A stretch of DNA of 64,000 nt, taken from IMG/VR virus record IMGVR_UViG_3300008117_000011, positions 159,672-223,671 of that record; one strand, 5' to 3'. Below are positions 1 through 64,000 of the stretch, in pieces. Both the position numbers and the translations under genes were made by a program. The notes under the pieces are model-generated. The model had not been told where the DNA came from, searched no databases, and saw nothing but the letters and a program-made list of their open reading frames with translations. Positions within the stretch are counted from its first letter, which is position 1; the number at the start of each line of letters is the position of its first letter.

Positions 1-3000
1 GTATATTCATTTGTCCCAAATAATCCAAAGTTTTGTTGTGTTTCACTATCCGAAAATACATCTCTTATGTATTGATCAGGATTTGGTTTAATTAATTTAC
101 TAACATCAAAATAACCATAATTTGGTGCTTGCCAGAATAATCTAACAGAACCATTATGAACCGCCGGATTATTAGGTACCGATAGTATTTTAGTATTTGT
201 TAATGAAAAGCACTCACTTGAAGTTTGATTGACATTGGACCCAAGCGAAGGCATCAAATAAATTGATTGATTATCTTGACTTAAAACATAACAATTCCAA
301 GGTGTTACGTTAATAGCTGTAGTTGGGTTTGTAATATCGTAACCAAATGGTGCATTTATCACTGTTGGTGGTGATATTAACATTTTAAAGTTGGTGTTAA
401 TTGCATTTTGTATATTTTGGTTTGAAAAAACCCCAACCTTTTTATTTGTAACAATAAAATTACCTGGTGTTTGACCTGTTAATATATTTGTTGTTTGACT
501 TGGTGATATTTTGTAAAAACCAGTTGACCCTGGTACACCGCTTATTTGTGAAACAATTTTTGTACCTAGGTCAAGAGAACTCCCTGAAAGTGTTTCACCT
601 GGTTCTAACGCAATAAAATTTACTGATAGAACTTCAAGGGTATCTCCACTCACATAATAAGTTCCGGTAATATCATTTAATTCTGAAAAAACTTTAGACC
701 CTTGGAAAAATGTGTTATAATCATTTATTAATTTCGGATAGAACCCGGTATTTATAATGTCTTTATAATTTGTTCCAATGGTGGCTGTTTCATCCAAAAA
801 TATATCGTAGTTTTGTCCATCAACATTTACTTGATATTGTGTTGTTGATGCCGAATAAAATGGATCATAGTTATATATGTAATCCGTGTCTTTCCAGACA
901 TCGGTTAATATATCAACACCATTTTCAATCCAGTTTTTATATCTATACCATATAGAACCATATTTTAAAACCCAAGCATATGGTAATTCGTGTACCGCAC
1001 CAAATTTTAGTAATGAAGGTAATATATACCCTTTAGTTGATACACTACCATCTGAATTATAAAGTTTATATTTATCTCTTAATGTTGCTAATGGTAGACT
1101 ATTCAAAAATAGATATGCGGCCGTTTTAAATGGTGACAAATCATTTTGATCATACGTTGCGTTTTTTACACCTAGTTGTATTGCATTTGAGAATATTGGT
1201 GTATTAAAAATTGATGTTGTTTGGTTTGGTGTTAGTCCACCATCATACCCTTCATATGTAACATTACCCTCCGTTGCAAACTGGTCTTTAATTTGTCTAG
1301 TTGTGTAAAATGTATTTAAGTTTGTTAAATTTAAAGTCTGATTAAAAACATCTTGTTTATAATTAAAGTTTGTAACAGGTGATAATGTTTTATTTTTTAT
1401 TAACTTTATTGATGTGTTATATTCAAGTGTGTCACTTGTTTTAAATGTATCACCCTCTGATTGTATTGCAACACCATTTACTAAATTATCTTTACACCAG
1501 GTTAAGTTTGTTAATGGATACAAATCAGTAAAATCAAATTCATCAACAATATTTTTTTCAAAATATGCAACACTTTCATCATTTTTTGTTAAACCAATAC
1601 TTGGGAGCGCGGCATTACTTTGGAGGATTGAACCTTTATATAAAAAGAATGGTACATTAACGTCATTTTTAATATATGATGTATTATACTCTTTTCTTAT
1701 AAAATTTTGGTAAGATGGTCCCTCACCTTGATTTGATATTTGTTTTAAGAATGTTTGATAGTTTTGCGCATTAATATCATACTCTTTTAATTTTTTAATT
1801 AAAAACGGATTATCATTTCCCAACGCTTTAACAATATCACTTGATTCAGATTCAGATACAAAAGAATTTATGTTATATTGCTTAACACTATTTCTATTCA
1901 TTTTTGTATAAAAAGAATTAAGTAACATTCTTTCGTAAATCTCATAAAAGAATTTAACTTCTTCAGTGTTTTGATACACATCATTACCTATTGTGAACTC
2001 AATGGCATTGAAGCTAAATCTATCTGGTTTATCTAAAAAGTTACCTGTGTCCCCAGCGCTAATGCTAGGACTCTCTCTTTCTGTAAACCCTCTTAGGAAC
2101 TCCTCAACAAACTGGACCTCTGGCCATATTTCTGGGAAATACGCATTTATCTTTGTTGCAATATCGCTATCACCAGGATATTTTAGAACATACTTTTCTT
2201 TCCCATCTTCCAATACTTCACCGATAACTTGGGGCCAAGGATATATTGGTGTATTAATTTCGTTATTTTTATTATCAACACTACTTGTATTTAAAACGGC
2301 TTTTCGTCTATTGGGATCATCTCTTAAATCCCAAGCTTTAGTGTGAACATCATCTAATAATCTTAAAAATGCTTCACCTTGTGCAAAAAACACAGCCATA
2401 ACATTTCTAATGGTTGGTTGAAATCCTAATCCATTAGTTTTATTTTCAAATTGCGCTTGTATTTCTTTTGTTAAACTTTCCTCAACTTCTTGTTTTTTTG
2501 TAACAAATTTTTCTTCAATGTTTTTTATAACATCCAAAAACGAGTTGACACCATCAAAAACAATTAATCCCTTATATTTTCCTAAACTTACTCCGTTTAT
2601 AATTTCATTTGCTATTTGATTTCTAAACTTTTCATATTCATTAGTTTGGAGTGGAACACCATTTCTTTTTTTATATGTTTTTTCAATATTGATATCATTA
2701 ATTGTTACTGGTTTGAAAAAAATGCCTGGTGTAATAGCTACTGGTATGTCTTTTCCTACAACCGGATTTGATGTAAGTTGTGTGTTATATTTGGTTATTT
2801 TTGATTCTAGATTTTGTAAAGCCTTTTCTTGGTTTTCACTATCGTTAATTAAGTCTTTTCTAAATTGATAAAATATAGTTTCATTTGTATTGTTTTGAAT
2901 AAACACAAGTTCTTGATCACAAAATTCTCTAGCCCAAGATGTTTGTAATTCGTAATAAACTTTTTTTGTATACTCGGCAATGGTGTCAGTGTAACTTTCA

Positions 3001-4010
3001 AGTTTATTTATTTTATCTAAATTTGTTTTTTTAAATTGTTCTTCAATATTTGTAATTAACTTTTCAAGTCTTGTTTTTAATTCAAGAATTGTTATTTCAG
3101 GAAAATCATCAGCAATTAAACCTTTTGATTTATATTCCGAATAAATTTCTTTCATTTTTTGTAGGCCACCACTACTATGTGTCTGTTCTACAGTTGTTTT
3201 AGTATTTGCTGGATTATCAGAATTTATAATTTGTTTATCAACTTTAACTCTATACATTGATGGAACAGCCATCATTTGTGCCCAAGTGATATCGGCCATA
3301 AGTGTATATTTGTAAGTATAAAACTCACACCTTACTCTAAAATTATGTGTTGATGGGTCAAATGAAGCATTAAATGATTGTAACATTAATGGAATTCTAA
3401 TTGCTTTTCCAAGATATCCTTTAAGTGTTAAATAAAATAATGGATAAGGTAAATTAAAAAAGGCGGCATATGGGGAGTTGTTCCCAGCTTCAAATAAAGC
3501 TCTACCTTTAACATCCTCAAGGGTAATTTCAATTACTGGTAAAAAATCAGTACCTATATTTACATTAATATCAACAATACCAAGTAATCCATTATCTACA
3601 GCTCCTGGGTCGCCATTTGATTTTATTATCTGACTATAGTAATAATCATCAGATAAATCTGGATTTTTTGTAATATTAATTGCTGGTTGATTTACACCTT
3701 TACCTTGTAGTGTGTCCTTACCAGTTATTTCATCACTCCAGGCATTGTCTAAAAATTCTCTAAATCCAGGATTTAAAAAATTAATTTTACCTACAGACAC
3801 TGTTCTTATGGCTTCGGTTTGTGGGACACCAACCGCTAATTTTGTTCTTGGTAAAACAGAACATTCAAGATTTGCATACATAACAAGATTTTCTTGTTGT
3901 ATAAGTCTATCTTGTACATTACCATCTAAATCAACAATTTTGTTTGGGTCTATTAGTGATATATTTTGGTAATCAAATTCAACTAATATATTTTCTGAAT
4001 TATCTACCAT
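1..4010 (-). CDS. Large virion/baseplate hub-like protein, >1336 aa, runs off the left edge (not in ORF track)
   Basis: ATG at 4010-4008 reads MVDNSENILVEFDYQNISLIDPNKIVD; the same frame is open where spot-checked and at the edge (VFSDSETQQNFGLFGTNEY); overlaps the stop of 4000..4323; lies downstream of baseplate genes. Confidence 0.75.
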   Translation of the reverse strand, partial: MVDNSENILVEFDYQNISLIDPNKIVDLDGNVQDRLIQQENLVMYANLECSVLPRTKLAVGVPQTEAIRTVSVGKINFLNPGFREFLDNAWSDEITGKDTLQGKGVNQPAINITKNPDLSDDYYYSQIIKSNGDPGAVDNGLLGIVDINVNIGTDFLPVIEITLEDVKGRALFEAGNNSPYAAFFNLPYPLFYLTLKGYLGKAIRIPLMLQSFNASFDPSTHNFRVRCEFYTYKYTLMADITWAQMMAVPSMYRVKVDKQIINSDNPANTKTTVEQTHSSGGLQKMKEIYSEYKSKGLIADDFPEITILELKTRLEKLITNIEEQFKKTNLDKINKLESYTDTIAEYTKKVYYELQTSWAREFCDQELVFIQNNTNETIFYQFRKDLINDSENQEKALQNLESKITKYNTQLTSNPVVGKDIPVAITPGIFFKPVTINDINIEKTYKKRNGVPLQTNEYEKFRNQIANEIINGVSLGKYKGLIVFDGVNSFLDVIKNIEEKFVTKKQEVEESLTKEIQAQFENKTNGLGFQPTIRNVMAVFFAQGEAFLRLLDDVHTKAWDLRDDPNRRKAVLNTSSVDNKNNEINTPIYPWPQVIGEVLEDGKEKYVLKYPGDSDIATKINAYFPEIWPEVQFVEEFLRGFTERESPSISAGDTGNFLDKPDRFSFNAIEFTIGNDVYQNTEEVKFFYEIYERMLLNSFYTKMNRNSVKQYNINSFVSESESSDIVKALGNDNPFLIKKLKEYDINAQNYQTFLKQISNQGEGPSYQNFIRKEYNTSYIKNDVNVPFFLYKGSILQSNAALPSIGLTKNDESVAYFEKNIVDEFDFTDLYPLTNLTWCKDNLVNGVAIQSEGDTFKTSDTLEYNTSIKLIKNKTLSPVTNFNYKQDVFNQTLNLTNLNTFYTTRQIKDQFATEGNVTYEGYDGGLTPNQTTSIFNTPIFSNAIQLGVKNATYDQNDLSPFKTAAYLFLNSLPLATLRDKYKLYNSDGSVSTKGYILPSLLKFGAVHELPYAWVLKYGSIWYRYKNWIENGVDILTDVWKDTDYIYNYDPFYSASTTQYQVNVDGQNYDIFLDETATIGTNYKDIINTGFYPKLINDYNTFFQGSKVFSELNDITGTYYVSGDTLEVLSVNFIALEPGETLSGSSLDLGTKIVSQISGVPGSTGFYKISPSQTTNILTGQTPGNFIVTNKKVGVFSNQNIQNAINTNFKMLISPPTVINAPFGYDITNPTTAINVTPWNCYVLSQDNQSIYLMPSLGSNVNQTSSECFSLTNTKILSVPNNPAVHNGSVRLFWQAPNYGYFDVSKLIKPNPDQYIRDVFSDSETQQNFGLFGTNEY

Positions 4011-4323
4011 AATATAAGAAATAATTATCTACTTGTAATTTATAATCTTGTAAAGACGTGACTAATGGAAATGGTATTGTAAGGACCGCTCCGTCAGGAA
4101 TGTTAGATTCAAATCCGGTATATCCAGGATTTGCAACCATAATTAACCAACCAAAAAATGGACTATCATAATATTGTTGTGATATTTTATCAAGTCTTGA
4201 TTTACCCATAATATAGATATACTTCTTATCAGTTGGTTTACTTGGTAAGTCAACGTACGGAACAGTTGTTTGTACTCCGTTAAACAAAAATTGATTATAT
4301 CTATTATAATATTGCAATGCCAT
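4000..4323 (-). CDS. Baseplate wedge protein, LysM/gpX/gp53-like
   Basis: RLDKISQQYY..WLIMVANP..IPDGAVLTIP is a LysM-like tail protein X pattern; position in the tail module. Confidence 0.75.
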   Translation of the reverse strand: MALQYYNRYNQFLFNGVQTTVPYVDLPSKPTDKKYIYIMGKSRLDKISQQYYDSPFFGWLIMVANPGYTGFESNIPDGAVLTIPFPLVTSLQDYKLQVDNYFLYYGR

Positions 4324-4325
4324 AA

Positions 4326-7300
4326 TTAATCAAATGCCACTTTACCGTTGAAGGTGTTTTTCTTTTTATTTGTATTCAAATCACTATACGCTTCTTTGAG
4401 TAATTTTTGATTGTCCTTTGTATTGTCGTTTACCTCTGTTGAGTACTCAAGTTCACTTTCTGGTTTGTCAATTTTAAAATTAACAAATTTTTGATATTCA
4501 GGACTTGTTTCAAAATCGGTAAATACCTTTTTCTCAGCATCAAATTCTTTTATATGTTCTGTTTTAACACTTGCACAAGTTTCTTTTATTGTATTTTCCA
4601 TTGTTGTGTTAAGTTTTACTCTTTCAGTAATAATACTTTCTACAAATGTATTATACTTACTATCATCAGTAAAGATATTTGACATAACAAAGTAAAATCT
4701 AAGATCCGCATCATCTAACAATATACCATTAACTAATGGTACAAATGTAAAATTACTATCATCTACAAAACTATTATTTAGTATTTTTTTATCATTTATG
4801 GTTTTGAAATAATCATTTAAATTTGTTACAATTTTATCTGGATAAATTTTTTGTAACTCTTGTTGTTTTGATTGATTTAGAACATTATCTAAATTATAAA
4901 CTTTATATTTACCTGTCTCTAATTTATAACCATCAATTACGTTTCCAATAACAAGATCCAAATCTTTAAATATTTGAACATAATTTTGCTGATAGTTTGT
5001 AAGTTCATTAATAAAACCTACGGTATCGTCAAGTATTTTATTTTCTTGTTCTGAGACAAGTTCAATTAGTTTATTTTTGTATTCTCTTTTTGTTTGTTTA
5101 GAATATTCATCAGTTGCAATAGGTCTAACTAATGGACAATTATCATCTTCAATATCTTTTATAGTTTGTTTAATTAAACTAGTTACTAAATCTTCATATT
5201 GAATCATCTTACCTAGAATTTCAACTTCTATTGGTGGTATTGCCTGTTCATTTTCTTTTTCCGGTAAATTACCTTTACTATAATTCCTAGTTTTAGAAAG
5301 TATTTGTAGTGTTGGGTAATTTCTAACTTCGTTTATTGATTTAAGTTGGTTAAATATTGTTGTAAAATACGTATTTGTTGATGTTGATAGATTTTCAAAT
5401 AATTTAGTATATTCAATATTACCAGTTTGGTATGCACCATCGTCAAAGTTGCTAGTTGATAGTATGGTACCAATAGTACTTCCACCCTTTTCTGGGATTA
5501 AATTTTGTATATCACCATTGTTAACCCCTAATCCCGGATTGTTATTTAATATTTTTTGAACTAAAGCTTCGTCTTTATCTTTTGTACTTTCTGTTGGGAT
5601 TGACCTTTCATCATATATTTCTGTATTTGCATAGAAATTAAATGAAAGTGCGTTTTGTAGTTGTTGGACCGGATTCGCAAGACCCTGTCCACCAATAAAG
5701 TCAAAACCTAATGAAATTTTTGCAATCATAGGTTGTACACCAATTCCTTCAGGATTTATGTCATATAAAAGTGGTTCATATGATATTTGTAAATCATTTG
5801 GTATTATCTTTGAGTGGAAGAAGTCACCAATTCTTAGAACTAGCACTGGTGGTGCCCCAAAAGATGTATTTCTAGCATCATTATATTTTGGTTTACCATC
5901 CGGACCAATTACTGGAATTGTTTGTCCAGGTCTTACACATTGTTGTAAGAATGTAAGTCTAGCGTTTAATCCTTCTGGTGTCATTGAATGGAAGGCCGGA
6001 TTAAAGAATTTTATTTTATCTTTAAAGCTTGAGTATACCATTGGGTTTGTTTCTTTGATTACCTCAAAATAATCACATTCAGAAAATAATGTTCTTAATA
6101 CTTGTTTAGAAATACCATCTTTAATTTTTTTATCAATAGTTGGTTTTGGTGTTGGTGTTGGTTTTGGTGCTTCAATATTTTCTTTACCACAAGCATTACG
6201 ACAATTTGTTTCACCAGTAAATTGTGCTGGATCATTTGGTGATGTAACTTCAATACAATTACCATCAACACAATTAAATCTTCTATTGTCAACCGGAACT
6301 ATAGGATTTACAACTGGTACTTCTACAACTTCAATATCTACTGGTGGCGGTGTAAAACTATCAATATTAATTTTAGTTATTGCGACTCTGCGACAAGCCA
6401 TCGCTGGTACACTATACCATTGTGATAAAGATGTTACTTTATTTGTACTAGCATCTTGTATGTCCGCGGTACAAACAACATTTGTAATACTAGGGTCACC
6501 ACTTGTATTAGGTATTACAGTTTCTTCACCTAACGAACTAAAAGAAAATTTTACTTGTCCTCCTTCAATCCACTCACTTATTTTTTTATCACCAACAGTT
6601 TGATCTTTAAACCAATTTTCAACAACACTATTTCTTCTTTGTGATAATTTTTTATTATAAGCTTCTTTTGCTGGCGCCGATGCGGAGCCAGTTAGTTCTA
6701 TTGTAACTTTTCCTTGATAATCAACAAGTAGTTCTTTTAGTTTAGGTAGGAATTCAGTTTTTATTGCGTTAAAATTTCCTTCAACAACTTTATTGAAAAA
6801 TGGTGCAACACCACTAGAGGTGTACTCTTTCCCAGCGCTGATTACTTTTGCCGGTGCTTTTGACACGTAATCTGTTGATTTTTTACCTATATATTGATCA
6901 TACCAAAATTGGAAGGATGAATTTAAATTTGTTTCAAAACTTGTTTGTCCAATTGGGTAGTCATTGTCAAAGTAAAAACCATAACCAATGAATTTGTTTA
7001 AATCGTTACCAAATGTATCTTGTGTCACATCACTAACTTTAGATGTGAATGTTTCTGTTGTTTGATTATCACCCTTTTTACTACCATCAGATGTACTATT
7101 TGATCCATTCGTTCCTTGTCCACCGGTATTACCAACAATTTCTTGATTTACCAACTTAATTTCTTCATCGGTTGCACCCGGATTTTGTAATATTTGTTGA
7201 TAAGTATATAATTTGTCGGTAGGTATTGTATTAAACTTAGCTGCTAGTTCATATAAATCATATTTTACGCAACCAGCAAAAAATGAATCCATTATTGAGT

Positions 7301-9437
7301 CAATTCTTTCTGGTGGAACGTTTGCTAGTTGTTTTTCAATAATTGTGTTCATCGCTGATGGGTGGTCAACAATAATTTTCCAACTTATACTTCCACCTCT
7401 TGTTGTTTCTTTGTATGTATATATTGGTTCTGGTCTACCTAAAAATGATGTTGGGTTCCAAGTGGCTCTTGAGGATTCACTAAAACTTAAATCATAAGGT
7501 GGGAACCACATAGTTCTACCTCCGTTTGGTCCTTTTTCACAAGTCGGTAAATCTTGATATGTAAACCCTGGTCTGTCTGATGTTCTCCAAGCTAAGTTTT
7601 CAAGTGAGAACATATATTTCTTTACCTTACCATCAACAATGTTTGTTGATCCTGGATTTCTTAATGGTGCAATATTTAAATTAAATGTATTATCAAGAAC
7701 TGAATTATTAAATCTTCTTCCAGCTGTTGTAATACCATCAGTTTTTTGTAAATCAGCATATGTTAGATATGGTGTATCTTTTTGAAATACTCTACAATAT
7801 TCAATTCCAGCTTCAGCTCCAGATGTGTTATCGGTATATGAAACAACCCTTGACCCTTTTGTCATTTCTTTATACCCATCATTGAAAACTTTTGATACTT
7901 GATTAATTGCGTTTCCAACGTGTTGTAATCTTCTAATACCAGTTACACTATCAGCAGAGTCTACAAGTCGTTGAGTATTATCAAGTATTGACCCTTGTTT
8001 AAACTCAAATCCGGTAGATTCGGTATCATCATTAAATTCATTTTTAACTTCAAAAAATTCTTCGTCCTGACTTGTTGGGTCTCCGCCAGGTTTTACTTTA
8101 AAGCCTAAGTTATCTTTATATTTTGGTGATACCCAAGTAAATTGTCCTGTAATACCCCCTTGGTCAGAATATGATTTACCAGCAAGACCAAATTTTATTT
8201 TTGCGTCATTACCTTCATATAGTTTTCCAAGTTCAGACGGTCCGTAAACTGGTGATGGTTGTTGTTTACCATAAGCGTCAACCGGAATTTCATTATCTGG
8301 TGAATCAACTCTTGATGGGTCAGTTTTTTCGTCTCCAACATAAAATCCACCACCTTGTGTTGTATTGTTACCTAATAAGTTATTAATGGCTGTTGTAGCA
8401 CCCAAAAGTAATCCTTTGTTATAACTTGGTCTATATTTGTTATAATCTAAACTTTTAAATAAAACAGATTTTTGTCCGTACCCAGTGTTTGATAAAAATA
8501 ATTCTGACGGATTTCTATATTTGTTTAATATTGGGCCAAGTAGTCCACCAGTTAAATTATTAACAACATTTAATGCATTTTCTGTTTGTGGTGAAAGAAC
8601 TTGATTTGTTTCATCAAAGTAATCACCAGGAATAAAAGATACTGGAAAATAAGTTCCAGTTATTCTATTTAAAAGATTTACACCAGCAAGTAATGGGTTT
8701 TCTGGTACAGTAATTTTCCAGTTCTTACCAATAAGTGGTTGTTGTCCCGTTGCAACAAGACTTGCCTCAAATGGGTCTTGTAGTGAATCTAAATTTACAA
8801 CACTATTTAAAATTTGTTGCTCTTCATATGCAATTCTTTCTTCAAAAGCAAATTTTAAAGAATCAGCACCTATTTTTGCAAGAAATGAATCTTGTGATAA
8901 AGGCCCATCTGATCCTTGTGGTGTATTTGATGTAATAATTTCAAATGGCGTGTATTGTGAAGGAATAAATACAAGCGGATTTAAATCATAATATGGTAAA
9001 AAATATTGGTATCCAGGGGTTACGTCAGTTACAATTACCAAATCTTTGTAACCAGCTTCTGGTCCAAATGCATTTTTTACATATGCCGCATCAATATAGA
9101 ATTCATTTATAAGTTCTAAATCACTATCTTCATATCCATATTCTCCTTGGTTTGACTCAACTGGAAGTGGTGGATTATTTGTGTTTACAATTACACTATA
9201 ACCACCTTCTGGACCATACTCATTTAACGGATAAAGTTCATTTGCTTGAACTGCTGTTCCTACTAAGTCATTTGGTGAATCAATTACTGAATTATCAGAA
9301 AGTGGCGTTGCTTCATATACAACATCACCTGCTGGTGCTGTATAAGCTCCGGGAACATTATATGGTGCCAGGTTTCTGGCAATAAGAGTGTTCCTAAACG
9401 ATGAGGATGATGCAAATGATAATGAGCTTTCTGACAT
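4326..9437 (-). CDS. 1703 aa baseplate/tube-initiator-like protein with an internal OmpA-like peptidoglycan-binding domain
   Basis: Between tape measure and LysM genes; FLGRPEPIYTY and PPVLVLRIGDFF segments resemble tube-initiator proteins; GSAS..YNKKLSQRRNSV..RRVAI matches the OmpA C-terminal signature. Confidence 0.65.
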   Translation of the reverse strand: MSESSLSFASSSSFRNTLIARNLAPYNVPGAYTAPAGDVVYEATPLSDNSVIDSPNDLVGTAVQANELYPLNEYGPEGGYSVIVNTNNPPLPVESNQGEYGYEDSDLELINEFYIDAAYVKNAFGPEAGYKDLVIVTDVTPGYQYFLPYYDLNPLVFIPSQYTPFEIITSNTPQGSDGPLSQDSFLAKIGADSLKFAFEERIAYEEQQILNSVVNLDSLQDPFEASLVATGQQPLIGKNWKITVPENPLLAGVNLLNRITGTYFPVSFIPGDYFDETNQVLSPQTENALNVVNNLTGGLLGPILNKYRNPSELFLSNTGYGQKSVLFKSLDYNKYRPSYNKGLLLGATTAINNLLGNNTTQGGGFYVGDEKTDPSRVDSPDNEIPVDAYGKQQPSPVYGPSELGKLYEGNDAKIKFGLAGKSYSDQGGITGQFTWVSPKYKDNLGFKVKPGGDPTSQDEEFFEVKNEFNDDTESTGFEFKQGSILDNTQRLVDSADSVTGIRRLQHVGNAINQVSKVFNDGYKEMTKGSRVVSYTDNTSGAEAGIEYCRVFQKDTPYLTYADLQKTDGITTAGRRFNNSVLDNTFNLNIAPLRNPGSTNIVDGKVKKYMFSLENLAWRTSDRPGFTYQDLPTCEKGPNGGRTMWFPPYDLSFSESSRATWNPTSFLGRPEPIYTYKETTRGGSISWKIIVDHPSAMNTIIEKQLANVPPERIDSIMDSFFAGCVKYDLYELAAKFNTIPTDKLYTYQQILQNPGATDEEIKLVNQEIVGNTGGQGTNGSNSTSDGSKKGDNQTTETFTSKVSDVTQDTFGNDLNKFIGYGFYFDNDYPIGQTSFETNLNSSFQFWYDQYIGKKSTDYVSKAPAKVISAGKEYTSSGVAPFFNKVVEGNFNAIKTEFLPKLKELLVDYQGKVTIELTGSASAPAKEAYNKKLSQRRNSVVENWFKDQTVGDKKISEWIEGGQVKFSFSSLGEETVIPNTSGDPSITNVVCTADIQDASTNKVTSLSQWYSVPAMACRRVAITKINIDSFTPPPVDIEVVEVPVVNPIVPVDNRRFNCVDGNCIEVTSPNDPAQFTGETNCRNACGKENIEAPKPTPTPKPTIDKKIKDGISKQVLRTLFSECDYFEVIKETNPMVYSSFKDKIKFFNPAFHSMTPEGLNARLTFLQQCVRPGQTIPVIGPDGKPKYNDARNTSFGAPPVLVLRIGDFFHSKIIPNDLQISYEPLLYDINPEGIGVQPMIAKISLGFDFIGGQGLANPVQQLQNALSFNFYANTEIYDERSIPTESTKDKDEALVQKILNNNPGLGVNNGDIQNLIPEKGGSTIGTILSTSNFDDGAYQTGNIEYTKLFENLSTSTNTYFTTIFNQLKSINEVRNYPTLQILSKTRNYSKGNLPEKENEQAIPPIEVEILGKMIQYEDLVTSLIKQTIKDIEDDNCPLVRPIATDEYSKQTKREYKNKLIELVSEQENKILDDTVGFINELTNYQQNYVQIFKDLDLVIGNVIDGYKLETGKYKVYNLDNVLNQSKQQELQKIYPDKIVTNLNDYFKTINDKKILNNSFVDDSNFTFVPLVNGILLDDADLRFYFVMSNIFTDDSKYNTFVESIITERVKLNTTMENTIKETCASVKTEHIKEFDAEKKVFTDFETSPEYQKFVNFKIDKPESELEYSTEVNDNTKDNQKLLKEAYSDLNTNKKKNTFNGKVAFD

Positions 9438-9485
9438 TTATTTCATTTTAATATAAATAGATTGTTGTTACTTTTTATAAAAATA

Positions 9486-11523
9486 TTAATCTTTATTAGT
9501 AAGTCTTGGTCCTGTTAAATTATACCTATTTTCAACATCCATAATTCTTGATCTAATCAAATTAATGTTGTTATTACTTTCAGCACCTGTAAACCACTTT
9601 TCAACACCTTGTGATATTAATGTTGTTAGTGCTTGATTTTGTAAATTAGGGTCCATTGTTACATTTACATCAACTTTTATATTTTCATTAATATCAATTG
9701 GCTTAAATTCAATCGCATTTAAATTTTGTGAGATTGATTGACTTGAAATTTTTTGTTCAACTTGAAATTTTTTGTTCAACTTTGTTTAATGTTGTATTTG
9801 TACCTCCTCCCATTTCTTGAAAATTACTATATGGGTCGGTTGTTGATCCACCGATTCCGAACTCTTTTGCTTTTTCGGCAATATAATCATATGTACCACC
9901 AAAAATATCTTTAATATTTTTACCTAAATTATCTATCATATTTTGTGCTCCAGTAAAATCAAAATTAGTTAAATCAAAACTACTTAAACTTGTCATAACG
10001 TTACTTAAGTCTGTCACAAGAGTTTTTGCCACATTTGCCAAAACTTCAGTACCTTTTTCGCCACCAAATTTCCTCCAGGTTTCAGTTTCGGTGTACATAG
10101 GTGTAACAAAACCTTCAGTACCTAATCTTTTATCACCAAAAAGTTTTTCTCTAGTGGTTGTTGTTGCAAAATCATAACCAGCAAGAACATCTTTTTTTGT
10201 TGCAATTCCCATTCCAATTGCTTCAACTAAAGATTTAAAATTTGCATTTAATTTTGTTTGTTCACTTAATTGGTCAAAGGCAATTTCTTCCATTGATTTG
10301 CCTCGTAGTTCTTGATCTTTTTTGATGTTTTCAAGTTCTTTCACTGTGAGTTGTGAAGCTTCAACTGTTCTATATTCACCAGTTCTATTACCTTCTGCGT
10401 CTAATTTTGCAACTTTGATTTCAGCAACACCTTGTGCGTTTACTTCAGCTAAAGTTGCGATAAGTTCTCTATCTTCTTTTGATGCAATACTTGATGGGAA
10501 TCTAATTTGTTTCATTTTCATATCAAGATTAGCGGCGTTAAGGGCCATTTTTTGAATTGCCCCATCAGCTAGTCCAAGTTCTTTTCCGATTTCATTTAAT
10601 CTTCTTTTTTCACCTGGCATAATTTCAAATTGGCCTAATTCTTTGTTAAAACGAACAAAATCTTTTGACATATTAACAATTTGATTTTGAAGTTCTGTTG
10701 GGTCATTTTGAGATAGATCCATCAATCGTAATGGGTCTAAAAGAGCGTTTGCTGAAACCCCTAGTCTTTGCATTGCTGCAGCAGTTTCTATAGCACCTTT
10801 AGGGTCAAATACTTTATCTACAATTGTAAATATTTGTGACATATCAATTCCCAATTTTGAGGCTTGCGCTGACATTTTTGCGAGGCCTTTAACGCCACCC
10901 TCAAAATTATAGATATTCATTTTATCTAGATTTTTGACGACTTGTTCGGATACTGCCGAAACTGAAACACCTGCCTGTCTTGCGATTTCTGCAACCTGTG
11001 TCATATTTTCACCAACTTCTTGAATACTAATACCAACACCTCTAAATCCACCAGCTAAATCCTTTGCATTAATATTAGTTACTTTTGCTGTCGCACCAAG
11101 TTCAAGTAAATCTTGATCAGATACTGAAATATCAGTTTTAAATGTATCAGCTAGAGCTTGATATGTCTTTCCAACGTCAGCAGTCTCAAGACCTATTGAT
11201 GCAAATTTAGACGCACCATCTGCAATTAATTTTTTAAATTCATCAACTTTTTGTGAACCTAAACCAATAAAACCTCTTAATCTAGCTTGTTCATCATCTA
11301 AAAATCTAGATGTTTTTAGAATACCAGAAGTACTAACAAGGGCATTACCAATATCAGCAAAATATTGTGATGCCTCCTTTAAACCATCTCTACCTTTGGC
11401 AATATTAGCATAGAAACCTTCAGTAAATGATTTTGTTAGTATATCACCTTTTATTCCTGCCGAATCACCGGTACCAGATTTACCTTCAACATCAGAACCT
11501 TCTGTACTTTGGAACATTAACAT
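9486..11523 (-). CDS. Tape measure protein (~672 aa if repaired), split by a 19 bp tandem duplication
   Basis: Ala/Lys/Gln-rich helical protein right after tube and chaperone; ORFs 9757..11523 and 9486..9779 both contain VEQKISS and join in frame when one repeat copy is removed. Confidence 0.75.
9741..9778. repeat. Perfect 19 bp tandem duplication acttgaaattttttgttca x2
   Basis: Read directly at 9741-9759 and 9760-9778. Confidence 0.95.
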
Positions 11524-11548
11524 TTTTTATTTTATAAATACTTTCTTA

Positions 11549-11698
11549 TCATTTTTTATCTTCAAGTAACTTGTCAATGGTATACTTTCTAAAATAGGTG
11601 GGCATTATCAAATAATCACTATATGATAGATGAAGCATTTTTGCTAAAAAAATGTATTCGTCAATAATAATTTTTCTATACTCAGAAGAAAGGCCGAA
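11549..11698 (-). CDS. Unannotated 49-codon ORF, gp51/gpT-like; probable +1 frameshift extension of the tail chaperone
   Basis: Reads FGLSSEYRKIIIDEYIFLAKMLHLSYSDYLIMPTYFRKYTIDKLLEDKK then TGA TAA; fills the gap between chaperone and tape measure; no start codon at its 5' end. Confidence 0.7.
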   Translation of the reverse strand, partial: FGLSSEYRKIIIDEYIFLAKMLHLSYSDYLIMPTYFRKYTIDKLLEDKK

Positions 11699-12446
11699 AA
11701 AATTCAACCCCAAAAGTAATGTTTACCATTACTCTTTCTCCAGACGGGGCTATAACTTCTTTGTTTAAATCTAATCTTGGTTCATTGTTTACCAAAAATG
11801 ATCTTATATATTTAGAATCCATTATAGGCATTGACTCAACAAATTTTCCAATTTCAGATCTGTCTTGTGATCCGTTTATTTCAACAATTTGTTTGGCAAG
11901 TCTTAATGTTATAATTGGTGCTGTTCTTCCTTGAGGGTATGAATCAACAATACTTTCAATTTCAAGCGAATCCCTAAGTGTTAAAAGTTTTAATTTAACA
12001 GTCGCCTTACTTCTTGGTAAAGTTGTTGTAAATGTACCATCAGTATCTGGTTGTGCTTCACATTTTTTGATATCCATCTCATCTAGTAAAATTGATGATT
12101 CAAATTTTTTCTCAGTTTTTGGGTCAATAAGTGTTACTTTATATTCCGGACCAAAAGATGTGTTTCTTAAAAATAAAAGTATTGCTTCAATATCACCATC
12201 AAGCAAATCTTCCGGACGAAGATCTGGTTCGTAAAGTTTATTTCTTAATAGTGGTAATACAATTGTTTCTTTAATTGTTTTATTACCCTCAATATTAAGT
12301 AATATATTCTCATCGCTTGCGGTTAAATAACCCACTTTAACTGATTTCTTTTTTGATGGGTAAAAAATACCACCTGATGGTAATGGTACAACATCGTGTG
12401 GTAAGTTAAAATTCATTTGTCCAGCATCATTTACACTTATATCCAT
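11682..12446 (-). CDS. Tail assembly chaperone / T4 gp26-like hub assembly protein
   Basis: LPSGGIFY, LTASDENIL, GDIEAILLFLR..SFG.EY, C-terminal EFFRP; sits between tube and tape measure. Confidence 0.75.
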   Translation of the reverse strand: MDISVNDAGQMNFNLPHDVVPLPSGGIFYPSKKKSVKVGYLTASDENILLNIEGNKTIKETIVLPLLRNKLYEPDLRPEDLLDGDIEAILLFLRNTSFGPEYKVTLIDPKTEKKFESSILLDEMDIKKCEAQPDTDGTFTTTLPRSKATVKLKLLTLRDSLEIESIVDSYPQGRTAPIITLRLAKQIVEINGSQDRSEIGKFVESMPIMDSKYIRSFLVNNEPRLDLNKEVIAPSGERVMVNITFGVEFFRPFF

Positions 12447-12490
12447 AACTTTTTTATTATAAAAATACTTGACTTATGTTTTTTGTAAAT

Positions 12491-12520
12491 AAAAAATCCC
12501 ATACTTGAAATATGGGATTA
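12491..12520 (-). terminator. Rho-independent terminator after the tail tube gene
   Basis: Stem aatcccata/tatgggatt with a 7 nt loop, followed by a U-run on the minus strand. Confidence 0.7.
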
Positions 12521-12541
12521 GTAAAAATATGTAAAAAATAA

Positions 12542-13030
12542 TTAGTACACGAGTATACAACGATCCATTCGTAAACCACAAGTAATATCAGCAAGTGCAT
12601 CTTGACTATAAGATAATGTACCAAAGTTAGCTGAAGTTAAAAATGTTCCTTCTAGAATCCACTTCTCAACAACAACACCTGTTGGATCTAACATCTCAAG
12701 GTCAACATTTTTCTTATATCCTGCAGCATAACCCATACGACCAGTTACTGATTCAGCACATAAACGAACCCATTCCATAAGTGCTTGTGAGGCTGATGGT
12801 CCAATTGGGTCACGGAATTTAACTGAAATTTCATCCCAAGTAAATCTACCTGCAACATATGTTGAGGTGTTTAGGAACTGAATCTCAGTTGGGTTTATTT
12901 TTATTGAAGGCCGAGACGCACTTTCTACATACCATTCATTTATACCCAAACTTGATGGAAATCTCAAGATAAACCTGTTCTGTCGTTTGGGCTCATACGG
13001 AACCGGCATCTTCATTAATAAATCAGCCAT
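12542..13030 (-). CDS. Tail tube protein (T4 gp19-like)
   Basis: 162 aa; EPKRQNRF, AGRFTW, LMEW, YKKNVDLEMLDPTGVVVEKW; downstream of sheath. Confidence 0.9.
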   Translation of the reverse strand: MADLLMKMPVPYEPKRQNRFILRFPSSLGINEWYVESASRPSIKINPTEIQFLNTSTYVAGRFTWDEISVKFRDPIGPSASQALMEWVRLCAESVTGRMGYAAGYKKNVDLEMLDPTGVVVEKWILEGTFLTSANFGTLSYSQDALADITCGLRMDRCILVY

Positions 13031-13095
13031 AGTTTTTTAATTTTTAATTATGTTTATTTTTTATTATAAATATATCCGTAATAAATTTTTTCTAT

Positions 13096-14049
13096 TTACT
13101 TTGATTTAATTTTGGATACAATTCTATTAATTAAGTTCTCTATTATTATTCCTTCATTTAATTCCTCTTCTTTATTATCAGTTTCTATATGAATTTTTGT
13201 ATATCCTCCTTCTGAAGTATCTTGAATTATAAATTTAACTTCTGGATACATCCTTGATAATTCATTTCTTACAAATTCTATCATAGCTTTAACATTCCTT
13301 GGGTCATCGTCTGAAAACCCTAATGAAGCACTAACATATTTGCCACTTCTAATTAAGTCGTCATATTTTGAAATAAAGTCCGCGAGGGCCACCTTTTTGT
13401 TATGTTCAGGGTTTGCCGCACCACCACTAACTTCTAAACCAAATCTTTCTCCAAACTCCGGAGATGAAACCGGGTAGTAATCCCCTTTTTCGTCAAGATA
13501 TAAATCAAGAATTTGATTTTTATCCAAATACTCTAATTTTTCAATAAAATCATCACTAAATTCATTTTCGTGTTTTAAAGTGTCAATAATATTTTCTAAC
13601 ATTTTTTCTTTTTCTTCTGGTGACAATACTAAATGAATAAACATTTTAACACCCTTTTTAAGTACTTCTGGGTTGTGACCTCTAGCTGTAATAATTGAAA
13701 ATGGATTAGCGTAAATTAAACTTTCTTTAAATTTGTTAAAACTTGGGGATTTTTTATTTTTAAGTATTGCCTCTTTTGAGTCTCTTAAAAAAGTGTCCGG
13801 TAATGTAAAATCAATAAAAGCCTCTTTTGGGTTGTTATTTCTTACTCTATAATCTGGTTCTGTTCTAATCTCCGCAAATTTTTCAGTTGACACCTCAATT
13901 GGTTTCCATCTTTTACCAACTTTTTGATCCATTTTGATTTTGGTCGGCATTTGTAAAATATTATCGTCCCAGTCAAAAGCATAGAGTCTTAACTTTCTAT
14001 TGCTTTTCATCTCTAAAAGAATTTCTCTAACTAATTTTTTGTGATTCAT
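13096..14049 (-). CDS. HAD-superfamily phosphatase-like protein
   Basis: Motif I FDWDDN, motif II ITARG, conserved Lys (HNKK), motif IV GFSDDD. Confidence 0.7.
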   Translation of the reverse strand: MNHKKLVREILLEMKSNRKLRLYAFDWDDNILQMPTKIKMDQKVGKRWKPIEVSTEKFAEIRTEPDYRVRNNNPKEAFIDFTLPDTFLRDSKEAILKNKKSPSFNKFKESLIYANPFSIITARGHNPEVLKKGVKMFIHLVLSPEEKEKMLENIIDTLKHENEFSDDFIEKLEYLDKNQILDLYLDEKGDYYPVSSPEFGERFGLEVSGGAANPEHNKKVALADFISKYDDLIRSGKYVSASLGFSDDDPRNVKAMIEFVRNELSRMYPEVKFIIQDTSEGGYTKIHIETDNKEEELNEGIIIENLINRIVSKIKSK

Positions 14050-14070
14050 AATAATAAATATTATATAAAT

Positions 14071-14100
14071 AAAAAAAGGGAGAACTTGTCCCCCTTTTTC
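14071..14100 (-). terminator. Rho-independent terminator after the tail sheath gene
   Basis: aaaaaaagggaga-acttg-tccccctttttc hairpin flanked by A/T runs. Confidence 0.65.
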
Positions 14101-14115
14101 CTTATTCTATTTTTA

Positions 14116-17100
14116 TCACACATCCTCAAACGAAGCACCTGTTGGTGTGATGTAGAAGGTAATGTCAATAAATTCAAGAGATTTTGTAGGTTTGATATAG
14201 ATTTTACCAACAAGTTGGTTTTTATCTAAATCTTCTGTACTATTAGAAACTGTTACTCTAAAGTCATACAAACCTCTATCTCTTCTAATTGCATCAAGAA
14301 TTGGGTTAACCGCATTCAAGAAGTCCTGTCTTACTTGTTGATCATTTTGATCAAACAATAGCCTTACAGAAACCGCAGAAATCAACTTACGAGCTTGTAG
14401 TAACAATCTTCTTACGTTAATTCTGTCAAGAGCAGATTCTCTTACTTGTAGAGTTTTGTTACCCCAGATTACAGTACCAACATCAGAGAAAGTTGCAATT
14501 GGGTTAATTCTACCAAGGTAAAGAACATCTCTATCTTCTTGTGTCAACTTCTTACGAGCTTTAACCGCATTAACAATACCACGAGTATAACCAGCGGCCG
14601 CAAACCAAGGGAATGCAATGTTATCAGTTAACGCCAAGTTTCTTGTAACTTCAGCTGTTGGTGGTATGTAGATTTGTGTATTATTCACAGTATCTCTTGT
14701 TAATACCCAAGGATAATAAGTTGCTGTGTAGTTAGAATCAATTCCTGTTTCTTCTAACAAGTCAACAGCTTCTTGTGGGTAAATTAAACCATCAGATTCA
14801 GTTGTTGTTGCTTGGAACATATTAAAGTCTGGCATTGTTGTTACATAAAGTGAGTCAGCTCTTTCGTTCTCAATCATATCAATTGTACCCTCAACAAGAC
14901 CGGAGTTATTGTAAAGATCAATACCCGGTGTTGTAAATACATTGATGTTAACAGCTTCAGGATTTGCAAATGTTCTAATACCTAACATATAAGCATAGTA
15001 ATCTGTGTTACCGTATTCCACACTACCATCACCGATAGATATTTGTTTGAATAGTCCGTTTCCAGTACCATTAGGGTATCTTGTTGATGTGCACGCTCCT
15101 TTTAAGAAACCAGATCTACCAAGAGTAAACTTATCTGCGTTTGTTCTATATTCTCTATAGATGTCCCATCCGTCAAATCCACCATAAACAAATACTGTGA
15201 ATTTTCTTGAGTTTAATCTGTAGTAAGGATTCTCAGGGTCAGTTGGTTCAGAAGAGAATGATGTATTACCAACCTCAAACGCTGGAGTTCCAGATGATGC
15301 GTAAACACTTGAAATTGTTACAGCACTAGCGAATTGGTCCATATGGTATCCTTTTGTTTGGAAATCCCATTCAACACCTTCACCAGTACAAAGATTAAGA
15401 GGTCGTCTTTTTCCTTTATATTGGAAGAAATCACTATCGTAACCCCAGAATGATGAAAGTCCAAGATATGTTCTTCTTACGTTATCCCCAGGACTTGTAA
15501 ATACATCGTCAATTCCGTTAGATAATCCAAATGGTGGGTTATAAACAACTTCACCAGGTATATCATATTTAGTTTTGTAAACTGGGAATGGAGATGTTAC
15601 TCCCGGATATTCTCTAAATGTATAACCTCTAAATCCACAAGGAAGAGCGTCAATTGGTGCGTCCTCATTCATCTCTATTAAAATGTATTTAGAATTCAAC
15701 ACGTATTCACCATCAAGAGTTCCTACTTTTTTAGCGATGAAATTATTTTCTTGTGGGTTCATAGAACAATTTGTGAACTTTTCAAGAACTGTTGGGTTAG
15801 CATCACTATCAAAATAATCTCTAATCAATAATGTGAATGTTAAATTATTAAATGAAATATCAGAAATTGACACTTTAATTTCAGTGTTTGCTGAATTACC
15901 ATCAGAAATGCTATAAACTTTAAATAAGTTGAATACTTTATTACCTCTAACTTCAGAAACAACCCAAGGTGTTACAGGGGACTGGAATCTATCTAAATAC
16001 CATCCAATTGTATTAGGGTCATTTGCTTGAGCTTCTTCTGTTGTTACAAGTTCAGAACTTAATCCTCTAATAAATCCTTTATTCCATCCATAACTTAAAA
16101 GAGTTTGGAAATTTTCTTCAACCATAAGTGGTGTTTGTAATCTTGGTTTACCAAAGTTACTTTTCCCAAATACTTTATTGATATTTTTAGAGTCGTTTGA
16201 AGACAATGAAACCTCAAAGTCAAAATCAGTACCAACTTTATTTGTCGCATTGATTGCAAATTTAGCGAAAGGATTTTTCTTAACTGAAGAATAAACACCT
16301 GTCATATCTAAAGTAACATCAGTAACACCAGTGATTTCGTAAACTGGGTTAACATCAGTACTATAAGTTGAGATACCTCTTGATCTTAAAGTTACAACAA
16401 CTAAGTCATCATATTCAGTGTATGATGTTCCAGTGTAATAATAGATAACACCAGTAACATTACCAGAATAGCACTCATTTACAATTGGGGCTGTTGGTGT
16501 TGGCGTTGGTGGAACTGGAGTTAAAGTAACACAAGGATCTGGTGTTGGTGTTGGCGTTGGTGCCGCACTTGTTGTTGTGGTTGTAACCGGTGTTATATTT
16601 GTTAAATCCGTTACTGTTGTAAAGAATGAATAACCAGTATAAAGACCTGAACCAACATTGTCCATAAGGGCATAATACCAAGCATCGTTAAGTGGTGATG
16701 AAGTGTCTAAAGATTCAAAAGGAATTGACTCAACACCAAAAACATTTGTTTCTTGTGTATATCCTGTTGTACTTAAATATGTGTAATCACTTTCTGGTAT
16801 AGCACCAAAATAGTAAACAACCTCATCTTCCGCAGTTGATGGGTTACTACTTGTTATCACATCTGAGACCATTAAACTAATTTGGTCATCAAGAGTTGTG
16901 ATGTCACCATCTAACTCTTCATATTCCTCAGTCAACATACTTTCAATGTCAGACGGAAAAGCACCTAAGAATAATACGTTAGTTGGATTGAGTGTACAAG
17001 CACTAAAAGGAATTGAGAATGACAATTCTTTTTTAACAACACATACTGGTTCACAATCAACTGTTACACCACTTAAACAAAAATAATCCAATGTTTTAGG

Positions 17101-17451
17101 ATCTAAGTTAGCTTTAGTTACAATTGACCAAGATGGACCCGCATCATATCCGGATAATCCTAATATTCTTGTTACAAATAATTGATTTGATTGTTGTAAA
17201 TATGACTTAGCAATATATGCCGCTTCATATTTAGGGATTTGTGTATTTACAAATTTTTCTGGTGAAGTTCCACCGAAATAAACTTGGAATTCGTCGTAGT
17301 TCTTAACAAAGATTGGTTCAAATGCTGGACCCCTTAAAGTCTCACCGGCAATACCTAATGTGGTAACACCAACACTTTGTGCAACGAAACTCAAATCTAC
17401 TTCAGAAGTGTACACACCTGGTGATACAAAAACTTTACTGTTAGTAGCCAT
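14116..17451 (-). CDS. Contractile tail sheath protein (gp18-like), 1111 aa
   Basis: N-terminal FVSPGVYTSEVD; C-terminal YYPW, PWFAAAGYTRG, INPI, IWGNKTLQ, RINVRRLLL, PTKSLEFI. Confidence 0.95.
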   Translation of the reverse strand: MATNSKVFVSPGVYTSEVDLSFVAQSVGVTTLGIAGETLRGPAFEPIFVKNYDEFQVYFGGTSPEKFVNTQIPKYEAAYIAKSYLQQSNQLFVTRILGLSGYDAGPSWSIVTKANLDPKTLDYFCLSGVTVDCEPVCVVKKELSFSIPFSACTLNPTNVLFLGAFPSDIESMLTEEYEELDGDITTLDDQISLMVSDVITSSNPSTAEDEVVYYFGAIPESDYTYLSTTGYTQETNVFGVESIPFESLDTSSPLNDAWYYALMDNVGSGLYTGYSFFTTVTDLTNITPVTTTTTSAAPTPTPTPDPCVTLTPVPPTPTPTAPIVNECYSGNVTGVIYYYTGTSYTEYDDLVVVTLRSRGISTYSTDVNPVYEITGVTDVTLDMTGVYSSVKKNPFAKFAINATNKVGTDFDFEVSLSSNDSKNINKVFGKSNFGKPRLQTPLMVEENFQTLLSYGWNKGFIRGLSSELVTTEEAQANDPNTIGWYLDRFQSPVTPWVVSEVRGNKVFNLFKVYSISDGNSANTEIKVSISDISFNNLTFTLLIRDYFDSDANPTVLEKFTNCSMNPQENNFIAKKVGTLDGEYVLNSKYILIEMNEDAPIDALPCGFRGYTFREYPGVTSPFPVYKTKYDIPGEVVYNPPFGLSNGIDDVFTSPGDNVRRTYLGLSSFWGYDSDFFQYKGKRRPLNLCTGEGVEWDFQTKGYHMDQFASAVTISSVYASSGTPAFEVGNTSFSSEPTDPENPYYRLNSRKFTVFVYGGFDGWDIYREYRTNADKFTLGRSGFLKGACTSTRYPNGTGNGLFKQISIGDGSVEYGNTDYYAYMLGIRTFANPEAVNINVFTTPGIDLYNNSGLVEGTIDMIENERADSLYVTTMPDFNMFQATTTESDGLIYPQEAVDLLEETGIDSNYTATYYPWVLTRDTVNNTQIYIPPTAEVTRNLALTDNIAFPWFAAAGYTRGIVNAVKARKKLTQEDRDVLYLGRINPIATFSDVGTVIWGNKTLQVRESALDRINVRRLLLQARKLISAVSVRLLFDQNDQQVRQDFLNAVNPILDAIRRDRGLYDFRVTVSNSTEDLDKNQLVGKIYIKPTKSLEFIDITFYITPTGASFEDV

Positions 17452-17571
17452 AGTTTTAAAAATGTTTTATTAATTTATTTTAATAATAAATATTAGTAAT
17501 TTTCGTAAAAACTTTACTTCTTATAAACTATTTATATTTTGGTAAGAATTTTTTCTACCTTTTTTCTACCT

Positions 17572-17736
17572 ATGGAAAATAAGCCAAAAAAGATAAAAAA
17601 TTTAAAGATTTCTGTTGAAGCTCATAACACTCTAAAGAGTTATTGTGATAAACGTGGTATCAAAATGTATAAGTTTTTAGAGAACTTAATCTTTGAGAAA
17701 TGTAAAGAAAAAAGAGATATCTACGGAGAGAATTAA
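17572..17736 (+). CDS. Small ribbon-helix-helix-like DNA-binding protein
   Basis: IKNLKIS..AHNTLKSYC...GIKMYKFLENLI strand-helix-helix pattern; ATG at 17572 preferred over the upstream TTG. Confidence 0.6.
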   Translation: MENKPKKIKNLKISVEAHNTLKSYCDKRGIKMYKFLENLIFEKCKEKRDIYGEN

Positions 17737-18770
17737 ATTAGTTGTTGCATGTATGTTATCTTTGCAACCTCAGTAGCATTTACCCTAACAATTTGTAATG
17801 ATAAAGTATCGTTTGTATTGATTTGTATTTGACTAAGATTTTCACCATAATAATCACCATTAATATAAACTTGGAATGAACTTACATTTTCAGATGACAT
17901 AAGTTCTAAATTAAATGTGTAGTTAATTAACTCCTCAGTTTCATCGGTTGTTGTTGGGAATACAAATTCAAACACCTGTGGCTCCGGTGGATTTTCTTGT
18001 CGTTTCTTTCTTTTCTTATATGGAGTTTCAGTTTCAAATATTTGAAACGTCCTTGTAATTGCGGGACTTACCTCAAACTGATCCTCGTCAATTAAAAATC
18101 CCATCATTGTGAATTCATACTTTTGAATGTAGTATTTTCTTTTTTCAAGTTCCATCACCGATTCATCAGCAATACTATTAAGTTTTAATGGTATATAATG
18201 TCCTTTTATTGTTTGATAAGATTGTAATGATGAAAATTTCTCAAGAATAATTTGATTAAATTTATTAATCTCTCTCATTCTATTACAAACAATTGCAACT
18301 GTATATGTAATGTCACAAGGAACCGGTTGTGGTATTTTATAAATGTCATACCCATTTTTATTTCCGTCCCAAGTTGGTACTTTCATATAAAAGTATAATT
18401 TTCTATTCGGAATATTATAAACTATCGCCGGATTATTTCCGTATTTGACCTCCGGAGTTCTAATTACTGTTATGAATGGTGGTTCTGTATTTTTATCAAT
18501 GTTTTGGAAGTCCCAAGTCTCTGTAAATTGTGCCCAGTTTTGTGTTGTAATTAAAATATCAATCATTGGAATTGTTTTTCCCTCAACAACACAAGTTAGT
18601 TGGTCTCTTACAAAATCTAAAAACCCTCTATCAAGATCTGCATGTAGTAAACTTTTAGGAAGAAATGTTCCATCGGCCTCAATCATATCACGAAGTTCTC
18701 TTCTTCTAGGTAAAAGAGTTTTTTCCTCCGTAAGTGGGATATATTTTTTTATTTTTTTAGGTAAAGCCAT
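17733..18770 (-). CDS. Tail terminator / sheath stabiliser-like (gp15-like) structural protein
   Basis: Directly upstream of sheath; DLDRGF, PQPVPCDITY pattern; called mainly from gene order. Confidence 0.55.
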   Translation of the reverse strand: MALPKKIKKYIPLTEEKTLLPRRRELRDMIEADGTFLPKSLLHADLDRGFLDFVRDQLTCVVEGKTIPMIDILITTQNWAQFTETWDFQNIDKNTEPPFITVIRTPEVKYGNNPAIVYNIPNRKLYFYMKVPTWDGNKNGYDIYKIPQPVPCDITYTVAIVCNRMREINKFNQIILEKFSSLQSYQTIKGHYIPLKLNSIADESVMELEKRKYYIQKYEFTMMGFLIDEDQFEVSPAITRTFQIFETETPYKKRKKRQENPPEPQVFEFVFPTTTDETEELINYTFNLELMSSENVSSFQVYINGDYYGENLSQIQINTNDTLSLQIVRVNATEVAKITYMQQLI

Positions 18771-18773
18771 TTA

Positions 18774-19286
18774 TTATAATCCTCTAAATTCATTAGGTCC
18801 AACAGGAGCCGCAGTGATACTTTTATAGAATGGACGAATTCCTCTGTATGTGTGTTTAAAATCAGAAGTTACTCTACCATCATTTACAACAGTATAATAT
18901 CTTACAAAATTTTCACTATCATAATATCCTATATAATCACCAAGATCAATATCAATCCCTAAATCTTCTAAAGTTTTTAGATAAACAGATATCGTAATGT
19001 TTCCGGGTTCAAGTTGTGCATTTTTTGTTGTTCCAACCGTTTTATTTTCTGGTGCCAATACTTGGATATACGCATTAAACTCAATTGGTGGCAAAAACTT
19101 TATACCATCTGAAACAGTTTCACCATACACATCATCTGTTTTTGTTTTTAACCTATCAACTTTATATAACACACAAGTAAAATTTAAATCACCAATTAAC
19201 CATTCTTGACCCATTTCTATTTCAAGATTAAAATCGGTATCCCCAAAAAATTTACCAAGTCTTGTTACAGGAATTCTATTTTCCAT
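18774..19286 (-). CDS. Head closure / neck protein (gp14-like)
   Basis: DDVYGE motif, beta-rich, LEDLGIDIDLGD; next to the gp15-like gene. Confidence 0.55.
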   Translation of the reverse strand: MENRIPVTRLGKFFGDTDFNLEIEMGQEWLIGDLNFTCVLYKVDRLKTKTDDVYGETVSDGIKFLPPIEFNAYIQVLAPENKTVGTTKNAQLEPGNITISVYLKTLEDLGIDIDLGDYIGYYDSENFVRYYTVVNDGRVTSDFKHTYRGIRPFYKSITAAPVGPNEFRGL

Positions 19287-19345
19287 ATTGATTATTTATT
19301 GATAAATATTCTTTTTTTGTTTATTTTTATATATATTATTTAGTT

Positions 19346-21106
19346 TTGGATTTAAAAAATAATCTAATAGAACACAAAGCTCTTGATTTGTTAGACTCGT
19401 ATAGTGGTGCTAACAATTATATCCTTTATATGAAATCAAAAAAGGATGTAAATAAAAAGTTCTACCCCACAAGAACTCAGGCTGATTATATTATTAATTA
19501 TTTTGATGTAAAACCAAAGGTTGCAAGGAAGTGGGTTGATCTTGATTCTTATTTTGCAAATAAGTTTGCTAAAGATAGATACCTACTTGAAATACCAGAA
19601 AAAGTTTATATTGAAAAACTACTTGTTGAAAAAGATAAGTCCTACCATATTTGGGGTAAGTTCTTTGAGAAGGATAATTTATCAGAATTTTGGGTACCAA
19701 AATCATCATTAATAAAATCACATACGATAGAAAAGGTTGATATTGATTATTCTAAATATGGTCACAGACCACCTTTGTCTCACCAAAAAGAAGCGATAGA
19801 AAAACTTGTTGGGTCAAAAAGATTTATATTGGCAGACGATATGGGGCTTGGAAAAACAACCTCTACAATTATTGGAGCTCTTGAGACTGGTGCTAAAAAA
19901 ATTCTAATCATATGTCCAGCGTCACTTAAAATTAACTGGGAAAGAGAAATAAAAAACTATACCGATAGGAGTGTTTACATTTGTGAAGGAAAAAAATACT
20001 CAACAGATGAAGATTTTACAATTGTAAACTATGACATATTAAAAAACTTTTACGATCCTAAAGACAAAGAAAATTCTGAACTTGTTAAAACAAAATATGA
20101 TTTAGTAATTTTAGATGAAGCCCATATGGTTTCAAACGCTCAAGCTCAAAGAACAAAAATTATTAACAATTTTGTTAAAGATATAAAACAAGTTTGGCTT
20201 TTGACTGGAACACCAATGACATCAAGACCAATCAACTATTATAATCTTCTTAATATTATTGAAAGTCCGGTGGCACAAAACTGGATGGCGTATGCAATTC
20301 GTTATTGTCAGGGGTATCAGTTTAGAGCTGGTAATAGAAAAGTATGGAACGTAACCGGGGCTTCAAATCTTGAAGAACTCCGAGATAGGACATCAAAACA
20401 AATTCTTCGTAGATTAAAAGAAGAGGTGTTAGATTTACCTGAAAAAATAATAACCCCGGTTTATTTAAGAACCTCATCAAGAGAGTATAAAGATTTAATG
20501 GGTGAGTACTACGAGTGGTTAAAAAACAAAAAAGAAGAATCATCATCTCTTACAATTCAGTTCACAAAACTTATGAAAGTAAGAAAGGTAATCGCAAATG
20601 AAAAAGTTAAAGACACAATTGAGTTCGCACAAAATATTATAGACCAAGGAAAAAAAGTAATCATATTTACAAATTTTACCGATACCCTACAACTAATTCA
20701 TAATCACTTTGGTAAAGAATCGGTGTATCTTGATGGTAGTTGTAATAAAGTACAAAGACAATATGCTGTTGATCAATTCCAGGATAATGAAAAAATTAAA
20801 GTTTTTGTTGGTAACTTAAAAGCCGCTGGTGTTGGTCTTACATTAACCTCAGCCGAAGTTGTAATAATGAATGATTTATCTTTTGTTCCTGCGGAACACG
20901 CACAAGCTGAAGATAGGGCTTACAGATATGGTCAAAAAAATAATGTACTTGTTTATTACCCAATATTTGAAAACACAATAGAAGGTGTTGTGTATGATAT
21001 TTTAAATACAAAGAAAAAAATAATAGGGACTGTAATGGGTGATGAGGTTACAGAATCTTTTGACGTTGTTGAAGAAATCCTAAATCTTATAAACTCAAAA
21101 AGGTAG
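19346..21106 (+). CDS. SNF2-family helicase, HARP/SMARCAL1-like
   Basis: LADDMGLGKT, DEAH, LTGTP, GVGLTLT, QAEDRAYRYGQ. Confidence 0.92.
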   Translation: MDLKNNLIEHKALDLLDSYSGANNYILYMKSKKDVNKKFYPTRTQADYIINYFDVKPKVARKWVDLDSYFANKFAKDRYLLEIPEKVYIEKLLVEKDKSYHIWGKFFEKDNLSEFWVPKSSLIKSHTIEKVDIDYSKYGHRPPLSHQKEAIEKLVGSKRFILADDMGLGKTTSTIIGALETGAKKILIICPASLKINWEREIKNYTDRSVYICEGKKYSTDEDFTIVNYDILKNFYDPKDKENSELVKTKYDLVILDEAHMVSNAQAQRTKIINNFVKDIKQVWLLTGTPMTSRPINYYNLLNIIESPVAQNWMAYAIRYCQGYQFRAGNRKVWNVTGASNLEELRDRTSKQILRRLKEEVLDLPEKIITPVYLRTSSREYKDLMGEYYEWLKNKKEESSSLTIQFTKLMKVRKVIANEKVKDTIEFAQNIIDQGKKVIIFTNFTDTLQLIHNHFGKESVYLDGSCNKVQRQYAVDQFQDNEKIKVFVGNLKAAGVGLTLTSAEVVIMNDLSFVPAEHAQAEDRAYRYGQKNNVLVYYPIFENTIEGVVYDILNTKKKIIGTVMGDEVTESFDVVEEILNLINSKR

Positions 21107-21137
21107 AAATAACCTAATTTGTATATTTATTATATAA

Positions 21138-23219
21138 ATGAGAGTTAAAGTAAAACACGTAAAATGTGATATGTCTGAAAAGGACAAAGAACTTATGAAC
21201 GATTTTATTAAGTTCTTACAGAAGAAGTATCCTTTAAAGGATGATATTACTATTATTTTTACCGGTGAAAGATATGGTAAAATGTCCACAGGTAGTAGGA
21301 CACAAGATTCTGAACTTAAGATTTTCACTAAAGACAGAATGAATAGGGATATTGTAAGAACATTAGCTCACGAATGGATACACGAAAGACAAATTAAAAT
21401 CCAAGGTAAAAAACCAAAACAAGATATTGGTGGTCCCCTTGAAGATGAGGCAAACGCAAAAGCTGGTTCTGCAATTAAACAGTTTGAAAAGGAGTTTCCA
21501 AAAAAAGAAGAGTTAATGTACGAAGGTATAAATAATAAGTTAAATCTGATTAACGAGCAAATCTTATTAAAGGAAAAGGAAAATATTAAAGGTGAGTTTT
21601 TAACCGAAATGAAAAAAATCGGTATTGAAAAATTACCTTATTCATATTCAGCTTTAAAACAATTTGTGGATCCGGAAACAATGGATATTCATTACAACAA
21701 ACACTATAAAGGTTATGTCAAAAAATTAAATGACGCTCTTTCTAATAAAAAAGGTGAAATGGAGCTTGAGGATATTGTAAAAACAATATCAAAGTTTAAC
21801 ACTAAAGTTAGAAACAATGCTGGTGGTGCTTTTAATCACGCGTTATTTTGGAAAATGTTATCACCAAAAAAACAATTACCAAAAGGTGAGATATTAGAAA
21901 AAATTACAAAACAATATGGTAACATCAAAAAAATGAAAGATGAATTCAATGATGTTGCTAAAGAAAGATTTGGGTCCGGATGGGTTTGGCTTGTTTTAAC
22001 AAAGACAAATAGACTTAAAATTATGTCAACACCAAACCAAGATAATCCACTTATGAATGTTATTAAAGATGGTGGATATCCACTTTTAGGTTTAGATTTA
22101 TGGGAGCATGCTTATTATTTGAAGTATAGAAATAAAAGGGATGAATACATTAAAAATTTCTGGAATTCTGTAAACTGGGAATTTGTAAATGAACTTTTTG
22201 TTTCAAAGACAACAAAAAAGTTAAATGAATCATATATGAAAATTTTATTAGAAAACGAGGATTTACAACCAGATCTGAAAAAAATTATGAGTCGTGAATT
22301 ACAAAAAATTAGACTTATACCATTAGATGCTGAGGCAGGAGCCGAAGCAATTAACAACATTACAACAGCTGAAATTTCAAGGGGGAACCTTGACTTTAAT
22401 AGGACTATAAGTGGACTTATGACTCTTGATTTATCAACTGTTTCTGAAAGATCAAAATATAGATTTAATAATTATTTTCAAAGATTTATTAAAAGCAAAA
22501 CTAGAGGTTTTGACTTTGAGGGTATGGTTACCGGATTTCTTGATGGTGAACTAGCAACAAGCTTATCGTCTCCTTATGATATCTCAACATCAGAGGGAGA
22601 TTTAATTTCTTGTAAAGTAGTTAGAGACACTAATGAAAGAATATCACTTAAAAGTATTAGGACTGGGGTTAAAGATTTTGTTGAGAAATACGAAGGGTCA
22701 GAAGAAAATAAATATATATTAAGTGGGTTAACTCAATTTCCAAATTTTTTAGAACTAGTTGTAACACACGAAAATTCAGATATACAAAATCAAGGTGAAG
22801 ATATTTTAAACAAATTACTTATTGATATTACAGGATTACTTGTTGGTGTACCAAACTCACAAAATCTTGGGGTTGATTTATACTACTATGATAAAGCTCG
22901 TCTAATTGAACTTGCTAAAACACCAGGAATTCTAAAAGCTGGAAGATCAGCTGAAGCTCAAACAATATCCTATTCGGCTAAAATACTTAAAATGGGTACA
23001 ACCAAAAGTGGGTTTATTCAGTTTCCGATTGTTACTCAAGAACAATATGCCGAATTTTTAATTGGTAATGAAAAAACAAAAGAAATTGTAAATATTTTTA
23101 ACACTATGGGTGAAAAATATGGAGTCCCAAGATTAGGTGACAATATCCCACAAGATATTATTAGGGATTTATCAAAAAATGAAAGATTCAAATTAGATAT
23201 TAGAAGAATACTTAAATAA
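21138..23219 (+). CDS. Fusion of HExxH metallopeptidase-like domain, Fe/Mn superoxide dismutase and PD-(D/E)xK nuclease-like domain
   Basis: TLAHEWIH..EDEANA; SOD motifs LPY, HYNKH, NNAGGAFNHALFW, FGSGWVWL, DLWEHAYY; C-terminal GFDFEG..PYDI..ISCK. SOD call is strong, nuclease call is tentative. Confidence 0.8.
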   Translation: MRVKVKHVKCDMSEKDKELMNDFIKFLQKKYPLKDDITIIFTGERYGKMSTGSRTQDSELKIFTKDRMNRDIVRTLAHEWIHERQIKIQGKKPKQDIGGPLEDEANAKAGSAIKQFEKEFPKKEELMYEGINNKLNLINEQILLKEKENIKGEFLTEMKKIGIEKLPYSYSALKQFVDPETMDIHYNKHYKGYVKKLNDALSNKKGEMELEDIVKTISKFNTKVRNNAGGAFNHALFWKMLSPKKQLPKGEILEKITKQYGNIKKMKDEFNDVAKERFGSGWVWLVLTKTNRLKIMSTPNQDNPLMNVIKDGGYPLLGLDLWEHAYYLKYRNKRDEYIKNFWNSVNWEFVNELFVSKTTKKLNESYMKILLENEDLQPDLKKIMSRELQKIRLIPLDAEAGAEAINNITTAEISRGNLDFNRTISGLMTLDLSTVSERSKYRFNNYFQRFIKSKTRGFDFEGMVTGFLDGELATSLSSPYDISTSEGDLISCKVVRDTNERISLKSIRTGVKDFVEKYEGSEENKYILSGLTQFPNFLELVVTHENSDIQNQGEDILNKLLIDITGLLVGVPNSQNLGVDLYYYDKARLIELAKTPGILKAGRSAEAQTISYSAKILKMGTTKSGFIQFPIVTQEQYAEFLIGNEKTKEIVNIFNTMGEKYGVPRLGDNIPQDIIRDLSKNERFKLDIRRILK

Positions 23220-23229
23220 GATATTAAAG

Positions 23230-23237
23230 TATTTATA
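23230..23237 (+). promoter_or_regulatory. TATTTATA putative late promoter; one of about 16 copies listed in the findings
   Basis: Same sense-strand motif lies shortly upstream of most virion gene starts. Confidence 0.6.
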
Positions 23238-23250
23238 TAATAAAATCATT

Positions 23251-24378
23251 ATGGCAATTATTGGTGAACCACAAAGAAGTCAACTATATACTAAAGTAAG
23301 ACATTTACTTGGTGCCCCACAAAGAAGTGTGGAATTAGAGGACGAACAAATGGATACATTACTTGAATTCTCAATTGATGAATATTCACAGTATGTCCAA
23401 GATTGGTTAATTGAATCTCAATGGACCGCTCTTAATAACTTAAATCTGGATACGCAATCTTTAAGTAGGGCTTTTACGACTAGAAGTTTGGATTATGAAA
23501 CAAGATATACTTACGCCTATTCTAAGATAGTTGGTTTGCAGGCCGGTGGTGAATGGGAATTAAAAAAAGATTATATACAATTAGTACCAAATCAACAGAT
23601 ATATGAAATACCGGCGGGTAGAGAATTAAATGAATTATTGTGGTTTACGCCAGCAACAATGAACAATATGTTATTTGATCCTTGGGCTTTTGGGGGTATC
23701 GCTGGTGGTGGTATTGCTGGTCCAGCAGGTTACGCTCAAGTTGGTAACTTATCTGGTAGTTACTTTATGATGCCAGCTTTTGATATGCTTTTAAGGATGC
23801 AAGAAATTAATATACAAAGAAGAATTATTGCTGGTGATTTAACTTATAGAGTAACCGCTCTTCCGGGTGGGAAAAAGGCGGTTCACTTAATGAACACACC
23901 AGGTGGTAAATTTGACTTTGGTAACTCAACCCTTATGAAGGGTAGAGTTTGGTATTGGTATTATGACACAACTGATGGTGACAAGGATAAGTGTCTGGCC
24001 GATAATCCGGATATTATTAAATTACCATCTGATGTTCCGTTTGACAAAATGAACTGGGATGAGTTAAATAATCCAGCACAAGTTTGGGTTAGAAGATGGT
24101 TTATCGCATATTGTAAAGAAACATTATCTAGAGTTCGTGGAAAATTTAGTGGTAACTTAAAAACTGGTGATGGTGGTGATTTAACAATGGATTATACCTC
24201 ACTTGCAACTGAAGCCAAAGATGAAAAGTCAAAATTAATTGAAGAACTAATTGGTGCTGAAGGAAGACTTACAAGATTGAAACCTGAAAAGGTTATGGAA
24301 AGGGAGGCTCTTATTGCTGAAAACTTAAATAAACAGCTCAAGTTTAGAGCGATGCCGAGACAAATTTATGTAATATAA
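23251..24378 (+). CDS. Neck / head-tail adaptor protein (gp13-like)
   Basis: LLGAPQRSVELEDEQ; WVRRWFIAYCKETLSRVRGKFSG; LATEAKDEKSKLIEEL. Confidence 0.75.
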   Translation: MAIIGEPQRSQLYTKVRHLLGAPQRSVELEDEQMDTLLEFSIDEYSQYVQDWLIESQWTALNNLNLDTQSLSRAFTTRSLDYETRYTYAYSKIVGLQAGGEWELKKDYIQLVPNQQIYEIPAGRELNELLWFTPATMNNMLFDPWAFGGIAGGGIAGPAGYAQVGNLSGSYFMMPAFDMLLRMQEINIQRRIIAGDLTYRVTALPGGKKAVHLMNTPGGKFDFGNSTLMKGRVWYWYYDTTDGDKDKCLADNPDIIKLPSDVPFDKMNWDELNNPAQVWVRRWFIAYCKETLSRVRGKFSGNLKTGDGGDLTMDYTSLATEAKDEKSKLIEELIGAEGRLTRLKPEKVMEREALIAENLNKQLKFRAMPRQIYVI

Positions 24379-24752
24379 TGAGTGGATTTAGAGTAGAAAA
24401 TCTTACACCAAGAAAGAACGTTGTAAGATATCAAACACAAACTATTGTTGAACAACCAAAACCAATTGAGTTGCCAAAAGAAATTCAAAAAATAATATCA
24501 GACCCTATTTACACAACTGGTCTAGAAACATTACTTGTTGTTAAGGGTGAAGGTTCTGAAGTGACACTTAACTCAAGTGAGAATGAAAAAATTACAATTA
24601 AATCACTTACAACAGTTCTAATTAAATCAGATGTTGGTGCAATTGATGAAGAATGGGACGAACTCCTTTTAGAAAAAGGTGCTTGTGTTCACTTCCAATT
24701 CGTTGAGGGTAACTGGTACATATTAAGTTCTGACGGTCTGAAGATGAGTTAG
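24378..24752 (+). CDS. Hypothetical protein with a small beta module also present in the fibre at 45202..48153
   Basis: ITIKSL..IDE..LL..CVHF..NWYILS; translationally coupled to the neck gene (TAATG). Confidence 0.5.
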   Translation: MSGFRVENLTPRKNVVRYQTQTIVEQPKPIELPKEIQKIISDPIYTTGLETLLVVKGEGSEVTLNSSENEKITIKSLTTVLIKSDVGAIDEEWDELLLEKGACVHFQFVEGNWYILSSDGLKMS

Positions 24753-27676
24753 ATTAATTCTTCCCACCCATCTTCAGCTAATTCATATATGTAATTTGGG
24801 TCAATACCTACGTTTTTCCAAAAGTCAACTTCACCTTGTTCCATCATAATAAGGTCCTTCTCAATATCATCTTGATCACCATCATCAAATGGAATACCAT
24901 TGATAAGGTCACATTGGTCTTTGGTGAAGAATGGTCTTTCTTCTGGATTCTTAACTAGAAGTGAGTCTCTAATTTCTTGTTTAAACACAACAAGTAGTGG
25001 TTCAACTCTTTTGTTAAAAGTTACAATTGCTCTTTGGATATTATACTCACCTGTAAGTCCTGGATTACTTTCTAATTCTTGGGGGTCAATTCTATAACAA
25101 TTAAGTTGTACAACAGAATCTGAACTAGCGGCTCTATATGCTACATCTGTAGGTATACCGGTATTTGCTTCTTTGTTTGGTGAATCACTTCTCACCCAGT
25201 TATCATCTGACCAGGATTTTTCCCAACCATTATTTAATAAGAATTGTTCTTTATTTTTATAGTTTGACTTTTCATTGTTTGAAAAAAATAAACCTATCTG
25301 CTCTTCTGTCCATCCTTTCTTTGGTTTATTAACTTTCTGAACATCTCCGTGTGATGCTTTTGTTCCGTTGTTTACATAATAGATTACATCACCAAGACTC
25401 ACATTTAGTTTTTCTTTAATTACAAGTTCCATATGAGCTTGTCTTGACATTAAACTACCAGCTTTAGTTTTTGTCATACTCCTTTTGATGTAGTCATCAA
25501 TTGTTTGTTTGACCTTTGCTTTGTTTGCAATATCAATAAGAGGGATTCTTTGATCAAATATCTTTTGTAAGTATTCATAATACCACTCAACAAATCCTTG
25601 ACCATCACCACTAAGAAGTAATTTAATTCCTTTATCTAAAAATACCTCAATATATTTTGGCATCTTCTTTGATTTAATTGTATTTCCGGTAAGTTTTACT
25701 TTACCTCCGTGTTCTAATGTTGCATAGTTTTTACGAGCAAGGTTAATACAAGAATCCCAAGTACCGTCACAATCAAGACCCATTGTTCCTCTCATAAATC
25801 TATCGTTAAATTCTGCAACATCAGCATCATAACCATTGTAAACCTTTCCTTCTTTGACAAGCCAGTTTAATCCTCTACCGGTATAAACTCTATCGTCCAC
25901 ACCACCATCTGGTAATGAGAAGTTCATACCGTCCGTATCACAAACAAGAGGGGTGTATCCCCTTTTGTTAAAGAATTTTAACATCTGTCTTAGGTATTGT
26001 CTACCGGTACAGGTAATCTGTTCCCCCATATCCATATCACCCCAAGGAAATACTTGTGGTGCTGAAAGAGCACCAAATAGTGAGTTGATAAAGATTTTAA
26101 TCGGTAATTGTTTATTATCAAAAGATTTAGCTTTTTTACTATCAATTGATTTATATTCTGACGCAAGATTCTTGTACATAATACGAGTATCTCTAAAGTA
26201 AGATAATAAACCCTTCATTACACCAGAAATGTCTGATTGAGGAAACACATCGTGTGTTAATTGGATTGATGGGTAAAGGGAAGAGTAGTCAAGTTTAAGT
26301 ACGTCTTTTGAATACCCGGTTTTAAGAAGTCTTGATAAACCACCAACAAAGTTTCTTTTCTCTTTCTTTGCTGGAATCGCAAGTCCGTGTTTATAAGACC
26401 ATGCAAGCATTACCATCTTCCAGATTGTTGCCGTACCCATTGTGGATACTCTTTCGTATGTTGTTGGGAGAAGTGATGCAAGAAGAAAAGACCCTTGATT
26501 AAACTCAGCATCTACAAGTAGGGTTTCCTCAAGGTCATCGTCAAGATACCTCTCAATAATATCATCACCGGTTGTTTTAATGTAGATGTCATTTCTTTTT
26601 TCACATACCTTATCCACTTTACTATCAACACCAACCTTTTTGTATTTACCATTTTCGGTATTTAACCAATAATCTTCTTTATCGCGATACATTGAACCAA
26701 TTTTGTCGTGGTCAACATATACACGATCTGGTGCTTCAGCGTTAATAAATTTTGTAATATACTTAAGACCGGCCTCTTTAATTGACGAGTTAATTGCTTG
26801 TGCTCTACGGACCGAATGTAAAATATCAATAATATTATAACCCCACATTTGGGTTTGTGTAAAACTCTCAACTTCGTTACCTAATTTAAGCATTGAGTCT
26901 TTTTGTGTGATTTTTCTTTCAGAGTGTAATGTCTTTGATATTTTTTTAATATCAAGATTTAAAATTTTACATCTTTCATAAATCCAATACCAGTCAAAGT
27001 TTGCTGAGTTATAACCAGAAATAATTGAAGGTTTTATTTCGTCAATTATATTAAAGAACTCAACAAGTCCCTTTCTTTCCTCATCTTCATTTGTACACTC
27101 AATTACTTTCTGAAATCCCTTATTTGTTTTAAGACCAATCATAAAGATTCTACCATCTTTAGGCTCTAAAGATGTTGTCTCAAGGTCAAATACAAGTCTT
27201 GTAATGTCATTATAATCCTCAAATCCTTTAAACAATCTTTTTTCTTTTGAAACAAGAAACTGCTCAACCGGAGTTAACATTAAGAATTTATCTCTTACTT
27301 TTTCACCCCAGGGATCAATTCCACCATCTCTAAAAAATTGTGATAAAGCTCTATATCCTTTAAGTGATTTAACTAGGAATGTTAATCCATTCTCTAATTG
27401 TTCGTTCCCATCAGTACGAAGTTTTTCAATTACAATACCATACTTTGACATTGCTTCTTTTTGCATTGCTTTGGACCCCTGATAAAAGTTTAATCCTTTT
27501 AGGTCACCAACCCATGCAAATGCGATTAAACTATCTCTAACGATAGATTTACCTTTTCCCGGAACTTCTTTGATTTTATATATGTGATCCTTTTGATAGT
27601 CAAACTCAACTGAAACGATATGTTCTTCTGGATCATTTCCTTCTAGGAAGGATTTAATTTCTTCTGCTGTTATCAT
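24749..27676 (-). CDS. polB: Family B DNA polymerase
   Basis: ExoI FDLET, ExoII GYNSANFDW, motif A LDYSSLYPS, motif B KIFINSLFG, motif C CDTDG; start MITAEE at 27676 preferred over 27709. Confidence 0.93.
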   Translation of the reverse strand: MITAEEIKSFLEGNDPEEHIVSVEFDYQKDHIYKIKEVPGKGKSIVRDSLIAFAWVGDLKGLNFYQGSKAMQKEAMSKYGIVIEKLRTDGNEQLENGLTFLVKSLKGYRALSQFFRDGGIDPWGEKVRDKFLMLTPVEQFLVSKEKRLFKGFEDYNDITRLVFDLETTSLEPKDGRIFMIGLKTNKGFQKVIECTNEDEERKGLVEFFNIIDEIKPSIISGYNSANFDWYWIYERCKILNLDIKKISKTLHSERKITQKDSMLKLGNEVESFTQTQMWGYNIIDILHSVRRAQAINSSIKEAGLKYITKFINAEAPDRVYVDHDKIGSMYRDKEDYWLNTENGKYKKVGVDSKVDKVCEKRNDIYIKTTGDDIIERYLDDDLEETLLVDAEFNQGSFLLASLLPTTYERVSTMGTATIWKMVMLAWSYKHGLAIPAKKEKRNFVGGLSRLLKTGYSKDVLKLDYSSLYPSIQLTHDVFPQSDISGVMKGLLSYFRDTRIMYKNLASEYKSIDSKKAKSFDNKQLPIKIFINSLFGALSAPQVFPWGDMDMGEQITCTGRQYLRQMLKFFNKRGYTPLVCDTDGMNFSLPDGGVDDRVYTGRGLNWLVKEGKVYNGYDADVAEFNDRFMRGTMGLDCDGTWDSCINLARKNYATLEHGGKVKLTGNTIKSKKMPKYIEVFLDKGIKLLLSGDGQGFVEWYYEYLQKIFDQRIPLIDIANKAKVKQTIDDYIKRSMTKTKAGSLMSRQAHMELVIKEKLNVSLGDVIYYVNNGTKASHGDVQKVNKPKKGWTEEQIGLFFSNNEKSNYKNKEQFLLNNGWEKSWSDDNWVRSDSPNKEANTGIPTDVAYRAASSDSVVQLNCYRIDPQELESNPGLTGEYNIQRAIVTFNKRVEPLLVVFKQEIRDSLLVKNPEERPFFTKDQCDLINGIPFDDGDQDDIEKDLIMMEQGEVDFWKNVGIDPNYIYELAEDGWEELI

Positions 27677-27739
27677 AATATATTTTTTGAGTGGTGTATT
27701 TTCTGTCATACTAACGATGACATTTACCTTACATCAATA

Positions 27740-27768
27740 AGTATATTAGTAAATTTGTTTTTTGTCAA
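27740..27768 (-). promoter_or_regulatory. Sigma70-type promoter of the DNA polymerase gene
   Basis: TTGACA (27768-27763), 17 nt spacer, TATACT (27745-27740). Confidence 0.75.
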
Positions 27769-27770
27769 AT

Positions 27771-27804
27771 AAAAAAAGAGGGTTTTTGTGACCCCCTTTT
27801 TTTT
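27771..27804. terminator. Probable intrinsic terminator after 27820..30276
   Basis: aaaaaaagagggt-ttttgtg-acccctttttttt imperfect hairpin with A and T runs. Confidence 0.6.
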
Positions 27805-27819
27805 ATCTTAAAAAATAAT

Positions 27820-30276
27820 TTAACTTGCAACATCTGTAATTAACAGTGTATCAGTTGAGTCGTAATATGATAGTCTAGGTTGAGCATCACTTCTTAAAAA
27901 TATAGTACAATTATAGTTAGCATATACGTGAGTTGATAAACTAAAGTCTACAGAATTTAAACCAAATTTAACTTCGTTTAACTGAAAAGTGCTATTATTA
28001 ATACTATTGGTACTGAAATCATTGGCAATTTGGTTATACCTAAAATCACCCTGAATTGTATTGTTACTAAAACTAAATGCGATATTATTTTTATAAAAAT
28101 TATATGACCCTAAATTTATTGAGTCACCAATCGTGTTGTTACCAAAATAATCACCAATAACATTGTCTTCATAATTACTATACAGTTGGTTATTATTAAA
28201 ACCATTACCTATTTTATTACCCTGATTACTACCAAATGTTCTATTATCATTATAACCATTTCCTATTGTATTTTTATAAAAATCATTATCTAATTTATTA
28301 TTATTAAATTGATTTCCTATTTGGTTATTTTGAAAATCCCCACCAGTAATAATGTTATTACTAAAGTCATTACCAATATTATTTCTATAAAAAGAACCTA
28401 TTGTTATTGTATTATCATAGAAATTATAATTTATTTCATTTCTTTGGAAATTAGCAGTTATATAGTTATTATAAAAATAATTACCAATTATGTTTTGATC
28501 AAAATCATCATCTGTTAGATTATTATAGAAATAATTACCTATAATGTTCTCAGTACAATCATCATCAAATGTGTTATTAAAACAAGCATCCCCAAAAGTG
28601 TTATTTAAATACTCGCTAGTACCATAAAAGACATTATTAGACAATATAAATGGGTTGCTATCAATACTATATAGGTTAGCGTAATTACCAATGTAATTGT
28701 TCGCACATTGTCCTAGACTACCAAAAGTTAAATGTTCTTGATAATTTTCCGTATCACCTGTTATATTAGATTGTTTAAAATTTAAAGACTTATAACTTAC
28801 TTGGTTTGCTGGTAAATTTGATGTTATACTCGTGAAATTGATATCCAAAATGCTTAAAGTGTAATTAATATCCGAATAATCAATCAAAGATAAATAACTA
28901 TTAACAACATTCTGAATTTGGCTATTGGTTGATTTAATACCACCAGCTAGCGCAAATAATAAGTAATGTATTTGTGTTACACCAGTTAAATTAGAAATGG
29001 TATCTAAATCATCCTCGGTTGACGTGTCAATATTATGTGTGATAGTCCCATCAATTGTATTAACGATGTATATATGAGTTACCGAAGGATCCTGTGCACC
29101 CCAAACTCTTTTACAATAAACTGAGAAATCACTACCACCATAAGTTAATGTATAATCAAATGTGTCGGCTTGACCATCACCATCTGAACCTAAATTACCG
29201 TCAATTTCAAAATCAGTAACACTAACATTATAAGCAGCCATCACAAATAATCCAGGGAAAGTATTGGTAAAATAGGAAGAACCTAACCCAAAATATAAAT
29301 CACCATTCTGTGCTGAACCATCATAAACAAAATCACCAAAAGAAGCTGGGTCACTATTATTAACTGGTGGATCAGTCATTTGCGTGTGGGTATAAGGTAT
29401 ATCACTAAATAAATTAGTGTATATTCTATTTCCACCATCATACATATCATCCCCACCATCGTCAATGTCGTTGTTACCAACATCATTAAAATAATATAAA
29501 CAACCATCAAGTAGTTGTTGATTTGAGAACATACGTTCACATCTGTACCCAATTGAGTCACTGAAATTATCGTAATTAAATCCAGCGACAACCATATCAG
29601 TTGGTGAGGTTATTTCTATAACTTCATATAATTTTGGGCTATTATAATAAATTAATATAGTATTGCCCGTAATTAAATCACCAGTAAAATTAGTATTTAA
29701 ACCCGTAACAATACCATTATTCATACCAATTATACGGCCAGCAATAGTACCATCTTGAAAATAAGTTCTATATCTTTTAAACAATATTGTTCTATGATCG
29801 TAATCAGTTCTATTGCCAAGGTCATCAATTCTTTCAGTTATCCTACCTTTCGCTGGATTACCAGTACTTTCAGTAACATCAAAAGAATAATCATATTTTA
29901 TTTTATCATTAGGATATGTTGGCTGATATGCGTCCGGGGACAAAGTGTTATTTGATGTAGCTAAAACTAAAATAGGTTCAATTGTTGATGTGTGATATGT
30001 ATTTGGTCCTGTGATTGAATTACCATTATAATCAAAATCAGGTTGGTCGTAACAAGTTTGGAAATCGGTAATTAAATAAAATGTACCTAAGTTTAAACTA
30101 TTGCCTGAGATTAAATTAACCAATTCAGAGTAAGTAACTTCTGTATAATTAGAATATGAAAATGCTGAAAATGGTAGGTTAAATGTTGTACCAAGATACT
30201 CAACAGGAAATAGTGTATTGTTACTAACTTCATTTAGTAATGGTAGTTCTGCTATTGTTTTACCAGTAATGCTCAT
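27820..30276 (-). CDS. Tail fibre/spike-like protein with an Asn-rich beta-helix repeat
   Basis: N-terminal TIAELP and YLITDFQT; C-terminal ~11-residue N-x-I-G-N-x-F-x-N-N repeats. Confidence 0.6.
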   Translation of the reverse strand: MSITGKTIAELPLLNEVSNNTLFPVEYLGTTFNLPFSAFSYSNYTEVTYSELVNLISGNSLNLGTFYLITDFQTCYDQPDFDYNGNSITGPNTYHTSTIEPILVLATSNNTLSPDAYQPTYPNDKIKYDYSFDVTESTGNPAKGRITERIDDLGNRTDYDHRTILFKRYRTYFQDGTIAGRIIGMNNGIVTGLNTNFTGDLITGNTILIYYNSPKLYEVIEITSPTDMVVAGFNYDNFSDSIGYRCERMFSNQQLLDGCLYYFNDVGNNDIDDGGDDMYDGGNRIYTNLFSDIPYTHTQMTDPPVNNSDPASFGDFVYDGSAQNGDLYFGLGSSYFTNTFPGLFVMAAYNVSVTDFEIDGNLGSDGDGQADTFDYTLTYGGSDFSVYCKRVWGAQDPSVTHIYIVNTIDGTITHNIDTSTEDDLDTISNLTGVTQIHYLLFALAGGIKSTNSQIQNVVNSYLSLIDYSDINYTLSILDINFTSITSNLPANQVSYKSLNFKQSNITGDTENYQEHLTFGSLGQCANNYIGNYANLYSIDSNPFILSNNVFYGTSEYLNNTFGDACFNNTFDDDCTENIIGNYFYNNLTDDDFDQNIIGNYFYNNYITANFQRNEINYNFYDNTITIGSFYRNNIGNDFSNNIITGGDFQNNQIGNQFNNNKLDNDFYKNTIGNGYNDNRTFGSNQGNKIGNGFNNNQLYSNYEDNVIGDYFGNNTIGDSINLGSYNFYKNNIAFSFSNNTIQGDFRYNQIANDFSTNSINNSTFQLNEVKFGLNSVDFSLSTHVYANYNCTIFLRSDAQPRLSYYDSTDTLLITDVAS

Positions 30277-30298
30277 TTTAATTTTTTATTTTTTATGT

Positions 30299-31276
30299 TT
30301 ATGTGTATTTTAAATATTCATTAACACCAATCTTTAAATATGTGTCTTGATCAACTAATATTGGATTTATTAACATTATTTGTGGGGTTGGTGAAGGTGT
30401 TGGTGTTGGGGTTGGTGAAGATGTGGGTGTTGGTGTGGGTGTTGGGTAATTTTCATAAACCTCAAAATATAAATTTGGTGGGTAAACCACAAAATCACCA
30501 AACGAATCTATTTTAGTTAATATGTTAAAATCTTCATTAATTATTACTTCTGTATTACCAATAGTTTCCCCAATAGGAATTGTAACACCAGTCATTATTG
30601 TTATTGGACTTCCACTTGTTCCTAAATTATGAGTAAAACTCATACTTATTTCCTCACCATATGTTTGATTTGATGTTAAGTTATAATTAATAACAATAGA
30701 TCCTGGTGCTATATCAACATCTAATATAACCGTTAATGGTGTATTTGTAGTTGTCGTTGTTGTAACTGGTGCTTCTGTAGTCGTCGTTGTTGTAACTGGT
30801 GGACACGGTGGACAAGTAGGACAAGGTGTTGGCGTTGGTGGAATTGGTTTTTTTGTTGTTGCGCAACAAGGGAATCCAGTTTCATAACAACCATCTCCAG
30901 GTTCTAAGTCATCAGCAATAAAACTTTCTTGAACGTTTATAAACAATTTTTCTCTAATTGGTAGAATTAACGTTCCATCGCTGGATATAAAAATAAATTG
31001 ACCTTCAAATCTACCAACTTTTCTAGTATCAAACTTCCTAAATTGATAATAAACATAATATTCTGGTTCGGCATTTGGGTCAAGCATTGTCTTTGCAACA
31101 ATGCCAGCTGGACGTGTGGTAATTTTTGGAACCCCAGTCTCAACATCAACCATAGAAAAAAATATGGCAGATTGTTCTATTAAATCCATCATATTATTAT
31201 AATCGCTACGACCATCCTTTACGACTTGCATTTTAAGTAAAGGGAGTGAAGAGTTCTTTTTAATGAAAAATTCCAT
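30299..31276 (-). CDS. Virion protein, BppU-like N-terminus with Thr-run and (PT)n linkers
   Basis: FFIKKNSSLPLLKM..YYVYYQF..DT..GRFEGQF; PVTTTTTT x2; PTPTPTPT. Confidence 0.55.
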   Translation of the reverse strand: MEFFIKKNSSLPLLKMQVVKDGRSDYNNMMDLIEQSAIFFSMVDVETGVPKITTRPAGIVAKTMLDPNAEPEYYVYYQFRKFDTRKVGRFEGQFIFISSDGTLILPIREKLFINVQESFIADDLEPGDGCYETGFPCCATTKKPIPPTPTPCPTCPPCPPVTTTTTTEAPVTTTTTTNTPLTVILDVDIAPGSIVINYNLTSNQTYGEEISMSFTHNLGTSGSPITIMTGVTIPIGETIGNTEVIINEDFNILTKIDSFGDFVVYPPNLYFEVYENYPTPTPTPTSSPTPTPTPSPTPQIMLINPILVDQDTYLKIGVNEYLKYT

Positions 31277-31303
31277 CTATAGTTTTTACTATAAATATAT
31301 GAA

Positions 31304-32938
31304 TTAACATTCTTTTCTTAATTCTGCTGGATAAAAATCAAAACGATTATGTTCGGTTGGTGTTATAAGAAGAAGTCCAGGATTTAATTTACCTTTAACT
31401 AAATTTTGAAAGTTATGGGACATTAAAGTTTGTTCATAAGGATTGTCAAATTTTGTCTCAATATAACATTTGTAATTACCTTCTTTTGATAAGACAATTG
31501 GCCAATTAGAAAGATAGATTTCCCCACTAGCGTAGGGGATACCATTTAATGATTTTATATTTTTAAATTCTAGACTTGGGGCGCTTGGATCATAACCAAC
31601 AACTGGTAGATTTGGTTTTTCCGGCCAATGATTTTCTCTGAAACTTTGGGGTGTATTGTACCAAGCCCATTGTGTTGTGTGACTTCCGAAAAATTCAGTA
31701 AAATTTAATTTTAAAAAATCAAAATTTTCTTTTTTAATTATTTGTAATGACGTACTATATAAATTTTTTACTTTTCTATTAAAACCATTTTTACAAACAT
31801 CACAATCTTTAGTAACAAAAGCCATATCGTCCTCAAAGAAATAGTAATAACCCAAATCGTCTTGTTGATTAAAGTGTTCGGCAATAAATTGTCTACCACC
31901 GGTAATACCTATATTATCTTTTTTAATATGTTCAAAACCATATTGTGAACAAAGATTTAAATATTCTTTTGTTGTTGTTAAATCCGTTGAGTTATCCAGT
32001 AAAAATTTTTTTGTTTTTGTTATAAAATCTATATCGTACTCTAACATTGATTCAATTAAAGTTTCAAATTGTTTTGGTGAGTTAAACGTAATAACATATA
32101 GACCAACATCATTACCTTCTTTTTTTACTTTATTATTTTTAATATTTTCAAAAAACGTATATAATAAACCATCAGAATTAATAAGGTAATTATCAATTAA
32201 ATTTGGGTGTAAATAACTCATAATCGTAAAGATACTTTCTTCTGTTCCCATTAAATTATTATTTAATGTATGTGTAAGTAAACTATAATATATTGTGTTT
32301 AAATCGCTAATATATTTTTTAGGACCACCAAAAAAACCACCCCTACTTACATAGTTTGTTTTTGTTTTTGCATACTCACATAACTTATCGTATGAAAATC
32401 CGTGAACCTCTGTGTTTGCCTCATATGGAAAAGATATAAATAAAAACTTATCGTATTTTTTATTTATTTTCTCAAGAACATTATCATTTGTGAAATATCC
32501 TGGACTTACTGTGTTTGAGATTCCAGCGTCAATCCAGAATAGTTTTTCAGAATTAAATTTATCTAAAATTACAGCATCGTGCAGTAAAAACATTTTAGAC
32601 ATTACAATTGGATTATACATCTCAAGTTTTGCTTGTGTTGATTCTTTTAACCAACCAACTTGATTGTACCAATTTTCATTTGTTCTTATTTTTTGTATTT
32701 TGTCAAAAAATTCATTATTTCTAAACCAAGAAAGGTCCCGGATAATAAATTGTGTTTTTGACATATCCCTTCTTTCACTAACAAATTTATAAAGAGATTC
32801 GTCCCCAAAAATTATGAGATTACAATCAATTTTTAATAAATCATCAAATTTATTTAAATAGTAATCAAAAGACCTATTCCATCCTTTTTCTAAATTACCC
32901 CTACCAATATCCCATAATCCGGTAACAAGTGTCATCAT
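31304..32938 (-). CDS. HtrL/YibB-like glycosyltransferase fused to a second GT-A-like domain
   Basis: TLVTGLWDIGR, MSKMFLL, FWIDAG, GGFFGG, GTEESI; second domain YYFFEDD. Confidence 0.7.
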   Translation of the reverse strand: MMTLVTGLWDIGRGNLEKGWNRSFDYYLNKFDDLLKIDCNLIIFGDESLYKFVSERRDMSKTQFIIRDLSWFRNNEFFDKIQKIRTNENWYNQVGWLKESTQAKLEMYNPIVMSKMFLLHDAVILDKFNSEKLFWIDAGISNTVSPGYFTNDNVLEKINKKYDKFLFISFPYEANTEVHGFSYDKLCEYAKTKTNYVSRGGFFGGPKKYISDLNTIYYSLLTHTLNNNLMGTEESIFTIMSYLHPNLIDNYLINSDGLLYTFFENIKNNKVKKEGNDVGLYVITFNSPKQFETLIESMLEYDIDFITKTKKFLLDNSTDLTTTKEYLNLCSQYGFEHIKKDNIGITGGRQFIAEHFNQQDDLGYYYFFEDDMAFVTKDCDVCKNGFNRKVKNLYSTSLQIIKKENFDFLKLNFTEFFGSHTTQWAWYNTPQSFRENHWPEKPNLPVVGYDPSAPSLEFKNIKSLNGIPYASGEIYLSNWPIVLSKEGNYKCYIETKFDNPYEQTLMSHNFQNLVKGKLNPGLLLITPTEHNRFDFYPAELRKEC

Positions 32939-34182
32939 AAATTACCAACTATTCTTTCTCCCCAACCTTTTGATGCCGAGTGTGGCCATACAACCCAATA
33001 CGCTGGTTTTTCTGAGGTGTTAAATTCTCTCCATATTTTTCCGTAACCATCTGGATCATTTTTTATTCTATTAATTTCATCTGGTTGTGCGTCTTGCCTA
33101 AATAGGGTTTCATCATTTTTATTATGAAACGCAACAACAAAGAAATTATAATCTGTTTCCGGAACCTTATCTAATGGCAAATCAATACAATGTTTGAATA
33201 TTGTAAAGAAACTTTTTTCCCAATCCTCTTCTGTTGAAAAATCGTATGGGTTTGGTGGATACTTTTTATCTAATGTATATTGTTGTACTGACCTATTTGA
33301 AAACTTTATTCCGGCGTACTTTTCATAGTCCTTAATTGTTCTTTCAGAACCAAATCCATACTTACCAAGGTCTTCTTCATATTTCTCATTATCAATACCA
33401 AGTATCTTTCTATTCTTTTCGTGTGATGAATTATTTTTCTTCCACCATTCTTTATTGTCATCCCATTGTTTTGTTCTGTTCTTTCTGGTGTACTCGTGCC
33501 AGATAACAACTTTATGTGGGTGAAACAAATCATATCCGTGAGTAAATGCCCTAACGGCAATTGATATTTCTTCTCCGTGAAAATAATAATCCGGGTCGTG
33601 CTGAACTTCCGTTGAGAATTGTCCTAACGTGAAACAAAAATGTGCCGAGTAAAATCTAGCCCTTAATGGTTTTTTAATTTTTTGCCACCCTGGGATTACC
33701 TCTGGTAGAAAAAATACAACTCCTTCCGGTGTGAATCTATCAAAGGCCATTCTCCAAGGTTCACCAACTCTACCAGCCGGGTCGTTGTCCGGATCAAAAG
33801 ATGAAACATAACCTGTAAGTAATGGTTTTTTAACTCCATCTTTTTGTAATCCTTGTAACATTCTGATTAAGATTTGATCCCAGTTTTTCTCAAAACGCAT
33901 GTGGGAATCAACTTGAAGAGTATACTCTTCTCCTTTATATAATTGTTGTACCTGGTTTCTAGCCCAACAAACACCTGTTGATTCTGAATATAAGACATCT
34001 AAAATTCTAAATCTTTCATCATCTTTATATTCCGATAAATCATCAAAACCATCTTCTGGATGATACTGACGACAAATACCAAAAACTAAATTTTCTGGGT
34101 GTTTTGCGTTTGATAAACAATCTTTAACTGTTGGGATAAGTTGGGGGTCTCTATATGATGCAATTTGTATAAAAATCTTCAT
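32935..34182 (-). CDS. GT60-family polypeptide GlcNAc transferase (Skp1 Gnt1-like)
   Basis: IFIQIASYRD, GVCWAR, LQVDSHMRF..WD, FHGEE, RAFTHGYD, WHEY. Confidence 0.8.
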   Translation of the reverse strand: MKIFIQIASYRDPQLIPTVKDCLSNAKHPENLVFGICRQYHPEDGFDDLSEYKDDERFRILDVLYSESTGVCWARNQVQQLYKGEEYTLQVDSHMRFEKNWDQILIRMLQGLQKDGVKKPLLTGYVSSFDPDNDPAGRVGEPWRMAFDRFTPEGVVFFLPEVIPGWQKIKKPLRARFYSAHFCFTLGQFSTEVQHDPDYYFHGEEISIAVRAFTHGYDLFHPHKVVIWHEYTRKNRTKQWDDNKEWWKKNNSSHEKNRKILGIDNEKYEEDLGKYGFGSERTIKDYEKYAGIKFSNRSVQQYTLDKKYPPNPYDFSTEEDWEKSFFTIFKHCIDLPLDKVPETDYNFFVVAFHNKNDETLFRQDAQPDEINRIKNDPDGYGKIWREFNTSEKPAYWVVWPHSASKGWGERIVGNL

Positions 34183-34281
34183 ATAGAAAAATTAACGATT
34201 TTTTATTTTAAATAAATAATATTCAAAACCTAATTCTATATATTTCTACTAATGTTTTACTATTTTTTTCATAACAATTAA

Positions 34282-36414
34282 TTGATAACTTTAATGAAAA
34301 AATTAATGATAATAACACCCCATTTGTCAACAGGGGGTCAACCACAATTCTTATTAAAAAAGATTGAATTATTAAAAGATACGTACGACTTATACTGTGT
34401 TGAATATAACTTTGTGTCTCCAGATTTTGTTGTACAAAGAAATAAAATAAAAAATTTATTAATACTTAATTTTATCTCATTAGAAGAAAATGAATTGAGA
34501 TTGACAAATGTTATTAAGGATATAAATCCAGATATAATTTGGTTTGAGGAGTTACCAGAAACGTTTATAACAAACGAAGAATGTGAGTACATTTATAAAA
34601 AAGAAAGAAGTTGGCAAATAATTGAAACGACCCATTCCTCCCAAGATTTAAGTTTTAAAAAAAGATACGCTCCGGATAAATTTATTTTTGTATCCGATTT
34701 ATCAGTTAAACAATACGACAATTTAGGAATTGAATCTTCAGTAATTCAATACCCAGTAAACAAGAAAACAAAAAATACTGACAACTTTAAAAGTAAGTTA
34801 TCATTTGATAATGAGTATAAACATATTGTAATTGTTGGGTTATTTACCCAGGGTAAAAATCAATCGTATGCTTTTGATATTGCAAGAAAATTAGAAAAAG
34901 AAAAAGTATTATTTCACTTTGTTGGTAATACTGCAATCAATTTTAAAGACTACTGGGAACCACTACTTTTAAATAAACCTAAAAATTGTATACTACACGG
35001 AGAAAAAGAAAATATTGATGATTATTTACAAGCTTCTGATTTATTTTTATTTCCCTCAAAATTTGAATTAAATCCTTTGGTTGTTAAAGAAGCTCTTTGT
35101 TATGATGAGTTACCTATTGTTATGTTTAATTTAGAATCATATTGTGGTCAGTATGATAATGAACCTAACATTAGTTTTATGAAAAATGACATTAATATTG
35201 ATTCAAAACTAATTAAAGAATTACTTTTTGGTAAAACCAAGACCTATCAAGATATTGAGGGTTGGTTTTCATATGAAGAACTATACAATAAATTTGTAAA
35301 CGAATGTTCTGATGGAAGTACAATTGTTGAAATTGGTAGTTGGTTTGGTAAATCAACAAAATACATTTCAGATAAAATAAAAGAAACAAATAAAAATGTT
35401 AAGTTAATTTCTGTTGATACTTTTAAAGGGTCTCAAAATGAGCAACTCCATATAGATACTGTTGGTAATTTTGATAATGACATATATCAAATTTTCTATG
35501 AAAATTTAATTGGTAATAAAATAGAAGTAATAAAAGACTCTTCACATAACGCTTCTAAATTATTTAACAATGGGTCCATTGATTATCTAATGATTGATGG
35601 GGATCATAGTTATGAAGGTGTTAAAAATGATATTGAAGATTTTTTCTACAAAGTTAAACCGGGTGGTATTATTTCAGGTGATGATTATGTAGTCTTTGAT
35701 GGTGTAACAAAAGCTGTAAATGAGTATTTTAATGGGACTCAAAATATAACAACAAACGGATATAACTGGTATTATAAAATACCTAAAATTCAAGTAATTC
35801 ATATTTCAACATTACCTAAGCAAAAAAGGGCTATAAAATCAATTACAAATATAAAAGAGTTAAAGAGATACAACATTGATATTAAGTTTATTGAGAATTA
35901 TGTATATGATGGTGAAGTTGATGTATCAACCCACAGATATCCAGAAAGTCAAAATATAAATAAGGGTCACTATGGTTGTTATTTAGCACACAAAGAGGCA
36001 ATACATTCAATTGATAATGACTATGACTATACAATTATAATGGAGGAGGACGCTTACATTTTTGAGAATCTTAATGATTTTGTTGATATAGTTCATAAAG
36101 CCATTTTTAATTGTATTAAAGATGAAATATACTTTGTATCATTTGGTGGATTAATTTTAGATTACGCACTAAACGAATATGATAATTTATTTAATGAGTG
36201 TTGGCATCAAACTATGGCTCATTGTTATATGATACCAAACAAGTATAAACAATGGTACGTTGATAAATTTGAGACTAGCCCTTGGGATTCGGCAGATCTT
36301 TGGTTTAACCATATTTTTTGTCACGATAGAAAATTAAGATTAATAACCAAAAAATTCTATAGTAAACAACTAGATGGTACCTCACTTATTGATAATGTAA
36401 AAAAAGAATATTGA
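34282..36414 (+). CDS. Multidomain GT4 glycosyltransferase + class I methyltransferase + GT25-like domain
   Basis: GKNQ, DLFLFPSKFELNPLVVKEA (GT4); VEIGSWFGKS, IDGDHSYE, GGIISGDDY (methyltransferase); GCYLAH, IMEEDA (GT25-like). Confidence 0.8.
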   Translation: MITLMKKLMIITPHLSTGGQPQFLLKKIELLKDTYDLYCVEYNFVSPDFVVQRNKIKNLLILNFISLEENELRLTNVIKDINPDIIWFEELPETFITNEECEYIYKKERSWQIIETTHSSQDLSFKKRYAPDKFIFVSDLSVKQYDNLGIESSVIQYPVNKKTKNTDNFKSKLSFDNEYKHIVIVGLFTQGKNQSYAFDIARKLEKEKVLFHFVGNTAINFKDYWEPLLLNKPKNCILHGEKENIDDYLQASDLFLFPSKFELNPLVVKEALCYDELPIVMFNLESYCGQYDNEPNISFMKNDINIDSKLIKELLFGKTKTYQDIEGWFSYEELYNKFVNECSDGSTIVEIGSWFGKSTKYISDKIKETNKNVKLISVDTFKGSQNEQLHIDTVGNFDNDIYQIFYENLIGNKIEVIKDSSHNASKLFNNGSIDYLMIDGDHSYEGVKNDIEDFFYKVKPGGIISGDDYVVFDGVTKAVNEYFNGTQNITTNGYNWYYKIPKIQVIHISTLPKQKRAIKSITNIKELKRYNIDIKFIENYVYDGEVDVSTHRYPESQNINKGHYGCYLAHKEAIHSIDNDYDYTIIMEEDAYIFENLNDFVDIVHKAIFNCIKDEIYFVSFGGLILDYALNEYDNLFNECWHQTMAHCYMIPNKYKQWYVDKFETSPWDSADLWFNHIFCHDRKLRLITKKFYSKQLDGTSLIDNVKKEY

Positions 36415-36415
36415 T

Positions 36416-38233
36416 ATGAATTCACAAATATTTAAAGAAACAATCATTTCGGAAATAGAAAAAACAAATTTAACAAATAATAAAATTGGTGATATTTTAA
36501 AATTTATTTACACACAAATAAATGGTGCCTTTTTAGAAATAAAAGGTAATGTTGATAAAAATTTTAATGTTAGTTTTGAGGATGACCAGGGAAATATAGT
36601 TTATCAAACTGAATTAAAAACTGATATGTGGTCAAGACTAAATGCTAAGTATTTTAAAAATTATACAATAAAAATACAAAATGATGATTACTATAATGAA
36701 ATAAAAACCGATTTAAAAGATAAAAGAATTTATATAACTCTTGAGTCTAAATCATTAGGTGATACTTTGGCCTGGGTTCCTTATGTTGATGAATTTAGAA
36801 AAAAACATAGTTGTGATATAGTCCTATCAACATTTATGAATGATTTATTTAAGGAGCAATATCCGGAGATAGAATTTGTAGAACCAGGTACTTCTGTAGA
36901 TAATATATTTGGTATGTTTAATATCGGATGGTTTTATAATCAAAATGACGAAATTGATTACAGTAGACACCCAAATAATTTTAGAACTCAACCATTACAA
37001 AAAACGGCTTCAGATATTTTAGGTCTTGACTATGAAGAAATAAGACCAAAATTAAAACTAAAAGAAAATGTTAAAAAAGAAAAAAAAGTAGGTATTGCAA
37101 TACACGGAACCGCCCAAAGTAAGTATTGGAATAACCCAACTGGTTGGCAAGAGGTTGTTGATTATCTAATTAAACTTGGATATGAAGTTGTTTTATATTC
37201 TGTTGAGCCGGATGGTTATATGGGTAATTTTCATCCTACTGGAATTAAAAATTTCCCAAGAAGTCCATTACAAGAAGTAATTTACGATTTGCAAAGTTGT
37301 GAATTTTTTATTGGTATTGGATCTGGTCTTTCTTGGTTAGCCTGGAGTGTTGGTTTACCAACTATTTTAATATCCGGCTTTAGTGAGGAGTACACCGAAA
37401 CAAAATCAAATACTTATCGTGTTATAAATAATAATGTGTGTACCGGGTGTTTTAATTCCCATAGATTAAATCCTAGTGACTGGAATTGGTGTCCTATTCA
37501 TAAAAACACTGAAAGACAATTTGAATGTAGTAAATCAATAAATTCTAAATTAGTTATTAGTAAAATAAAACAAATTGGTTTTAACTGGGGTTTTTTTGAT
37601 TCAGACCAAAACTTTAAAAAACTAGTTGAGGAAGAATTATTTGTTAATAATATATATGAAAAGTATTTTAATATAAAAGATGGGGATATCGTAATGGATA
37701 TTGGTGCTAGTGTTGGTCCTTTTGTAAAATCATTATGTGATAGAAAATTAAAAAAGGTTTACGCTATTGAACCTAGTAAAACGGAGTTTAATATATTAGA
37801 AGAAAATATTAGTAATAAAAATGTTGTTTTAGTAAATAAAGCAATTGGTAATACAAATCAAACAAATTGTCAACTTGATGAAGTATATGGAGATGATAAG
37901 AGTGTTGACTATATTACTTTTGATAAATTATTAGAAGATTATAAAATTGATAAGATAGATTTTTTAAAATTAGATTGTGAAGGTGGTGAGTATGATATAT
38001 TCACAAATGAAAATTTAAAATTTTTAAAACAAATACCAAAAATAGTTGGTGAGTGGCATTTAAATGACCCAACAAAAAAAGAAAAATTTTTTAAATTTAA
38101 AAATGAAATTTTGTCAAACTTTTCTAAATTTACAATAAATTCAGTTGATGGTTACGATATAACACAAAGACTAAACGATCAAAATTTTATAGAGTATTAT
38201 AGTGAGATTTTAATCTACATTGAAAATAATTAA
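36416..38233 (+). CDS. TibC/Aah-like autotransporter O-heptosyltransferase fused to an FkbM methyltransferase
   Basis: SLGDTLAWVPY, QPLQ, KYWNN..GW, FIGIGSGLSWLAW, LISGFS, four-Cys site CTGC..WCP..FECSKSI; C-terminal DIGASVG, IEP, KLDCEGGE. Confidence 0.85.
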   Translation: MNSQIFKETIISEIEKTNLTNNKIGDILKFIYTQINGAFLEIKGNVDKNFNVSFEDDQGNIVYQTELKTDMWSRLNAKYFKNYTIKIQNDDYYNEIKTDLKDKRIYITLESKSLGDTLAWVPYVDEFRKKHSCDIVLSTFMNDLFKEQYPEIEFVEPGTSVDNIFGMFNIGWFYNQNDEIDYSRHPNNFRTQPLQKTASDILGLDYEEIRPKLKLKENVKKEKKVGIAIHGTAQSKYWNNPTGWQEVVDYLIKLGYEVVLYSVEPDGYMGNFHPTGIKNFPRSPLQEVIYDLQSCEFFIGIGSGLSWLAWSVGLPTILISGFSEEYTETKSNTYRVINNNVCTGCFNSHRLNPSDWNWCPIHKNTERQFECSKSINSKLVISKIKQIGFNWGFFDSDQNFKKLVEEELFVNNIYEKYFNIKDGDIVMDIGASVGPFVKSLCDRKLKKVYAIEPSKTEFNILEENISNKNVVLVNKAIGNTNQTNCQLDEVYGDDKSVDYITFDKLLEDYKIDKIDFLKLDCEGGEYDIFTNENLKFLKQIPKIVGEWHLNDPTKKEKFFKFKNEILSNFSKFTINSVDGYDITQRLNDQNFIEYYSEILIYIENN

Positions 38234-38490
38234 ATTACGTTTAGTAATTCTTTCACTTTATTATTAACATCATCATCAGTCCAATTGCCAATGTTGATAT
38301 AATCTTGACCCTCCCATAAAGTTAAAATCCGACTAAGACCTGTTGTACTAAAAAAGGATATCCTAGCTACAACCTTTTCTCCATCATCACTAACAGTGTC
38401 AATACTGATTTTATCGGTTAATAATGTTGTCTCTTCTCTTGTAATAACAATCACCGATTGTTCACTACTTAATTGTATTTCTCTTCCCAT
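38230..38490 (-). CDS. Small hypothetical protein, possibly fibre-associated
   Basis: 86 aa directly downstream of the collagen-like fibre; LWEG..Y..IGNWTD. Confidence 0.5.
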   Translation of the reverse strand: MGREIQLSSEQSVIVITREETTLLTDKISIDTVSDDGEKVVARISFFSTTGLSRILTLWEGQDYINIGNWTDDDVNNKVKELLNVI

Positions 38491-38501
38491 AATTTAATTT
38501 T

Positions 38502-41500
38502 TTATCCTACCCAAGTTAACTTAACATAACTGTTCCACCAGAACGTAGTTGGTGCTGCATTTGTAGTATTTTGAGCACCCTGAACGCTTACAGTTACCGT
38601 TGTTACCGGCGCTAGAGTACCTTTTATTGTATAAATACCAGCTCCAGCTGTATTTGTTGCAAATTCTGAACCAGCAAATATAGTTCCTCCGGCGGCAATT
38701 TGATTATTTTCGTATAAACCATTACCAACACTATAATTACTTCCTAGGTCAATTCTACCCCAGGTTCCAGAAACTGTTAGTAATCTTAATCTTGCACCAC
38801 CAGCACCAGCTGTTACCCTACCATATAGTTCAATTTCATATATTGACCCAGCGTTAAGAACAAACGTCATACTAGGTAAATCAACAAATGTGTTATTAGT
38901 GAACGCTAAATCATTAGTTTGTCTAATAAAATCACCATAAAAAACTTTATGTCTAGCATCACTATTTGTTGTATATAGTTGATTACTATTATATTCTATC
39001 GTACCAGCCTCTGGTGTTGTATTTAATGTACCATTAGTAAATTTAAGAGGTGCAGTTCCAGCGGTTGCAGCTCCAGCTCCTAAATGTAGTTTTGCTGTTG
39101 GTGTTCCTTGTGTAATCCCAATAGCATTGGCGGACGCGTCTAAAAAAAACATATTTGTTTGCGTGTCTGACTCAATTCTAAAATCTGAATTAGCATCCCC
39201 CACTTCATTAAATATACTACTACCCTGAGTTGATCTGTATGCAATATTAGTGGTTCCAATAGAGGCTATCGCTTCAAATGCGATATTAGTTGCAGTCCCA
39301 TTAACAGAAGAATCAACCCCAATTGATGTACCACCAACAGAATCTGCGGAAGCTCTAAGACCAAATGTTTGCCCATTGGATGCATTTGATCTTCCGACCA
39401 GTAATCCACTTGATGGTCCTCCCGCCGCAGCAACACTTGATTGGTTAACAATACTATAAGGGTTTGCAAACGTTGTTGTTAAAAGCGAAGCGTTCCCTAT
39501 AAGATCAAGATTAAATGATGGTGTTGTATTTATACCTAGTTGCGTCCCATTAAATATTAAATTTGCTTCGCCTTGTAGTGTATTTGCCGTTCCGGTTGCT
39601 GTTACTACATAGTCATTTACGTTATTGTTTATAATAACACTAGCACCAGATGTCCCAGAAGAACCCCCACTACCTGCAGTACCAGAAGTACCATTAACTC
39701 CAGATGTTCCAGAAGTACCATTAACTCCAGATGTTCCAGAGGATCCACCACTCCCACTAGTACCTCTAGTGCCACTTGTCCCAGAAGAACCTCCACTACC
39801 CGCAGTACCACTCGTTCCATTTATTCCAGAAGTTCCAGAAGTTCCATTAACGCCAGAAGTCCCACTCGTTCCATTTATTCCACTAGTTCCACCACTACCC
39901 GCGGTACCTGATGTACCGTTAATACCAGAGGTTCCACCACTACCAGAAGTCCCTCTAGTACCACTTGTACCACCACTACCTGCGGTACCACTCGTTCCAT
40001 TTATTCCAGAAGTTCCACTCGTTCCATTTATCCCACTAGTACCAGAAGTTCCTGAAGAACCTCCGCTACCTGCAGTACCACTCGTTCCATTTATTCCAGA
40101 AGTTCCATTTATTCCACTTGTACCTCCACTACCAGAAGTACCATTTATTCCACTTGATCCTCCACTGCCAGAAGTTCCAGAGGTACCATTTATACCGGAA
40201 GTACCACTCGTTCCGTTAATACCAGAAGTCCCAGAAGTTCCACTCGTTCCGTTAATACCAGAAGTCCCAGAAGTTCCACCACTACCAGAAGTCCCTCTAG
40301 TACCACTCGTACCACTTGTTCCGTTAACACCAGAAGTTCCATTTGTTCCATTAATGCCAGATGTCCCTGAAGTTCCATTAATACCAGATGTCCCTGAAGA
40401 ACCACCACTACCAGAAGTCCCAGAAGTTCCAGAAGACCCCCCACTACCAGCAGTACCACTCGTTCCATTTATTCCCCCACTACCAGCAGTACCACTCGTT
40501 CCGTTTATTCCAGACGTGCCAGAAGTTCCTGAAGAACCTCCGCTACCGGATGTTCCATTAGTCCCATTTATTCCACTAGTTCCTGAAGTACCCCCACTAC
40601 CAGAAGTTCCACTTGTACCACCACTGCCCGCTGTACCTGATGTGCCATTAATACCAGAAGTTCCTCCGCTACCTGCAGTCCCACTCGTTCCGTTTATTCC
40701 AGACGTGCCAGAAGTTCCTGAAGTTCCTGAAGAACCTCCGCTACCGGATGTTCCATTAGTCCCAGAAGAACCACTTGTTCCGGATGTCCCATCAATTCCA
40801 CTAGTACCAGAAGTTCCGTTAACACCAGAAGTACCACTAGTCCCATCAATTCCACTAGTACCAGAAGTTCCGTTAACACCAGAAGTACCATTGGTTCCGG
40901 AAGACCCTCCACTACCGCTTGTCCCATTAGTTCCAGAAGATCCGCTAGTTCCATCAACACCACTAGTACCAGAGGTTCCATCAACACCACTAGTACCAGA
41001 GGTTCCATCAACACCACTAGTACCAGAAGTTCCGTCAACACCACTAGTACCAGAAGTTCCATTTGTTCCAGAAGTTCCATTAACACCACTAGTTCCAGAA
41101 GTTCCATTAACACCACTAGTTCCAGAAGTTCCATTAACACCACTAGTTCCAGAAGTTCCATCTACCCCACTAGTACCTGATGTACCGTCAATTCCACTGG
41201 TACCAGAAGTTCCGTTAGTACCTGATGTACCGCTAATACCATTGGTACCAGACGTTCCATCAATTCCAGAGGTTCCATTTATACCGCTTGTACCAGAAGA
41301 GCCATCTACGCCACTTGTTCCAGAAGTTCCATCTACCCCACTAGTACCGGAAGTTCCATCTACCCCACTAGTACCGGAAGTTCCATTTGTTCCAGAAGTA
41401 CCCCAGAGGTTCCACTTGTACCAGAAGTACCATCAATACCACTAGTACCAGAAGTTCCATCAATACCACTAGTACCGGATGTTCCGTCAATACCACTAGT

Positions 41501-41869
41501 ACCATCAATTCCAGAGGTCCCAGAGGTTCCGTCAATCCCTGATGTACCAGAAGTGCCGTCTATACCAGAGGTTCCGTCTACCCCACTAGTGCCAGATGTA
41601 CCATCAATACCTGATGTTCCAGAAGTACCATCAACACCAGAAGTACCAGAAGTTCCGTCTATACCAGAGGTCCCAGAGGTGCCTGCGGTTCCAGAAGTTC
41701 CACTTGAACCAAAAGTTGTTGATATATAGTTTGCAACTTGATCTATTGTTGCCTTATATGAAGAACCCCCTGAATATTGTATTGTATCACCGGTATTTAC
41801 GATGTGAATTAATGTATCACCAGTTATATATGGGGCAATTGTTCTATCTGTTAATCTTTGTTGTGACAT
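38502..41869 (-). CDS. Gly-Thr-Ser collagen-like fibre protein (~1121 aa if repaired), frame broken at 41401-41404
   Basis: ORF 41360..41869 leaves the GTS frame at a CCCC run; the other frame continues through the repeat into SGASVIINNNVNDYVVTATG..GEANLIF..FNEVGDANSDFRIESD and ORF 38502..39203; removing 2 nt gives 1122 codons. Confidence 0.8.
39645..41710 (-). repeat. ~2.06 kb coding Gly-X-Y repeat (GTS, GSS, GIN, GVN, GID, GVD, GTA, GTR), about 230 triplets
   Basis: 9 nt periodicity (gttccagaa / gtaccacta variants) with synonymous divergence. Confidence 0.92.
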
Positions 41870-41884
41870 ATCACATATAAATAT

Positions 41885-42190
41885 CTAGGCTTCAAAAATA
41901 AATGTTGGACCGTCCATAAATATGAAAATCATTTCATCCTCAAATATTTTAACAGTATTAATATCTGTAGAACATTCTAGATAAATAAATTTCTCACATC
42001 CATTTGAATCAATTATTTTAACTAATAGCTGGTCAACATTATCAAGTGGTGGTGGGACATTAAAGATTTGAATTGGCGTTATTGTTGTTGACGCACTAAC
42101 GGAAAAACAATATGTGTTTGTGATATCACAAACATATACATCATATGTTGGTGTTCCGGTAATTGCTGTAATTTGAATTTGCCTTGCCAC
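41885..42190 (-). CDS. Small hypothetical virion protein
   Basis: 101 aa; PTYDVYVCD..VKIIDSNGC; within the fibre block. Confidence 0.5.
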   Translation of the reverse strand: MARQIQITAITGTPTYDVYVCDITNTYCFSVSASTTITPIQIFNVPPPLDNVDQLLVKIIDSNGCEKFIYLECSTDINTVKIFEDEMIFIFMDGPTFIFEA

Positions 42191-42216
42191 TAAACTTTAT
42201 TAAAATACTAATTTAA

Positions 42217-45174
42217 TTAAACGTCATCTAACCAAGATAAAGATACTTGAGCACCAGTATTGTTACCACCAGTTGCAATTATAGATACAGTTTCACCTGG
42301 ATTTATAAAAATTTCATAATTAGAAATATCAATAGTGTTACTATCCGTTTTATTTAAAATTGTTTTATATGCGGATCTACCAGTTCCTGCAGTGTAAGTC
42401 CCGTCAATAGCCGCTTGTACAGGTGAATTTACACTTACTGATGTATATGTTGGTGCCACTGAAAACGTACCATTTTTAACTAAATTAAATGTTATAGTAC
42501 TTACACCATCTGTTACAAGTGTTAATGTTTTAATAAGTGCAATTGTTTTATTTGGTACACCATTAAATGTTAGTGGGTTTGATAATGATATCATACTTTT
42601 ATTTGCCGTTGCACCAGGACTACCGTCTGCCGAATAATTGACACCATTATATATAATTATACCCTCAACAAACGCAGCCATTGATGCGTTTTTTATTGAA
42701 ACTGCGGTATTATTTGTTGTGTTTTGTGATATAAAACTAATTGGAAATGTTGGGTTAATTAAACTTGGTGATGTGTTTTGATTTGCAAATTTAATTTGAT
42801 GTGCCGGTGAAAAAAGACCTGTGGTCGCACTTTCAATATTAAATTGAATGGCCCCAAATCCTAACCATTGTACAACAATTTCATATACATTTCCTTTTGT
42901 TGGATCTAATAATACCCCACTTGGATTACTAGGGTTTGGTGAACTTTGTGTTGATGACCCATCAAATTTGTCAATGTTCCAAGAAGTTTGAGGAATAAAT
43001 TCATCGGTTCCTTGAAATCTTCTCATAACACCAAATGATGTCCCACTATATCCAATAAAAAATCCATTTGTGTTATCACCCCATCCAGCCCACTGAGTGT
43101 TTCCTGTAGCACCACTTGTAAATAAACAAGTAAATCTAATGTTTAATCCTTGACCATTTCTATATTTTGCTAGTTTTACAGTTCTTAATTGACCTGTGTT
43201 ATTAGTTGCTGCCGCTGTTGAGATGTTTACAAAAGTATTACCACTTTCGTAAGTAACGGTTCCACCAGTTGTAAAACCTGTTGTTATTAAATCAGTATTA
43301 ATACCGTATGGGTGTGTAATTTGAATAAGTGGTGACATTTCAGCAACTTGTAGTTCACCAAAAGCAGTTAATGGTTCGTCAATTTGAACTTTTAAGTGAC
43401 CCTCTTCATCAACACCAACGTTTCTAAAATTAAACCCCTCATCTTGACCCAATAGAATGTTTCTACCTAAGTTCGCTAAAACCTCTGGTGGTACTGGTGA
43501 GTTTGTTGAAAGTAAAAAACCACTTAAAGGTTTTATAAGTAATTTAGTATCAAAATAAAAATCCGTTTGATTTGTTGATGATGTATTTGTAAATTCTAAT
43601 TTAGCGTATGGTGAAAGTGCTGGTGATGAAAATGTTTGTAGTCCAGCGCCAGCTACATACATCACCATAGATGTCCTTAATAAATCAGTCCCAGCAGAAT
43701 CACTATAAAAATAAACGGTCAATATACCATCTGTATCTGAAAGAATTGATGTTTGTTGTTGTGAAAAATCTGGTGAAAGAGCAAAAACTGATGATGTATA
43801 TGTTTGACCAGACAACAATGGTGTTGTTGTTTTAAAAGCAAAACCATCTTGTCTAGTGTTAGCATAAGTACCATCAGGTTGAACCCCAGCTGTAATATTT
43901 CTACCCAAGTTTGCAACCATACCAGATGCAATTGGTGCAGTTAAATTAAGTACTTGACCATTAATTGATTTTGTTGTGAATTTTGTATCAAAATAAAAAT
44001 CGGTTTGTCCTGTTGCTGAGGTATTCTCAAAAGTATATTTTATGTAAGGAGCAAATGCTGGTGCACCAAACATTTGAAAACCATCAGTCGCCGCGTAAGG
44101 TAAACTTAGTGTTCTTATTTGGTCAGTACCAGCAGAATCAGAATACCAAAACACTCTTAATGTACCTGCTTGGTCTGCTCTTACGTGTGTTTGAACTTGT
44201 GAAAACCCAGGTGATAGTGCTAAAACCCCTGAGTCATATGTTTGACCTGAAGCTAAAGGCGTTGTGGTTAAAAACGCATAACCATCTGTTTTAACATTTT
44301 CATAACTACCGTCAGGTTCTTGACCAACAATAACATTCCTTCCTAAGTTTGCTACCATACCTGCCGCTATAGGGGCTGCCAAATTTAAAACTTGTCCATT
44401 AATTGATTTTGTTGTGAATTTTGTATCAAAATAAAAATCAGTTTGACCAGTTGCTGAAGTGTTTTCAAAAGTATATTTTATGTAAGGAGCAAAAGCCGGA
44501 GCCCCAAACATTTGGAACCCGTCAGTTGCCGCGTACGGTAAAGTTAGAACCCTTATTTCATCTGTACCCGCAGAATCAGAATACCAAAACACTCTTAATG
44601 TACCTGCCTGATCCGCTCTTACGTGGGTTTGAACTTGTGAATAACCGGGAGATAAAGCTAAAACACCTGAGTTAAAAGTTTGACCTGAACCCAAAGGTGT
44701 TGTTGTTAAAAATCCATACCCATCTGCTTTTAAGTTATCATAATTACCATCAGGGTCCTCACCAATTATAACAGATTTTGTAACATTTGCATCCCAATCT
44801 GTTTGTAATGAACCACTAAGATTTGAAGTTAGTGCTTCAAAATCACCTGCGGTTGTTTGTAATCTAATAAAAGTTTGGTTAGAATTACTTGTATTTGTAA
44901 ATCTAACCCTTGCATATTGTCTTGTAATAGTTATTCTGTGTACCTCATTTGTATTAGCACTTACGGACCAAGATATTGTGCTATCAGTATTTACACCATC
45001 TGGTGAAAAATCTAAAAATAATGTACCATTTTGATCTGTAAGAACCGCCATAACTATAGCGGAATATCTTTCAACGTCTACATATGTTCCGGTAAATGTT
45101 GTGCCCGACAATAATGGTGTTGTTGTTGAATTTGTGTCTAATACTTTATTTACTATTTGTGGTATAAAAGCCAT
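42217..45174 (-). CDS. Virion/fibre protein with tandem ~146 aa domains
   Basis: Unit TTTPLxSGQT..FYFDTK..ANLGRN repeats at 438 nt spacing (44581 vs 44143). Confidence 0.65.
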   Translation of the reverse strand: MAFIPQIVNKVLDTNSTTTPLLSGTTFTGTYVDVERYSAIVMAVLTDQNGTLFLDFSPDGVNTDSTISWSVSANTNEVHRITITRQYARVRFTNTSNSNQTFIRLQTTAGDFEALTSNLSGSLQTDWDANVTKSVIIGEDPDGNYDNLKADGYGFLTTTPLGSGQTFNSGVLALSPGYSQVQTHVRADQAGTLRVFWYSDSAGTDEIRVLTLPYAATDGFQMFGAPAFAPYIKYTFENTSATGQTDFYFDTKFTTKSINGQVLNLAAPIAAGMVANLGRNVIVGQEPDGSYENVKTDGYAFLTTTPLASGQTYDSGVLALSPGFSQVQTHVRADQAGTLRVFWYSDSAGTDQIRTLSLPYAATDGFQMFGAPAFAPYIKYTFENTSATGQTDFYFDTKFTTKSINGQVLNLTAPIASGMVANLGRNITAGVQPDGTYANTRQDGFAFKTTTPLLSGQTYTSSVFALSPDFSQQQTSILSDTDGILTVYFYSDSAGTDLLRTSMVMYVAGAGLQTFSSPALSPYAKLEFTNTSSTNQTDFYFDTKLLIKPLSGFLLSTNSPVPPEVLANLGRNILLGQDEGFNFRNVGVDEEGHLKVQIDEPLTAFGELQVAEMSPLIQITHPYGINTDLITTGFTTGGTVTYESGNTFVNISTAAATNNTGQLRTVKLAKYRNGQGLNIRFTCLFTSGATGNTQWAGWGDNTNGFFIGYSGTSFGVMRRFQGTDEFIPQTSWNIDKFDGSSTQSSPNPSNPSGVLLDPTKGNVYEIVVQWLGFGAIQFNIESATTGLFSPAHQIKFANQNTSPSLINPTFPISFISQNTTNNTAVSIKNASMAAFVEGIIIYNGVNYSADGSPGATANKSMISLSNPLTFNGVPNKTIALIKTLTLVTDGVSTITFNLVKNGTFSVAPTYTSVSVNSPVQAAIDGTYTAGTGRSAYKTILNKTDSNTIDISNYEIFINPGETVSIIATGGNNTGAQVSLSWLDDV

Positions 45175-45201
45175 AACCTTTTTAATTTAAATATTTTAAT
45201 G

Positions 45202-48153
45202 TTACATTTGTAACCAAGTTCCTGTTCCTGTATTAAATAATATAATTGCACCTCCATCGGCATCTAATATTAGTGTTTGTGTGTTTTCAACTCCAATAAT
45301 TGTGTCTGTACCATTTGCAATAAATGTTATATTATTAATATATGAGTTTAACCCAATGTCTTTAACATCATACCTTAATCTACCAGATGTAACAGAATTA
45401 GGTAAATAAATTGTAGTTGCTGATATTGAAGAGTCAACACCAATAACATTGTCGGTTGTAAGGGCTGAATATGTGGCGCCGCTAACATAGGTGTAGTTAT
45501 TTCCAATAGTATTAACATTTCTATACTCAACCACACCAGTTGTTTCATTTCTCCCTAAAATTTGTGTTAAATTGTTATTAAGGTTTGGTATATCTGATAT
45601 TGTAATGGTGTTAGCGGTAAACCCATTTTGTACAACTGTTCCACCAGTAACAATTAAATCACCATCATATACTAAATCACCAACAACAACGACATCCCCC
45701 ACAACATCTAAATTACCATTAATACAAGTATTTCCTGTTACAGATAAAGTACACCCTGTTGTGTGTCCAGAAATATTGAATGACCCAATTTGGTTTGTGT
45801 TTCCTGTTACATTATAGTTACCAATCTGTGTTGTATTACCAGAAATTGTATAATTACCATTTAATGTTTTTGTATATTCCCAATATCCTTGTGATGAATT
45901 ATATGATATTAAATCACCATTTGTTTGACCACTAGTTTGAACATTGTGTAAATCACCTAAGTTATATCCTAATGATGGTCTGACAAATAGTGAACCATTA
46001 ACAGCAGCATCAATAACAATAGCCATTTGGATTTTAAGGTTTGGTTCAGTAGGTTCAAAACTAGTTAACCCACCAGGTATTGTTGGACTTACATAAAGTA
46101 TCGTACCATCAACCCAGGTTTCACCATATAGTGAACCTGTAGTGTTTACCCCCCTAATTAAGCCAAATTCATAAACATAACCATCTTCACCATTTAATAT
46201 GTTTTCCCCAGCAATACCTAATGTAAAATAGTATGGAATAGTACCATCTGCAATCATATACTCACCAAGTATTCTACCACTAGTACCAAGAGTACCAGAC
46301 GCTCTGACAACCCTACCTTTATTTATTGTCGCACCACTTTGGTTTTTAATATAATATAGATTGTCTAAACCAACTTTAAGGCTTACGTTATTTCCTTCTA
46401 AATCAACATCAAGTGTTCCATAATCAACATCCCAATGAAGCCTACCTTCTTGTACTGTTGGTACGTATGCGGTATTAAAATCAATGTAATTTGTATATAC
46501 TGATGTTGCGGATAATGAATTAAATTTTGAATCCCCCGATGCGGTAATCCAAGCAGTTTCAACACCCGCATTGTTCTCAACGATAATATTTTTATCATTA
46601 TCATTTCCAGTACCACCTTTAAATTGAACCCCCCCTAATATTGAATTTGTTGTAATTTCAGGTGATGTTGAATTATTATATGCTTGTTGTAAATTTGTTG
46701 TGGATGTTCCACCAAACTTAGACGCAAAAAAGAATTTAGCCTTAGTTTCGTCAGTTAAATCAGTTGCCGTACTTAATACAGATAAAACACCTATAAGAAC
46801 AGCATCGGTACTTAAATTAGGGAATGATATAAATGATTCATTTTGTAATGCTGAAATTGCTAATGCTAGTGTATTGTAATTTTGTTGACCATACATTACC
46901 ACAACTGAACCATCTTGTTGTAAGTAAATTCTTTGATTTGTTGCCTTTGTTCCTGTTATTGGTGTAATAACACCACCAAGGTCATAATTTAAAGGGTCAA
47001 TATCTGTTACATCTGTCAATGTCGCCCCTGTTTGTGTTCTATATTGAAATGTTCTAGGGTTTTCTCCTGTAACGTAAATAGTGTTTGGACTTAAAGTATT
47101 ATTTGCAAAATTAATACCTAACCCATATAGATAGCCAGCACTTGTATTAAACTTTAAATTAGCCCCATTTGTTGATGGTAGTATACCTCCATTAATTAAA
47201 TTAATAGGTGTGAACATATCTCGTAATTGACCCAATGGGGATAAAACAAAATCAGGTTGACTAAATACTGAATAAATTGATGTTTTATCTGGGTGGCTTA
47301 ATTTACCTAAAAATATATTTTGTCTTCTTTGTTGTTCCGATAAAGGTGTTGATTGTTGTGATATTGTACCACCACTATTTAAAAAAACAAATGTTTCAGT
47401 GGAAGTGTTAACAAAATTATCTGTGTTTACCCCACCACTATAAGATAAATAATATATTTGTGGACTTAAAGGGTTTGATGTGTCATCAACAATCCACCCT
47501 TTAACTGGTGATACATAAAATGTTGTTGTTGATGCTGTTGTAATACCTGTAAATTCAAACACACCTGTTGATGAGTTTACCGTAGATATATTATATCCTA
47601 AAGCTACCCAATCAGAACCATTACTAACCAATTGTAACGCATTTGTTTCACCAAGTATCACAAATGGTTTATCATCTATTGTTTCTGAACCAAAAGGTTG
47701 TACTGTTACAGCGCCTCCTCCATTATTTTTAATATTATATAATTTACCTTGTACACCTACCGCAGTTGGTAAATATATTGTAAAAGTTCCACCAGAAGCA
47801 TCTATCATAAAATCTTCTGTTTGTGCTGTATACGTTGAATTAATTGTCTTCTGTGGAAATATAATACCACCAGTTGATGTAATACCACTAGTTTGTGTTA
47901 AACCACTAACAAATAATGTATCGGCTGATAGACCATTTGTAAAAATTGTAGGACCGTAAACAGTTCCTCCGGATAATGTTGATAATCTATCCCACCCTAT
48001 TGGGAGTATTTGATTTGCTGTTGATCCTGATGTATATAAAATTGCATCAGCTGTATTAAGTGCTAATTCACCAGATGTTAGTCCACTTGCGGGTGGAACT
48101 TTTCCTGGGACATTAGACCTTTTAATAAGGAATGTCGTTTGTCTATTTGCCAT
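45202..48153 (-). CDS. Tail fibre-like protein, 983 aa
   Basis: N-terminal IKRSNVPGKVP..LTSGELALNTAD fibre motif; TNLQQAY; GNLDVVGD-type repeats; two IYLP..IK..TI..W modules. Confidence 0.65.
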   Translation of the reverse strand: MANRQTTFLIKRSNVPGKVPPASGLTSGELALNTADAILYTSGSTANQILPIGWDRLSTLSGGTVYGPTIFTNGLSADTLFVSGLTQTSGITSTGGIIFPQKTINSTYTAQTEDFMIDASGGTFTIYLPTAVGVQGKLYNIKNNGGGAVTVQPFGSETIDDKPFVILGETNALQLVSNGSDWVALGYNISTVNSSTGVFEFTGITTASTTTFYVSPVKGWIVDDTSNPLSPQIYYLSYSGGVNTDNFVNTSTETFVFLNSGGTISQQSTPLSEQQRRQNIFLGKLSHPDKTSIYSVFSQPDFVLSPLGQLRDMFTPINLINGGILPSTNGANLKFNTSAGYLYGLGINFANNTLSPNTIYVTGENPRTFQYRTQTGATLTDVTDIDPLNYDLGGVITPITGTKATNQRIYLQQDGSVVVMYGQQNYNTLALAISALQNESFISFPNLSTDAVLIGVLSVLSTATDLTDETKAKFFFASKFGGTSTTNLQQAYNNSTSPEITTNSILGGVQFKGGTGNDNDKNIIVENNAGVETAWITASGDSKFNSLSATSVYTNYIDFNTAYVPTVQEGRLHWDVDYGTLDVDLEGNNVSLKVGLDNLYYIKNQSGATINKGRVVRASGTLGTSGRILGEYMIADGTIPYYFTLGIAGENILNGEDGYVYEFGLIRGVNTTGSLYGETWVDGTILYVSPTIPGGLTSFEPTEPNLKIQMAIVIDAAVNGSLFVRPSLGYNLGDLHNVQTSGQTNGDLISYNSSQGYWEYTKTLNGNYTISGNTTQIGNYNVTGNTNQIGSFNISGHTTGCTLSVTGNTCINGNLDVVGDVVVVGDLVYDGDLIVTGGTVVQNGFTANTITISDIPNLNNNLTQILGRNETTGVVEYRNVNTIGNNYTYVSGATYSALTTDNVIGVDSSISATTIYLPNSVTSGRLRYDVKDIGLNSYINNITFIANGTDTIIGVENTQTLILDADGGAIILFNTGTGTWLQM

Positions 48154-48239
48154 ATATATGACTTAAATTATATGTAATGGTTATATAACCTTTTTTATAA
48201 ATACTAATGGTTGATAAAAAAAATTAAATTATTTGAAAT

Positions 48240-48270
48240 AAAAAAGGGGAGTTACCCTCCCCCTTTTTTG
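48240..48270 (-). terminator. Intrinsic terminator after 48305..49987
   Basis: aaaaaggggag-ttacc-ctcccccttttt. Confidence 0.65.
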
Positions 48271-48304
48271 TATTAAAATTATTTGTTGTTAGTAATAACT
48301 ACCC

Positions 48305-49987
48305 TTAGTAGCTGCCCCCATCTAAAACATCAAATTCGGCCAAGACTCTAACCCCATTAAATGAACCATCATCAGTAGGGTCTGTACTTCTAATTACAAT
48401 GTCATTTAATTGTGTAACCCAACCTCTATTTGGATATCCAGTAAGAGCAGTATATTCTGTAACACTTGGTACCTCTGTTCCGGTAAGACCTGTAAGGTTT
48501 TGCATTCTTACAATATCAAAATTAACATCACCAGCCGCAATACCATTACCGTCTTGGATTGTAAATCCGGCGTTAACAGATGTTGCAATTGTTGATCCAG
48601 TTGGGTTATAGTTTAATGTAATGTTTGGGTCTTCTACGTAAAGGTTGCTTGTAAATGCTGATATTGCAGCTCCAAGTACCGTTAAGTCACCTTGGATTAC
48701 AACATTACCTGCGGCATCAATGTTATCAACACTTAAAGTATTTGTTCCGTCATTGTATGTGAATGTTGATTCATCTGTTAGTAATCCTCCAGGTCCAACA
48801 TAAACAACTCTTCCCTGTGTAAGGTTTGAGAAACTTAAACCAGAAACTGTGTTGATTGACGCAACCAAATCTGGTTGTCCTTCATTTTGAGAAATTGTGA
48901 AAGTATTTGTTGTTGGACTATATGTAAAACCTGTAACATATGTATCGTTAATATCAATACCAGATAAACTAACGCTATACACAACACCATCATTTCTTGT
49001 AAAGTCTAAAGCTTCAGTTCCAGAGTTGTATGTTCCACCAGTTGTATAAACGTTTGTATATGGTAATGTGTATGTACCAGGAGCAACGTCTTGATTATAT
49101 AACAATCCAATTGACGCTGTACTAGTATTATCGGTAGCAGCCGTATTTGTACCACCGGTAACATAAGTGTCGTTTGTGTCAATAGTGCTTAAATCAACAG
49201 TATATGATGTACTATCATTTTTAACAAAAGTAATTAATTTATTACCATTGTTGTATGTACCACCAGTTGTAAATGTATCTTGTGTTGTGATAAAATAAGG
49301 GCCACCTATAGGTGTGCCGTGATAATCTAACTGAGCTGATTGTGTCGGTGTATCGTTAGTTGACGGAGTTAAAGTATTTCCAGTAACATAAACATCATTT
49401 GTTTGACTAAAAGCTGTAAGCGATCCATAATTTACAATCTCTAATGAGCTTGATCCAGTTGCGGTTGTGTTATAAAGTCCAGTACCAGTAATTGTTAAAT
49501 TATTAACAACTTCAGTTCCGGTTACATTTAAATTACCATTAATTGTAAGAGCTGTAAAAGAATCAATTGTTACTGGAACAGCTGGCTTACCATTATTTAG
49601 TTCAATTGTTAGTACATTTGGTGACCAAGTAGCTCCAGTTGTATATGAGTCAACAGATGCCGCAATGTCCGTTATATCTGCCAACACAAAACCAGATGTT
49701 GTACCAGAAAGGAATTTACCAACAAGCCCAGAACCAGTTTGGTCTTGATATTTTGTGATTTGATTTCTTAATCTTAAATCATAGAGATTAGAACCAACCT
49801 CAAAAAAGTTTGCTGTAGTACCTGTTCCTGCCGGAGTCCATTCTGCTGTTGATGTTGTAAATCCTGAGAAAAATACAATACCATCTGCGGTATTAACAAT
49901 TGGTTCACCTTTTAATAGACTACTAGGTAATGGTCTATTAACTATATCTGAATTTTTTAAAACGTGTGTTGTGTTTCTTATTGCCAT
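48305..49987 (-). CDS. Tail fibre-like protein, 560 aa
   Basis: LLKGEPIVNTADG N-terminus; repeated DTYVTGGT / TTGGTY units; GDLTVLG..VEDPNITLN; ends LDGGSY. Confidence 0.65.
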   Translation of the reverse strand: MAIRNTTHVLKNSDIVNRPLPSSLLKGEPIVNTADGIVFFSGFTTSTAEWTPAGTGTTANFFEVGSNLYDLRLRNQITKYQDQTGSGLVGKFLSGTTSGFVLADITDIAASVDSYTTGATWSPNVLTIELNNGKPAVPVTIDSFTALTINGNLNVTGTEVVNNLTITGTGLYNTTATGSSSLEIVNYGSLTAFSQTNDVYVTGNTLTPSTNDTPTQSAQLDYHGTPIGGPYFITTQDTFTTGGTYNNGNKLITFVKNDSTSYTVDLSTIDTNDTYVTGGTNTAATDNTSTASIGLLYNQDVAPGTYTLPYTNVYTTGGTYNSGTEALDFTRNDGVVYSVSLSGIDINDTYVTGFTYSPTTNTFTISQNEGQPDLVASINTVSGLSFSNLTQGRVVYVGPGGLLTDESTFTYNDGTNTLSVDNIDAAGNVVIQGDLTVLGAAISAFTSNLYVEDPNITLNYNPTGSTIATSVNAGFTIQDGNGIAAGDVNFDIVRMQNLTGLTGTEVPSVTEYTALTGYPNRGWVTQLNDIVIRSTDPTDDGSFNGVRVLAEFDVLDGGSY

Positions 49988-50018
49988 AACTTATTTTATT
50001 TAATAAATATTTACTTTT

Positions 50019-50597
50019 TTAAAAAGTCCCACCATTTAGTGTATCATTTTGTATAACTGAACTATTGGCTGTTATAATTCTTGAATTTCCTAAACTATCA
50101 AGACCTAAATCAACTTGTGGTGTATTAACTTTTGTGGTTGATGTCCATATACTAGAGGTTCCATTTACCGTGTTAATATCTCTAAAACGCTTAAGTGGTT
50201 TACCCAAATCAATTGTATTATCTGTTACTGGTGTTACATTATTATGAATTGTAATTCCTGTGTTACAACTATGAATATTTTCTACATATAATTCTGTAAT
50301 ACAGTTGCCACTACCACCAGAAAATTGTGATCCAGTATTAAATAAAGACCAGTCAGTTATTGTACCATTCCAAGGTGAAGGATTTAATTTATAGTATTGA
50401 GTTCCACCACTAACACCAACAACCATCCCAGCTCTTCTTCTTAAGTTAGGAATTGCGTTTAGTTCAGTTAAATTATTGACGTTTCTAAATCCGTCAATAC
50501 CATACAAGGGGTCAATTACCGGATATGTATCAAGCGGATCTGTAGGTGAGATAAACCCTACAATTTCAACTCCTCCGGAAAGACTAAAACTCATCAT
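50019..50597 (-). CDS. Fibre-related virion protein
   Basis: LNAIPNLRRRAGMVV; PVTDNTIDLG..KRF; ends LNGGTF. Confidence 0.55.
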   Translation of the reverse strand: MMSFSLSGGVEIVGFISPTDPLDTYPVIDPLYGIDGFRNVNNLTELNAIPNLRRRAGMVVGVSGGTQYYKLNPSPWNGTITDWSLFNTGSQFSGGSGNCITELYVENIHSCNTGITIHNNVTPVTDNTIDLGKPLKRFRDINTVNGTSSIWTSTTKVNTPQVDLGLDSLGNSRIITANSSVIQNDTLNGGTF

Positions 50598-50618
50598 AAT
50601 TTATTTTTCTTTTTTAAA

Positions 50619-51470
50619 TTAACTACACATCCAACTATAAATATTTCCGTTAAAGTTGAAGTATGTTCTGTATATGTTATATGTTACTGGGAATCCACCT
50701 CCATCAACAATTGTAATTTGTCCATTGAGTATTGTTGGAATCACAAATCCATTACATCCTGACAAACTATCTCTAAATTTAGAAGGTTGTGCAAGACTTG
50801 TAGGTATTAAAATATATCCATAACCAAGACCGACATTAAATTCAACATAGGTCTCCACGACAGGATTTCTAGCATCAAATGTAAGTGATGGTACATCTAC
50901 TAGTGTAATATTTGTTTTATTAACCTTACCATAATAAATACCGAGCTCAGCTGGTGTTGGGCTCTTTGTAGGTGTTGGTGTTGGTGTATTTGTAGGTGTA
51001 ACCGTTGGTGTAACACTTATTGTAGGTGTTGGTGTTGGTGTAAACGCAGATGGTAATGGCGTAATACAAATATCCCAAGTCGCCGTAGGAGTTGGTGTTG
51101 GTGTCGCAGTCGGTGTTGACGTAGGTGTTTTTGTAGGTGTCGGTGTAACACTTGACGTAGGTGTAGGTGTCGGTGTAACACTTGACGTAGGTGTAGGTGT
51201 CGGTGTAGGTGTTCTTGTTGGTGTTGGTGTAGGTGTAGGAGTTGGTGTAGGCCTAGGTACATTTAAAATATACGGACAATCATCATCTAATACCAATATT
51301 GTATACGTCCCATAAATTTCTTGAGGTGGAATTAAAAGTCCCGGTTCAAATGTTAATGGTAATACGACAATACCCAGATTTATAACATCAAGTGAGTTAT
51401 CTGGTTTAAAAAGAACTTGAGCTTCTTCCCCATCATTATAAACGCTATTTATTGTAATTGTTTGACTCAT
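50619..51470 (-). CDS. Virion protein with a long mucin-like (Pro-Thr)n linker
   Basis: About 100 residues of PT/TS repeat between two small globular domains. Confidence 0.6.
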
Positions 51471-51472
51471 CC

Positions 51473-53502
51473 TTATGGATTTGTTGTTGTAGTTGTTGTT
51501 ATATTATGTGTTGTTGTAGTTGTTGTATTATCATTTATTGTGTAAGTAAAATCATTTGGCTCACAGAAAGTTGTTGAGCAATCTGGACAGAATGGGTTAA
51601 ACATTTTAAATTTATCTTTAAGAACTTCAAAGTTGTGTCTAATCTCACTTGAATCAAGTGGTTCAACGTACATTCTAAATTGTGATATACCACCCTCAAA
51701 TGTTCCAGCAAATTCCTGTTCAAGAAGGATATCTGTTTTAAGACCAGAAAGTGATGACATATCAAGAACTGACGTTGGGAAAAGTTCAGGATCTTGGATA
51801 TAAGGGCCCGTAAGACCACTACAAGATTGTGGGATAAGATTTTCGTGAAGTCCTTGAGTTCCACCACCCCAAGAAACATTAAAAGGAACCCCAACTTGTT
51901 TTTCCTTATCAGTACTTAAAGCTCTTGGTATTATCTCTTCAAAATCTTTTATTGTGTAAATTAACTTACCATTAACATAAATGAGTAAAGTCCCATTTCT
52001 AAATTTCTTATCATCAAGCCATTTATCATTTAACTGAACAATATCAATTTTTTCTGGTTGTTTTTTATTTGTGTATGGTGGCTTAATAAGGGCTATTGTG
52101 TTATTTGCAAGTGACTCAAGATATACACTTTCTGTTATATCACCAAGTCCACCATCATACCACAAATGACAGTTATTAAGATTTGTATCTCTTTTCCACA
52201 CAACATCAAGTAAGAACCAATGTTCAAAATCTAGATAAGCCGGATTTTCTTTTTCACAGGTTGGGTAAATTGGAGGTGTACACCATTCTTGTATTGTATA
52301 CCCAGTCATATATGTATTTCCAGTAACACAAGTTCCAGTTGTCTCACAACCACCAGTGAATTTCAATACTTTTATTCCGATTCCCGGATTTTTTGGGTCA
52401 CCACATAATTTAAATGAGATGTTATTTGACATTACATCAAATAATGGATCTGACTCACAAGTATTTTCAATTGAGGTGAATCCAGTTGATGGGCAATCAA
52501 CACAATCAAGACAACCCTCACAAGTTGTACAAGTTGGTGTACAAGTTGTGGTTGGGGTATTACAAGTATCTACTGGAGTTGGTTCTGGTGTTGGTGTCGG
52601 TGTTGGTGTTATAATAGTCTCACAATTATGTGTTCTACACTCCCACCCACAAGTCTGACATCCATAATCGTTACACCCACAACCACAACTTATTGATTTT
52701 GTAAGATCTCCTTGACATGCATTGCACCCATAATTTAAATGTGGGTCGTGAATTCCATCAGCAGATCTTGGTGGATAAAGATATATACATCTACTATTTG
52801 TAATAGTTTGGTTACAGCAAGCACAAGTTTGTAAACAATTCGCAAGTGGTGTTGTAACTCTTGTGTATCCACTAAAACAATTTGGTGTACCATCTGCGTA
52901 GTGGTAAAATTTATTTTCAGCTCTAGCGCCTAAATAAAAAAATGTATTTTTGTTTTTTGGGTATAACTGATTTAATGTCGTTTCATTTGGTAATGGATTG
53001 TATTCATTTGTCAATCTTGGTTTCAAGACCATTTCAACAGCCCATCCTTTATTTACCCTTTCTGGAAAAATATCATAGTCGTACCCAAACTATCAAATTT
53101 TACAGAGTCGTTGAAAATTCCTTGGGTAAAATTAATTGTTTGATTGTCCATATTATCAACAAGCCCATTATCAATACCGGTAAATCCAATATCACAACTG
53201 CTTGATTCTGAAAAACAAGAAAGGTCTTTATCATCTGGGTTATAGTAATTTTGAGATACTATAACATTATTTGGATTAAATTGTTTGTAATTTAAATTTA
53301 TTTGTTGGCTTGTCTCCGAGTCATCTAAATCAAAATAAAACGGGACTTTATTTCCATATGTTTGTGCAATTATATATGGTGAAAACACAACCTCCTCATT
53401 ATAATCCCTCTCATCTGATGCCAATGACATATCCATACCGTCATAAATTAGGTTCAGATTAAATTTTTTATAACTATACTGGTTAATATTTTGGTATGCC
53501 AT
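51473..53502 (-). CDS. Cys-rich virion protein with a LamG/ConA-like C-terminus; reading frame broken near 53090
   Basis: The frame of 51473..53032 extends upstream as FGYDYDIFPERVNKGWAVEMVLKPR and overlaps the end of 53053..53502; LLIYVNG..FEGGISQFRMY..LDSSEIRHNF is LamG-like. Confidence 0.6.
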
Positions 53503-53554
53503 ACTTATTTCTTAATAAATACAACTAATCAAAGTATTTATAATAAAATTAAAT

Positions 53555-54421
53555 ATGATAGAGTTTGAAAAACCATACTTTAGAAAGCCTTATTATTTCC
53601 GATTAGAAGATGGGAAAGATAAAATTTCTTTATATTATTCAGTTTCTGAAACAATATCTGAAGCAAAGGGTAAAGACAACAAAATTGATTTTGATAAAAC
53701 TAGTGAATCTGAACTAAAAAAATTAATAAAAAAAATTTTAGATTCAGGTAAAAAATTAAATCCAAAAGATGTTTATAATAGTCTTTTTAAATTAAAAAAT
53801 AAATCAAAGAATAACAAAACAAAAAAAGAAGGTGGTGAGATTGAGGAGCTTGTTGATGATGATGGTACATTTTCCACCTCAAATATCCCAATTCTTGATA
53901 TGGGTCAACATACTAGTTGGACACAAGATATGAGAGCAGCCCTTATTCGTCAAGCCGGATCTACATTCCCATTCAAGGCAAGAATTTATTATGGAGAATC
54001 CGAAGAAGAACAAGAAATTATTGACGAAGAGGATTTCTCTGACGCTTATGGTTATGAGGAAATTGAAGGTGAGGATGTTAAAACATTTAAAGGCTGTATA
54101 AGTGTCTTTAAAGATTTGGAAATTGAAGATCCTTTTGAGAGATATGAAAGATGTATGAGTTTTGGTTTTGACCCAGAACTTGACAAGAATCACCAACAAA
54201 GAATTGTTGAGTTAAAAAAAGAAAAAATGAAAAATATTCTTGATGAACTTTTGCTTAACAAAAAATCAGATGAAAAAGAAATATCAAAAAAGAATATTGA
54301 TGACGATACTGATGAAGAATCTGTAATATATAAATTACTTTTAAGAAATATAGAATCAATTAAAAAAATTGCAGAAAAAGAAAATATTGATATTTCTAAA
54401 CTAATTAAAAAATTAAAGTAG
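53555..54421 (+). CDS. Hypothetical acidic, Lys/Glu-rich protein, possible head/core protein
   Basis: 288 aa ORF preceded by TATTTATA; several L/I-x-E sites. Confidence 0.5.
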   Translation: MIEFEKPYFRKPYYFRLEDGKDKISLYYSVSETISEAKGKDNKIDFDKTSESELKKLIKKILDSGKKLNPKDVYNSLFKLKNKSKNNKTKKEGGEIEELVDDDGTFSTSNIPILDMGQHTSWTQDMRAALIRQAGSTFPFKARIYYGESEEEQEIIDEEDFSDAYGYEEIEGEDVKTFKGCISVFKDLEIEDPFERYERCMSFGFDPELDKNHQQRIVELKKEKMKNILDELLLNKKSDEKEISKKNIDDDTDEESVIYKLLLRNIESIKKIAEKENIDISKLIKKLK

Positions 54422-54422
54422 T

Positions 54423-54893
54423 TTGAATAAGGATTTATATAATAGACCAATAACCTTACCCAAAGAACTTACAGAATATCTTGGGACTTGTTTTGATCAT
54501 GCGCAAAATGCGGACGCAAACACAGAAGGGTTTAATAGAAACCAGGAACTAAGGGATAGTGGGTACGTCACATACCAGCAACTTGGTAGAATTAAAAACT
54601 GGTTTGATAATTATGGTGGTGACGGAAAAGACGCGCCATATATATTAAATGGTGGTGATTATATGAAAAGTTGGGTTGATAGAACTTTAGAACATTTAAG
54701 AACTGATGACTCAGTTACAAAACAAATAAGAAAAGATAATATGCCAGCGATGGTAGATAAAAAATTAGTAGATGATATGGGATGGCTTGCCGATATGAAT
54801 AGACCATCAAAAGAACATAGTAATTTTGTAGATGATATAAAAATTACAGAAAACCTAAAAAGGATAAACGATATAATGAAAAAACTACTCTAA
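54423..54893 (+). CDS. Hypothetical phage protein
   Basis: 156 aa; GFNRNQEL..LGRIKNWF..LNGG..W; C-terminal ITENLKRINDIM. Confidence 0.5.
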   Translation: MNKDLYNRPITLPKELTEYLGTCFDHAQNADANTEGFNRNQELRDSGYVTYQQLGRIKNWFDNYGGDGKDAPYILNGGDYMKSWVDRTLEHLRTDDSVTKQIRKDNMPAMVDKKLVDDMGWLADMNRPSKEHSNFVDDIKITENLKRINDIMKKLL

Positions 54894-55180
54894 TGGCAAC
54901 AACAGAAAGATTAGATTTTAGTCAACCAATGAATGATCTTGGTGTTATAGGTGAAGAACAAAGAAAAAGGTTAATACCAAAAAATGACTACAAACCAGTA
55001 AATCAATATTCATCAACAAACAAAGATGCAATATCCGATGGTGATGAGTTTGGTAAAGGTACCGGTACTTTTCTTGATACCGCAAATGGTGGGTCATCAA
55101 CAGACGTGTTTGAGAGAATTAACGAAATTAAAGTTAACGAGTATCAACCAGAAAAACCATACACCACTCCTAGTGCTTAA
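54893..55180 (+). CDS. Hypothetical protein
   Basis: 95 aa, coupled by TAATG on both sides; DGDEFGKGT. Confidence 0.5.
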   Translation: MATTERLDFSQPMNDLGVIGEEQRKRLIPKNDYKPVNQYSSTNKDAISDGDEFGKGTGTFLDTANGGSSTDVFERINEIKVNEYQPEKPYTTPSA

Positions 55181-55560
55181 TGAAACTTTACAATACATAT
55201 AAAAATCTTATTGTTGAGGTAGCATCAATTGATAATATCATTAACTCAATTAAAAATAAAAAAAGAGTTATTGTATATTATGATGGTGACGAACCGGGAG
55301 GTAAAGGGTTAAGGATTGTTGAGCCTGTTTGTTATGGGTATAGTAAAGCTGGTAATCCAGTTTTAAGAGCTTGGGACATTGAGGGTGCTTCACATAGAGC
55401 TTATTTAGGTGAAAAACCACTACCCAGTTGGAGGCTTTTTAGGATTGATAAAATTATAACTTATAAAGAAACAACTGAAAACTTCAATGAGATGAGACCA
55501 GACTACAATCCAAATGGTGACAAAAGTATGACAAGAGTTATTATAAACGCAACATTTTAA
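55180..55560 (+). CDS. Stand-alone WYL-domain protein
   Basis: IVYY..RIVEPV..LRAW..WRLFRIDKI. Confidence 0.75.
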   Translation: MKLYNTYKNLIVEVASIDNIINSIKNKKRVIVYYDGDEPGGKGLRIVEPVCYGYSKAGNPVLRAWDIEGASHRAYLGEKPLPSWRLFRIDKIITYKETTENFNEMRPDYNPNGDKSMTRVIINATF

Positions 55561-55565
55561 AAAAT

Positions 55566-56162
55566 ATGAATTCTGAAGATCAATTATTGCAAAAATTAGT
55601 TATTGCAAAAAAAATAATGGAAAAACATAATGACATTAATAGAGGGACAGTACAAGAAAGTCCAACTATTAATACACCATCATTACAAGAGTTCCAACCA
55701 GCAAATGGCAACTACAATATCCCTAGTGAATTTTTGGGTGAAGAAGTTAAAATGACACAACAACACACCGAAATCCCAACACAAGACAGAATTATGGGTT
55801 CAAGATTACCTGACGAAATTAAAAGGTTAATGATTGAACACCCAATTGACAAACCAAATAATATGGGTGGAGCAACACTTTCAAACGATTTGGTGGAGAA
55901 AGCGTCAAGACTTATGAATGTTAACGCAAAGGGTGATACTGTTAATGAAAATAAAAAACAAATAACAAGTCACGAAAGACCACAAGGATTATTATCTGCG
56001 GATACCATTAGAGATATTGTAAGAGAAACTGTTGAGGACGTTTTAAAAGAAAATGGTTTACTTGTTGAGTCAACTAGAAAAAGTAACGATATGTTTAAAT
56101 TTAGAGTTGGTAACCACATATTTGAGGGTAAGGTAACAAACGTCAAAAAGATTTCTAAATAA
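55566..56162 (+). CDS. Hypothetical protein
   Basis: 198 aa; SRLPDEIKRLMIEHPI; IRDIVRETVEDVLKE; FRVGNHIFEGKV. Confidence 0.5.
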   Translation: MNSEDQLLQKLVIAKKIMEKHNDINRGTVQESPTINTPSLQEFQPANGNYNIPSEFLGEEVKMTQQHTEIPTQDRIMGSRLPDEIKRLMIEHPIDKPNNMGGATLSNDLVEKASRLMNVNAKGDTVNENKKQITSHERPQGLLSADTIRDIVRETVEDVLKENGLLVESTRKSNDMFKFRVGNHIFEGKVTNVKKISK

Positions 56163-56184
56163 ATTTAATTTATACTTAATGTGT

Positions 56185-56220
56185 AACCCTTTTATCGTTT
56201 GATAAAGGGGTTTTTTATTT
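56185..56220 (+). terminator. Rho-independent terminator
   Basis: aacccttttatc-gttt-gataaaggggtt followed by ttttattt. Confidence 0.75.
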
Positions 56221-56230
56221 TAAAACAGAA

Positions 56231-56259
56231 TTGACTTGTTTCTCAATAAGGGTTATAAT
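56231..56259 (+). promoter_or_regulatory. Sigma70-type promoter of the second glycosyltransferase cluster
   Basis: TTGACT (56231-56236), 17 nt spacer, TATAAT (56254-56259), immediately after a terminator. Confidence 0.8.
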
Positions 56260-56282
56260 TTAATGGTAAATTGTATAAAATT

Positions 56283-57497
56283 ATGAGTAAAATTAGAGTA
56301 TTAGTCATCCCTTCAGATACATCGGGAGTCGGAAAATTCAGATCAGTTGATCCCCACGTTAAACTACAAAATATGTATCCGGATGAATTTCACGTTGATA
56401 TTAACTACCAACCAAATGTAAATGATATAAACTTTTGGAAAAATTATCAGATAGTTCACTTTCATAGAAACATTGGTCAAGACTATGATAGTTGTCCAAA
56501 ATTAATTAAAATGTTACAATCTATGGGTATTGTTGTAATTGGTGATGTTGATGATTACTGGTTACCAACAAAAGAGCACCCAATCCACCAACTAATTGTT
56601 CAAAACAAGTTACACGAAAAAATTGTAAATAATTTAAAAGTTTGTGATTATGTAATAACAACTACCGAAATTTTTGCAAATGAAATTAGAAAGTTTAATA
56701 AAAATGTAATTGTATTCCCAAATGGGGTTGACCCAGAGGACCCACAATTTAATGAACCAACACTTCCTTCAGAAAAAATTAGAGTTGGCTGGCTTGGTGG
56801 TTCATCTCACTTACACGACCTTAAACTTCTTGATGGTATGGTAAGTAAATTATCACCTATACAAGATAAATTACAATATTATGTTTGTGGTTTTGATATC
56901 CGTGGAAGTGTAACTGAAATTAATAAAACTACAGGTGAAAAAACCCAAAGACCAATTAGACCAGATGAAACTGTGTGGGTTAAGTATGAAGAAATTTTTA
57001 CAAACAATTACAAAATCATTACACCAAAATATAAAGAGTATCTTGATACATTTACAGAAAATGATTACTCTGGTGTTATGGATGAGAACTATGTTAGAGT
57101 TTGGACAAGACCTGTTACTAGTTACGCAAAGAATTACTCTAAGTTTGACATATCATTAGCACCAATTAAAAATCACGTATTTAACAGAATGAAATCACAA
57201 CTTAAGGTAATTGAAGCCGGTTTTTATAAAAAGGCATTAATTGCATCAAATGTTGGTCCGTATACTATTGATTTAAAACACGCGATGAAAAATGGTCAGT
57301 TTACTGATGGTAACGCTCTTCTTGTTGATGAAACTAGAAATCATAGTGATTGGGCTAAATCAATTAAGAAACTTGTTGAAAATCCTAATATGGTTGTAGA
57401 TCTTGGTGAAAGACTATATGAAACTGTTAAAGACAAATACAATTTACAAAATATAACTAAATTGCGAAAAGAATTTTACAAATCCCTAATTAAATAA
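56283..57497 (+). CDS. GT-B fold (GT4-like) glycosyltransferase
   Basis: GVGKFRSVDP, DVDD, RVGWLGGSSH..DL, DISLAP..FNRMKSQLKVIEAG, IASNVGPY; ATG at 56283. Confidence 0.8.
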   Translation: MSKIRVLVIPSDTSGVGKFRSVDPHVKLQNMYPDEFHVDINYQPNVNDINFWKNYQIVHFHRNIGQDYDSCPKLIKMLQSMGIVVIGDVDDYWLPTKEHPIHQLIVQNKLHEKIVNNLKVCDYVITTTEIFANEIRKFNKNVIVFPNGVDPEDPQFNEPTLPSEKIRVGWLGGSSHLHDLKLLDGMVSKLSPIQDKLQYYVCGFDIRGSVTEINKTTGEKTQRPIRPDETVWVKYEEIFTNNYKIITPKYKEYLDTFTENDYSGVMDENYVRVWTRPVTSYAKNYSKFDISLAPIKNHVFNRMKSQLKVIEAGFYKKALIASNVGPYTIDLKHAMKNGQFTDGNALLVDETRNHSDWAKSIKKLVENPNMVVDLGERLYETVKDKYNLQNITKLRKEFYKSLIK

Positions 57498-57500
57498 TTT

Positions 57501-58202
57501 ATGATTACCATTCCAATTACTAAAATTTTATTTCTTGACATTGAGACTGTTGGTGGCTGTCCAGACTATGAATCTTGTCAAAGATTTAACCCAGAAATAT
57601 CTGACCAATTTGAAAAATACTTTGATTGGTTTCAAAAAAGATTTCCGGAAGACTTAGGTCTCTCAAAAGATGAGGTATTTGTTAAAAGAGCTGCACTTGT
57701 TCCGGAGTTCGCTAAAATTGTTTGTGTATCAATGGCTTTTGTGTTAGACAATGGAGAAGTAAAAAAACAAACCTTTTCAAGTGAAGACGAAAAAGAATTA
57801 TTAACACAAGTAAGAGCCCTTCTTGATAGATGTCATAAACTTGATTTCTATCTTTGTGGTCATAATTTAAAAAACTTTGACATTCCAATGCTTGCAAAAA
57901 GGATGATTATCAATGGAATTATGCCATCAAAAATCCTTCCATCTTACGATACAAAACCCTGGGAAGTAAAAGCAATTGACACAAAAGAAATCTGGCAGTA
58001 TGGTGCTTATTCATCTGTTGGCTCACTTGACTTAATGTGTTCTTGTCTTGGTATACCAACACCAAAAGATGGTGAGGTTTCAGGTGCTAATGTTCACAAA
58101 TCATATTGGGAAGAAAGAAAAATAAAAGAAATATCTGAATATTGTGAAAAGGATGTTGAGGTATTAGTTGAAGCTATAAAAAAATTAAAGGATTTAAAAT
58201 GA
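57501..58202 (+). CDS. PolB-like 3'-5' exonuclease (RNase H fold)
   Basis: FLDIET, GHNLKNFDIP, YCEKDV. Confidence 0.85.
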   Translation: MITIPITKILFLDIETVGGCPDYESCQRFNPEISDQFEKYFDWFQKRFPEDLGLSKDEVFVKRAALVPEFAKIVCVSMAFVLDNGEVKKQTFSSEDEKELLTQVRALLDRCHKLDFYLCGHNLKNFDIPMLAKRMIINGIMPSKILPSYDTKPWEVKAIDTKEIWQYGAYSSVGSLDLMCSCLGIPTPKDGEVSGANVHKSYWEERKIKEISEYCEKDVEVLVEAIKKLKDLK

Positions 58203-58762
58203 TAAATGGAATAGAAGATTTGTTTGACGATTCAATCACAAACGCAGATTACGAAAAAATGGCTGAAGAATTTGGTTTTGATGTTAGAGAGTTAGCAAAA
58301 GAAATGGATGGATATCAACCAACAATGGGTATTAACTTTTCTTTGAGTAATCAAGATGCTGTTGAACCAAAATATGTTTATCCGACAGACTCTGGATTTG
58401 ATTTGTATTCAACAGAAGAACTATACGTAGGTCCACTTGAAAGGATTTTAGTTCCAACCGGTTTACACGTTGATATTCCAGATGGATATGAAATACAAGT
58501 AAGGTCAAAAAGTGGTTTAGCTTTAAAACAAGGACTTATGGTTTTAAACTCACCCGGTACCGTGGATCAAGGATATACTGGGGAAATCCAGGTTATTATT
58601 TTTAATACAGCAAAAAATGAAGTAACAATTAATAAAGGACAAAAAATTGCTCAAGCCGTAATTTGTCCGGTTGTTTCTGGTAAATGGGTTACATTTAAAA
58701 AGATTGACAACATAGAAGATAAAGATAGGTCTGATAAAGGATTTGGAAGTACTGGTATATGA
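58199..58762 (+). CDS. dut: Trimeric dUTPase
   Basis: SGFDL, RSKSGLA, PGTVDQGYTGEI, IAQ, RSDKGFGSTG. Confidence 0.95.
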   Translation: MINGIEDLFDDSITNADYEKMAEEFGFDVRELAKEMDGYQPTMGINFSLSNQDAVEPKYVYPTDSGFDLYSTEELYVGPLERILVPTGLHVDIPDGYEIQVRSKSGLALKQGLMVLNSPGTVDQGYTGEIQVIIFNTAKNEVTINKGQKIAQAVICPVVSGKWVTFKKIDNIEDKDRSDKGFGSTGI

Positions 58763-60282
58763 TTACAATTGGATATTCTACAAGGAAACATAACCCAGAG
58801 TTAATTGAGTATTTGAAAAAAACTTGTGGTGGTGGTAAAAGGACCGAGGTCATTGAAAAGGTAAACGGTGGTGATAAAAGTTTGGCACAAGTTTACAATG
58901 AGATTTTAAACGAAGCACAAAATGATTTTGTTGTTTTTTGTCACGATGATTTGGAATTTGACACAAAAAACTGGGGTGAGAAGTTAACAAAACTTTTTGA
59001 GCGAAATCCAGAATATGGTATTATCGGAATTGCCGGAACAACGGATTTAATTGATGGTCGTTGGTGGACATTAAAAGAATCAATGACCGGAATTGTGTCT
59101 CACAAACACGAAGGAAAAAAATGGACAAATACATACTCACCGGATCAAGGGAATAAACTAAAAGAAGTTGTTGTTTTAGATGGTTTATATTTTGCTGTTG
59201 ATAAAAGAAAAATTAAAAATGGTTTTGATGAATCATTTAATGGTTTTCACTTTTATGAAATCCCTTTCTGTTTTGAGAATTATTTAAATGGTGTTAAACT
59301 TGGGGTAACAACACAGATACGAGTCACGCATATGTCAATTGGACAAACTAACCAGCAATGGGAAGAAAATAAAATTCAGTTTGAGGAAAAATATAAAGAT
59401 AAATTTCCGGTAAGATTAACAAATAATAAAACCATTGAGGAAAAATTAGTTATTGATTTTTCTAAAATTGGTATTGGTATGACAACATACAATGCTGAAC
59501 ATAGAATTAAACAATCTGCATTTACTGTTCCTAAATGGATTAAAAACTTTGTTATTGTAAATGATGGGACACCTTATGATAATTCTTCATATCCAGAACA
59601 AGCACACATCATCCAACACGAAACAAATCTATGTGTTGGTGCTGCAAAAAATTCGGCAATGCAATATCTTTTGGACCAAGGTTGTGAACATATATTTTTA
59701 ATGGAAGATGATATTTTAATTAAAGACGAAAAAGTTTTTGAGAAATATATTAACCATTCGTTAATATCTGGAATTAAACATTTAAACTTTGCTCTTCACG
59801 GTCCGGCAAACAAGAAAGGGTCCACCGGGTTTAAGACACTTGAGGATAGAAAAGATGTTGATGGTGAACCAAACCCAAGAATGATTATCCCGTATCCTGA
59901 AGGAGTTAAAATTGCGTTATACCCAAATTGTGTTGGGGCGTTCTCCTATTATCACAAATCAGTTCTTGACAAAATTGGTCTTTTTGATCCAATGTTTAAA
60001 AACGCTTGGGAACACGTTGAGCATACTTTTCAAGCAATTAAAAATGGGTTCCATCCTCCATTCTGGTATTTTGCGGATATTGAGAATAGTTGGGAGTACC
60101 TTACGGATATTCCAAATTCAATTCAGGAAAGTACAATAGCAAGAACTCCGGAGTGGAATGATAACTTTATAAAAGGTACTGAGTGGTATAAGAAAAAACA
60201 CGGAATTACACCAACAGAAACACCTTTAGTAAACCAAGAAGTTGTAGTTAACAACATCAAATACTTTTACAATAATAGATAA
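58759..60282 (+). CDS. Two-domain GT-A (GT2-like) glycosyltransferase
   Basis: YN..FCHDD..LDG..FDE..FHFY; second domain IVNDG, AKN, LMEDD, EHVE. Confidence 0.8.
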   Translation: MITIGYSTRKHNPELIEYLKKTCGGGKRTEVIEKVNGGDKSLAQVYNEILNEAQNDFVVFCHDDLEFDTKNWGEKLTKLFERNPEYGIIGIAGTTDLIDGRWWTLKESMTGIVSHKHEGKKWTNTYSPDQGNKLKEVVVLDGLYFAVDKRKIKNGFDESFNGFHFYEIPFCFENYLNGVKLGVTTQIRVTHMSIGQTNQQWEENKIQFEEKYKDKFPVRLTNNKTIEEKLVIDFSKIGIGMTTYNAEHRIKQSAFTVPKWIKNFVIVNDGTPYDNSSYPEQAHIIQHETNLCVGAAKNSAMQYLLDQGCEHIFLMEDDILIKDEKVFEKYINHSLISGIKHLNFALHGPANKKGSTGFKTLEDRKDVDGEPNPRMIIPYPEGVKIALYPNCVGAFSYYHKSVLDKIGLFDPMFKNAWEHVEHTFQAIKNGFHPPFWYFADIENSWEYLTDIPNSIQESTIARTPEWNDNFIKGTEWYKKKHGITPTETPLVNQEVVVNNIKYFYNNR

Positions 60283-60283
60283 T

Positions 60284-61048
60284 ATGATAGATTTTAAAGA
60301 TGTTACTTTCATTATCCCAATAAGATTTGATAGTGAAGACAGAAAAAGAAATTTTAAAATTACAATTGGGTTTTTAGAAAAAACATTTGATACCAACATT
60401 ATTGTGATGGAATCGGATAAAGAATCAAATGAAGAGTTTGTTAAATCTGTTTCTAATAAAGTACTCTACTTATTTGAACAAACTGAAGACACTTTATTTC
60501 ACAGAACTAGAATGTTAAATGTTATGACAAAAATGTCAAAGACAAATATTGTTGTTAATTATGATGTTGATGTTTTGTTTAAACCAGATCAATATATTGC
60601 AGCCCGGTTTGCACTTAATACCGGTATTGATTTTGCATTTCCATATTCCGGAAAATTCTATGACATCCCACCAAAGTATTTTCAGAACGTTGAGTCAAAC
60701 AATTTTGATACAATAAATTTAAATGAATGTACGTTATTTAACCCAAACTCACTTGGTGGTGCAATATTCTTTAATAAAGATGCATACACAAAAATTGGTC
60801 TTGAGAATGAGAATTTTATATCCTGGGGACACGAGGACTGGGAAAGAATTGGAAGAATTGAAAAGATGGGATATGGTATTTATAGGGTTGATGGTGTGTT
60901 ATATCATCTAACACATCATCGGACACATAATAGCTCTGGATCAAACCCAATGTACGCCCACAATGGTAATGAGTATAATAGAATTATGTCAATGAATAAA
61001 GAACAATTAACAGAACATATAAAAACTTGGAATTGGATTAATGATTAG
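60284..61048 (+). CDS. GT2/GT7-like galactosyltransferase
   Basis: YDVD, LGGAIF, ENENFISWGHED, YHLTH. Confidence 0.75.
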   Translation: MIDFKDVTFIIPIRFDSEDRKRNFKITIGFLEKTFDTNIIVMESDKESNEEFVKSVSNKVLYLFEQTEDTLFHRTRMLNVMTKMSKTNIVVNYDVDVLFKPDQYIAARFALNTGIDFAFPYSGKFYDIPPKYFQNVESNNFDTINLNECTLFNPNSLGGAIFFNKDAYTKIGLENENFISWGHEDWERIGRIEKMGYGIYRVDGVLYHLTHHRTHNSSGSNPMYAHNGNEYNRIMSMNKEQLTEHIKTWNWIND

Positions 61049-61808
61049 TGTTAGTTTAGCTGGTGGTCTTGGTAATTATATGTTTCAGATTGCTGCAGCG
61101 TATTCGTTAGCAATTAATAACAATGACAAATTAATACTTGACGAACAAAGAAGTGTTACCGTCCACAAAGGGATTTCTAACTACAAAAATAATATTTTTA
61201 GAAATCTTGAGTTTGACCAGGTAATTTATAATGGTCTTTACCAAGAACCATATTTTCATTATAAAGAAATTAATTATCGCCCAAATATCTTATTATCCGG
61301 GTATTTCCAAAGTGAAAAATATTTTTTTAAAAATAGAAATGAGATATTAAATTTATTTTCTATTGATGAGTTGAGTGAAAAAATAATAAAGGAAAAATAT
61401 AAAGACGTTAATTTTGAAAATAGTTGCTCACTACACGTAAGAAGGGGTGACTACTTAAAGTATCCTGGAATTCATCCTACTTGTGATTTAAAATATTATC
61501 AAAATTCTATTGACATTATAGACTCTGAAAATATATTAATTTTTTCAGATGATCTTGATTGGTGTAAGGAAAATTTAACCTTTGAAAATAAAAATCTGGT
61601 TTTTATTGATGGTAATCAAGATTACATAGATTTATACTTAATGTCTTTATGTAAAAATAATATAATTGCAAACTCAACATTTTCTTGGTGGGGAGCTTGG
61701 TTAAACAATAATGAAAATAAAAAAGTTTTTGCACCTAAAGTTTGGTTTGGGACAAATACTAACCATAATACAGAGGATTTAATACCAGAAAGATGGGAAA
61801 GAATATAA
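61041..61808 (+). CDS. GT11 alpha-1,2-fucosyltransferase
   Basis: GGLGNYMFQ, GYFQSEKYF, HVRRGDY, FSDD, NSTFSWWGAWL. Confidence 0.9.
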   Translation: MISVSLAGGLGNYMFQIAAAYSLAINNNDKLILDEQRSVTVHKGISNYKNNIFRNLEFDQVIYNGLYQEPYFHYKEINYRPNILLSGYFQSEKYFFKNRNEILNLFSIDELSEKIIKEKYKDVNFENSCSLHVRRGDYLKYPGIHPTCDLKYYQNSIDIIDSENILIFSDDLDWCKENLTFENKNLVFIDGNQDYIDLYLMSLCKNNIIANSTFSWWGAWLNNNENKKVFAPKVWFGTNTNHNTEDLIPERWERI

Positions 61809-62545
61809 AAGTAATAACACTTGGGACACTCCATAACGAGCTTTTTTTTGATAAAAAAGTTTCAATATCTTTTGATACAATAGCAAATACTTTAGACGCT
61901 GATTTAAATGTTCTAGTGCAGATTGAGCCACCATCAATTATGAATACAACACAAGCAATAATAAACAACCAAAATAAATTTAATGTAATTTTTACTTGGA
62001 ATAAGGATATACTTAATAAGTGTTCAAATAGCGTTTTATTCCCATTTGGTTCCTGCTGGATTAAGAATGAAGATCGGAAAATACACGAAAAAACAAAAGA
62101 AACTTCAATCATAGCATCAGTTAAACGTAAAACAATTGGACATAACTTAAGACACAACATTATACAAAGTAATCTTATTGAATTAGATTTATTTGGTAAT
62201 GGTTATAACCCAATTGAAAATAAAATTACAGCGCTTAAAGATTATAGATTTTCACTTATTATTGAAAATGAAAAAATGGATAACTGGTTTACAGAAAAAA
62301 TTATTGATTGTTTAGTTACTGGTACAATACCAATTTACTGGGGATGTCCAAACATAGGTGACTATTTTGATACTAGGGGTTTTATAATTATAGAATCTAT
62401 TGAAGATTTGGCAACTAAGAAAAATATGTTAAATGATGCAACATATTTTGAGATGTTACCATATATTAAAACTAATTTTGAGTTAGCAAAAAATTATACT
62501 GATTTTTGGTCAAGACTTGAGGGAAAAATAAAACTTTTAATATAG
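61793..62545 (+). CDS. GT10 alpha-1,3/4-fucosyltransferase-like protein
   Basis: YRFSLIIEN, WFTEKIIDC, GTIPIYWG. Confidence 0.85.
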   Translation: MGKNIKVITLGTLHNELFFDKKVSISFDTIANTLDADLNVLVQIEPPSIMNTTQAIINNQNKFNVIFTWNKDILNKCSNSVLFPFGSCWIKNEDRKIHEKTKETSIIASVKRKTIGHNLRHNIIQSNLIELDLFGNGYNPIENKITALKDYRFSLIIENEKMDNWFTEKIIDCLVTGTIPIYWGCPNIGDYFDTRGFIIIESIEDLATKKNMLNDATYFEMLPYIKTNFELAKNYTDFWSRLEGKIKLLI

Positions 62546-62642
62546 ATTAAATATGAATTTATCTGACGACACTGTTCCTATTAAGTAGGAAGACCACTTA
62601 AAAGATTGTATAAAAAAGGTTTAAAATTTAATATTAAAGTAT

Positions 62643-63335
62643 ATGAAGTTTTCAATAGTAATACCAACCTGGGAACAATATGGGTACGGTGTAAAATTCT
62701 TAAAACAACTATTAACATCTATTGGTACACAAACATATAATGATTTTGAAATTATAATTTCAGATCATAGTATAAATTCTGAAATTAGGGACTTGTGTTT
62801 ATTGTTTAAAGATTTAAATATTATCTACGTTAGAAACGAAAAAAATAGAGGTAATAGTCCGGCTAATTTGAATAATGGGTTAAAGCTAGCTAATGGTGAA
62901 ATTATAAAGATAATGTTTCAGGATGATTTTTTTATTAACAATGATTCTCTAAATTTAATTTATAATTTTTTTAACGAGAATTCTTGTAATTGGTTGGTCA
63001 ATGGTTGTTGCCACACGAAAGATGGTATTAACTATGAAAGATATATGATACCATCTTGGAATGATGAAATATTATACGGTGTCAATACAATAAGTTCACC
63101 ATCTGTGTTGTCATTTATTAATGATGATATCTTATTTTTTGACGAGAACCTAACAATGTTAATGGATTGTGATTATTACTATTCTCTTTATGCGCGATAT
63201 GGTTTACCTTGTGTATTACCAGATTATCTTATTACAAATAGAATGCATAAACACCAAATAAGTAGTCTATATAATAAAAACTTAAATGACGAAATAAACT
63301 TAGTTAAAAATAAAAATTATGAATTTAGAAAATGA
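62643..63335 (+). CDS. GT2 glycosyltransferase
   Basis: FSIVIPT, EIIISD, NLNNG, MFQDD, SPS, DCD. Confidence 0.85.
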   Translation: MKFSIVIPTWEQYGYGVKFLKQLLTSIGTQTYNDFEIIISDHSINSEIRDLCLLFKDLNIIYVRNEKNRGNSPANLNNGLKLANGEIIKIMFQDDFFINNDSLNLIYNFFNENSCNWLVNGCCHTKDGINYERYMIPSWNDEILYGVNTISSPSVLSFINDDILFFDENLTMLMDCDYYYSLYARYGLPCVLPDYLITNRMHKHQISSLYNKNLNDEINLVKNKNYEFRK

Positions 63336-63957
63336 TGGAGAAAGAATGGACATTAATTATTATAATATGAATTATAATAATTTTAACATATACCAAAAGT
63401 CACATTATAAAAGATACGAGATGGCTAAAACACAAGTCAAAGAAAATTATGTTGTTGGTGATATGGCATGTGGTTCCGGATACGGAAGTTTAATGTTATC
63501 AGAAATAAGTAAGGAGGTTTATGGTGTTGACATTGATCAAATAACAATTGACGAAATAACAAAAAGATATGAAAATGAAAAAAAAGTAAAATTTTATAAA
63601 AATAATTTACTTGATATTGATTTTGAAAATAAATTTGATTTAATTGTCTCTTTTGAGACTGTTGAACATTTTGATGAACCTGATATTGAAAGGTTAATGT
63701 TTAATTTTCATAAAGCTTTAAAGTCTGGCGGGACGATAATCTTCTCAACACCCTATAATCAACCTAAAACACCAGCTTCAATGAAGTGGCATAGAACTTT
63801 TTATATTGTTGAGGATAAGATGAATGAACTACTAAATGGTTATTTTGAAATTGAGAAGATTTGGTACCAAGATTATCAAACTCACTACTTAAAAGAAAAT
63901 ATTGATACTAAAGATTTTATTATCTGTAAAGCAAAAAAATTAGATAAAAATGGATAA
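63319..63957 (+). CDS. Class I SAM-dependent methyltransferase
   Basis: HYKRY, DMACGSGYG, GVDID, FDLIVSFETVEH, STP. Confidence 0.88.
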   Translation: MNLENDGERMDINYYNMNYNNFNIYQKSHYKRYEMAKTQVKENYVVGDMACGSGYGSLMLSEISKEVYGVDIDQITIDEITKRYENEKKVKFYKNNLLDIDFENKFDLIVSFETVEHFDEPDIERLMFNFHKALKSGGTIIFSTPYNQPKTPASMKWHRTFYIVEDKMNELLNGYFEIEKIWYQDYQTHYLKENIDTKDFIICKAKKLDKNG

Positions 63958-64000
63958 TACGGTTAATTTTAATCTCCAAACTATATGTGACGGACATCAT
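63950..64000 (+). CDS. Start of an ORF truncated by the window edge
   Basis: ATG at 63950 overlaps the previous gene end; MDNTVNFNLQTICDGH. Confidence 0.4.
   Translation, partial: MDNTVNFNLQTICDGHH

What the first reader, a model, noticed from the sequence alone, without database searches (positions are those of the whole stretch)
36416..38233. TibC/Aah-type heptosyltransferase with intact four-Cys site, fused to FkbM, next to a Ser-rich fibre
Seen: GT9-like motifs plus C-x2-C...C...C, with an FkbM domain at the C-terminus; the gene converges on the GTS fibre operon. Established: TibC/Aah enzymes are iron-containing dodecamers that use ADP-heptose and are encoded beside their substrate autotransporter. 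Inference: the same enzyme-beside-substrate layout has been reused with a phage fibre, and the fused methyltransferase may methylate the added sugar. It would also imply a host that makes a nucleotide-heptose.
Basis: partly seen in the sequence, partly recalled or inferred. Interest (0 to 1): 0.75.

Follow-up and report, generated by a model that had tools for sequence, protein, structure and literature searches.

The report
Phage TibC-like glycosyltransferase beside collagen-like fibre
A freshwater jumbo phage encodes a relative of the ring-shaped, iron-binding enzyme that E. coli uses to sugar-coat its adhesins, and this and dozens of other phages place that enzyme next to proline-free, serine/threonine-rich collagen-like fibres, which points to a sugar-coated viral collagen I found no report of.

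Summary
ORF 36416-38233(+) encodes 605 aa. Residues ~28-387 form a TibC/Aah-type domain: NCBIfam TIGR04414 scores 288 bits (cut-off 200), TibC in the PDB gives E 4e-56, and the AlphaFold model matches TibC at TM 0.8 against ~0.5 for WaaC/WaaF. Residues ~426-560 form an FkbM methyltransferase. The catalytic Asp, the phosphate-binding Thr/Lys, the sugar-contacting Trp and all four iron-finger Cys are intact. The gene converges on a tail-fibre operon holding a (Gly-X-Y)244 fibre with X mostly Thr, Y mostly Ser and no Pro.

New here: the enzyme belongs to a large viral clade, separate from bacterial autotransporter heptosyltransferases. Of 58 non-redundant viral loci, 37 hold a Ser/Thr-rich collagen-like gene within 8 kb. 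The figures are 0/80 for control phage loci and 1/70 for bacterial loci. Bacterial loci instead hold AIDA-like passengers (35/70, against 0/80 viral). The fibres share only the repeat, not their end domains.

The adenine-contacting Arg-286 of TibC is never Arg in the viral clade (0/61, against 70/71 bacterial). No heptose pathway lies on this contig or 31 related phage records. One cultured relative infects Microcystis, whose LPS is reported heptose-free. Fibre glycosylation is therefore likely (~0.6), but ADP-heptose as donor is doubtful. I rate it a new variant of a known kind.

The parts
36416..38233 (+). 605-aa two-domain enzyme: a TibC/Aah-like protein O-glycosyltransferase fused to an FkbM methyltransferase
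   Evidence: AlphaFold model pLDDT 85.6; Foldseek top hit TibC, TM 0.79-0.81, E 1e-31
36497..37576 (+). BAHT-like domain, residues ~28-387: N-terminal beta-barrel, GT-B core, thumb and iron finger. Holds D116 (= TibC D110), T232/K236 (= T226/K230), W307 (= W305), V288 in place of R286, and G302 in place of P300
   Evidence: TibC residue roles taken from PMC4358343
37439..37528 (+). Four-Cys 'iron-finger' segment (C342, C345, C359, C371). Invariant in 61 viral and 9 MAG-derived homologues, and in 70-71 of 71 bacterial ones
   Evidence: lower pLDDT here (54-76), as expected for a metal site modelled without metal
37691..38095 (+). FkbM-family SAM methyltransferase domain, residues ~426-560, with the glycine-rich motif DIGASVG
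   Evidence: phrog_8156 methyltransferase
34282..36414 (+). Upstream gene ending 1 nt before the TibC-like ORF. Triple-domain enzyme: GT4, Methyltransf_24 (TylF-like) and a weak GT25 match. The true start is probably an internal ATG a few codons in
   Evidence: The same GT4-MT24 + TibC-like gene pair occurs in L002
32935..34182 (-). PF11397 'GlcNAc' glycosyltransferase of the Skp1 / polypeptide GlcNAc-transferase type. A possible second initiating protein O-glycosyltransferase
   Evidence: Pfam E 2.6e-69; phrog_24687 E 1e-164. Shared with only 2 other TibC-like loci
31304..32938 (-). 544-aa protein with an HtrL_YibB domain (a family associated with LPS-core gene regions, function unknown)
38502..41869 (-). 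Collagen-like fibre gene: 53-aa N-terminus, uninterrupted Gly-X-Y repeat, 378-aa C-terminal domain. The intact form in L083 has 244 triplets with X = T154/I35/S33/V21, Y = S148/N39/D25/G19 and no Pro. The window copy has a frame change near 41330-41400, probably from assembly
   Evidence: PHROG tail fibre / collagen-like minor tail families
38230..38490 (-). 86-aa ORF, last gene of the fibre operon. No family match. A role as a fibre assembly factor is only a guess
41885..42190 (-). 101-aa ORF immediately upstream of the fibre gene. No family match
42217..45174 (-). 985-aa virion structural protein with internally triplicated ~190-aa units, in the same minus-strand operon
   Evidence: phrog_1645 E 7e-34; sequence; internal 80%-identical DNA repeat
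45202..48153 (-). 983-aa tail fibre protein, first gene of the operon that ends with the collagen-like fibre
   Evidence: phrog_16641 / phrog_5668 tail fiber

Best explanation
The gene encodes a cytoplasmic, two-domain enzyme that modifies virion proteins.

The N-terminal part belongs to a viral sister clade of the bacterial autotransporter heptosyltransferases (TibC/Aah). It keeps the beta-barrel, the GT-B catalytic core with the Asp base, the beta-phosphate-binding Thr/Lys, the sugar-O4 Trp, the hydrophobic thumb tip and the four-Cys iron finger. It probably forms the same kind of ring oligomer.

Its most likely substrate is the phage's own Pro-free (Gly-Thr-Ser)n collagen-like tail fibre, encoded in the convergent operon. 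The enzyme would add a sugar to many Ser residues, mostly at the Y position, while the fibre is made in the infected cell.

The upstream GT4/GT25-type enzyme would extend the glycan. The two methyltransferase domains (FkbM here, TylF-like upstream) would O-methylate it.

The donor comes from the host pool. By homology it would be a nucleotide-heptose, but the adenine-recognising Arg is replaced in the whole viral clade, so the nucleotide, and possibly the sugar, may differ.

Shown: family, fold, residue conservation, genomic linkage. Inferred: substrate, site, donor, oligomer, role of the methyltransferase.
For: Family and fold: TIGR04414 288 bits (cut-off 200). TibC E 4e-56. Model TM 0.79-0.81 to 4rap/4rb4.

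Residues: D110, T226, K230, W305, F368 and C339/342/358/370 equivalents are conserved in all 61 viral sequences.

Viral clade: the query lies in a clade of 58 viral + 9 MAG rows with SH-aLRT support 95, apart from bacterial BAHTs.

Linkage:
- 51/80 viral loci (37/58 non-redundant) hold a Ser/Thr-rich Gly-X-Y gene within 8 kb, often directly adjacent.
- The figure is 0/80 for tail-sheath control loci and 1/70 for bacterial BAHT loci.
- Three of five 'negative' phage records have such a gene elsewhere on the contig.
- The fibre family is the only widely shared neighbour (45/70 loci, next 17/70).
- Its N- and C-terminal domains are not shared between loci, so the repeat is the common element.

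The closest relative, L002, has four G-T-S collagen-like genes convergent on the same GT4-MT + TibC-like pair. Cultured phage Mel-JY01 has a collagen-like fibre 1.7 kb upstream of its GT4...TibC-like fusion.

Bacterial BAHT loci carry AIDA-like passengers instead (35/70, against 0/80 viral).

TibC modifies Ser, not Thr, in contexts such as N-S-G-G, and works on synthetic peptides (PMC4358343). The fibre offers 148 Y-position Ser in T-S-G context.

The fibre operon is a virion/tail module. GT4 and FkbM fusions to this domain recur.
Against: No biochemical evidence exists for any member of the viral clade.

Linkage is one-directional. Only 5 of 75 Ser/Thr-rich collagen-like viral loci found by a DNA pattern held a TibC-like gene, although their flanks were short and uneven.

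9 of 26 fully flanked loci lack a collagen-like gene within 8 kb. At least one 85%-complete phage, G010, shows none with the pattern used.

The control loci come from a single phage lineage.

The switch in neighbour type and the loss of Arg-286 each map to one branch of the tree, so their coincidence counts as one evolutionary event, not as replicated evidence.

TibC recognises a folded beta-helix through its iron finger. A collagen chain is a very different acceptor.

The donor is unresolved:
- R286 is replaced by V, and Q224 by H, in the donor pocket.
- No heptose pathway is present in this or related phage contigs.
Confidence: 0.6

Rival explanations
1. Same enzyme and same fibre substrate, but the donor is not ADP-heptose. 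The viral clade has re-tuned the nucleotide pocket and transfers a different NDP-sugar available in hosts that make no heptose, such as a GDP- or UDP-linked hexose. This rival concerns the donor only, so it overlaps with the best explanation.
For: TibC Arg-286 H-bonds adenine N1 and is described as the basis of ADP specificity; the R286A mutant loses activity (PMC4358343). The position is Arg in 70/71 bacterial BAHTs but V/L/I/A/T in 61/61 viral and 9/9 MAG-derived sequences.

Q224, in the beta-phosphate loop, is invariant His in the viral clade.

No gmhA, hldE, gmhB, SIS_2, NTP_transferase or Epimerase gene is on this contig. No true heptose pathway is present in 30 viral records plus Mel-JY01. 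The one gmhA-like hit sits in a NeuB/PseF/PtmA nonulosonate cluster.

Mel-JY01 infects Microcystis. LPS of M. aeruginosa strains is reported to lack heptose (PMC4515613). The control genome Synechococcus elongatus gave no gmhA hit.
Against: W305 (heptose O4 contact), T226/K230 and D110 are all conserved.

The H-bond from Arg-286 is described as weak. Other GT9 enzymes bind ADP-heptose by different contacts.

Viral-clade genes also occur in betaproteobacterial MAG contigs whose genomes carry gmhA. The host of this phage is unknown and may make ADP-heptose.

Absence of heptose from LPS does not prove absence of the nucleotide sugar.
Confidence: 0.4
2. The enzyme glycosylates a different protein, and the collagen-like gene is a neighbour only because both sit in the fibre/glycosylation region. 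Candidates are another virion component (the 983-aa tail fibre, the 985-aa structural protein, capsid or decoration proteins) or a host surface protein.
For: 9/26 fully flanked viral loci have no collagen-like gene within 8 kb. Most Ser/Thr-rich collagen-like loci sampled had no TibC-like gene.

Known TibC substrates are beta-helical rods, and phage fibres and spikes are often beta-helical. L002 has a Peptidase_G2 spike protein nearby.
Against: No other neighbour family is shared by more than 17/70 loci. The 983-aa, 985-aa, 101-aa and 86-aa proteins of this operon have no counterpart in the other TibC-like loci. AIDA-like passengers are absent from all viral loci. Three of five 'negative' phages do have G-[ST]-S genes elsewhere on the contig.
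Confidence: 0.2
3. It is an LPS-core heptosyltransferase (WaaC/WaaF-like) that remodels host LPS, for example to block superinfection.
For: The Pfam GT9 domain is shared with WaaC/WaaF. An HtrL_YibB protein is nearby, and that family lies in LPS-core gene regions of enterobacteria (the location is from general knowledge).
Against: TIGR02193 (WaaC) scores 23 bits against a cut-off of 185, and RfaC NF008204 scores 18 against 437. Fold match to WaaC/WaaF is TM ~0.5 at E 1e-8, against TibC TM 0.8 at E 1e-31. The beta-barrel, thumb and iron finger are TibC-specific modules and are all present.
Confidence: 0.03
4. The glycosyltransferase domain is a catalytically inert scaffold or targeting factor. 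Some BAHT-family proteins are discussed mainly as partner or localisation factors of their autotransporter. Only the methyltransferase would be active.
For: Arg-286, needed for TibC activity, is missing.
Against: The catalytic Asp, Thr/Lys, Trp and many surrounding motifs are invariant across a large and diverse viral clade with more than 5,700 homologues. That pattern fits purifying selection on an active site. The recurrent fusion to further glycosyltransferase and methyltransferase domains fits a working glycan-building line.
Confidence: 0.05

Closest known systems
TibC / AAH, the bacterial autotransporter heptosyltransferase (BAHT) family (E. coli; PDB 4RAP, 4RB4; NCBIfam TIGR04414)
   Same: Same domain plan: beta-barrel, atypical GT-B core, beta-hairpin thumb and 1Fe-0S four-Cys finger. 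Identity is 32-37% and model TM is 0.8. The catalytic Asp, Thr/Lys phosphate binders and sugar-O4 Trp are conserved. It is a soluble cytoplasmic enzyme encoded next to a long, periodic, Ser-rich rod-shaped protein.
   Different: It sits in a separate viral clade. The adenine-contact Arg-286 is replaced by an aliphatic residue and Q224 by His. The thumb tip is Y/M instead of F/V. It is fused to FkbM, and in relatives to GT4. The neighbour is a collagen-like phage fibre, not an autotransporter (0/80 viral loci have AIDA-like repeats). Donor, oligomeric state and iron content are untested.
LPS heptosyltransferases WaaC / WaaF (GT9)
   Same: Distant GT9 homology and the GT-B fold.
   Different: HMM scores are far below the cut-offs (23 against 185 bits). 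TM is only ~0.5. These enzymes have no beta-barrel, thumb or iron finger, and their acceptor is a lipid-linked sugar.
Glycosylated collagen-like filaments of Bacillus exosporium (BclA) and collagen glycosylation in Mimivirus (L230). Recalled from general knowledge, not tested here.
   Same: Microbial or viral Gly-X-Y proteins whose repeat is heavily O-glycosylated. In BclA the glycans are methylated and attached to Thr of GXT repeats. The concept is the same: surface fibre plus dedicated glycosyl- and methyl-transferases.
   Different: Those systems use unrelated enzymes: rhamnosyl/GT2-type enzymes for BclA, and a lysyl hydroxylase-glucosyltransferase for Mimivirus. Neither uses a BAHT-type enzyme. 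BclA repeats contain Pro, whereas these fibres contain none.
Virion glycosylation in mycobacteriophages (capsid and tail-tube C-termini modified by phage glycosyltransferases). Recalled from general knowledge, not tested here.
   Same: Phage-encoded glycosyltransferases that decorate the phage's own structural proteins in the host cytoplasm.
   Different: Different enzyme families, different targets and different hosts. No collagen-like substrate and no TibC-like enzyme is involved.
Phage and prophage collagen-like tail fibre proteins (PHROG 'collagen like minor tail' phrog_1806, tail fibre phrog_5073)
   Same: The fibre matches these families through its Gly-X-Y repeat and lies in a tail-fibre operon.
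   Different: None of these is reported as glycosylated in the literature I could search. The composition here is extreme: X = Thr, Y = Ser, no Pro, 244 uninterrupted triplets.

Membership tests
BAHT (TibC/Aah autotransporter O-heptosyltransferases) | Matches the family HMM (NCBIfam TIGR04414, equivalog) above its curated cut-off | tested here: met
   287.9 bits against a cut-off of 200, residues 49-387; 289.6 bits in the genome scan
BAHT (TibC/Aah autotransporter O-heptosyltransferases) | TibC protomer architecture: N-terminal beta-barrel, GT-B core, beta-hairpin thumb and iron-finger insertion | tested here: met
   AlphaFold model pLDDT 85.6, strands at 28-109 followed by the GT-B core. Foldseek to 4rap/4rb4: TM 0.79-0.81 over ~373 columns, E 1e-31
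BAHT (TibC/Aah autotransporter O-heptosyltransferases) | Catalytic base Asp-110 and beta-phosphate binders Thr-226 / Lys-230 | tested here: met
   D116, T232 and K236 in the query; invariant in 61/61 viral homologues. Residue roles from PMC4358343
BAHT (TibC/Aah autotransporter O-heptosyltransferases) | Heptose-O4 contact Trp-305 | tested here: met
   W307 in the query; invariant in all 141 sequences compared
BAHT (TibC/Aah autotransporter O-heptosyltransferases) | Adenine-N1 contact Arg-286, described as highly conserved in the family, as the basis of ADP specificity, and as required for activity | tested here: not met
   V288 in the query. The position is Arg in 70/71 bacterial BAHTs and 0/61 viral and 0/9 MAG-derived sequences. 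The flanking P-L-Q-E motif anchors the alignment
BAHT (TibC/Aah autotransporter O-heptosyltransferases) | Four Cys ligands of the 1Fe-0S iron finger (C339, C342, C358, C370) | tested here: met
   C342, C345, C359 and C371 align with them and are invariant in the viral clade. Actual iron binding is not testable with these tools
BAHT (TibC/Aah autotransporter O-heptosyltransferases) | Thumb-tip hydrophobic contacts (Phe-265, Val-266, Phe-368) that build the dodecamer | tested here: inconclusive
   Y268, M269 and F369 in the query. Y/M is invariant in the viral clade, and the position varies (L/I/V...) among bacterial members. The residues stay hydrophobic, but oligomerisation cannot be computed here
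BAHT (TibC/Aah autotransporter O-heptosyltransferases) | Encoded beside an AIDA-I/TibA-type autotransporter substrate | tested here: not met
   AIDA-I passenger-like sequence is found in 35/70 bacterial BAHT loci and 0/80 viral loci. The neighbour here is a collagen-like fibre
BAHT (TibC/Aah autotransporter O-heptosyltransferases) | Uses ADP-heptose to O-heptosylate Ser; forms an iron-containing dodecamer | not testable with these tools
   Needs enzyme assays, metal analysis and SEC or cryo-EM
FkbM-family SAM-dependent methyltransferases | Matches PF05050 / TIGR01444 above their cut-offs, with an intact glycine-rich SAM motif | tested here: met
   53.7 bits (cut-off 22.7) and 67 bits (cut-off 37.7), residues 426-560. 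The motif DIGASVG is visible. The Rossmann-like fold is modelled at pLDDT 85-97
LPS heptosyltransferases WaaC/WaaF | Matches the WaaC/WaaF equivalog HMMs; GT-B without TibC-specific modules | tested here: not met
   TIGR02193 scores 23 against 185 bits and NF008204 scores 18 against 437 bits. TM to WaaC/WaaF is ~0.5
Collagen-like (Gly-X-Y) phage fibre proteins (the neighbour) | Long uninterrupted Gly-X-Y repeat in a virion or tail-fibre gene | tested here: met
   244 triplets in L083. PHROG tail fibre / collagen-like minor tail families match at E 1e-68 to 1e-80. Triple-helix formation itself is not testable here

The most novel reading that the evidence does not exclude
A large, so far undescribed viral branch of the TibC/Aah family acts as a ring-shaped 'collagen glycosylase'. 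It would hyper-glycosylate Ser at the Y position of proline-free (Gly-Thr/Ser-Ser)n phage fibres, using a donor other than ADP-heptose. The methylated glycan, rather than proline or hydroxyproline, would stabilise or shield the triple helix. This would be a new substrate class and a new donor specificity for the family, and the first glycosylated phage collagen.
Probability: 0.3. Interest if true: 0.85.

Novelty: new variant of a known kind. Interest (0 to 1): 0.7.

Why it matters
BAHT enzymes are known only as partners of virulence autotransporters in Proteobacteria. This analysis shows a much larger, mainly viral sister clade. There are more than 5,700 clustered homologues and more than 250 IMG/VR stretches. 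Databases auto-name them 'autotransporter strand-loop-strand O-heptosyltransferase', although these phage loci show no autotransporter sequence.

The consistent genomic partner is an unusual proline-free, Ser/Thr-saturated collagen-like fibre. If the link is functional, three things follow:
- It gives a new acceptor class for a structurally remarkable ring enzyme.
- It may explain how Pro-free collagen helices in phage fibres are stabilised or protected.
- It adds a widespread mode of virion glycosylation in abundant freshwater phages, which could affect host recognition and protease resistance.

The clade-wide replacement of the adenine-contact Arg offers a natural experiment in donor specificity.

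The work also corrects annotation. The collagen-like fibre of the cultured Microcystis phage Mel-JY01 appears to be annotated on the wrong strand. That phage offers a culturable system to test all of this.

Tried and rejected
1. Megablast of 16 kb around the gene against GenBank phages found no match. The phage has no close cultured relative. The nearest are Mel-JY01, at 30% sheath and 47% TibC-like identity, and huge uncultured phages.

2. Heptose pathway. gmhA, hldE domains I and II, and gmhB are absent from the contig, as are SIS_2, NTP_transferase and Epimerase. The single gmhA-like hit among related phages (G007) first looked like support for heptose. It sits in a NeuB/PseC/PseF/PtmA nonulosonic-acid cluster, so I rejected it as heptose evidence. 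The gmhA near L008 is a housekeeping gene in an ordinary betaproteobacterial chromosome region with pyruvate kinase and threonine dehydratase, so it is not part of a phage island.

3. Reverse association. A DNA pattern for G-[ST]-[ST] repeats retrieved 75 Ser/Thr collagen-like viral loci, and only 5 held a TibC-like gene. Their flanks were short and irregular, so this limits the claim but does not refute it.

4. Host inference failed. The contig has no tRNAs and no Terminase_6N hit. DNA polymerase has only 23-33% hits, to Salinibacter and Nostoc phages.

5. Literature searches for TibC, heptosyltransferase or BAHT together with phage, virus or collagen-like found nothing relevant.

I removed those rows and did not send them elsewhere.

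7. Raw reads (run X21) gave almost no coverage, so the frame-change check rests on Logan contigs and on L083.

8. I considered testing whether loss of Arg-286 co-evolves with the collagen neighbour. Both changes map to a single branch, so no independent contrasts exist, and I did not present this as statistical evidence.
Full report
**What is there.** The window is the last 64 kb of a 223,671-bp IMG/VR virus contig. The contig is linear, CheckV estimates it 76% complete, its GC is 31% and it has no tRNAs. It is a myovirus: it has a tail sheath, a DNA polymerase B, a tail fibre and a virion structural protein. It occurs in many freshwater and lake metagenomes. Its sheath has more than 596 close relatives in IMG/VR. 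No cultured phage is close. The best is Microcystis phage Mel-JY01, at 30% sheath identity.

ORF 36416..38233(+) encodes 605 aa. It starts one base after the stop of a 710-aa GT4 + Methyltransf_24 + weak-GT25 enzyme. Its stop overlaps the end of a convergent minus-strand operon. That operon runs: tail fibre (983 aa), virion structural protein (985 aa), a 101-aa ORF, the collagen-like fibre, and an 86-aa ORF. Two further glycosylation genes lie upstream on the minus strand. One is a PF11397 Skp1-type GlcNAc-transferase homologue (E 3e-69). The other is an HtrL_YibB protein.

**Checking the observation.** Residues 49-387 match NCBIfam TIGR04414 (hepto_Aah_TibC) at 288 bits against a cut-off of 200. 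WaaC models reach only 18-23 bits. phmmer against the PDB gives TibC (4RAP/4RB4) at E 4e-56. An AlphaFold model (pLDDT 85.6) superposes on TibC with TM 0.79-0.81 at E 1e-31. WaaC and WaaF reach TM ~0.5 at E 1e-8. Residues 426-560 are an FkbM methyltransferase above both curated cut-offs.

I took TibC residue roles from Yao et al. 2014 (PMC4358343). The query keeps the catalytic base (D116 = D110), the beta-phosphate binders (T232/K236 = T226/K230), the heptose-O4 Trp (W307 = W305), F369 (= F368) and all four iron ligands (C342/345/359/371).

**The fibre.** On the minus strand, 41869->38502 holds a 53-aa N-terminus, a long Gly-X-Y repeat and a 378-aa C-terminal domain. The window copy changes frame near 41330-41400. 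A near-identical contig (L083) carries an intact 1163-aa gene that is 124 nt longer in the repeat. In three other runs the repeat shatters into 100-250-nt unitigs, and the contigs entering it disagree with the window exactly at 41329-41400. I therefore treat the frame change as an assembly artefact.

The intact repeat has 244 uninterrupted triplets. X is T154/I35/S33/V21 and Y is S148/N39/D25/G19, with no proline. It matches PHROG tail-fibre and 'collagen like minor tail' families. The 606-aa '+'-strand ORF 39625..41445 (PEVPLVP...) is only the shadow of this repeat.

**Relatives.** The nearest (60-73% identity) are metagenomic, many on 100-480-kb contigs. JGI auto-names them 'autotransporter strand-loop-strand O-heptosyltransferase'. 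Architectures are: the domain alone (~390 aa), +FkbM, GT4+domain (~727 aa), and GT4+domain+FkbM.

IMG/VR holds at least 254 matching stretches at 48-61% identity. True bacterial genomes (Acetobacteraceae, Burkholderia/Paraburkholderia, Reyranella, Selenomonadales, enterobacterial plasmids) reach only 32-40%. In a tree of 141 domains, the query lies in a supported clade (SH-aLRT 95) of 58 viral plus 9 MAG-derived rows, apart from the bacterial BAHTs. PHROGs v4 has no family for this domain.

**What travels with the viral enzyme.** Among 80 viral loci (+/-8 kb), 51 contain a Gly-X-Y ORF of at least 10 triplets. Almost all are Pro-free, with X = T/S and Y = S, and a Ser+Thr share of X/Y positions of 0.6-0.99. 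Many start within 150 bp of the TibC-like gene. Using a stricter Ser/Thr-rich criterion:

| Set of loci | With Ser/Thr-rich Gly-X-Y gene |
|---|---|
| Non-redundant viral TibC-like loci | 37/58 |
| Tail-sheath control loci (886 kb) | 0/80 |
| Bacterial BAHT loci | 1/70 |

These counts are (Fisher p = 6e-19). The controls come from one lineage.

Clustering all neighbouring ORFs shows the fibre family is the only widely shared neighbour (45/70 loci, next 17/70). The fibres' N- and C-terminal domains are not conserved between loci, so the repeat is what is shared. Three of five phage records without a nearby collagen gene carry one elsewhere on the contig.

The closest relative (L002, 66% identity) has the same GT4-MT + TibC-like gene pair, converging on four G-T-S collagen-like genes. 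In cultured Mel-JY01, an 805-aa collagen-like ORF (L162 635..3052, +) lies 1.7 kb upstream of a 1226-aa GT4...TibC-like fusion. The GenBank CDS there (739..2298, -) is the PEVP shadow frame.

Conversely, AIDA-I passenger-like sequence is found in 35/70 bacterial BAHT loci and 0/80 viral loci. A Salmonella plasmid shows the classic Aah-AIDA-I pair. The two clades therefore have different neighbours.

The linkage is one-directional. Of 75 Ser/Thr collagen-like viral loci found by DNA pattern, only 5 held a TibC-like gene, though their flanks were short.

**The donor problem.** TibC Arg-286 contacts adenine N1 and is described as the basis for ADP specificity; the R286A mutant loses activity. The position is Arg in 70/71 bacterial BAHTs. 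It is V/L/I/A/T in all 61 viral and 9 MAG-derived sequences, and V288 in the query. Q224, in the phosphate loop, is invariant His in the viral clade. About 25 columns separate the clades in total.

The contig has no gmhA, hldE, gmhB, SIS_2, NTP_transferase or Epimerase gene. Among 30 related viral records and Mel-JY01, two of them at least 93% complete, only one has a gmhA-like gene. That gene sits in a NeuB/PseC/PseF/PtmA nonulosonate cluster, not a heptose pathway. Mel-JY01 infects Microcystis, and LPS of M. aeruginosa strains is reported to lack heptose (PMC4515613).

Against this, W305 and the other contacts are conserved. Viral-type genes also occur in betaproteobacterial contigs whose genomes have gmhA. 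The donor is therefore open. I put ADP-heptose at roughly 40-50%.

**Most likely mechanism.** This part is inferred. In the infected cell the enzyme, probably as a TibC-like ring, adds a sugar to many Ser residues of the fibre's repeat. TibC modifies Ser and not Thr, in contexts such as N-S-G-G, and it accepts synthetic peptides. The fibre offers 148 Ser in T-S-G context. The adjacent GT4/GT25 enzyme would extend the glycan. The FkbM and TylF-like domains would methylate it. The PF11397 enzyme could initiate on Thr. A dense glycan coat could stabilise or protect a Pro-free triple helix. Precedents recalled from general knowledge are glycosylated Thr in worm cuticle collagen and BclA.

**Rivals.**
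- A different donor (~0.4; this overlaps with the main explanation).
- A different protein substrate (~0.2).
- An inert scaffold (~0.05).
- An LPS heptosyltransferase (~0.03).

**Comparison and novelty.** The enzyme works like a BAHT and passes the family HMM. It fails two family features: Arg-286, and a neighbouring autotransporter substrate. I therefore file it as a new viral variant of the BAHT kind, not as an autotransporter heptosyltransferase. I found no publication linking BAHT-type enzymes to phages or to collagen-like proteins in the searchable library.

Noticed in passing
window 39625-41445 (+): A 606-aa open frame rich in P-E-V-P-L-V-P is only the reverse-complement shadow of the Gly-X-Y repeat. 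The repeat also raises local GC to 0.45 in a 31% GC genome.
   Followed up: yes
L162 (Microcystis phage Mel-JY01, PP395634.1) 1-3052: The GenBank CDSs 1..651(-) and 739..2298(-) appear to be the same kind of PEVP shadow frame. The plausible real gene is 635..3052(+), an 805-aa collagen-like fibre that absorbs the annotated 'hypothetical protein' 2519..3052. The record also starts inside another Gly-X-Y stretch (14-502, +).
   Followed up: partly
window 32935-34182 (-): A strong match to PF11397, the family of the eukaryotic cytoplasmic Skp1 hydroxyproline/polypeptide GlcNAc-transferase (E 3e-69), in a phage. It also matches phrog_24687 at E 1e-164. It could be a second initiating protein O-glycosyltransferase, acting on Thr of the G-T-S repeat.
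   Followed up: partly
window 42217-45174 (-): The 985-aa virion structural protein contains three tandem ~190-aa units, two of them ~80% identical at DNA level (43750-44335 against 44188-44773).
   Followed up: no
L170 (G007:C1:79000-98000): A related 219-kb phage carries a long operon for nonulosonic-acid synthesis. It includes a NeuB-like synthase, a PseF-like cytidylyltransferase, a PseC-like aminotransferase, a PtmA-like reductase, a gmhA/PtmF-like isomerase and a GDP-fucose-synthase-like enzyme. This points to a sialic-acid-like sugar supply encoded by the phage.
   Followed up: partly
L002 11509-14421 (-): Three tandem paralogous ~320-aa genes. Each has 13-14 G-[TS]-S triplets followed by a very Gly-rich domain (GGGGGG runs). 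They sit beside a 1251-aa collagen-like fibre and a Peptidase_G2 spike protein.
   Followed up: no
window 14116-17451 (-) and loci L292-L371: The tail sheath is unusually long at 1111 aa, and only its last ~300 aa match sheath families. It has more than 596 relatives at 81-93% identity in IMG/VR. This is an abundant, uncultured freshwater jumbo-phage lineage.
   Followed up: partly
L082 against window 39224-39343: A second contig of the same phage lacks 120 nt (40 codons, in frame) in the C-terminal domain of the fibre. This suggests strain-level variation in the putative receptor-binding part.
   Followed up: no
L005-L011 (Polaromonas, Burkholderiaceae and Methylococcales MAG contigs): TibC-like genes of the viral type (no Arg-286) also occur on contigs binned into proteobacterial MAGs. 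At least one (L008/L171) lies in an ordinary chromosomal context, with short G-T-S stretches next to it. This could be a prophage or a bacterial use of the same system.
   Followed up: partly

What the first reader, a model, noticed from the sequence alone, without database searches (positions are those of the whole stretch)
39645..41710. Proline-free collagen-like fibre built from Gly-Thr-Ser, with visible expansion history
Seen: Gly at every third residue for about 690 aa, with X/Y mostly Thr, Ser, Ile, Val, Asn and Asp and no Pro noticed. Sub-blocks shift from GID/GVD near the N-terminus to GIN/GSS/GTA/GTR near the C-terminus, and 27 nt units are exactly repeated around 40950-41160. Inference: a triple helix of roughly 200 nm (at ~0.29 nm per residue) that may need Thr/Ser glycosylation for stability, as established for glycosylated Thr in vent-worm cuticle collagen. 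A polyglycine-II bundle is an alternative fold.
Basis: partly seen in the sequence, partly recalled or inferred. Interest (0 to 1): 0.6.

Follow-up and report, generated by a model that had tools for sequence, protein, structure and literature searches.

The report
Proline-free collagen-like phage fibre
An uncultured jumbo phage encodes a roughly 200-nm collagen-like fibre built almost only of Gly-Thr-Ser triplets with no proline; the gene lies beside a TibC-type protein glycosyltransferase gene, so the fibre is probably sugar-coated, and this fibre type is common in uncultured phages but uncharacterised in the literature I could search.

Summary
It lies on the minus strand (ATG 41869, stop 38502). 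There are 231 Gly-X-Y triplets at 41710-39639, with no proline, and 53% of them are GTS. An otherwise identical contig (L003) carries the intact 1163-aa gene with 244 uninterrupted triplets.

The protein has a 53-aa N-terminal adaptor and a collagen-like rod of about 200 nm. After the rod come a conserved neck, a beta-rich shaft and a TNF/C1q-like head (Z 10.7). It sits in the fibre gene cluster of a jumbo myophage.

The fibre is not unique. At least 292 viral contig stretches encode GTS/GSS collagens, with up to 974 triplets and 0.24% Pro.

The main new result concerns the neighbouring gene, 36416-38233. It is an Aah/TibC-family protein O-heptosyltransferase fused to an FkbM methyltransferase (TIGR04414, 288 bits against a cut-off of 200; catalytic Asp and four iron-finger Cys conserved). 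TibC-like genes in phage contigs lie within 10 kb of a collagen-like gene in 33 of 51 loci, against 2 of 80 control loci.

The best reading is a trimeric, probably O-glycosylated collagen-like fibre. Neither the triple helix nor the glycosylation was tested directly.

The parts
41711..41869 (-). N-terminal non-collagen domain (53 aa), the presumed virion-attachment adaptor. It carries an R[IL]TD...[LI][YI]IV...motif shared with other GTS fibres.
   Evidence: Translation. The same motif is seen in L011, L047 and L075.
39639..41710 (-). Gly-X-Y repeat: 231 triplets in this assembly and 244 in the intact copy L003, with no Pro. Proposed collagen-like triple-helical rod of about 200 nm.
   Evidence: Pfam PF01391 E 2.8e-65.
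41396..41404 (-). Frame break. This assembly lacks 70 nt that are present in L003, and the junction shows only 1 nt of microhomology.
40025..40035 (-). Site where this assembly has two fewer exact 27-nt units (54 nt, in frame) than L003.
39534..39638 (-). Post-collagen neck (INNNVNDYV.TATGTA... motif). It is conserved (68% identity) in GTS fibres that otherwise have a different C-terminal domain.
38934..39251 (-). Beta-rich shaft module (DFR.ESDT..N..F.DAS..A.GI...PTA.LH.GAG.A.AGTAPLKF...). The module is repeated up to 18 times in other long fibre proteins.
   Evidence: Moderate pLDDT.
38502..38948 (-). C-terminal TNF/C1q-like jelly-roll head (148 aa plus the stop codon), the presumed trimerising receptor-binding tip.
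   Evidence: AF2 pLDDT above 90. VIA Z 10.7 to 9ib6, 9.7 to 4jdn, 8.3 to 8ke9, 7.6 to BclA 1wck. Foldseek hits.
38230..38490 (-). 86-aa ORF immediately downstream of the fibre gene. It matches no family. A fibre chaperone role is possible but unsupported.
36416..38233 (+). Aah/TibC-family protein O-heptosyltransferase domain (aa ~49-387) fused to an FkbM methyltransferase (aa ~426-560). The gene is convergent with the fibre operon.
   Evidence: TIGR04414 287.9 bits against a cut-off of 200. The only PDB hits are TibC 4rb4/4rap, E 3.9e-56, with the catalytic Asp and four Cys conserved. Pfam hits.
34282..36414 (+). Three-domain enzyme: GT1 (GT-B) domain, Methyltransf_24 domain and a weak GT25-like domain.
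32935..34182 (-). PF11397 'GlcNAc' glycosyltransferase. From my own knowledge this corresponds to the CAZy GT60 polypeptide alpha-GlcNAc transferase family.
   Evidence: Pfam E 2.6e-69 and phrog_24687 E 1e-164. Present in 5 of 5 records of this clade.
31304..32938 (-). HtrL/YibB-like protein, a family from LPS-core gene clusters. Its role is unknown.
42217..48153 (-). Two upstream fibre or virion genes in the same transcription direction: a 985-aa protein (phrog_1645, virion structural) and a 983-aa protein (tail-fibre PHROGs).

Best explanation
The gene encodes a homotrimeric collagen-like fibre of an uncultured jumbo myophage. Three chains are brought into register by the C-terminal TNF/C1q-like head and the conserved neck. 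The 231-244 uninterrupted Gly-X-Y triplets then zip into a triple-helical rod about 200 nm long and about 1.5 nm thick. The 53-aa N-terminal adaptor fixes the rod to the virion, most likely at the tail or baseplate. The lectin-like head contacts the host surface. The rod has no proline and almost no charge pairs. It is therefore probably held together by its length, by beta-branched Thr/Ile/Val in X, by hydroxyl and water networks, and by dense O-glycosylation of Ser/Thr. The proposed enzymes are phage-encoded and cytoplasmic: an Aah/TibC-type O-glycosyltransferase fused to a methyltransferase, a GT1-methyltransferase-GT25-like enzyme and a GT60-type polypeptide GlcNAc transferase, all encoded next to the fibre gene. 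Shown here: the sequence anatomy, the fold of the head, the family membership of the enzymes, and their synteny with collagen-like genes. Inferred: trimer and triple helix, glycosylation and its stabilising role, position on the virion. The copy in this window is frameshifted. An otherwise identical contig has it intact, so the break is either an assembly error or a deletion variant.
For: Anatomy and strict periodicity are shown. The gene belongs to a run of fibre and virion genes in a genome with tail sheath, tube and baseplate hub genes. The head has a TNF/C1q fold, with matches to trimeric lectins, cyanophage tail-fibre tips, C1q, BclA and collagen VIII NC1. The same C-domain occurs behind collagen repeats in many uncultured-phage proteins. 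132 GTS triplets are written with 36 different 9-mers, so the protein sequence is what is being maintained, not the DNA repeat. In LR756501.1 a 93-triplet GTS run is followed, after 2 residues, by a 163-triplet Pro-rich collagen run in one ORF. The neighbour meets NCBIfam's equivalog cut-off for Aah/TibC and keeps Asp110 and the four iron-finger Cys (residues taken from PMC4358343). The same domain and motif are present in all 7 GTS-collagen phage records examined, including the 735-kb phage. Pfam GT9 is found in 9 of 10 GTS-collagen records and in 0 of 5 control large phages. 33 of 51 TibC-anchored loci have a GXY gene within 10 kb (15 of 17 clusters), against 2 of 80 dUTPase-anchored control loci (p about 1e-15); several of these genes lie directly downstream on the same strand. 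GT60 enzymes make GlcNAc-alpha-O-Thr on mucin-like proteins (PMC9472816).
Against: There is no direct evidence for trimerisation, a triple helix or glycans. The complex prediction was not run by the tool and reads were unavailable. The N-terminal 140 residues of the C-domain fold poorly as a monomer (pLDDT about 40). Thr is in X and Ser in Y, which is the reverse of the GXT pattern of characterised bacterial collagens (PMC8968730). GT60 is absent from 5 other GTS-collagen phages, so that enzyme is not a general requirement. No ADP-heptose synthesis genes were found in the 224-kb record, so the donor sugar is unknown. The synteny counts come from related phages and are not independent events. 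The copy in this window is out of frame.
Confidence: 0.6

Rival explanations
1. The fibre is a collagen-like triple helix that needs no modification. The neighbouring transferases act on something else: host LPS or capsule, another virion protein, or DNA.
For: Pro-free Burkholderia Bucl proteins, including the GTS/GSS-type Bucl3, are predicted collagens with no known dedicated transferase (PMC4565658). GT60 is missing in 5 other GTS-collagen phages. In some genomes the TibC-like gene lies 40-190 kb from the collagen genes. The window has at least six more GT genes at 56-64 kb, which suggests a broader glycan programme.
Against: Aah/TibC enzymes are protein Ser O-glycosyltransferases that act on repetitive substrates encoded nearby (PMC4358343). 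The enrichment of collagen genes next to TibC-like genes is large: 33 of 51 against 2 of 80. The LPS heptosyltransferase model scores only 23 bits against a cut-off of 185.
Confidence: 0.2
2. The Gly-X-Y region is not a collagen triple helix. It forms a polyglycine-II bundle or another fold, or it is an extended, mucin-like glycosylated linker.
For: There is no proline and there are few stabilising charge pairs. No biophysical data exist for any GTS-type sequence in the literature I could search. Ser/Thr-rich regions are typical O-glycosylated disordered linkers.
Against: There are 244 (up to 642 in relatives) consecutive triplets without a single phase break. A PGII bundle needs turns, and a disordered linker needs no Gly at every third residue. 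X and Y compositions are sharply different family-wide: X is T/I/S/V and Y is S/D/N over 16,328 triplets. The run is fused in one chain to canonical Pro-rich collagen runs in another phage. A trimer-type C1q/TNF head follows the run.
Confidence: 0.07
3. The protein is a collagen-like fibre, but a head, neck or whisker decoration used for adhesion or sensing, not a tail fibre that binds the receptor. This rival concerns location only and is compatible with the main mechanism.
For: The tail sheath, tube and hub module lies 20 kb away at 11-18 kb. The PHROG tail-fibre hits are driven by the GXY repeat. Some PHROG hits are labelled 'head and packaging virion structural protein'.
Against: The adjacent 983-aa gene hits tail-fibre PHROGs outside any GXY repeat. 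The head resembles solved cyanophage tail-fibre tips (8ke9, 9k09). The alternative C-terminal module of the L011-type fibres is shared with proteins annotated as tail fibre-like in a Flavobacterium phage and with proteins in baseplate regions of cyanophages.
Confidence: 0.2
4. In this particular genome the gene is a real pseudogene or deletion variant, not an assembly error. This rival concerns the status of the window copy only.
For: The 70-nt gap has only 1 nt of microhomology and is not a multiple of the repeat unit, which is atypical for repeat collapse. A third contig of the same phage has a different frameshifting 121-nt deletion in the non-repetitive C-domain.
Against: All other 12,665 compared bases are identical to the intact copy. 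Short-read assemblies commonly fail in such repeats: many contigs end inside them.
Confidence: 0.3

Closest known systems
BclA, exosporium collagen-like glycoprotein of Bacillus anthracis/cereus
   Same: Short N-terminal anchoring domain, collagen-like region of variable length, and a C1q/TNF-like trimeric C-terminal domain (VIA Z 7.6 to 1wck). The collagen-like region is O-glycosylated, and the glycosylation is thought to help hydration (PMC8968730).
   Different: BclA triplets are GPT-type, with Pro in X and Thr in Y. Here Pro is absent, Thr is in X and Ser in Y. The rod is several times longer. A shaft of about 230 aa lies between the rod and the head. The candidate transferases belong to the Aah/TibC and GT60 families. 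The host particle is a phage, not a spore.
Burkholderia Bucl3 (GTS/GSS collagen-like protein)
   Same: A Pro-free collagen-like region dominated by GTS and GSS, an N-terminal part of 44 aa and a C-terminal part of 372-405 aa, with length polymorphism between strains (PMC4565658).
   Different: Bucl3 has 38-63 triplets against 231-244 here. It is a chromosomal bacterial gene with a signal sequence.
Prophage collagen-like tail-fibre proteins of E. coli O157 (EPclA)
   Same: Phage tail-fibre context, a collagen domain flanked by trimerisation modules, and a triple helix shown by CD (PMC3368898).
   Different: In EPclA Pro occupies about half of the X positions and charged pairs are abundant. The domain is short, no glycosylation was seen, and Tm is 42 C.
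TibA/TibC and AIDA-I/Aah (autotransporter hyperglycosylation)
   Same: A cytoplasmic Aah/TibC-family enzyme encoded next to a long repetitive Ser-rich protein. The window enzyme passes the TIGR04414 cut-off and keeps the catalytic Asp and the iron-finger Cys.
   Different: The known substrates are beta-helical autotransporter passenger domains of Enterobacteria. Here the candidate substrate is a collagen-like phage fibre. The enzyme is fused to an FkbM methyltransferase, or in relatives to a GT1 domain. The sugar donor is unknown.
Giant-virus collagen-like proteins with virus-encoded modification (L230) and the chlorovirus A064R GT-GT-methyltransferase
   Same: A virus encodes both a collagen-like virion protein and the enzymes that glycosylate it. 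Multidomain GT plus methyltransferase enzymes build virion glycans (PMC9614988).
   Different: L230 hydroxylates and glucosylates Lys. The hosts are eukaryotes. There is no sequence relationship to the enzymes here.
Riftia (vent-worm) cuticle collagen
   Same: Galactosylated Thr replaces hydroxyproline as a stabiliser.
   Different: There Thr is in Y within Gly-Pro-Thr. Here Thr is in X, Ser is in Y and there is no Pro.

Membership tests
Collagen-like proteins (Pfam PF01391, bacterial/viral collagen) | Gly at every third residue over a long uninterrupted stretch | tested here: met
   231 triplets in the window across one frameshift, and 244 uninterrupted triplets in L003.
Collagen-like proteins (Pfam PF01391, bacterial/viral collagen) | Score above the family's gathering threshold | tested here: met
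   216.4 bits against 27.2.
Collagen-like proteins (Pfam PF01391, bacterial/viral collagen) | Flanking trimerisation or registration domain | tested here: inconclusive
   The head has the TNF/C1q fold typical of obligate trimers. The oligomeric state was not modelled, because complex prediction did not fold the chain.
Collagen-like proteins (Pfam PF01391, bacterial/viral collagen) | Formation of a triple helix (CD, cooperative melt, protease resistance) | not testable with these tools
   Needs recombinant protein.
Collagen-like proteins (Pfam PF01391, bacterial/viral collagen) | Usual composition of characterised bacterial members: Pro frequent in X, Thr in Y. This is typical of the family, not strictly defining. 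| tested here: not met
   Pro is 0; X is mostly Thr and Y mostly Ser. Typical values are in PMC8968730.
Phage tail fibres | Similarity to tail-fibre families, and location among tail-fibre and virion genes of a tailed phage | tested here: met
   phrog_5073 E 2e-62 and others, although these hits are repeat-driven. The neighbours hit tail-fibre and virion PHROGs. Sheath, tube and hub genes are in the window. The head resembles solved cyanophage fibre tips.
Phage tail fibres | Presence in the virion at the baseplate and a role in adsorption | not testable with these tools
   The phage is uncultured and the host is unknown.
BclA-type glycosylated collagen-like surface fibres | C1q/TNF-like C-terminal domain directly organising the collagen region | tested here: inconclusive
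   The fold is present (Z 7.6 to 1wck), but it is separated from the rod by a neck and shaft of about 230 aa.
BclA-type glycosylated collagen-like surface fibres | GXT triplets carrying O-glycans on Thr in Y | tested here: not met
   Thr is in X. Y is Ser, Asn or Asp. Glycans are not testable.
Aah/TibC autotransporter O-heptosyltransferases (BAHT); applies to the neighbour at 36416-38233 | Sequence membership above the curated equivalog cut-off | tested here: met
   TIGR04414 287.9 bits against 200. TibC is the only PDB hit, E 3.9e-56, over TibC residues 48-380.
Aah/TibC autotransporter O-heptosyltransferases (BAHT); applies to the neighbour at 36416-38233 | Catalytic Asp (TibC D110) and four iron-finger Cys (C339, C342, C358, C370) | tested here: met
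   The alignment shows Asp at the D110 column and CxxC...WCP...FEC. The residue list comes from PMC4358343.
Aah/TibC autotransporter O-heptosyltransferases (BAHT); applies to the neighbour at 36416-38233 | Substrate is a repetitive Ser-rich protein encoded nearby | tested here: inconclusive
   The synteny with GTS/GSS collagen genes is strong: 33 of 51 against 2 of 80. No autotransporter is present. Enzyme activity on the fibre is untested.
Aah/TibC autotransporter O-heptosyltransferases (BAHT); applies to the neighbour at 36416-38233 | Uses ADP-heptose | tested here: inconclusive
   There is no gmhA or rfaE-domain II in the 224-kb record, which is 76% complete. The host could supply the sugar, or the donor may differ.
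Polyglycine-II bundle proteins (snow-flea antifreeze, phage gp38-type adhesin tips) | Short Gly-rich PGII strands joined by turns that break the triplet phase | tested here: not met
   There is no phase break in 244 triplets, or in up to 642 triplets in relatives. The description of the family is from my own knowledge.

The most novel reading that the evidence does not exclude
GTS/GSS collagens of large phages form a distinct class of 'glyco-collagen'. In this reading the proline-free triple helix folds or is stable only after dense cytoplasmic O-glycosylation of its Ser/Thr. The glycosylation would be done by a phage-encoded Aah/TibC-type enzyme, extended by fused GT1 and methyltransferase domains and, in this clade, by a GT60 enzyme. 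It would be the first substrate of the TibC family outside autotransporters, the first glycosylation-dependent collagen in a virus of bacteria, and a widespread case of virion glycosylation in environmental phages.
Probability: 0.3. Interest if true: 0.8.

Novelty: new variant of a known kind. Interest (0 to 1): 0.6.

Why it matters
Collagen stability is usually explained by proline and hydroxyproline or by charge pairs. Here a natural fibre family has 0-0.24% proline, and uninterrupted runs reach 642 triplets. It therefore offers a direct test of what else can hold a triple helix together. The conserved pairing with Aah/TibC-type protein glycosyltransferases gives a concrete pair to co-express. 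It would extend that enzyme family beyond autotransporter adhesins and add a probably common form of virion glycosylation in environmental jumbo phages.

There is also a practical side. These repeats break or mis-join metagenomic assemblies: contigs end inside them, a 'terminal repeat' lies inside one, and three different indels occur in three contigs of one phage. Fibre lengths and completeness calls for such phages should be treated with caution. A proline-free, hydroxylase-independent collagen could also interest biomaterials work.

Tried and rejected
Length polymorphism and the 70-nt deletion could therefore not be checked, and read laying was not used.
- Trimer modelling: complex prediction on three copies of P0037:726-1020 was not folded, because of a likeness filter.
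- Cultured relatives: megablast of the neighbouring fibre genes found nothing in the phage collection, and tblastn with the C-domain and with the rod found nothing either (the rod is masked as low complexity). Distant blastn of the repeat found only the 735-kb uncultured phage LR756501/LR756503. The DNA polymerase is at most 31% identical to that of any deposited phage, so the host remains unknown.
- Genome scans for the C-domain: the full alignment had no usable conserved stretch. The single protein found nothing. The shaft motif alone occurs in CPR bacteria, Bacteroidales, Niastella, Bdellovibrio and Omnitrophica MAGs, which shows a mobile fibre module but gives no host clue.
- Pfam and PDB sequence searches of the C-domain and of the N-terminal domain gave nothing.
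- The idea that GT60 is a general partner of GTS collagens was rejected: it is in 5 of 5 records of this clade but in 0 of 5 other GTS-collagen phages.
- A phage-encoded ADP-heptose pathway was not found.
- The plus-strand Pro-rich ORF 39625-41445 was rejected as the antisense reading of the repeat.
- No alternative genetic code or programmed frameshift was invoked, because the identical contig L003 is simply in frame.
- A quantitative Tm prediction was not attempted. I had no verified propensity table, and numbers from memory would be unreliable.
Full report
**Where the window lies**

The window is the last 64 kb of a 223,671-bp IMG/VR virus record that CheckV rates 76% complete. GC is 26-35% everywhere except over the finding, where it reaches 45%. 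The window encodes a tail sheath, tail tube, baseplate hub, family-B DNA polymerase and helicase. It is therefore part of a jumbo contractile-tailed phage. The polymerase is at most about 31% identical to that of any deposited phage, so the lineage is uncultured and the host unknown.

**Checking the observation**

The repeat is read on the minus strand. The gene starts at ATG 41869 and stops at 38502. In this assembly it falls into two frames: ORF A (41869-41360, 169 aa) and a stop-to-stop frame B (41432-38502, 976 aa). Gly occupies every third residue in A 54-158 and B 11-598, which corresponds to window 41710-39639 and 231 triplets.

The composition is extreme:
- GTS makes up 123 of 231 triplets. 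The rest are GIN, GSG, GSS, GID, GTA, GVD, GTN, GVN and GTR.
- X is Thr/Ser/Ile/Val and Y is Ser/Asn/Asp/Gly/Ala.
- There is no Pro, Glu, Lys or His.
- Asp-containing units (GTS-GTS-G[IV]D, 27 nt) fill the N-terminal 40%. Asn, GSG, GSS, GTA and GTR units fill the rest.

The 606-aa plus-strand ORF over the same DNA is the antisense reading of the repeat.

**The frameshift**

A separate IMG/VR contig (L003) is identical to the window at all 12,665 compared bases except for two gaps, both inside the repeat. The window lacks 70 nt at about 41402, which causes the frame break and shows only 1 nt of microhomology. It also lacks two exact 27-nt units at about 40031.

L003 encodes an intact 1163-aa protein (P0037): 53 aa, then 244 uninterrupted triplets, then 378 aa. 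A third contig of the same phage (L002) ends inside the repeat and carries a different frameshifting 121-nt deletion in the non-repetitive C-domain.

**What the protein is**

Pfam Collagen scores 216 bits. Many tail-fibre PHROGs match, though mainly through the repeat. The two genes upstream are a virion structural protein and a tail-fibre-like protein.

The 378-aa C-domain has no Pfam or PDB sequence match but has 4163 relatives in the representative library. Residues about 130-235 form a shaft module (...DAS..A.GI...PTA.LH.GAG...APLKF...) that recurs up to 18 times in long fibre proteins.

An AlphaFold model built on 22 homologues is confident (pLDDT above 90) for the last 140 residues or so. 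That part is a TNF/C1q-like jelly roll. Its structural matches are (Foldseek agrees):
- Z 10.7 to the trimeric lectin PLTL
- Z 9.7 to Pgp3
- Z 8.3-8.4 to cyanophage tail-fibre tips
- Z 8.2 to C1q
- Z 7.6 to BclA
- Z 7.0 to collagen VIII NC1

In the viral structure library the best matches are uncultured-phage proteins, many of them named 'Collagen triple helix repeat'. The architecture is thus adaptor, rod, neck, shaft and trimer-type head. At 0.29 nm per residue (value from PMC8968730), 231-244 triplets give about 200-210 nm.

**Is it a triple helix?**

This was not tested directly, and the trimer model was not run by the tool. The indirect evidence is as follows.
1. There is no phase break in 244 triplets, or in up to 642 triplets in relatives. 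A polyglycine-II bundle, which needs turns, would not show this. A disordered linker would have no need of it.
2. X and Y differ sharply across 65 distinct relatives and 16,328 triplets: X is T 63%, I 11%, S 10%, V 5%; Y is S 67%, D 16%, N 8%. These loci were selected by similarity to the query, which biases the composition.
3. 132 GTS triplets are written with 36 different 9-mers, so selection acts on the protein. Only a few units are recent duplicates.
4. In the 735-kb phage LR756501.1, GTS-type and GPT/GPQ-type collagen genes lie side by side. One ORF joins a 93-triplet GTS run to a 163-triplet Pro-rich run across only 2 residues.
5. A head of the C1q/TNF type ends the chain.

**How common the fibre is**

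A scan with the N-terminal 150 residues found at least 292 related stretches in viral contigs. Of the 79 loci fetched, 56 have no Pro at all in the GXY part. Proteins reach 3624 aa and 974 triplets. A sister lineage (L011, L012) has fibres of 1900-2059 aa with 521-574 GTS/GSS triplets and the same neck, but a different C-terminal module. That module is shared with cyanophage proteins and with a protein annotated as tail fibre-like in a Flavobacterium phage.

In the literature, Pro-free GTS/GSS collagen-like regions are described for Burkholderia Bucl3, which has 38-63 repeats and strikingly similar N- and C-terminal lengths (PMC4565658). I found no biophysical study of such sequences, and no paper that links collagen-like phage proteins to heptosyltransferases. 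That search covers only the held library.

**The neighbouring transferases**

Three transferase genes lie next to the fibre operon.
- 36416-38233 is convergent with the operon. Its first 400 residues or so pass NCBIfam's equivalog cut-off for 'autotransporter strand-loop-strand O-heptosyltransferase' (TIGR04414, 287.9 bits against 200), while the LPS heptosyltransferase I model reaches only 23 bits. The only PDB matches are TibC (E 3.9e-56, TibC residues 48-380). The alignment keeps the catalytic Asp110 and the four iron-finger cysteines (residues from PMC4358343). The C-terminal third is an FkbM methyltransferase.
- 34282-36414 combines GT1, Methyltransf_24 and a weak GT25-like domain.
- 32935-34182 is a PF11397 enzyme (E 2.6e-69). 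From my own knowledge this Pfam family corresponds to CAZy GT60. GT60 members make GlcNAc-alpha-O-Thr on mucin-like proteins (PMC9472816).

TibC and Aah hyperglycosylate Ser residues of repetitive proteins in the cytoplasm (PMC4358343), which is exactly what a GTS rod offers.

**Is the pairing more than adjacency?**

Four results say it is.
1. The same TibC-like domain, with the CxxC...WCP.HK...FEC motif, is present in all seven GTS-collagen phage records examined, including LR756501.1. It is usually fused to a GT1 domain.
2. Pfam GT9 is found in 9 of 10 such records; the exception is a 19% fragment. It is found in none of five control large phages (phiKZ, G, 201phi2-1, a Flavobacterium phage, S-SCSM1), which also lack the GTS pattern.
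3. Starting from the fibre, 21 of 79 loci have close GT9/GT1/FkbM homologues within 8 kb, although many contigs end in the repeat. In L011 the fibre gene is followed by FkbM, FkbM-GT1-TibC-like and GT9 genes.
4. Starting from the enzyme, 33 of 51 viral loci carry a GXY gene of at least 10 triplets within 10 kb (15 of 17 clusters at 70% identity). Nearly all are of the Pro-free GTS/GSS type, and several lie 50-80 nt downstream on the same strand. Among 80 control loci anchored on the dUTPase of the same phage clade, only 2 do (Fisher p about 1e-15).

The loci are related to one another, so this p-value overstates independence.

Three results count against generality. GT60 is confined to the window's clade: 5 of 5 records there but 0 of 5 elsewhere. 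No ADP-heptose genes were found in the record. In some genomes the enzyme and the fibre genes are far apart.

**Mechanism proposed**

The chains are glycosylated in the cytoplasm on Ser, and perhaps Thr, by the TibC-like enzyme. The glycans would be extended and methylated by the fused or neighbouring domains. This parallels the chlorovirus GT-GT-methyltransferase A064R and the mimivirus L230/collagen pair (PMC9614988). The TNF-like head and the neck trimerise and set the register. The rod zips up from the C-terminal end. The N-terminal adaptor docks on the virion, and the head binds a host surface ligand.

Shown here: domain anatomy, the head fold, the enzyme family and the synteny. Inferred: trimer, helix, glycans, direction of folding and site on the virion.

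**Verdict**

The triple-helix reading is likely, and the glycosylation idea is now backed by a specific enzyme family and a strong genomic association. The fibre type itself is widespread and annotated in databases as a collagen repeat, so it belongs to a known kind. Its proline-free Thr(X)/Ser(Y) chemistry, its length and its pairing with Aah/TibC-type enzymes make it an uncharacterised variant worth an experiment.

Noticed in passing
G001 = IMGVR_UViG_3300031951_000003 (loci L183, L184, L010): The 344-nt 'direct terminal repeat' of this 321-kb contig, which is rated 100% complete, lies wholly inside its GTS/GSS collagen gene. Both contig ends are in the repeat, so the fibre length there is unresolved and the repeat may be what closes the contig.
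   Followed up: yes
window 39224-39344 compared with L002; window ~41402 and ~40031 compared with L003: Three contigs of one phage are 100% identical over 8-12.6 kb. Each nevertheless carries a different indel state in the fibre gene, including a 121-nt frameshifting deletion in non-repetitive sequence. This could be an assembly artefact or real fibre-gene deletion variants.
   Followed up: partly
window 56271-63335 (+): A row of further glycosyltransferase genes: GT1-like, GT2-type (three), a GT7C-like gene, a GT11 (alpha-1,2-fucosyltransferase family) and a GT10-like gene. A PolB-type exonuclease and a dUTPase are interspersed. This is an unusually large glycan toolkit for a phage.
   Followed up: partly
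window 42217-45174 (-): The 985-aa virion protein contains three tandem copies of a domain of about 145 aa (...GQT[FY].SGVLALSPG.SQVQTHVRADQAGTLRVFWYSDSAGTD...), followed by a part matching phrog_1645.
   Followed up: no
whole window, upstream of start codons: Only 4 of 42 genes have a Shine-Dalgarno-like motif within 20 nt of the start. Many have an AT-rich TATTTATA-like box just upstream, including the fibre gene. This may be a promoter or a non-SD initiation signal, and it may hint at the type of host.
   Followed up: no
LR756501.1 392301-417227 (L123): The 735-kb uncultured phage carries at least three large collagen-like genes side by side. One is GTS-type with 827 triplets and a C-terminal module like that of L011. 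One is mixed GTS plus GPQ/GPT. One is a pure GPT/GPQ type with 257 triplets.
   Followed up: partly
L110-L120 (bacterial MAG contigs): The fibre shaft motif (PTA.LH.GAG...APLKF) also occurs in CPR bacteria, Bacteroidales, Niastella, Omnitrophica and Bdellovibrio MAGs. Foldseek also matched solved Bdellovibrio fibre proteins (8ond, 8okh), and VIA matched 8okw. The module appears to be shared between phage fibres and bacterial fibres.
   Followed up: no
window 31304-32938 (-): A 544-aa protein has an N-terminal HtrL/YibB-like domain, a family found in LPS-core gene clusters, next to the GT60 gene. Homologues accompany GT60 in L039 and L075.
   Followed up: no

What the first reader, a model, noticed from the sequence alone, without database searches (positions are those of the whole stretch)
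58759..63957. GT7-like, GT11 and GT10 in tandem: an enzyme set able to build H/Lewis-type fucosylated glycans
Seen: consecutive, closely spaced or overlapping genes for a galactosyltransferase-like enzyme and alpha-1,2- and alpha-1,3/4-fucosyltransferase families, flanked by GT2 genes and a methyltransferase. Established: GT11 plus GT10 on a Gal-GlcNAc core gives Lewis y/b in Helicobacter, and the Skp1 glycan started by GT60 is extended with Gal then alpha-1,2-Fuc. Inference: these extend GT60-primed virion glycans, or remodel the host surface for superinfection exclusion. Family membership does not fix the donor sugar.
Basis: partly seen in the sequence, partly recalled or inferred. Interest (0 to 1): 0.62.

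Follow-up and report, generated by a model that had tools for sequence, protein, structure and literature searches.

The report
Phage fucose/colitose glycan gene island
An uncultured freshwater jumbo phage carries a real, conserved row of sugar-adding enzymes, followed just past the window's end by its own GDP-colitose/fucose supply genes. It can probably build a Lewis-blood-group-like glycan, but such gene sets are already known in large phages and what the glycan is attached to is still unknown.

Summary
Window 58759-63957 encodes, head to tail on the + strand: a two-domain GT-A enzyme, a GT7-like GT-A, a GT11, a compact GT10, a GT2 and a class I methyltransferase. Catalytic motifs are intact, and dN/dS against a relative is 0.08-0.18 for the first four genes.

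The carrier is a tailed jumbo phage from lakes (tail sheath, tail fibres), not a eukaryotic giant virus. The window is the last 64 kb of a 223,671-base contig. Three other contigs of the same phage (99.98-99.99% identical) continue past its end with a CmcI-type sugar O-methyltransferase, an Fcl/ColC-like reductase, a ColD-type 3-dehydratase and Gmd. This is the GDP-colitose (3-deoxy-fucose) route, so the GT11 and GT10 donor may be colitose rather than fucose, or as well as it.

In relatives, the GT4-like to GT7-like block and Gmd-PhoH are conserved flanks. Between them GT11, GT10, GT2, methyl- and acyltransferases and ColD vary like a serotype cassette.

All the enzymes are predicted soluble, and no lipid-carrier priming or export genes were found. 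The acceptor is not shown: virion proteins are favoured, with host envelope and DNA as rivals.

GT60 is present in the window, but three more distant relatives keep the block without it. Cyanophages carry comparable sets, so this is a new member of a known kind.

The parts
56185..56259 (+). Terminator-like hairpin (56185-56212) followed by a sigma-70-like promoter match (56231-56259, TTGACT-17-TATAAT). This is a possible start of the transcription unit that holds the island.
   Evidence: These are consensus matches only. Promoter-like sites in the region were not clearly above the shuffled expectation (67 found, 52 +/- 8 expected).
56271..57497 (+). GT-B glycosyltransferase (GT4/GT1-like, 408 aa). 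It is the first gene of the conserved left flank.
   Evidence: Weak Pfam hits to Glyco_trans_1_4, Glyco_transf_4 and Glycos_transf_1, all below the cut-offs. 47-85% identical and syntenic in relatives. dN/dS 0.09.
57501..58762 (+). Two non-glycan genes embedded in the island: a PolB-exonuclease-like 3'-5' exonuclease (57501-58202) and dUTPase (58199-58762).
   Evidence: PF10108 at 8.7e-15 and PF00692 at 1.8e-26. Dut equivalog at 1.8e-42, above its cut-off. Same position in relatives.
58759..60282 (+). Two-domain GT-A glycosyltransferase (507 aa): an N-terminal Glyco_tranf_2_5 domain plus a second GT2-like half with an EDD motif.
   Evidence: 68-85% identical in relatives, the best conserved gene of the island. 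dN/dS 0.08. No TM segment.
60284..61048 (+). GT7-like GT-A glycosyltransferase (254 aa). It is the last gene of the conserved left flank and the candidate enzyme that lays the Gal/GalNAc-type core.
   Evidence: PF02709 at 1.9e-8. Beta4GalT7 and beta4GalT1 are the best solved sequence relatives. AF2 model pLDDT 87.8. Foldseek top hits are beta4GalT1 and K4 chondroitin polymerase. D94, D96, W181, G182, E184 and D185 are invariant.
61041..61808 (+). GT11 family enzyme (255 aa), alpha-1,2-fucosyl/colitosyltransferase type. It overlaps the previous gene by 8 nt.
   Evidence: PF01531 at 1.4e-31 and 2.5e-33 in six-frame search. H132, R134, R135 and D137 and the NSTFSWWGAWL block are invariant across 13 phage homologues. 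dN/dS 0.18.
61793..62545 (+). Compact GT10 family enzyme (250 aa), alpha-1,3/4-fucosyltransferase type. It overlaps GT11 by 16 nt.
   Evidence: PF00852 at 4.2e-9. H. pylori FucT 2nzw at 3e-10, with N159, E168 and K169 aligned to N240, E249 and K250. AF2 pLDDT 94.9. All top Foldseek hits are GT10 fucosyltransferases. K100, R120, E158, N159, E168 and K169 are invariant, and E45 nearly so.
62643..63335 (+). GT2 glycosyltransferase (230 aa) in the variable part of the island.
   Evidence: PF00535 at 2.1e-13. Best NCBIfam resemblance is PglI, far below its cut-off. Only 42% identical in L006, where the flanks are about 84%.
63319..63957 (+). Class I SAM-dependent methyltransferase (212 aa), a probable sugar O-methyltransferase. 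Part of the variable section.
   Evidence: PF13649 at 3.5e-17. Present in L021 at 71% and absent from L006.
63950..64000 (+). First 17 codons of a CmcI/rhamnosyl-O-methyltransferase-type gene, cut by the contig end. In contigs of the same phage it is followed by the Fcl/ColC-like reductase, the ColD-type 3-dehydratase, Gmd and PhoH.
   Evidence: L004 is 99.99% identical to window 53793-64000. Downstream genes in L004: 10158-10772 PF04989 at 3.7e-31; 10774-11688 Fcl model at 2.6e-59; 11669-12820 ColD 2gms at 2.2e-56; 12813-13805 gmd TIGR01472 at 1.3e-122. Contigs in runs X1, X3 and X12 bridge the end.
31304..38233 (.). Second glycosylation island. It holds an HtrL_YibB-domain protein (31304-32938, minus strand), GT60 (32935-34182, minus strand), a GT1 + Methyltransf_24 fusion (34282-36414, +) and a GT9 + FkbM methyltransferase fusion (36416-38233, +).
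   Evidence: GT60 has 44-49% identical full-length homologues in the cultured jumbo phages Xoo-sp13, XacN1, CM1 and RAS14.
38505..41869 (-). Collagen-like fibre gene with long (Gly-Thr-Ser)-type triplet repeats, read in two frames that change near 41432-41363. It is a candidate O-glycosylation substrate lying between the two islands (inference only).
   Evidence: The neighbours are a virion structural protein (42217-45174) and a tail fibre protein (45202-48153).

Best explanation
The region is the window's share of a phage-borne glycan-building island.

The sugar supply lies just past the contig end. Gmd makes GDP-4-keto-6-deoxymannose from host GDP-mannose. A ColD-type PMP-dependent 3-dehydratase and an Fcl/ColC-type epimerase-reductase then convert it to GDP-L-colitose (3-deoxy-L-fucose), and possibly also to GDP-L-fucose.

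The conserved enzymes (GT4-like, the two-domain GT-A and the GT7-like enzyme) would lay a hexose/HexNAc core. GT11 would add the 6-deoxy or 3,6-dideoxy sugar in alpha-1,2 linkage to a galactose-type residue. The compact GT10 would add a second one in alpha-1,3/4 linkage to a HexNAc-type residue. The result would be a Lewis b/y-like determinant or its colitose analogue. A further GT2 and two O-methyltransferases would extend and cap it.

All the enzymes are soluble, so assembly is cytoplasmic. The acceptor I favour is the phage's own virion proteins, such as the collagen-like Gly-Thr-Ser fibre and other tail-fibre or capsid proteins. This would resemble mycobacteriophage and giant-virus virion glycosylation.

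Shown: gene families, intact motifs, folds, the neighbouring sugar-nucleotide genes, synteny, the cassette-like variation and purifying selection.
Inferred: donor identity, linkages, order of action and, above all, the acceptor.
For: Families, motifs and folds:
- Family assignments and motifs.
- The GT10 model has pLDDT 94.9, and its best structural matches are all alpha-1,3-fucosyltransferases. N159, E168 and K169 align to N240, E249 and K250 of the H. pylori enzyme.
- The GT7-like model matches beta4GalT1 and chondroitin polymerase.

Sugar supply:
- Gmd (1.3e-122), the Fcl/ColC-like reductase (2.6e-59 to the Fcl model; human GFUS 3.3e-53) and the DegT-family protein are contiguous with the island in the same phage.
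- The DegT-family protein matches ColD 2gms at 2.2e-56, against 4e-24 for perosamine synthase. It has His where aminotransferases have the Schiff-base Lys.
- The reductase falls in a well-supported clade (SH-aLRT 100) that always sits next to ColD. ColD-less relatives carry a reductase only 37-39% identical.
- A GT11 enzyme that uses GDP-colitose and also accepts GDP-fucose is known: WbgN of E. coli O55 (PMC12723683).
- Bacterial loci pair the same short GT10 type with Gmd-ColD-ColC (L040, L043) or with GT11-GT2-MT (L035).

Selection: dN/dS is 0.08-0.18.

Cytoplasmic assembly and a protein acceptor:
- No TM segment was found in any GT or MT, and there is no polytopic Wzx/Wzy-like ORF.
- No Bac_transf or WecA-type primer was found in the 223 kb.
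- GT60 belongs to a family I know only as protein-O-GlcNAc transferases (from memory). It lies in the same window beside fibre genes.
Against: - No assay or glycan data exist, and the host is unknown.
- GT60 was not found in three more distant relatives that keep the block. Their contigs are 64-77% complete.
- The island is on the strand and in the run of genes that holds an exonuclease, dUTPase and PhoH. It is not among the structural genes, which are on the opposite strand. That layout suits an early or host-directed function at least as well.
- Soluble GTs are also normal for O-unit assembly on host Und-PP-GlcNAc, so the lack of TM segments does not discriminate between acceptors.
- The contig is only 76% complete.
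- Across all loci, the link between reductase clade and ColD presence is not significant (74 of 500 shuffles as low).
- The GT-A fold of the GT7-like enzyme also matches a GT-A fucosyltransferase, WrtF, so its donor is open.
Confidence: 0.45

Rival explanations
1. Host-envelope remodelling. The soluble phage enzymes act at the inner face of the host membrane on host lipid-linked intermediates such as Und-PP-GlcNAc. The host's own flippase, polymerase and ligase then export the altered O-antigen or capsule. This would change the infected cell's surface, for example to block superinfection or to alter recognition by grazers.
For: - This is the function usually assumed for the comparable cyanophage gene sets (PMC9602691; PMC12801897).
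- GT11, GT10, GT2 and the colitose genes have their nearest cellular relatives in bacterial polysaccharide-type loci.
- Cassette-like turnover between conserved flanks is what tracking of variable host O-antigens would produce.
- The island sits with early-type genes (dUTPase, exonuclease, PhoH) rather than with structural genes.
Against: - No Gtr-type, Wzx, Wzy, WaaL or priming transferase was found in the 223 kb.
- Seven or more GT domains plus a dedicated sugar-nucleotide route is far more than known seroconverting phages use (my knowledge).
- Replacing surface LPS during a lytic cycle is slow (inference).
- No integrase or lysogeny evidence was looked for or seen.
Confidence: 0.3
2. DNA hypermodification. 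The glycosyltransferases build an oligosaccharide on a modified base of the phage genome to evade restriction, as in T-even phages and the 5hmC-glycan gene clusters found in phage metaviromes.
For: - Phage GTs related to LPS enzymes can put mono- to trisaccharides on 5hmC (bioRxiv 10.1101/2023.12.21.572611).
- The island includes dUTPase and an exonuclease.
- The genome has four C5-cytosine methyltransferase genes.
Against: - The thymidylate synthase homologue scores as a normal ThyA (325 bits, 2 bits under the 327-bit equivalog cut-off), and Dut is canonical.
- No Tet/JBP dioxygenase was found, although that search had no positive control.
- No GT11, GT10 or GDP-deoxyhexose chemistry is known on DNA (my knowledge).
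- The size and tailoring of the set (methylation, and acylation in relatives) look like a surface glycan.
Confidence: 0.07
3. The GT11 and GT10 enzymes use ordinary GDP-L-fucose, made by Gmd plus the Fcl-like reductase. The glycan is then a true H/Lewis-type fucoside, and ColD serves another product or is inactive.
For: - The reductase's best model is GDP-L-fucose synthase across its full length, and human GFUS is its best solved relative.
- Relatives without ColD keep GT11 and GT10 together with Gmd and Fcl.
- WbgN shows that GT11 enzymes can take either donor.
Against: - ColD-type genes with the diagnostic His are retained at 81% identity in the nearest relative.
- The reductase scores far below the Fcl equivalog cut-off (201 against 500 bits).
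- It belongs to the clade that always travels with ColD.
Confidence: 0.3

Closest known systems
Cell-wall/LPS-type gene sets of T4-like cyanophages (S-SCSM1, S-SCSM2R, P-SSM2, ACG-2014f)
   Same: - Large tailed phages carrying many soluble GTs together with GDP-sugar genes.
- S-SCSM1 has Gmd, GDP-fucose synthase and an alpha-1,2-FucT (PMC9602691).
- S-SCSM2R has 13 GTs, including GT10 and two GT11 (PMC12801897).
- ACG-2014f has Gmd, an SDR, a ColD-like protein (His-His) and GT11 in a row, with a GT6 further on.
- The GT7-like protein has 35-39% identical full-length homologues there.
   Different: - This is an unrelated phage lineage. Its PolB is only about 23% identical to that of any cultured phage.
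- It comes from fresh water.
- GT7-like, GT11 and GT10 are directly tandem, and the island has conserved flanks around a swappable centre.
- The ColD-type gene is annotated only as hypothetical in ACG-2014f. I found no paper linking colitose to cyanophages.
- Function has not been tested in any of them.
GDP-colitose pathway and O-antigen assembly of E. coli O55 (Gmd/ColB, ColD, ColC, WbgN)
   Same: - Gmd, a ColD-type 3-dehydratase with His in place of the Schiff-base Lys, and an Fcl-like epimerase-reductase lie next to a GT11 enzyme.
- WbgN is an alpha-1,2-colitosyltransferase acting on Gal-beta-1,3-GlcNAc that also tolerates GDP-fucose.
   Different: - Sequence identity to ColD is moderate (2.2e-56, roughly 40%).
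- No ManB/ManC, Wzx, Wzy or priming enzyme is present here.
- A GT10 and methyltransferases are added.
- The carrier is a phage.
- From memory, not verified here: Vibrio cholerae O139 carries a di-colitosylated Gal-GlcNAc that resembles Lewis b.
Helicobacter pylori Lewis-antigen synthesis (FutA/FutB of GT10, FutC of GT11)
   Same: - The same two fucosyltransferase families are present.
- The GT10 nucleotide-binding motif is nearly identical (TEKIID...TIPIYWG), with the E/N/E/K residues in register.
- The structural match is best to the H. pylori enzyme and FUT9.
   Different: - The phage GT10 is 250 aa, with a much shorter N-terminal acceptor domain and no C-terminal heptad or amphipathic tail.
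- From memory, the Gal transferase in H. pylori is GT25; here it is GT7-like.
- The donor here may be colitose.
Virion glycosylation of mycobacteriophages and of giant viruses (chloroviruses, mimiviruses)
   Same: Virus-encoded soluble GTs, and in giant viruses sugar-nucleotide enzymes as well, glycosylate capsid, tail or fibre proteins in the cytoplasm. This is cited in PMC12619734 and is otherwise from my knowledge.
   Different: - Mycobacteriophages use one or two GTs placed next to the capsid gene.
- Nothing here shows that virions are glycosylated.
Skp1 hydroxyproline glycosylation in Dictyostelium (GT60 Gnt1, then Gal, then alpha-1,2-Fuc)
   Same: A GT60 enzyme is present in the same genome, and the Gal-then-alpha-1,2-deoxyhexose logic could be parallel.
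   Different: - From my knowledge, the Skp1 fucosyltransferase is GT74, not GT11.
- No Skp1 or prolyl hydroxylase was sought or seen.
- GT60 is 22 kb away on the other strand and is not co-conserved with the block.

Membership tests
CAZy GT11 (alpha-1,2-fucosyl/colitosyltransferases) | Match to the family profile above its curated threshold | tested here: met
   PF01531 at 110.3 bits against a 23.9 cut-off, covering profile positions 34-280 of 298; 112 bits in six-frame search.
CAZy GT11 (alpha-1,2-fucosyl/colitosyltransferases) | Conserved HxRRxD motif and the C-terminal NSTFSWW block shared by alpha-2/alpha-6/protein-O-fucosyltransferases | tested here: met
   HVRRGDY at residues 132-138 and NSTFSWWGAWL at 211-221. 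H132, R134, R135, D137, N211, S212, F214, W216 and W217 are invariant across 13 homologues.
CAZy GT11 (alpha-1,2-fucosyl/colitosyltransferases) | Transfers L-fucose (or colitose) from a GDP-sugar in alpha-1,2 linkage to galactose | not testable with these tools
   No solved relative was found by sequence. A GDP-deoxyhexose supply next door is circumstantial support only.
CAZy GT10 (alpha-1,3/4-fucosyltransferases) | Match to the family profile and the alpha-1,3-FucT motif (FxLxFENS....YxTEK) | tested here: met
   PF00852 at 36.8 bits against a 23.9 cut-off. The motif is FSLIIENEKMDNWFTEK, with E158, N159, E168 and K169 invariant across 20 homologues. 2nzw at 3e-10.
CAZy GT10 (alpha-1,3/4-fucosyltransferases) | Two-domain GT-B fold resembling solved GT10 enzymes, with an N-domain catalytic Glu | tested here: met
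   AF2 pLDDT 94.9. Foldseek ranks 1-11 are H. pylori FucT, FUT9, mango FT13 and Arabidopsis FUT11, with TM by query 0.51-0.62. E45 in an 'EP' motif is nearly invariant; equating it with the catalytic Glu is an inference. The N-domain is much shorter than in the solved enzymes.
CAZy GT10 (alpha-1,3/4-fucosyltransferases) | GDP-fucose donor and alpha-1,3/4 linkage to GlcNAc | not testable with these tools
   Needs enzyme assays.
CAZy GT7 (beta-1,4-Gal/GalNAc transferases, chondroitin synthase domain) | GT-A fold with a DxD motif and the WG(x)ED acid pair of the 7C domain | tested here: met
   PF02709 at 34.3 bits against a 23 cut-off. DVD at residues 94-96 and WGHED at 181-185, invariant in 12 homologues. 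Best Foldseek hits are beta4GalT1 (7.5e-10) and K4 chondroitin polymerase (TM 0.62).
CAZy GT7 (beta-1,4-Gal/GalNAc transferases, chondroitin synthase domain) | Clear separation from GT2 and other GT-A families, with UDP-Gal/GalNAc as donor | tested here: inconclusive
   Glyco_tranf_2_2 scores nearly as well (30.6 bits). Sequence matches to solved GT7 enzymes are weak (best 0.0018). SpsA and the GT-A fucosyltransferase WrtF score similarly by fold. 'GT7-like' is the fair name.
CAZy GT60 (polypeptide O-alpha-GlcNAc transferases) | Match to the family profile | tested here: met
   PF11397 at 201 bits against a 21 cut-off for window 32935-34182 on the minus strand.
CAZy GT60 (polypeptide O-alpha-GlcNAc transferases) | Acts upstream of the GT7-like/GT11/GT10 block (co-inheritance expected) | tested here: not met
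   GT60 is present in the close relative G004. It was not found in G001-G003, which keep the block; their contigs are 64-77% complete, so absence is not proven.
GDP-L-colitose pathway (Gmd, ColD, ColC) | ColD-type PMP-dependent 3-dehydratase: closest to ColD, with His replacing the aminotransferase Lys | tested here: met
   ColD 2gms at 2.2e-56, against perosamine synthase at 4e-24. FGHH aligns with the SHH of ColD, and the H188N mutant entry marks the position. The His is kept in all phage homologues.
GDP-L-colitose pathway (Gmd, ColD, ColC) | Gmd and an Fcl-family epimerase-reductase adjacent to ColD | tested here: met
   TIGR01472 at 409 bits, 6 bits under its 415 cut-off (1.3e-122). Fcl model at 201 bits across the full length. 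The gene order is reductase, ColD, Gmd in L004.
GDP-L-colitose pathway (Gmd, ColD, ColC) | The product is GDP-colitose | not testable with these tools
   Needs in vitro reconstitution.
Wzx/Wzy-type O-antigen or capsule locus | Priming phosphoglycosyltransferase, flippase and polymerase encoded with the GTs | tested here: not met
   No Bac_transf or Glycos_transf_4 match was found. No polytopic ORF was found in 223 kb or in the 6.5 kb downstream. The genome is 76% complete.
Phage DNA-glycan hypermodification cluster (C5-MT + 5mYOX/TET or hydroxymethylase + GT) | An enzyme that makes a hydroxymethyl-pyrimidine next to the GTs | tested here: inconclusive
   ThyA scores as a normal thymidylate synthase. 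Four C5-MTs are present but lie 50-115 kb away. The Tet_JBP search found nothing, but its control was silent.

The most novel reading that the evidence does not exclude
A widespread lineage of freshwater jumbo phages carries a swappable 'glycan serotype' cassette between conserved flanks. With it each strain would decorate its own virion fibres or capsid with a different methylated Lewis-like glycan built from phage-made GDP-colitose or GDP-fucose. That would be the first phage-made colitose glycan, and a phage counterpart of bacterial O-antigen diversity acting in host recognition or camouflage.
Probability: 0.2. Interest if true: 0.75.

Novelty: new member of a known kind. Interest (0 to 1): 0.45.

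Why it matters
Large phages of lakes and oceans often carry many glycosyltransferases, and for none of them is the product or the target known.

This locus offers a compact, testable case. It pairs a complete donor pathway (Gmd, ColD, reductase) with a short, ordered row of small soluble enzymes whose families predict specific linkages. Natural variants, with and without ColD and with different methyl- and acyltransferases, could be compared.

If the enzymes work as predicted they would also be new, small alpha-1,2 and alpha-1,3/4 colitosyl/fucosyltransferases for glycan synthesis.

If the target proves to be the virion, it would extend virion glycosylation from mycobacteriophages to aquatic jumbo phages.

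Tried and rejected
- Giant-virus reading. Rejected: the window has a tail sheath, tail fibre and phage structural genes.
- Near relatives among 50,697 phage records. Only short, distant DNA hits were found, and PolB is about 23% identical at best.
- Identity with the 'moraphage' lineage of large aquatic phages (PMC12619734). Not supported by the one marker tried, since no HSP70 is in the contig. Not pursued further.
- gmd/fcl inside the 223 kb contig. Absent. They were found only by following identical contigs past the end.
- Solved relatives by sequence. None for GT11 or GT60. The two-domain GT matched only an uncharacterised ORF.
- Test of whether ColD-linked reductases form one clade. The local clade is well supported, but label clustering over the whole tree is not significant.
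- Tet/JBP search. Uninformative because the control was silent.
- Literature. No paper joins colitose with cyanophages, and the hits for 'colitose' + 'phage genome' concerned host O-antigens. The WbgN primary paper (PMC4813730) is not held. The Lewis-b likeness of V. cholerae O139 could not be sourced and is marked as memory.
- Promoter and terminator scan. The counts are close to the shuffled expectation.
- RNA evidence. No RNA run holds the stretch.
- Not attempted: comparison with WbgN itself, because no sequence was to hand; it would not settle donor choice in any case.
Only genetic code 11 was used.

Full report
**What is there**

Window 58759-63957 holds six + strand ORFs with abutting or overlapping ends. 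Pfam places them as follows:
- 58759-60282: Glyco_tranf_2_5/GT2. A second GT-A-like half shows an EDD motif and a weak rhamnosyltransferase hit.
- 60284-61048: Glyco_transf_7C at 1.9e-8, with Glyco_tranf_2_2 nearly as good.
- 61041-61808: Glyco_transf_11 at 1.4e-31.
- 61793-62545: Glyco_transf_10 C-terminal domain at 4.2e-9.
- 62643-63335: Glycos_transf_2.
- 63319-63957: class I methyltransferase.

All scores are above the curated cut-offs.

**Are the genes functional and correctly named?**

- GT11. The protein has HVRRGDY, FSDDLDWC and NSTFSWWGAWL. These residues are invariant across 13 phage homologues.
- GT10. The protein is only 250 aa but carries FSLIIENEKMDNWFTEKIIDCLVTGTIPIYWG.
  - Against H. 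pylori alpha-1,3-FucT (2nzw, 3e-10), N159, E168 and K169 fall on N240, E249 and K250.
  - K100, R120, E158, N159, E168 and K169 are invariant, and E45 (in an 'EP' motif) nearly so, across 20 homologues.
  - The AlphaFold model is confident (pLDDT 94.9). Its best PDB matches are exclusively GT10 fucosyltransferases: H. pylori FucT, FUT9, mango FT13 and Arabidopsis FUT11.
  - It is a compact GT10 with a shortened acceptor domain.
- GT7-like. The protein keeps FHRTRMLNV, DVD and WGHED, which mirror the FNRA.LLNV, DVD and WGGEDD of beta4GalT.
  - Its model (pLDDT 87.8) matches beta4GalT1 and the K4 chondroitin polymerase first. SpsA and the GT-A fucosyltransferase WrtF follow closely.
  - 'GT7-like GT-A' is the fair description, and its donor is open.
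- Selection. Against the relative L006, dN/dS is 0.08 (two-domain GT), 0.11 (GT7-like), 0.18 (GT11) and 0.16 (GT10). dS is near saturation.

**What carries it**

The window is the last 64 kb of an IMG/VR contig of 223,671 bases, estimated 76% complete. It encodes:
- an 1111-aa tail sheath, family B polymerase and an SNF2 helicase;
- a tail fibre protein and a virion structural protein.

This is a tailed jumbo phage, not a virus of eukaryotes. No cultured phage is close: PolB is about 23% identical at best. The stretch occurs in freshwater and lake metagenomes from at least 15 studies, and no RNA run holds it.

**Beyond the window's end**

Three other IMG/VR contigs from different samples are 99.98-99.99% identical to window 53793-64000 and run on past it. 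The window's last 51 bases are the start of the next gene. In L004 the continuation is:

| L004 coordinates | Gene | Evidence |
|---|---|---|
| 10158-10772 | CmcI/rhamnosyl-O-methyltransferase type | PF04989, 3.7e-31 |
| 10774-11688 | Fcl-family epimerase-reductase | GDP-fucose synthase model 2.6e-59 over full length; human GFUS 3.3e-53 |
| 11669-12820 | DegT-family protein | see below |
| 12813-13805 | Gmd | TIGR01472, 1.3e-122 |
| 13845-14582 | PhoH | |
| 14551-15472 | two unknown ORFs | |
| 15479-16540 | weak GT1 | |

Contigs in runs X1, X3 and X12 bridge the window's end without mismatch or with two.

**The twist: colitose**

The DegT-family protein is far closer to ColD, the GDP-4-keto-6-deoxymannose 3-dehydratase of E. 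coli O55, than to perosamine synthase (2gms at 2.2e-56 against 4e-24). At the position of ColD His188 it has His, not the Schiff-base Lys of aminotransferases. The H188N mutant entry marks the column. All phage homologues keep this His.

Gmd + ColD + an Fcl-like reductase (ColC) is the GDP-L-colitose route (established biochemistry, from my knowledge).

The reductase belongs to a well-supported clade (SH-aLRT 100) whose members all sit beside ColD. One of them, L014, is cut inside ColD by the locus end. Relatives lacking ColD carry a reductase only 37-39% identical. Over the whole tree the association is not significant (74 of 500 shuffles).

A GT11 enzyme that naturally uses GDP-colitose yet tolerates GDP-fucose is known: WbgN, which acts on Gal-beta-1,3-GlcNAc (PMC12723683). 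The donor for the phage GT11 and GT10 may therefore be colitose, fucose or both.

**Architecture across relatives**

Searches with the GT10 and GT7-like proteins gave 30 viral loci, analysed.
- Conserved left flank: GT4-like, exonuclease, dUTPase, two-domain GT and GT7-like are syntenic. The two-domain GT and GT7-like are 61-85% identical throughout. GT4-like, exonuclease and dUTPase fall to 37-53% in the more distant relatives.
- Conserved right flank: Gmd, PhoH, two small ORFs and GT1.
- Variable centre: GT11 (45-64%) and GT10 (31-76%) vary, and GT2 is replaced in some relatives. The class I and CmcI methyltransferases are present or absent. TylF- and FkbM-type methyltransferases, hexapeptide acyltransferases, extra SDRs and DegT fragments appear.
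- ColD is present in some relatives (ours, L006/L022, L012, L013, L014). Others have only Gmd + Fcl (L024, L025, L026, L030, L032).

This is the pattern of a serotype-like cassette.

Bacterial relatives of the short GT10 (31-47% identity) are common, especially in Rhodobacteraceae. Some sit with GT11-GT2-MT (Margulisbacteria, L035) or with Gmd-ColD-ColC (Gammaproteobacteria MAGs L040 and L043).

**Where does the glycan go?**

Nothing here shows it. The facts that bear on it:
- No GT or MT of either island has a TM segment. No polytopic Wzx/Wzy-like ORF and no Bac_transf or WecA-type primer is present in the 223 kb.
- A second island at 31304-38233 holds an HtrL-domain protein, a true GT60 (2.4e-60), a GT1+MT fusion and a GT9+FkbM fusion. 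It abuts a collagen-like (Gly-Thr-Ser)n fibre gene at 38505-41869 and the tail-fibre genes.
- GT60 has 44-49% identical homologues in the cultured jumbo phages Xoo-sp13, XacN1, CM1 and RAS14.
- GT60 is present in a close relative. It was not found in three more distant ones that keep the block.
- The island lies with an exonuclease, dUTPase and PhoH on the strand opposite the structural genes. A terminator-like hairpin and a promoter-like site precede it.
- ThyA and Dut look canonical. Four C5-cytosine methyltransferases exist elsewhere in the genome. No Tet/JBP was found, but that search lacked a positive control.

I weigh virion-protein glycosylation at about 0.4, host-envelope remodelling at about 0.3, DNA modification at under 0.1, and the rest as unknown.

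**Comparison with what is known**

T4-like cyanophages already show such sets:
- S-SCSM1 has Gmd, GDP-fucose synthase and an alpha-1,2-FucT (PMC9602691).
- S-SCSM2R has 13 GTs, including GT10 and GT11 (PMC12801897).
- ACG-2014f has Gmd, an SDR, a ColD-like protein with the same His-His, and GT11, with a GT6 further on. Its ColD-like gene is annotated only as hypothetical.

The finding is therefore a new member of a known kind. The new points are:
- the recognition of a phage-borne colitose route, on which I found no paper;
- the tight GT7-like/GT11/GT10 tandem;
- the conserved-flank, variable-centre layout in an uncultured freshwater jumbo-phage lineage.

**Verdict**

- Observation: confirmed.
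- Interpretation: partly supported. The families are right, gmd/fcl were found and GT60 is present. The likely donor shifts towards colitose, the eukaryotic framing is wrong, the link to GT60 is weak and the target is untested.
- Interest: 0.45.

Noticed in passing
window 38505-41869 (minus strand): A long collagen-like gene of Gly-Thr-Ser/Gly-Ile-Asp triplets, which raises GC to about 45%. It starts at 41869 in one frame and continues to 38505 in another, with the frame change near 41432-41363. This could be a real frameshift, an assembly error in repeats, or two genes. The 606-aa + strand ORF at 39625-41445 (PEVPLVP repeats) is its antisense shadow.
   Followed up: partly
window 31304-38233: A second glycosylation island: an HtrL_YibB-domain protein, GT60, and two fusion proteins that join a glycosyltransferase to a methyltransferase (GT1 + Methyltransf_24; GT9 + FkbM).
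   Followed up: partly
window 21138-23219 (+): A 693-aa protein with a complete Fe/Mn superoxide dismutase (residues about 164-352) embedded in otherwise unmatched sequence. This is an unusual fusion for a phage.
   Followed up: no
window 14116-17451 (minus strand): The tail sheath protein is 1111 aa. Only its last 300 residues or so match the sheath domains, so the first 800 or so are a large unexplained extension.
   Followed up: no
G000:C1:106213-108760 and 153342-154277 (outside the window): Four C5-cytosine DNA methyltransferase genes, three of them in a row. One appears split into two matches.
   Followed up: no
L114 676-2310 (G000:C1:66270-67904): The thymidylate synthase gene lies next to a group I intron-type (GIY-YIG) homing endonuclease ORF, as with the td intron of T4. 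Whether thyA is interrupted was not checked.
   Followed up: no
window 63950-64000 and L004 10158 onward: The contig ends 50 bases into the next gene, inside the variable cassette. In four lake runs, 62-96% of the contigs that matched the island run on into unlike sequence. This suggests co-occurring strains with different cassettes break the assembly here.
   Followed up: partly
L115 (Synechococcus phage ACG-2014f, KJ019148.1 153102-158512): A published cyanophage has Gmd, an SDR, a ColD-like protein (FGHH motif, annotated hypothetical), GT11 and, further on, a GT6. This is a possible unrecognised colitose/blood-group-like set.
   Followed up: partly
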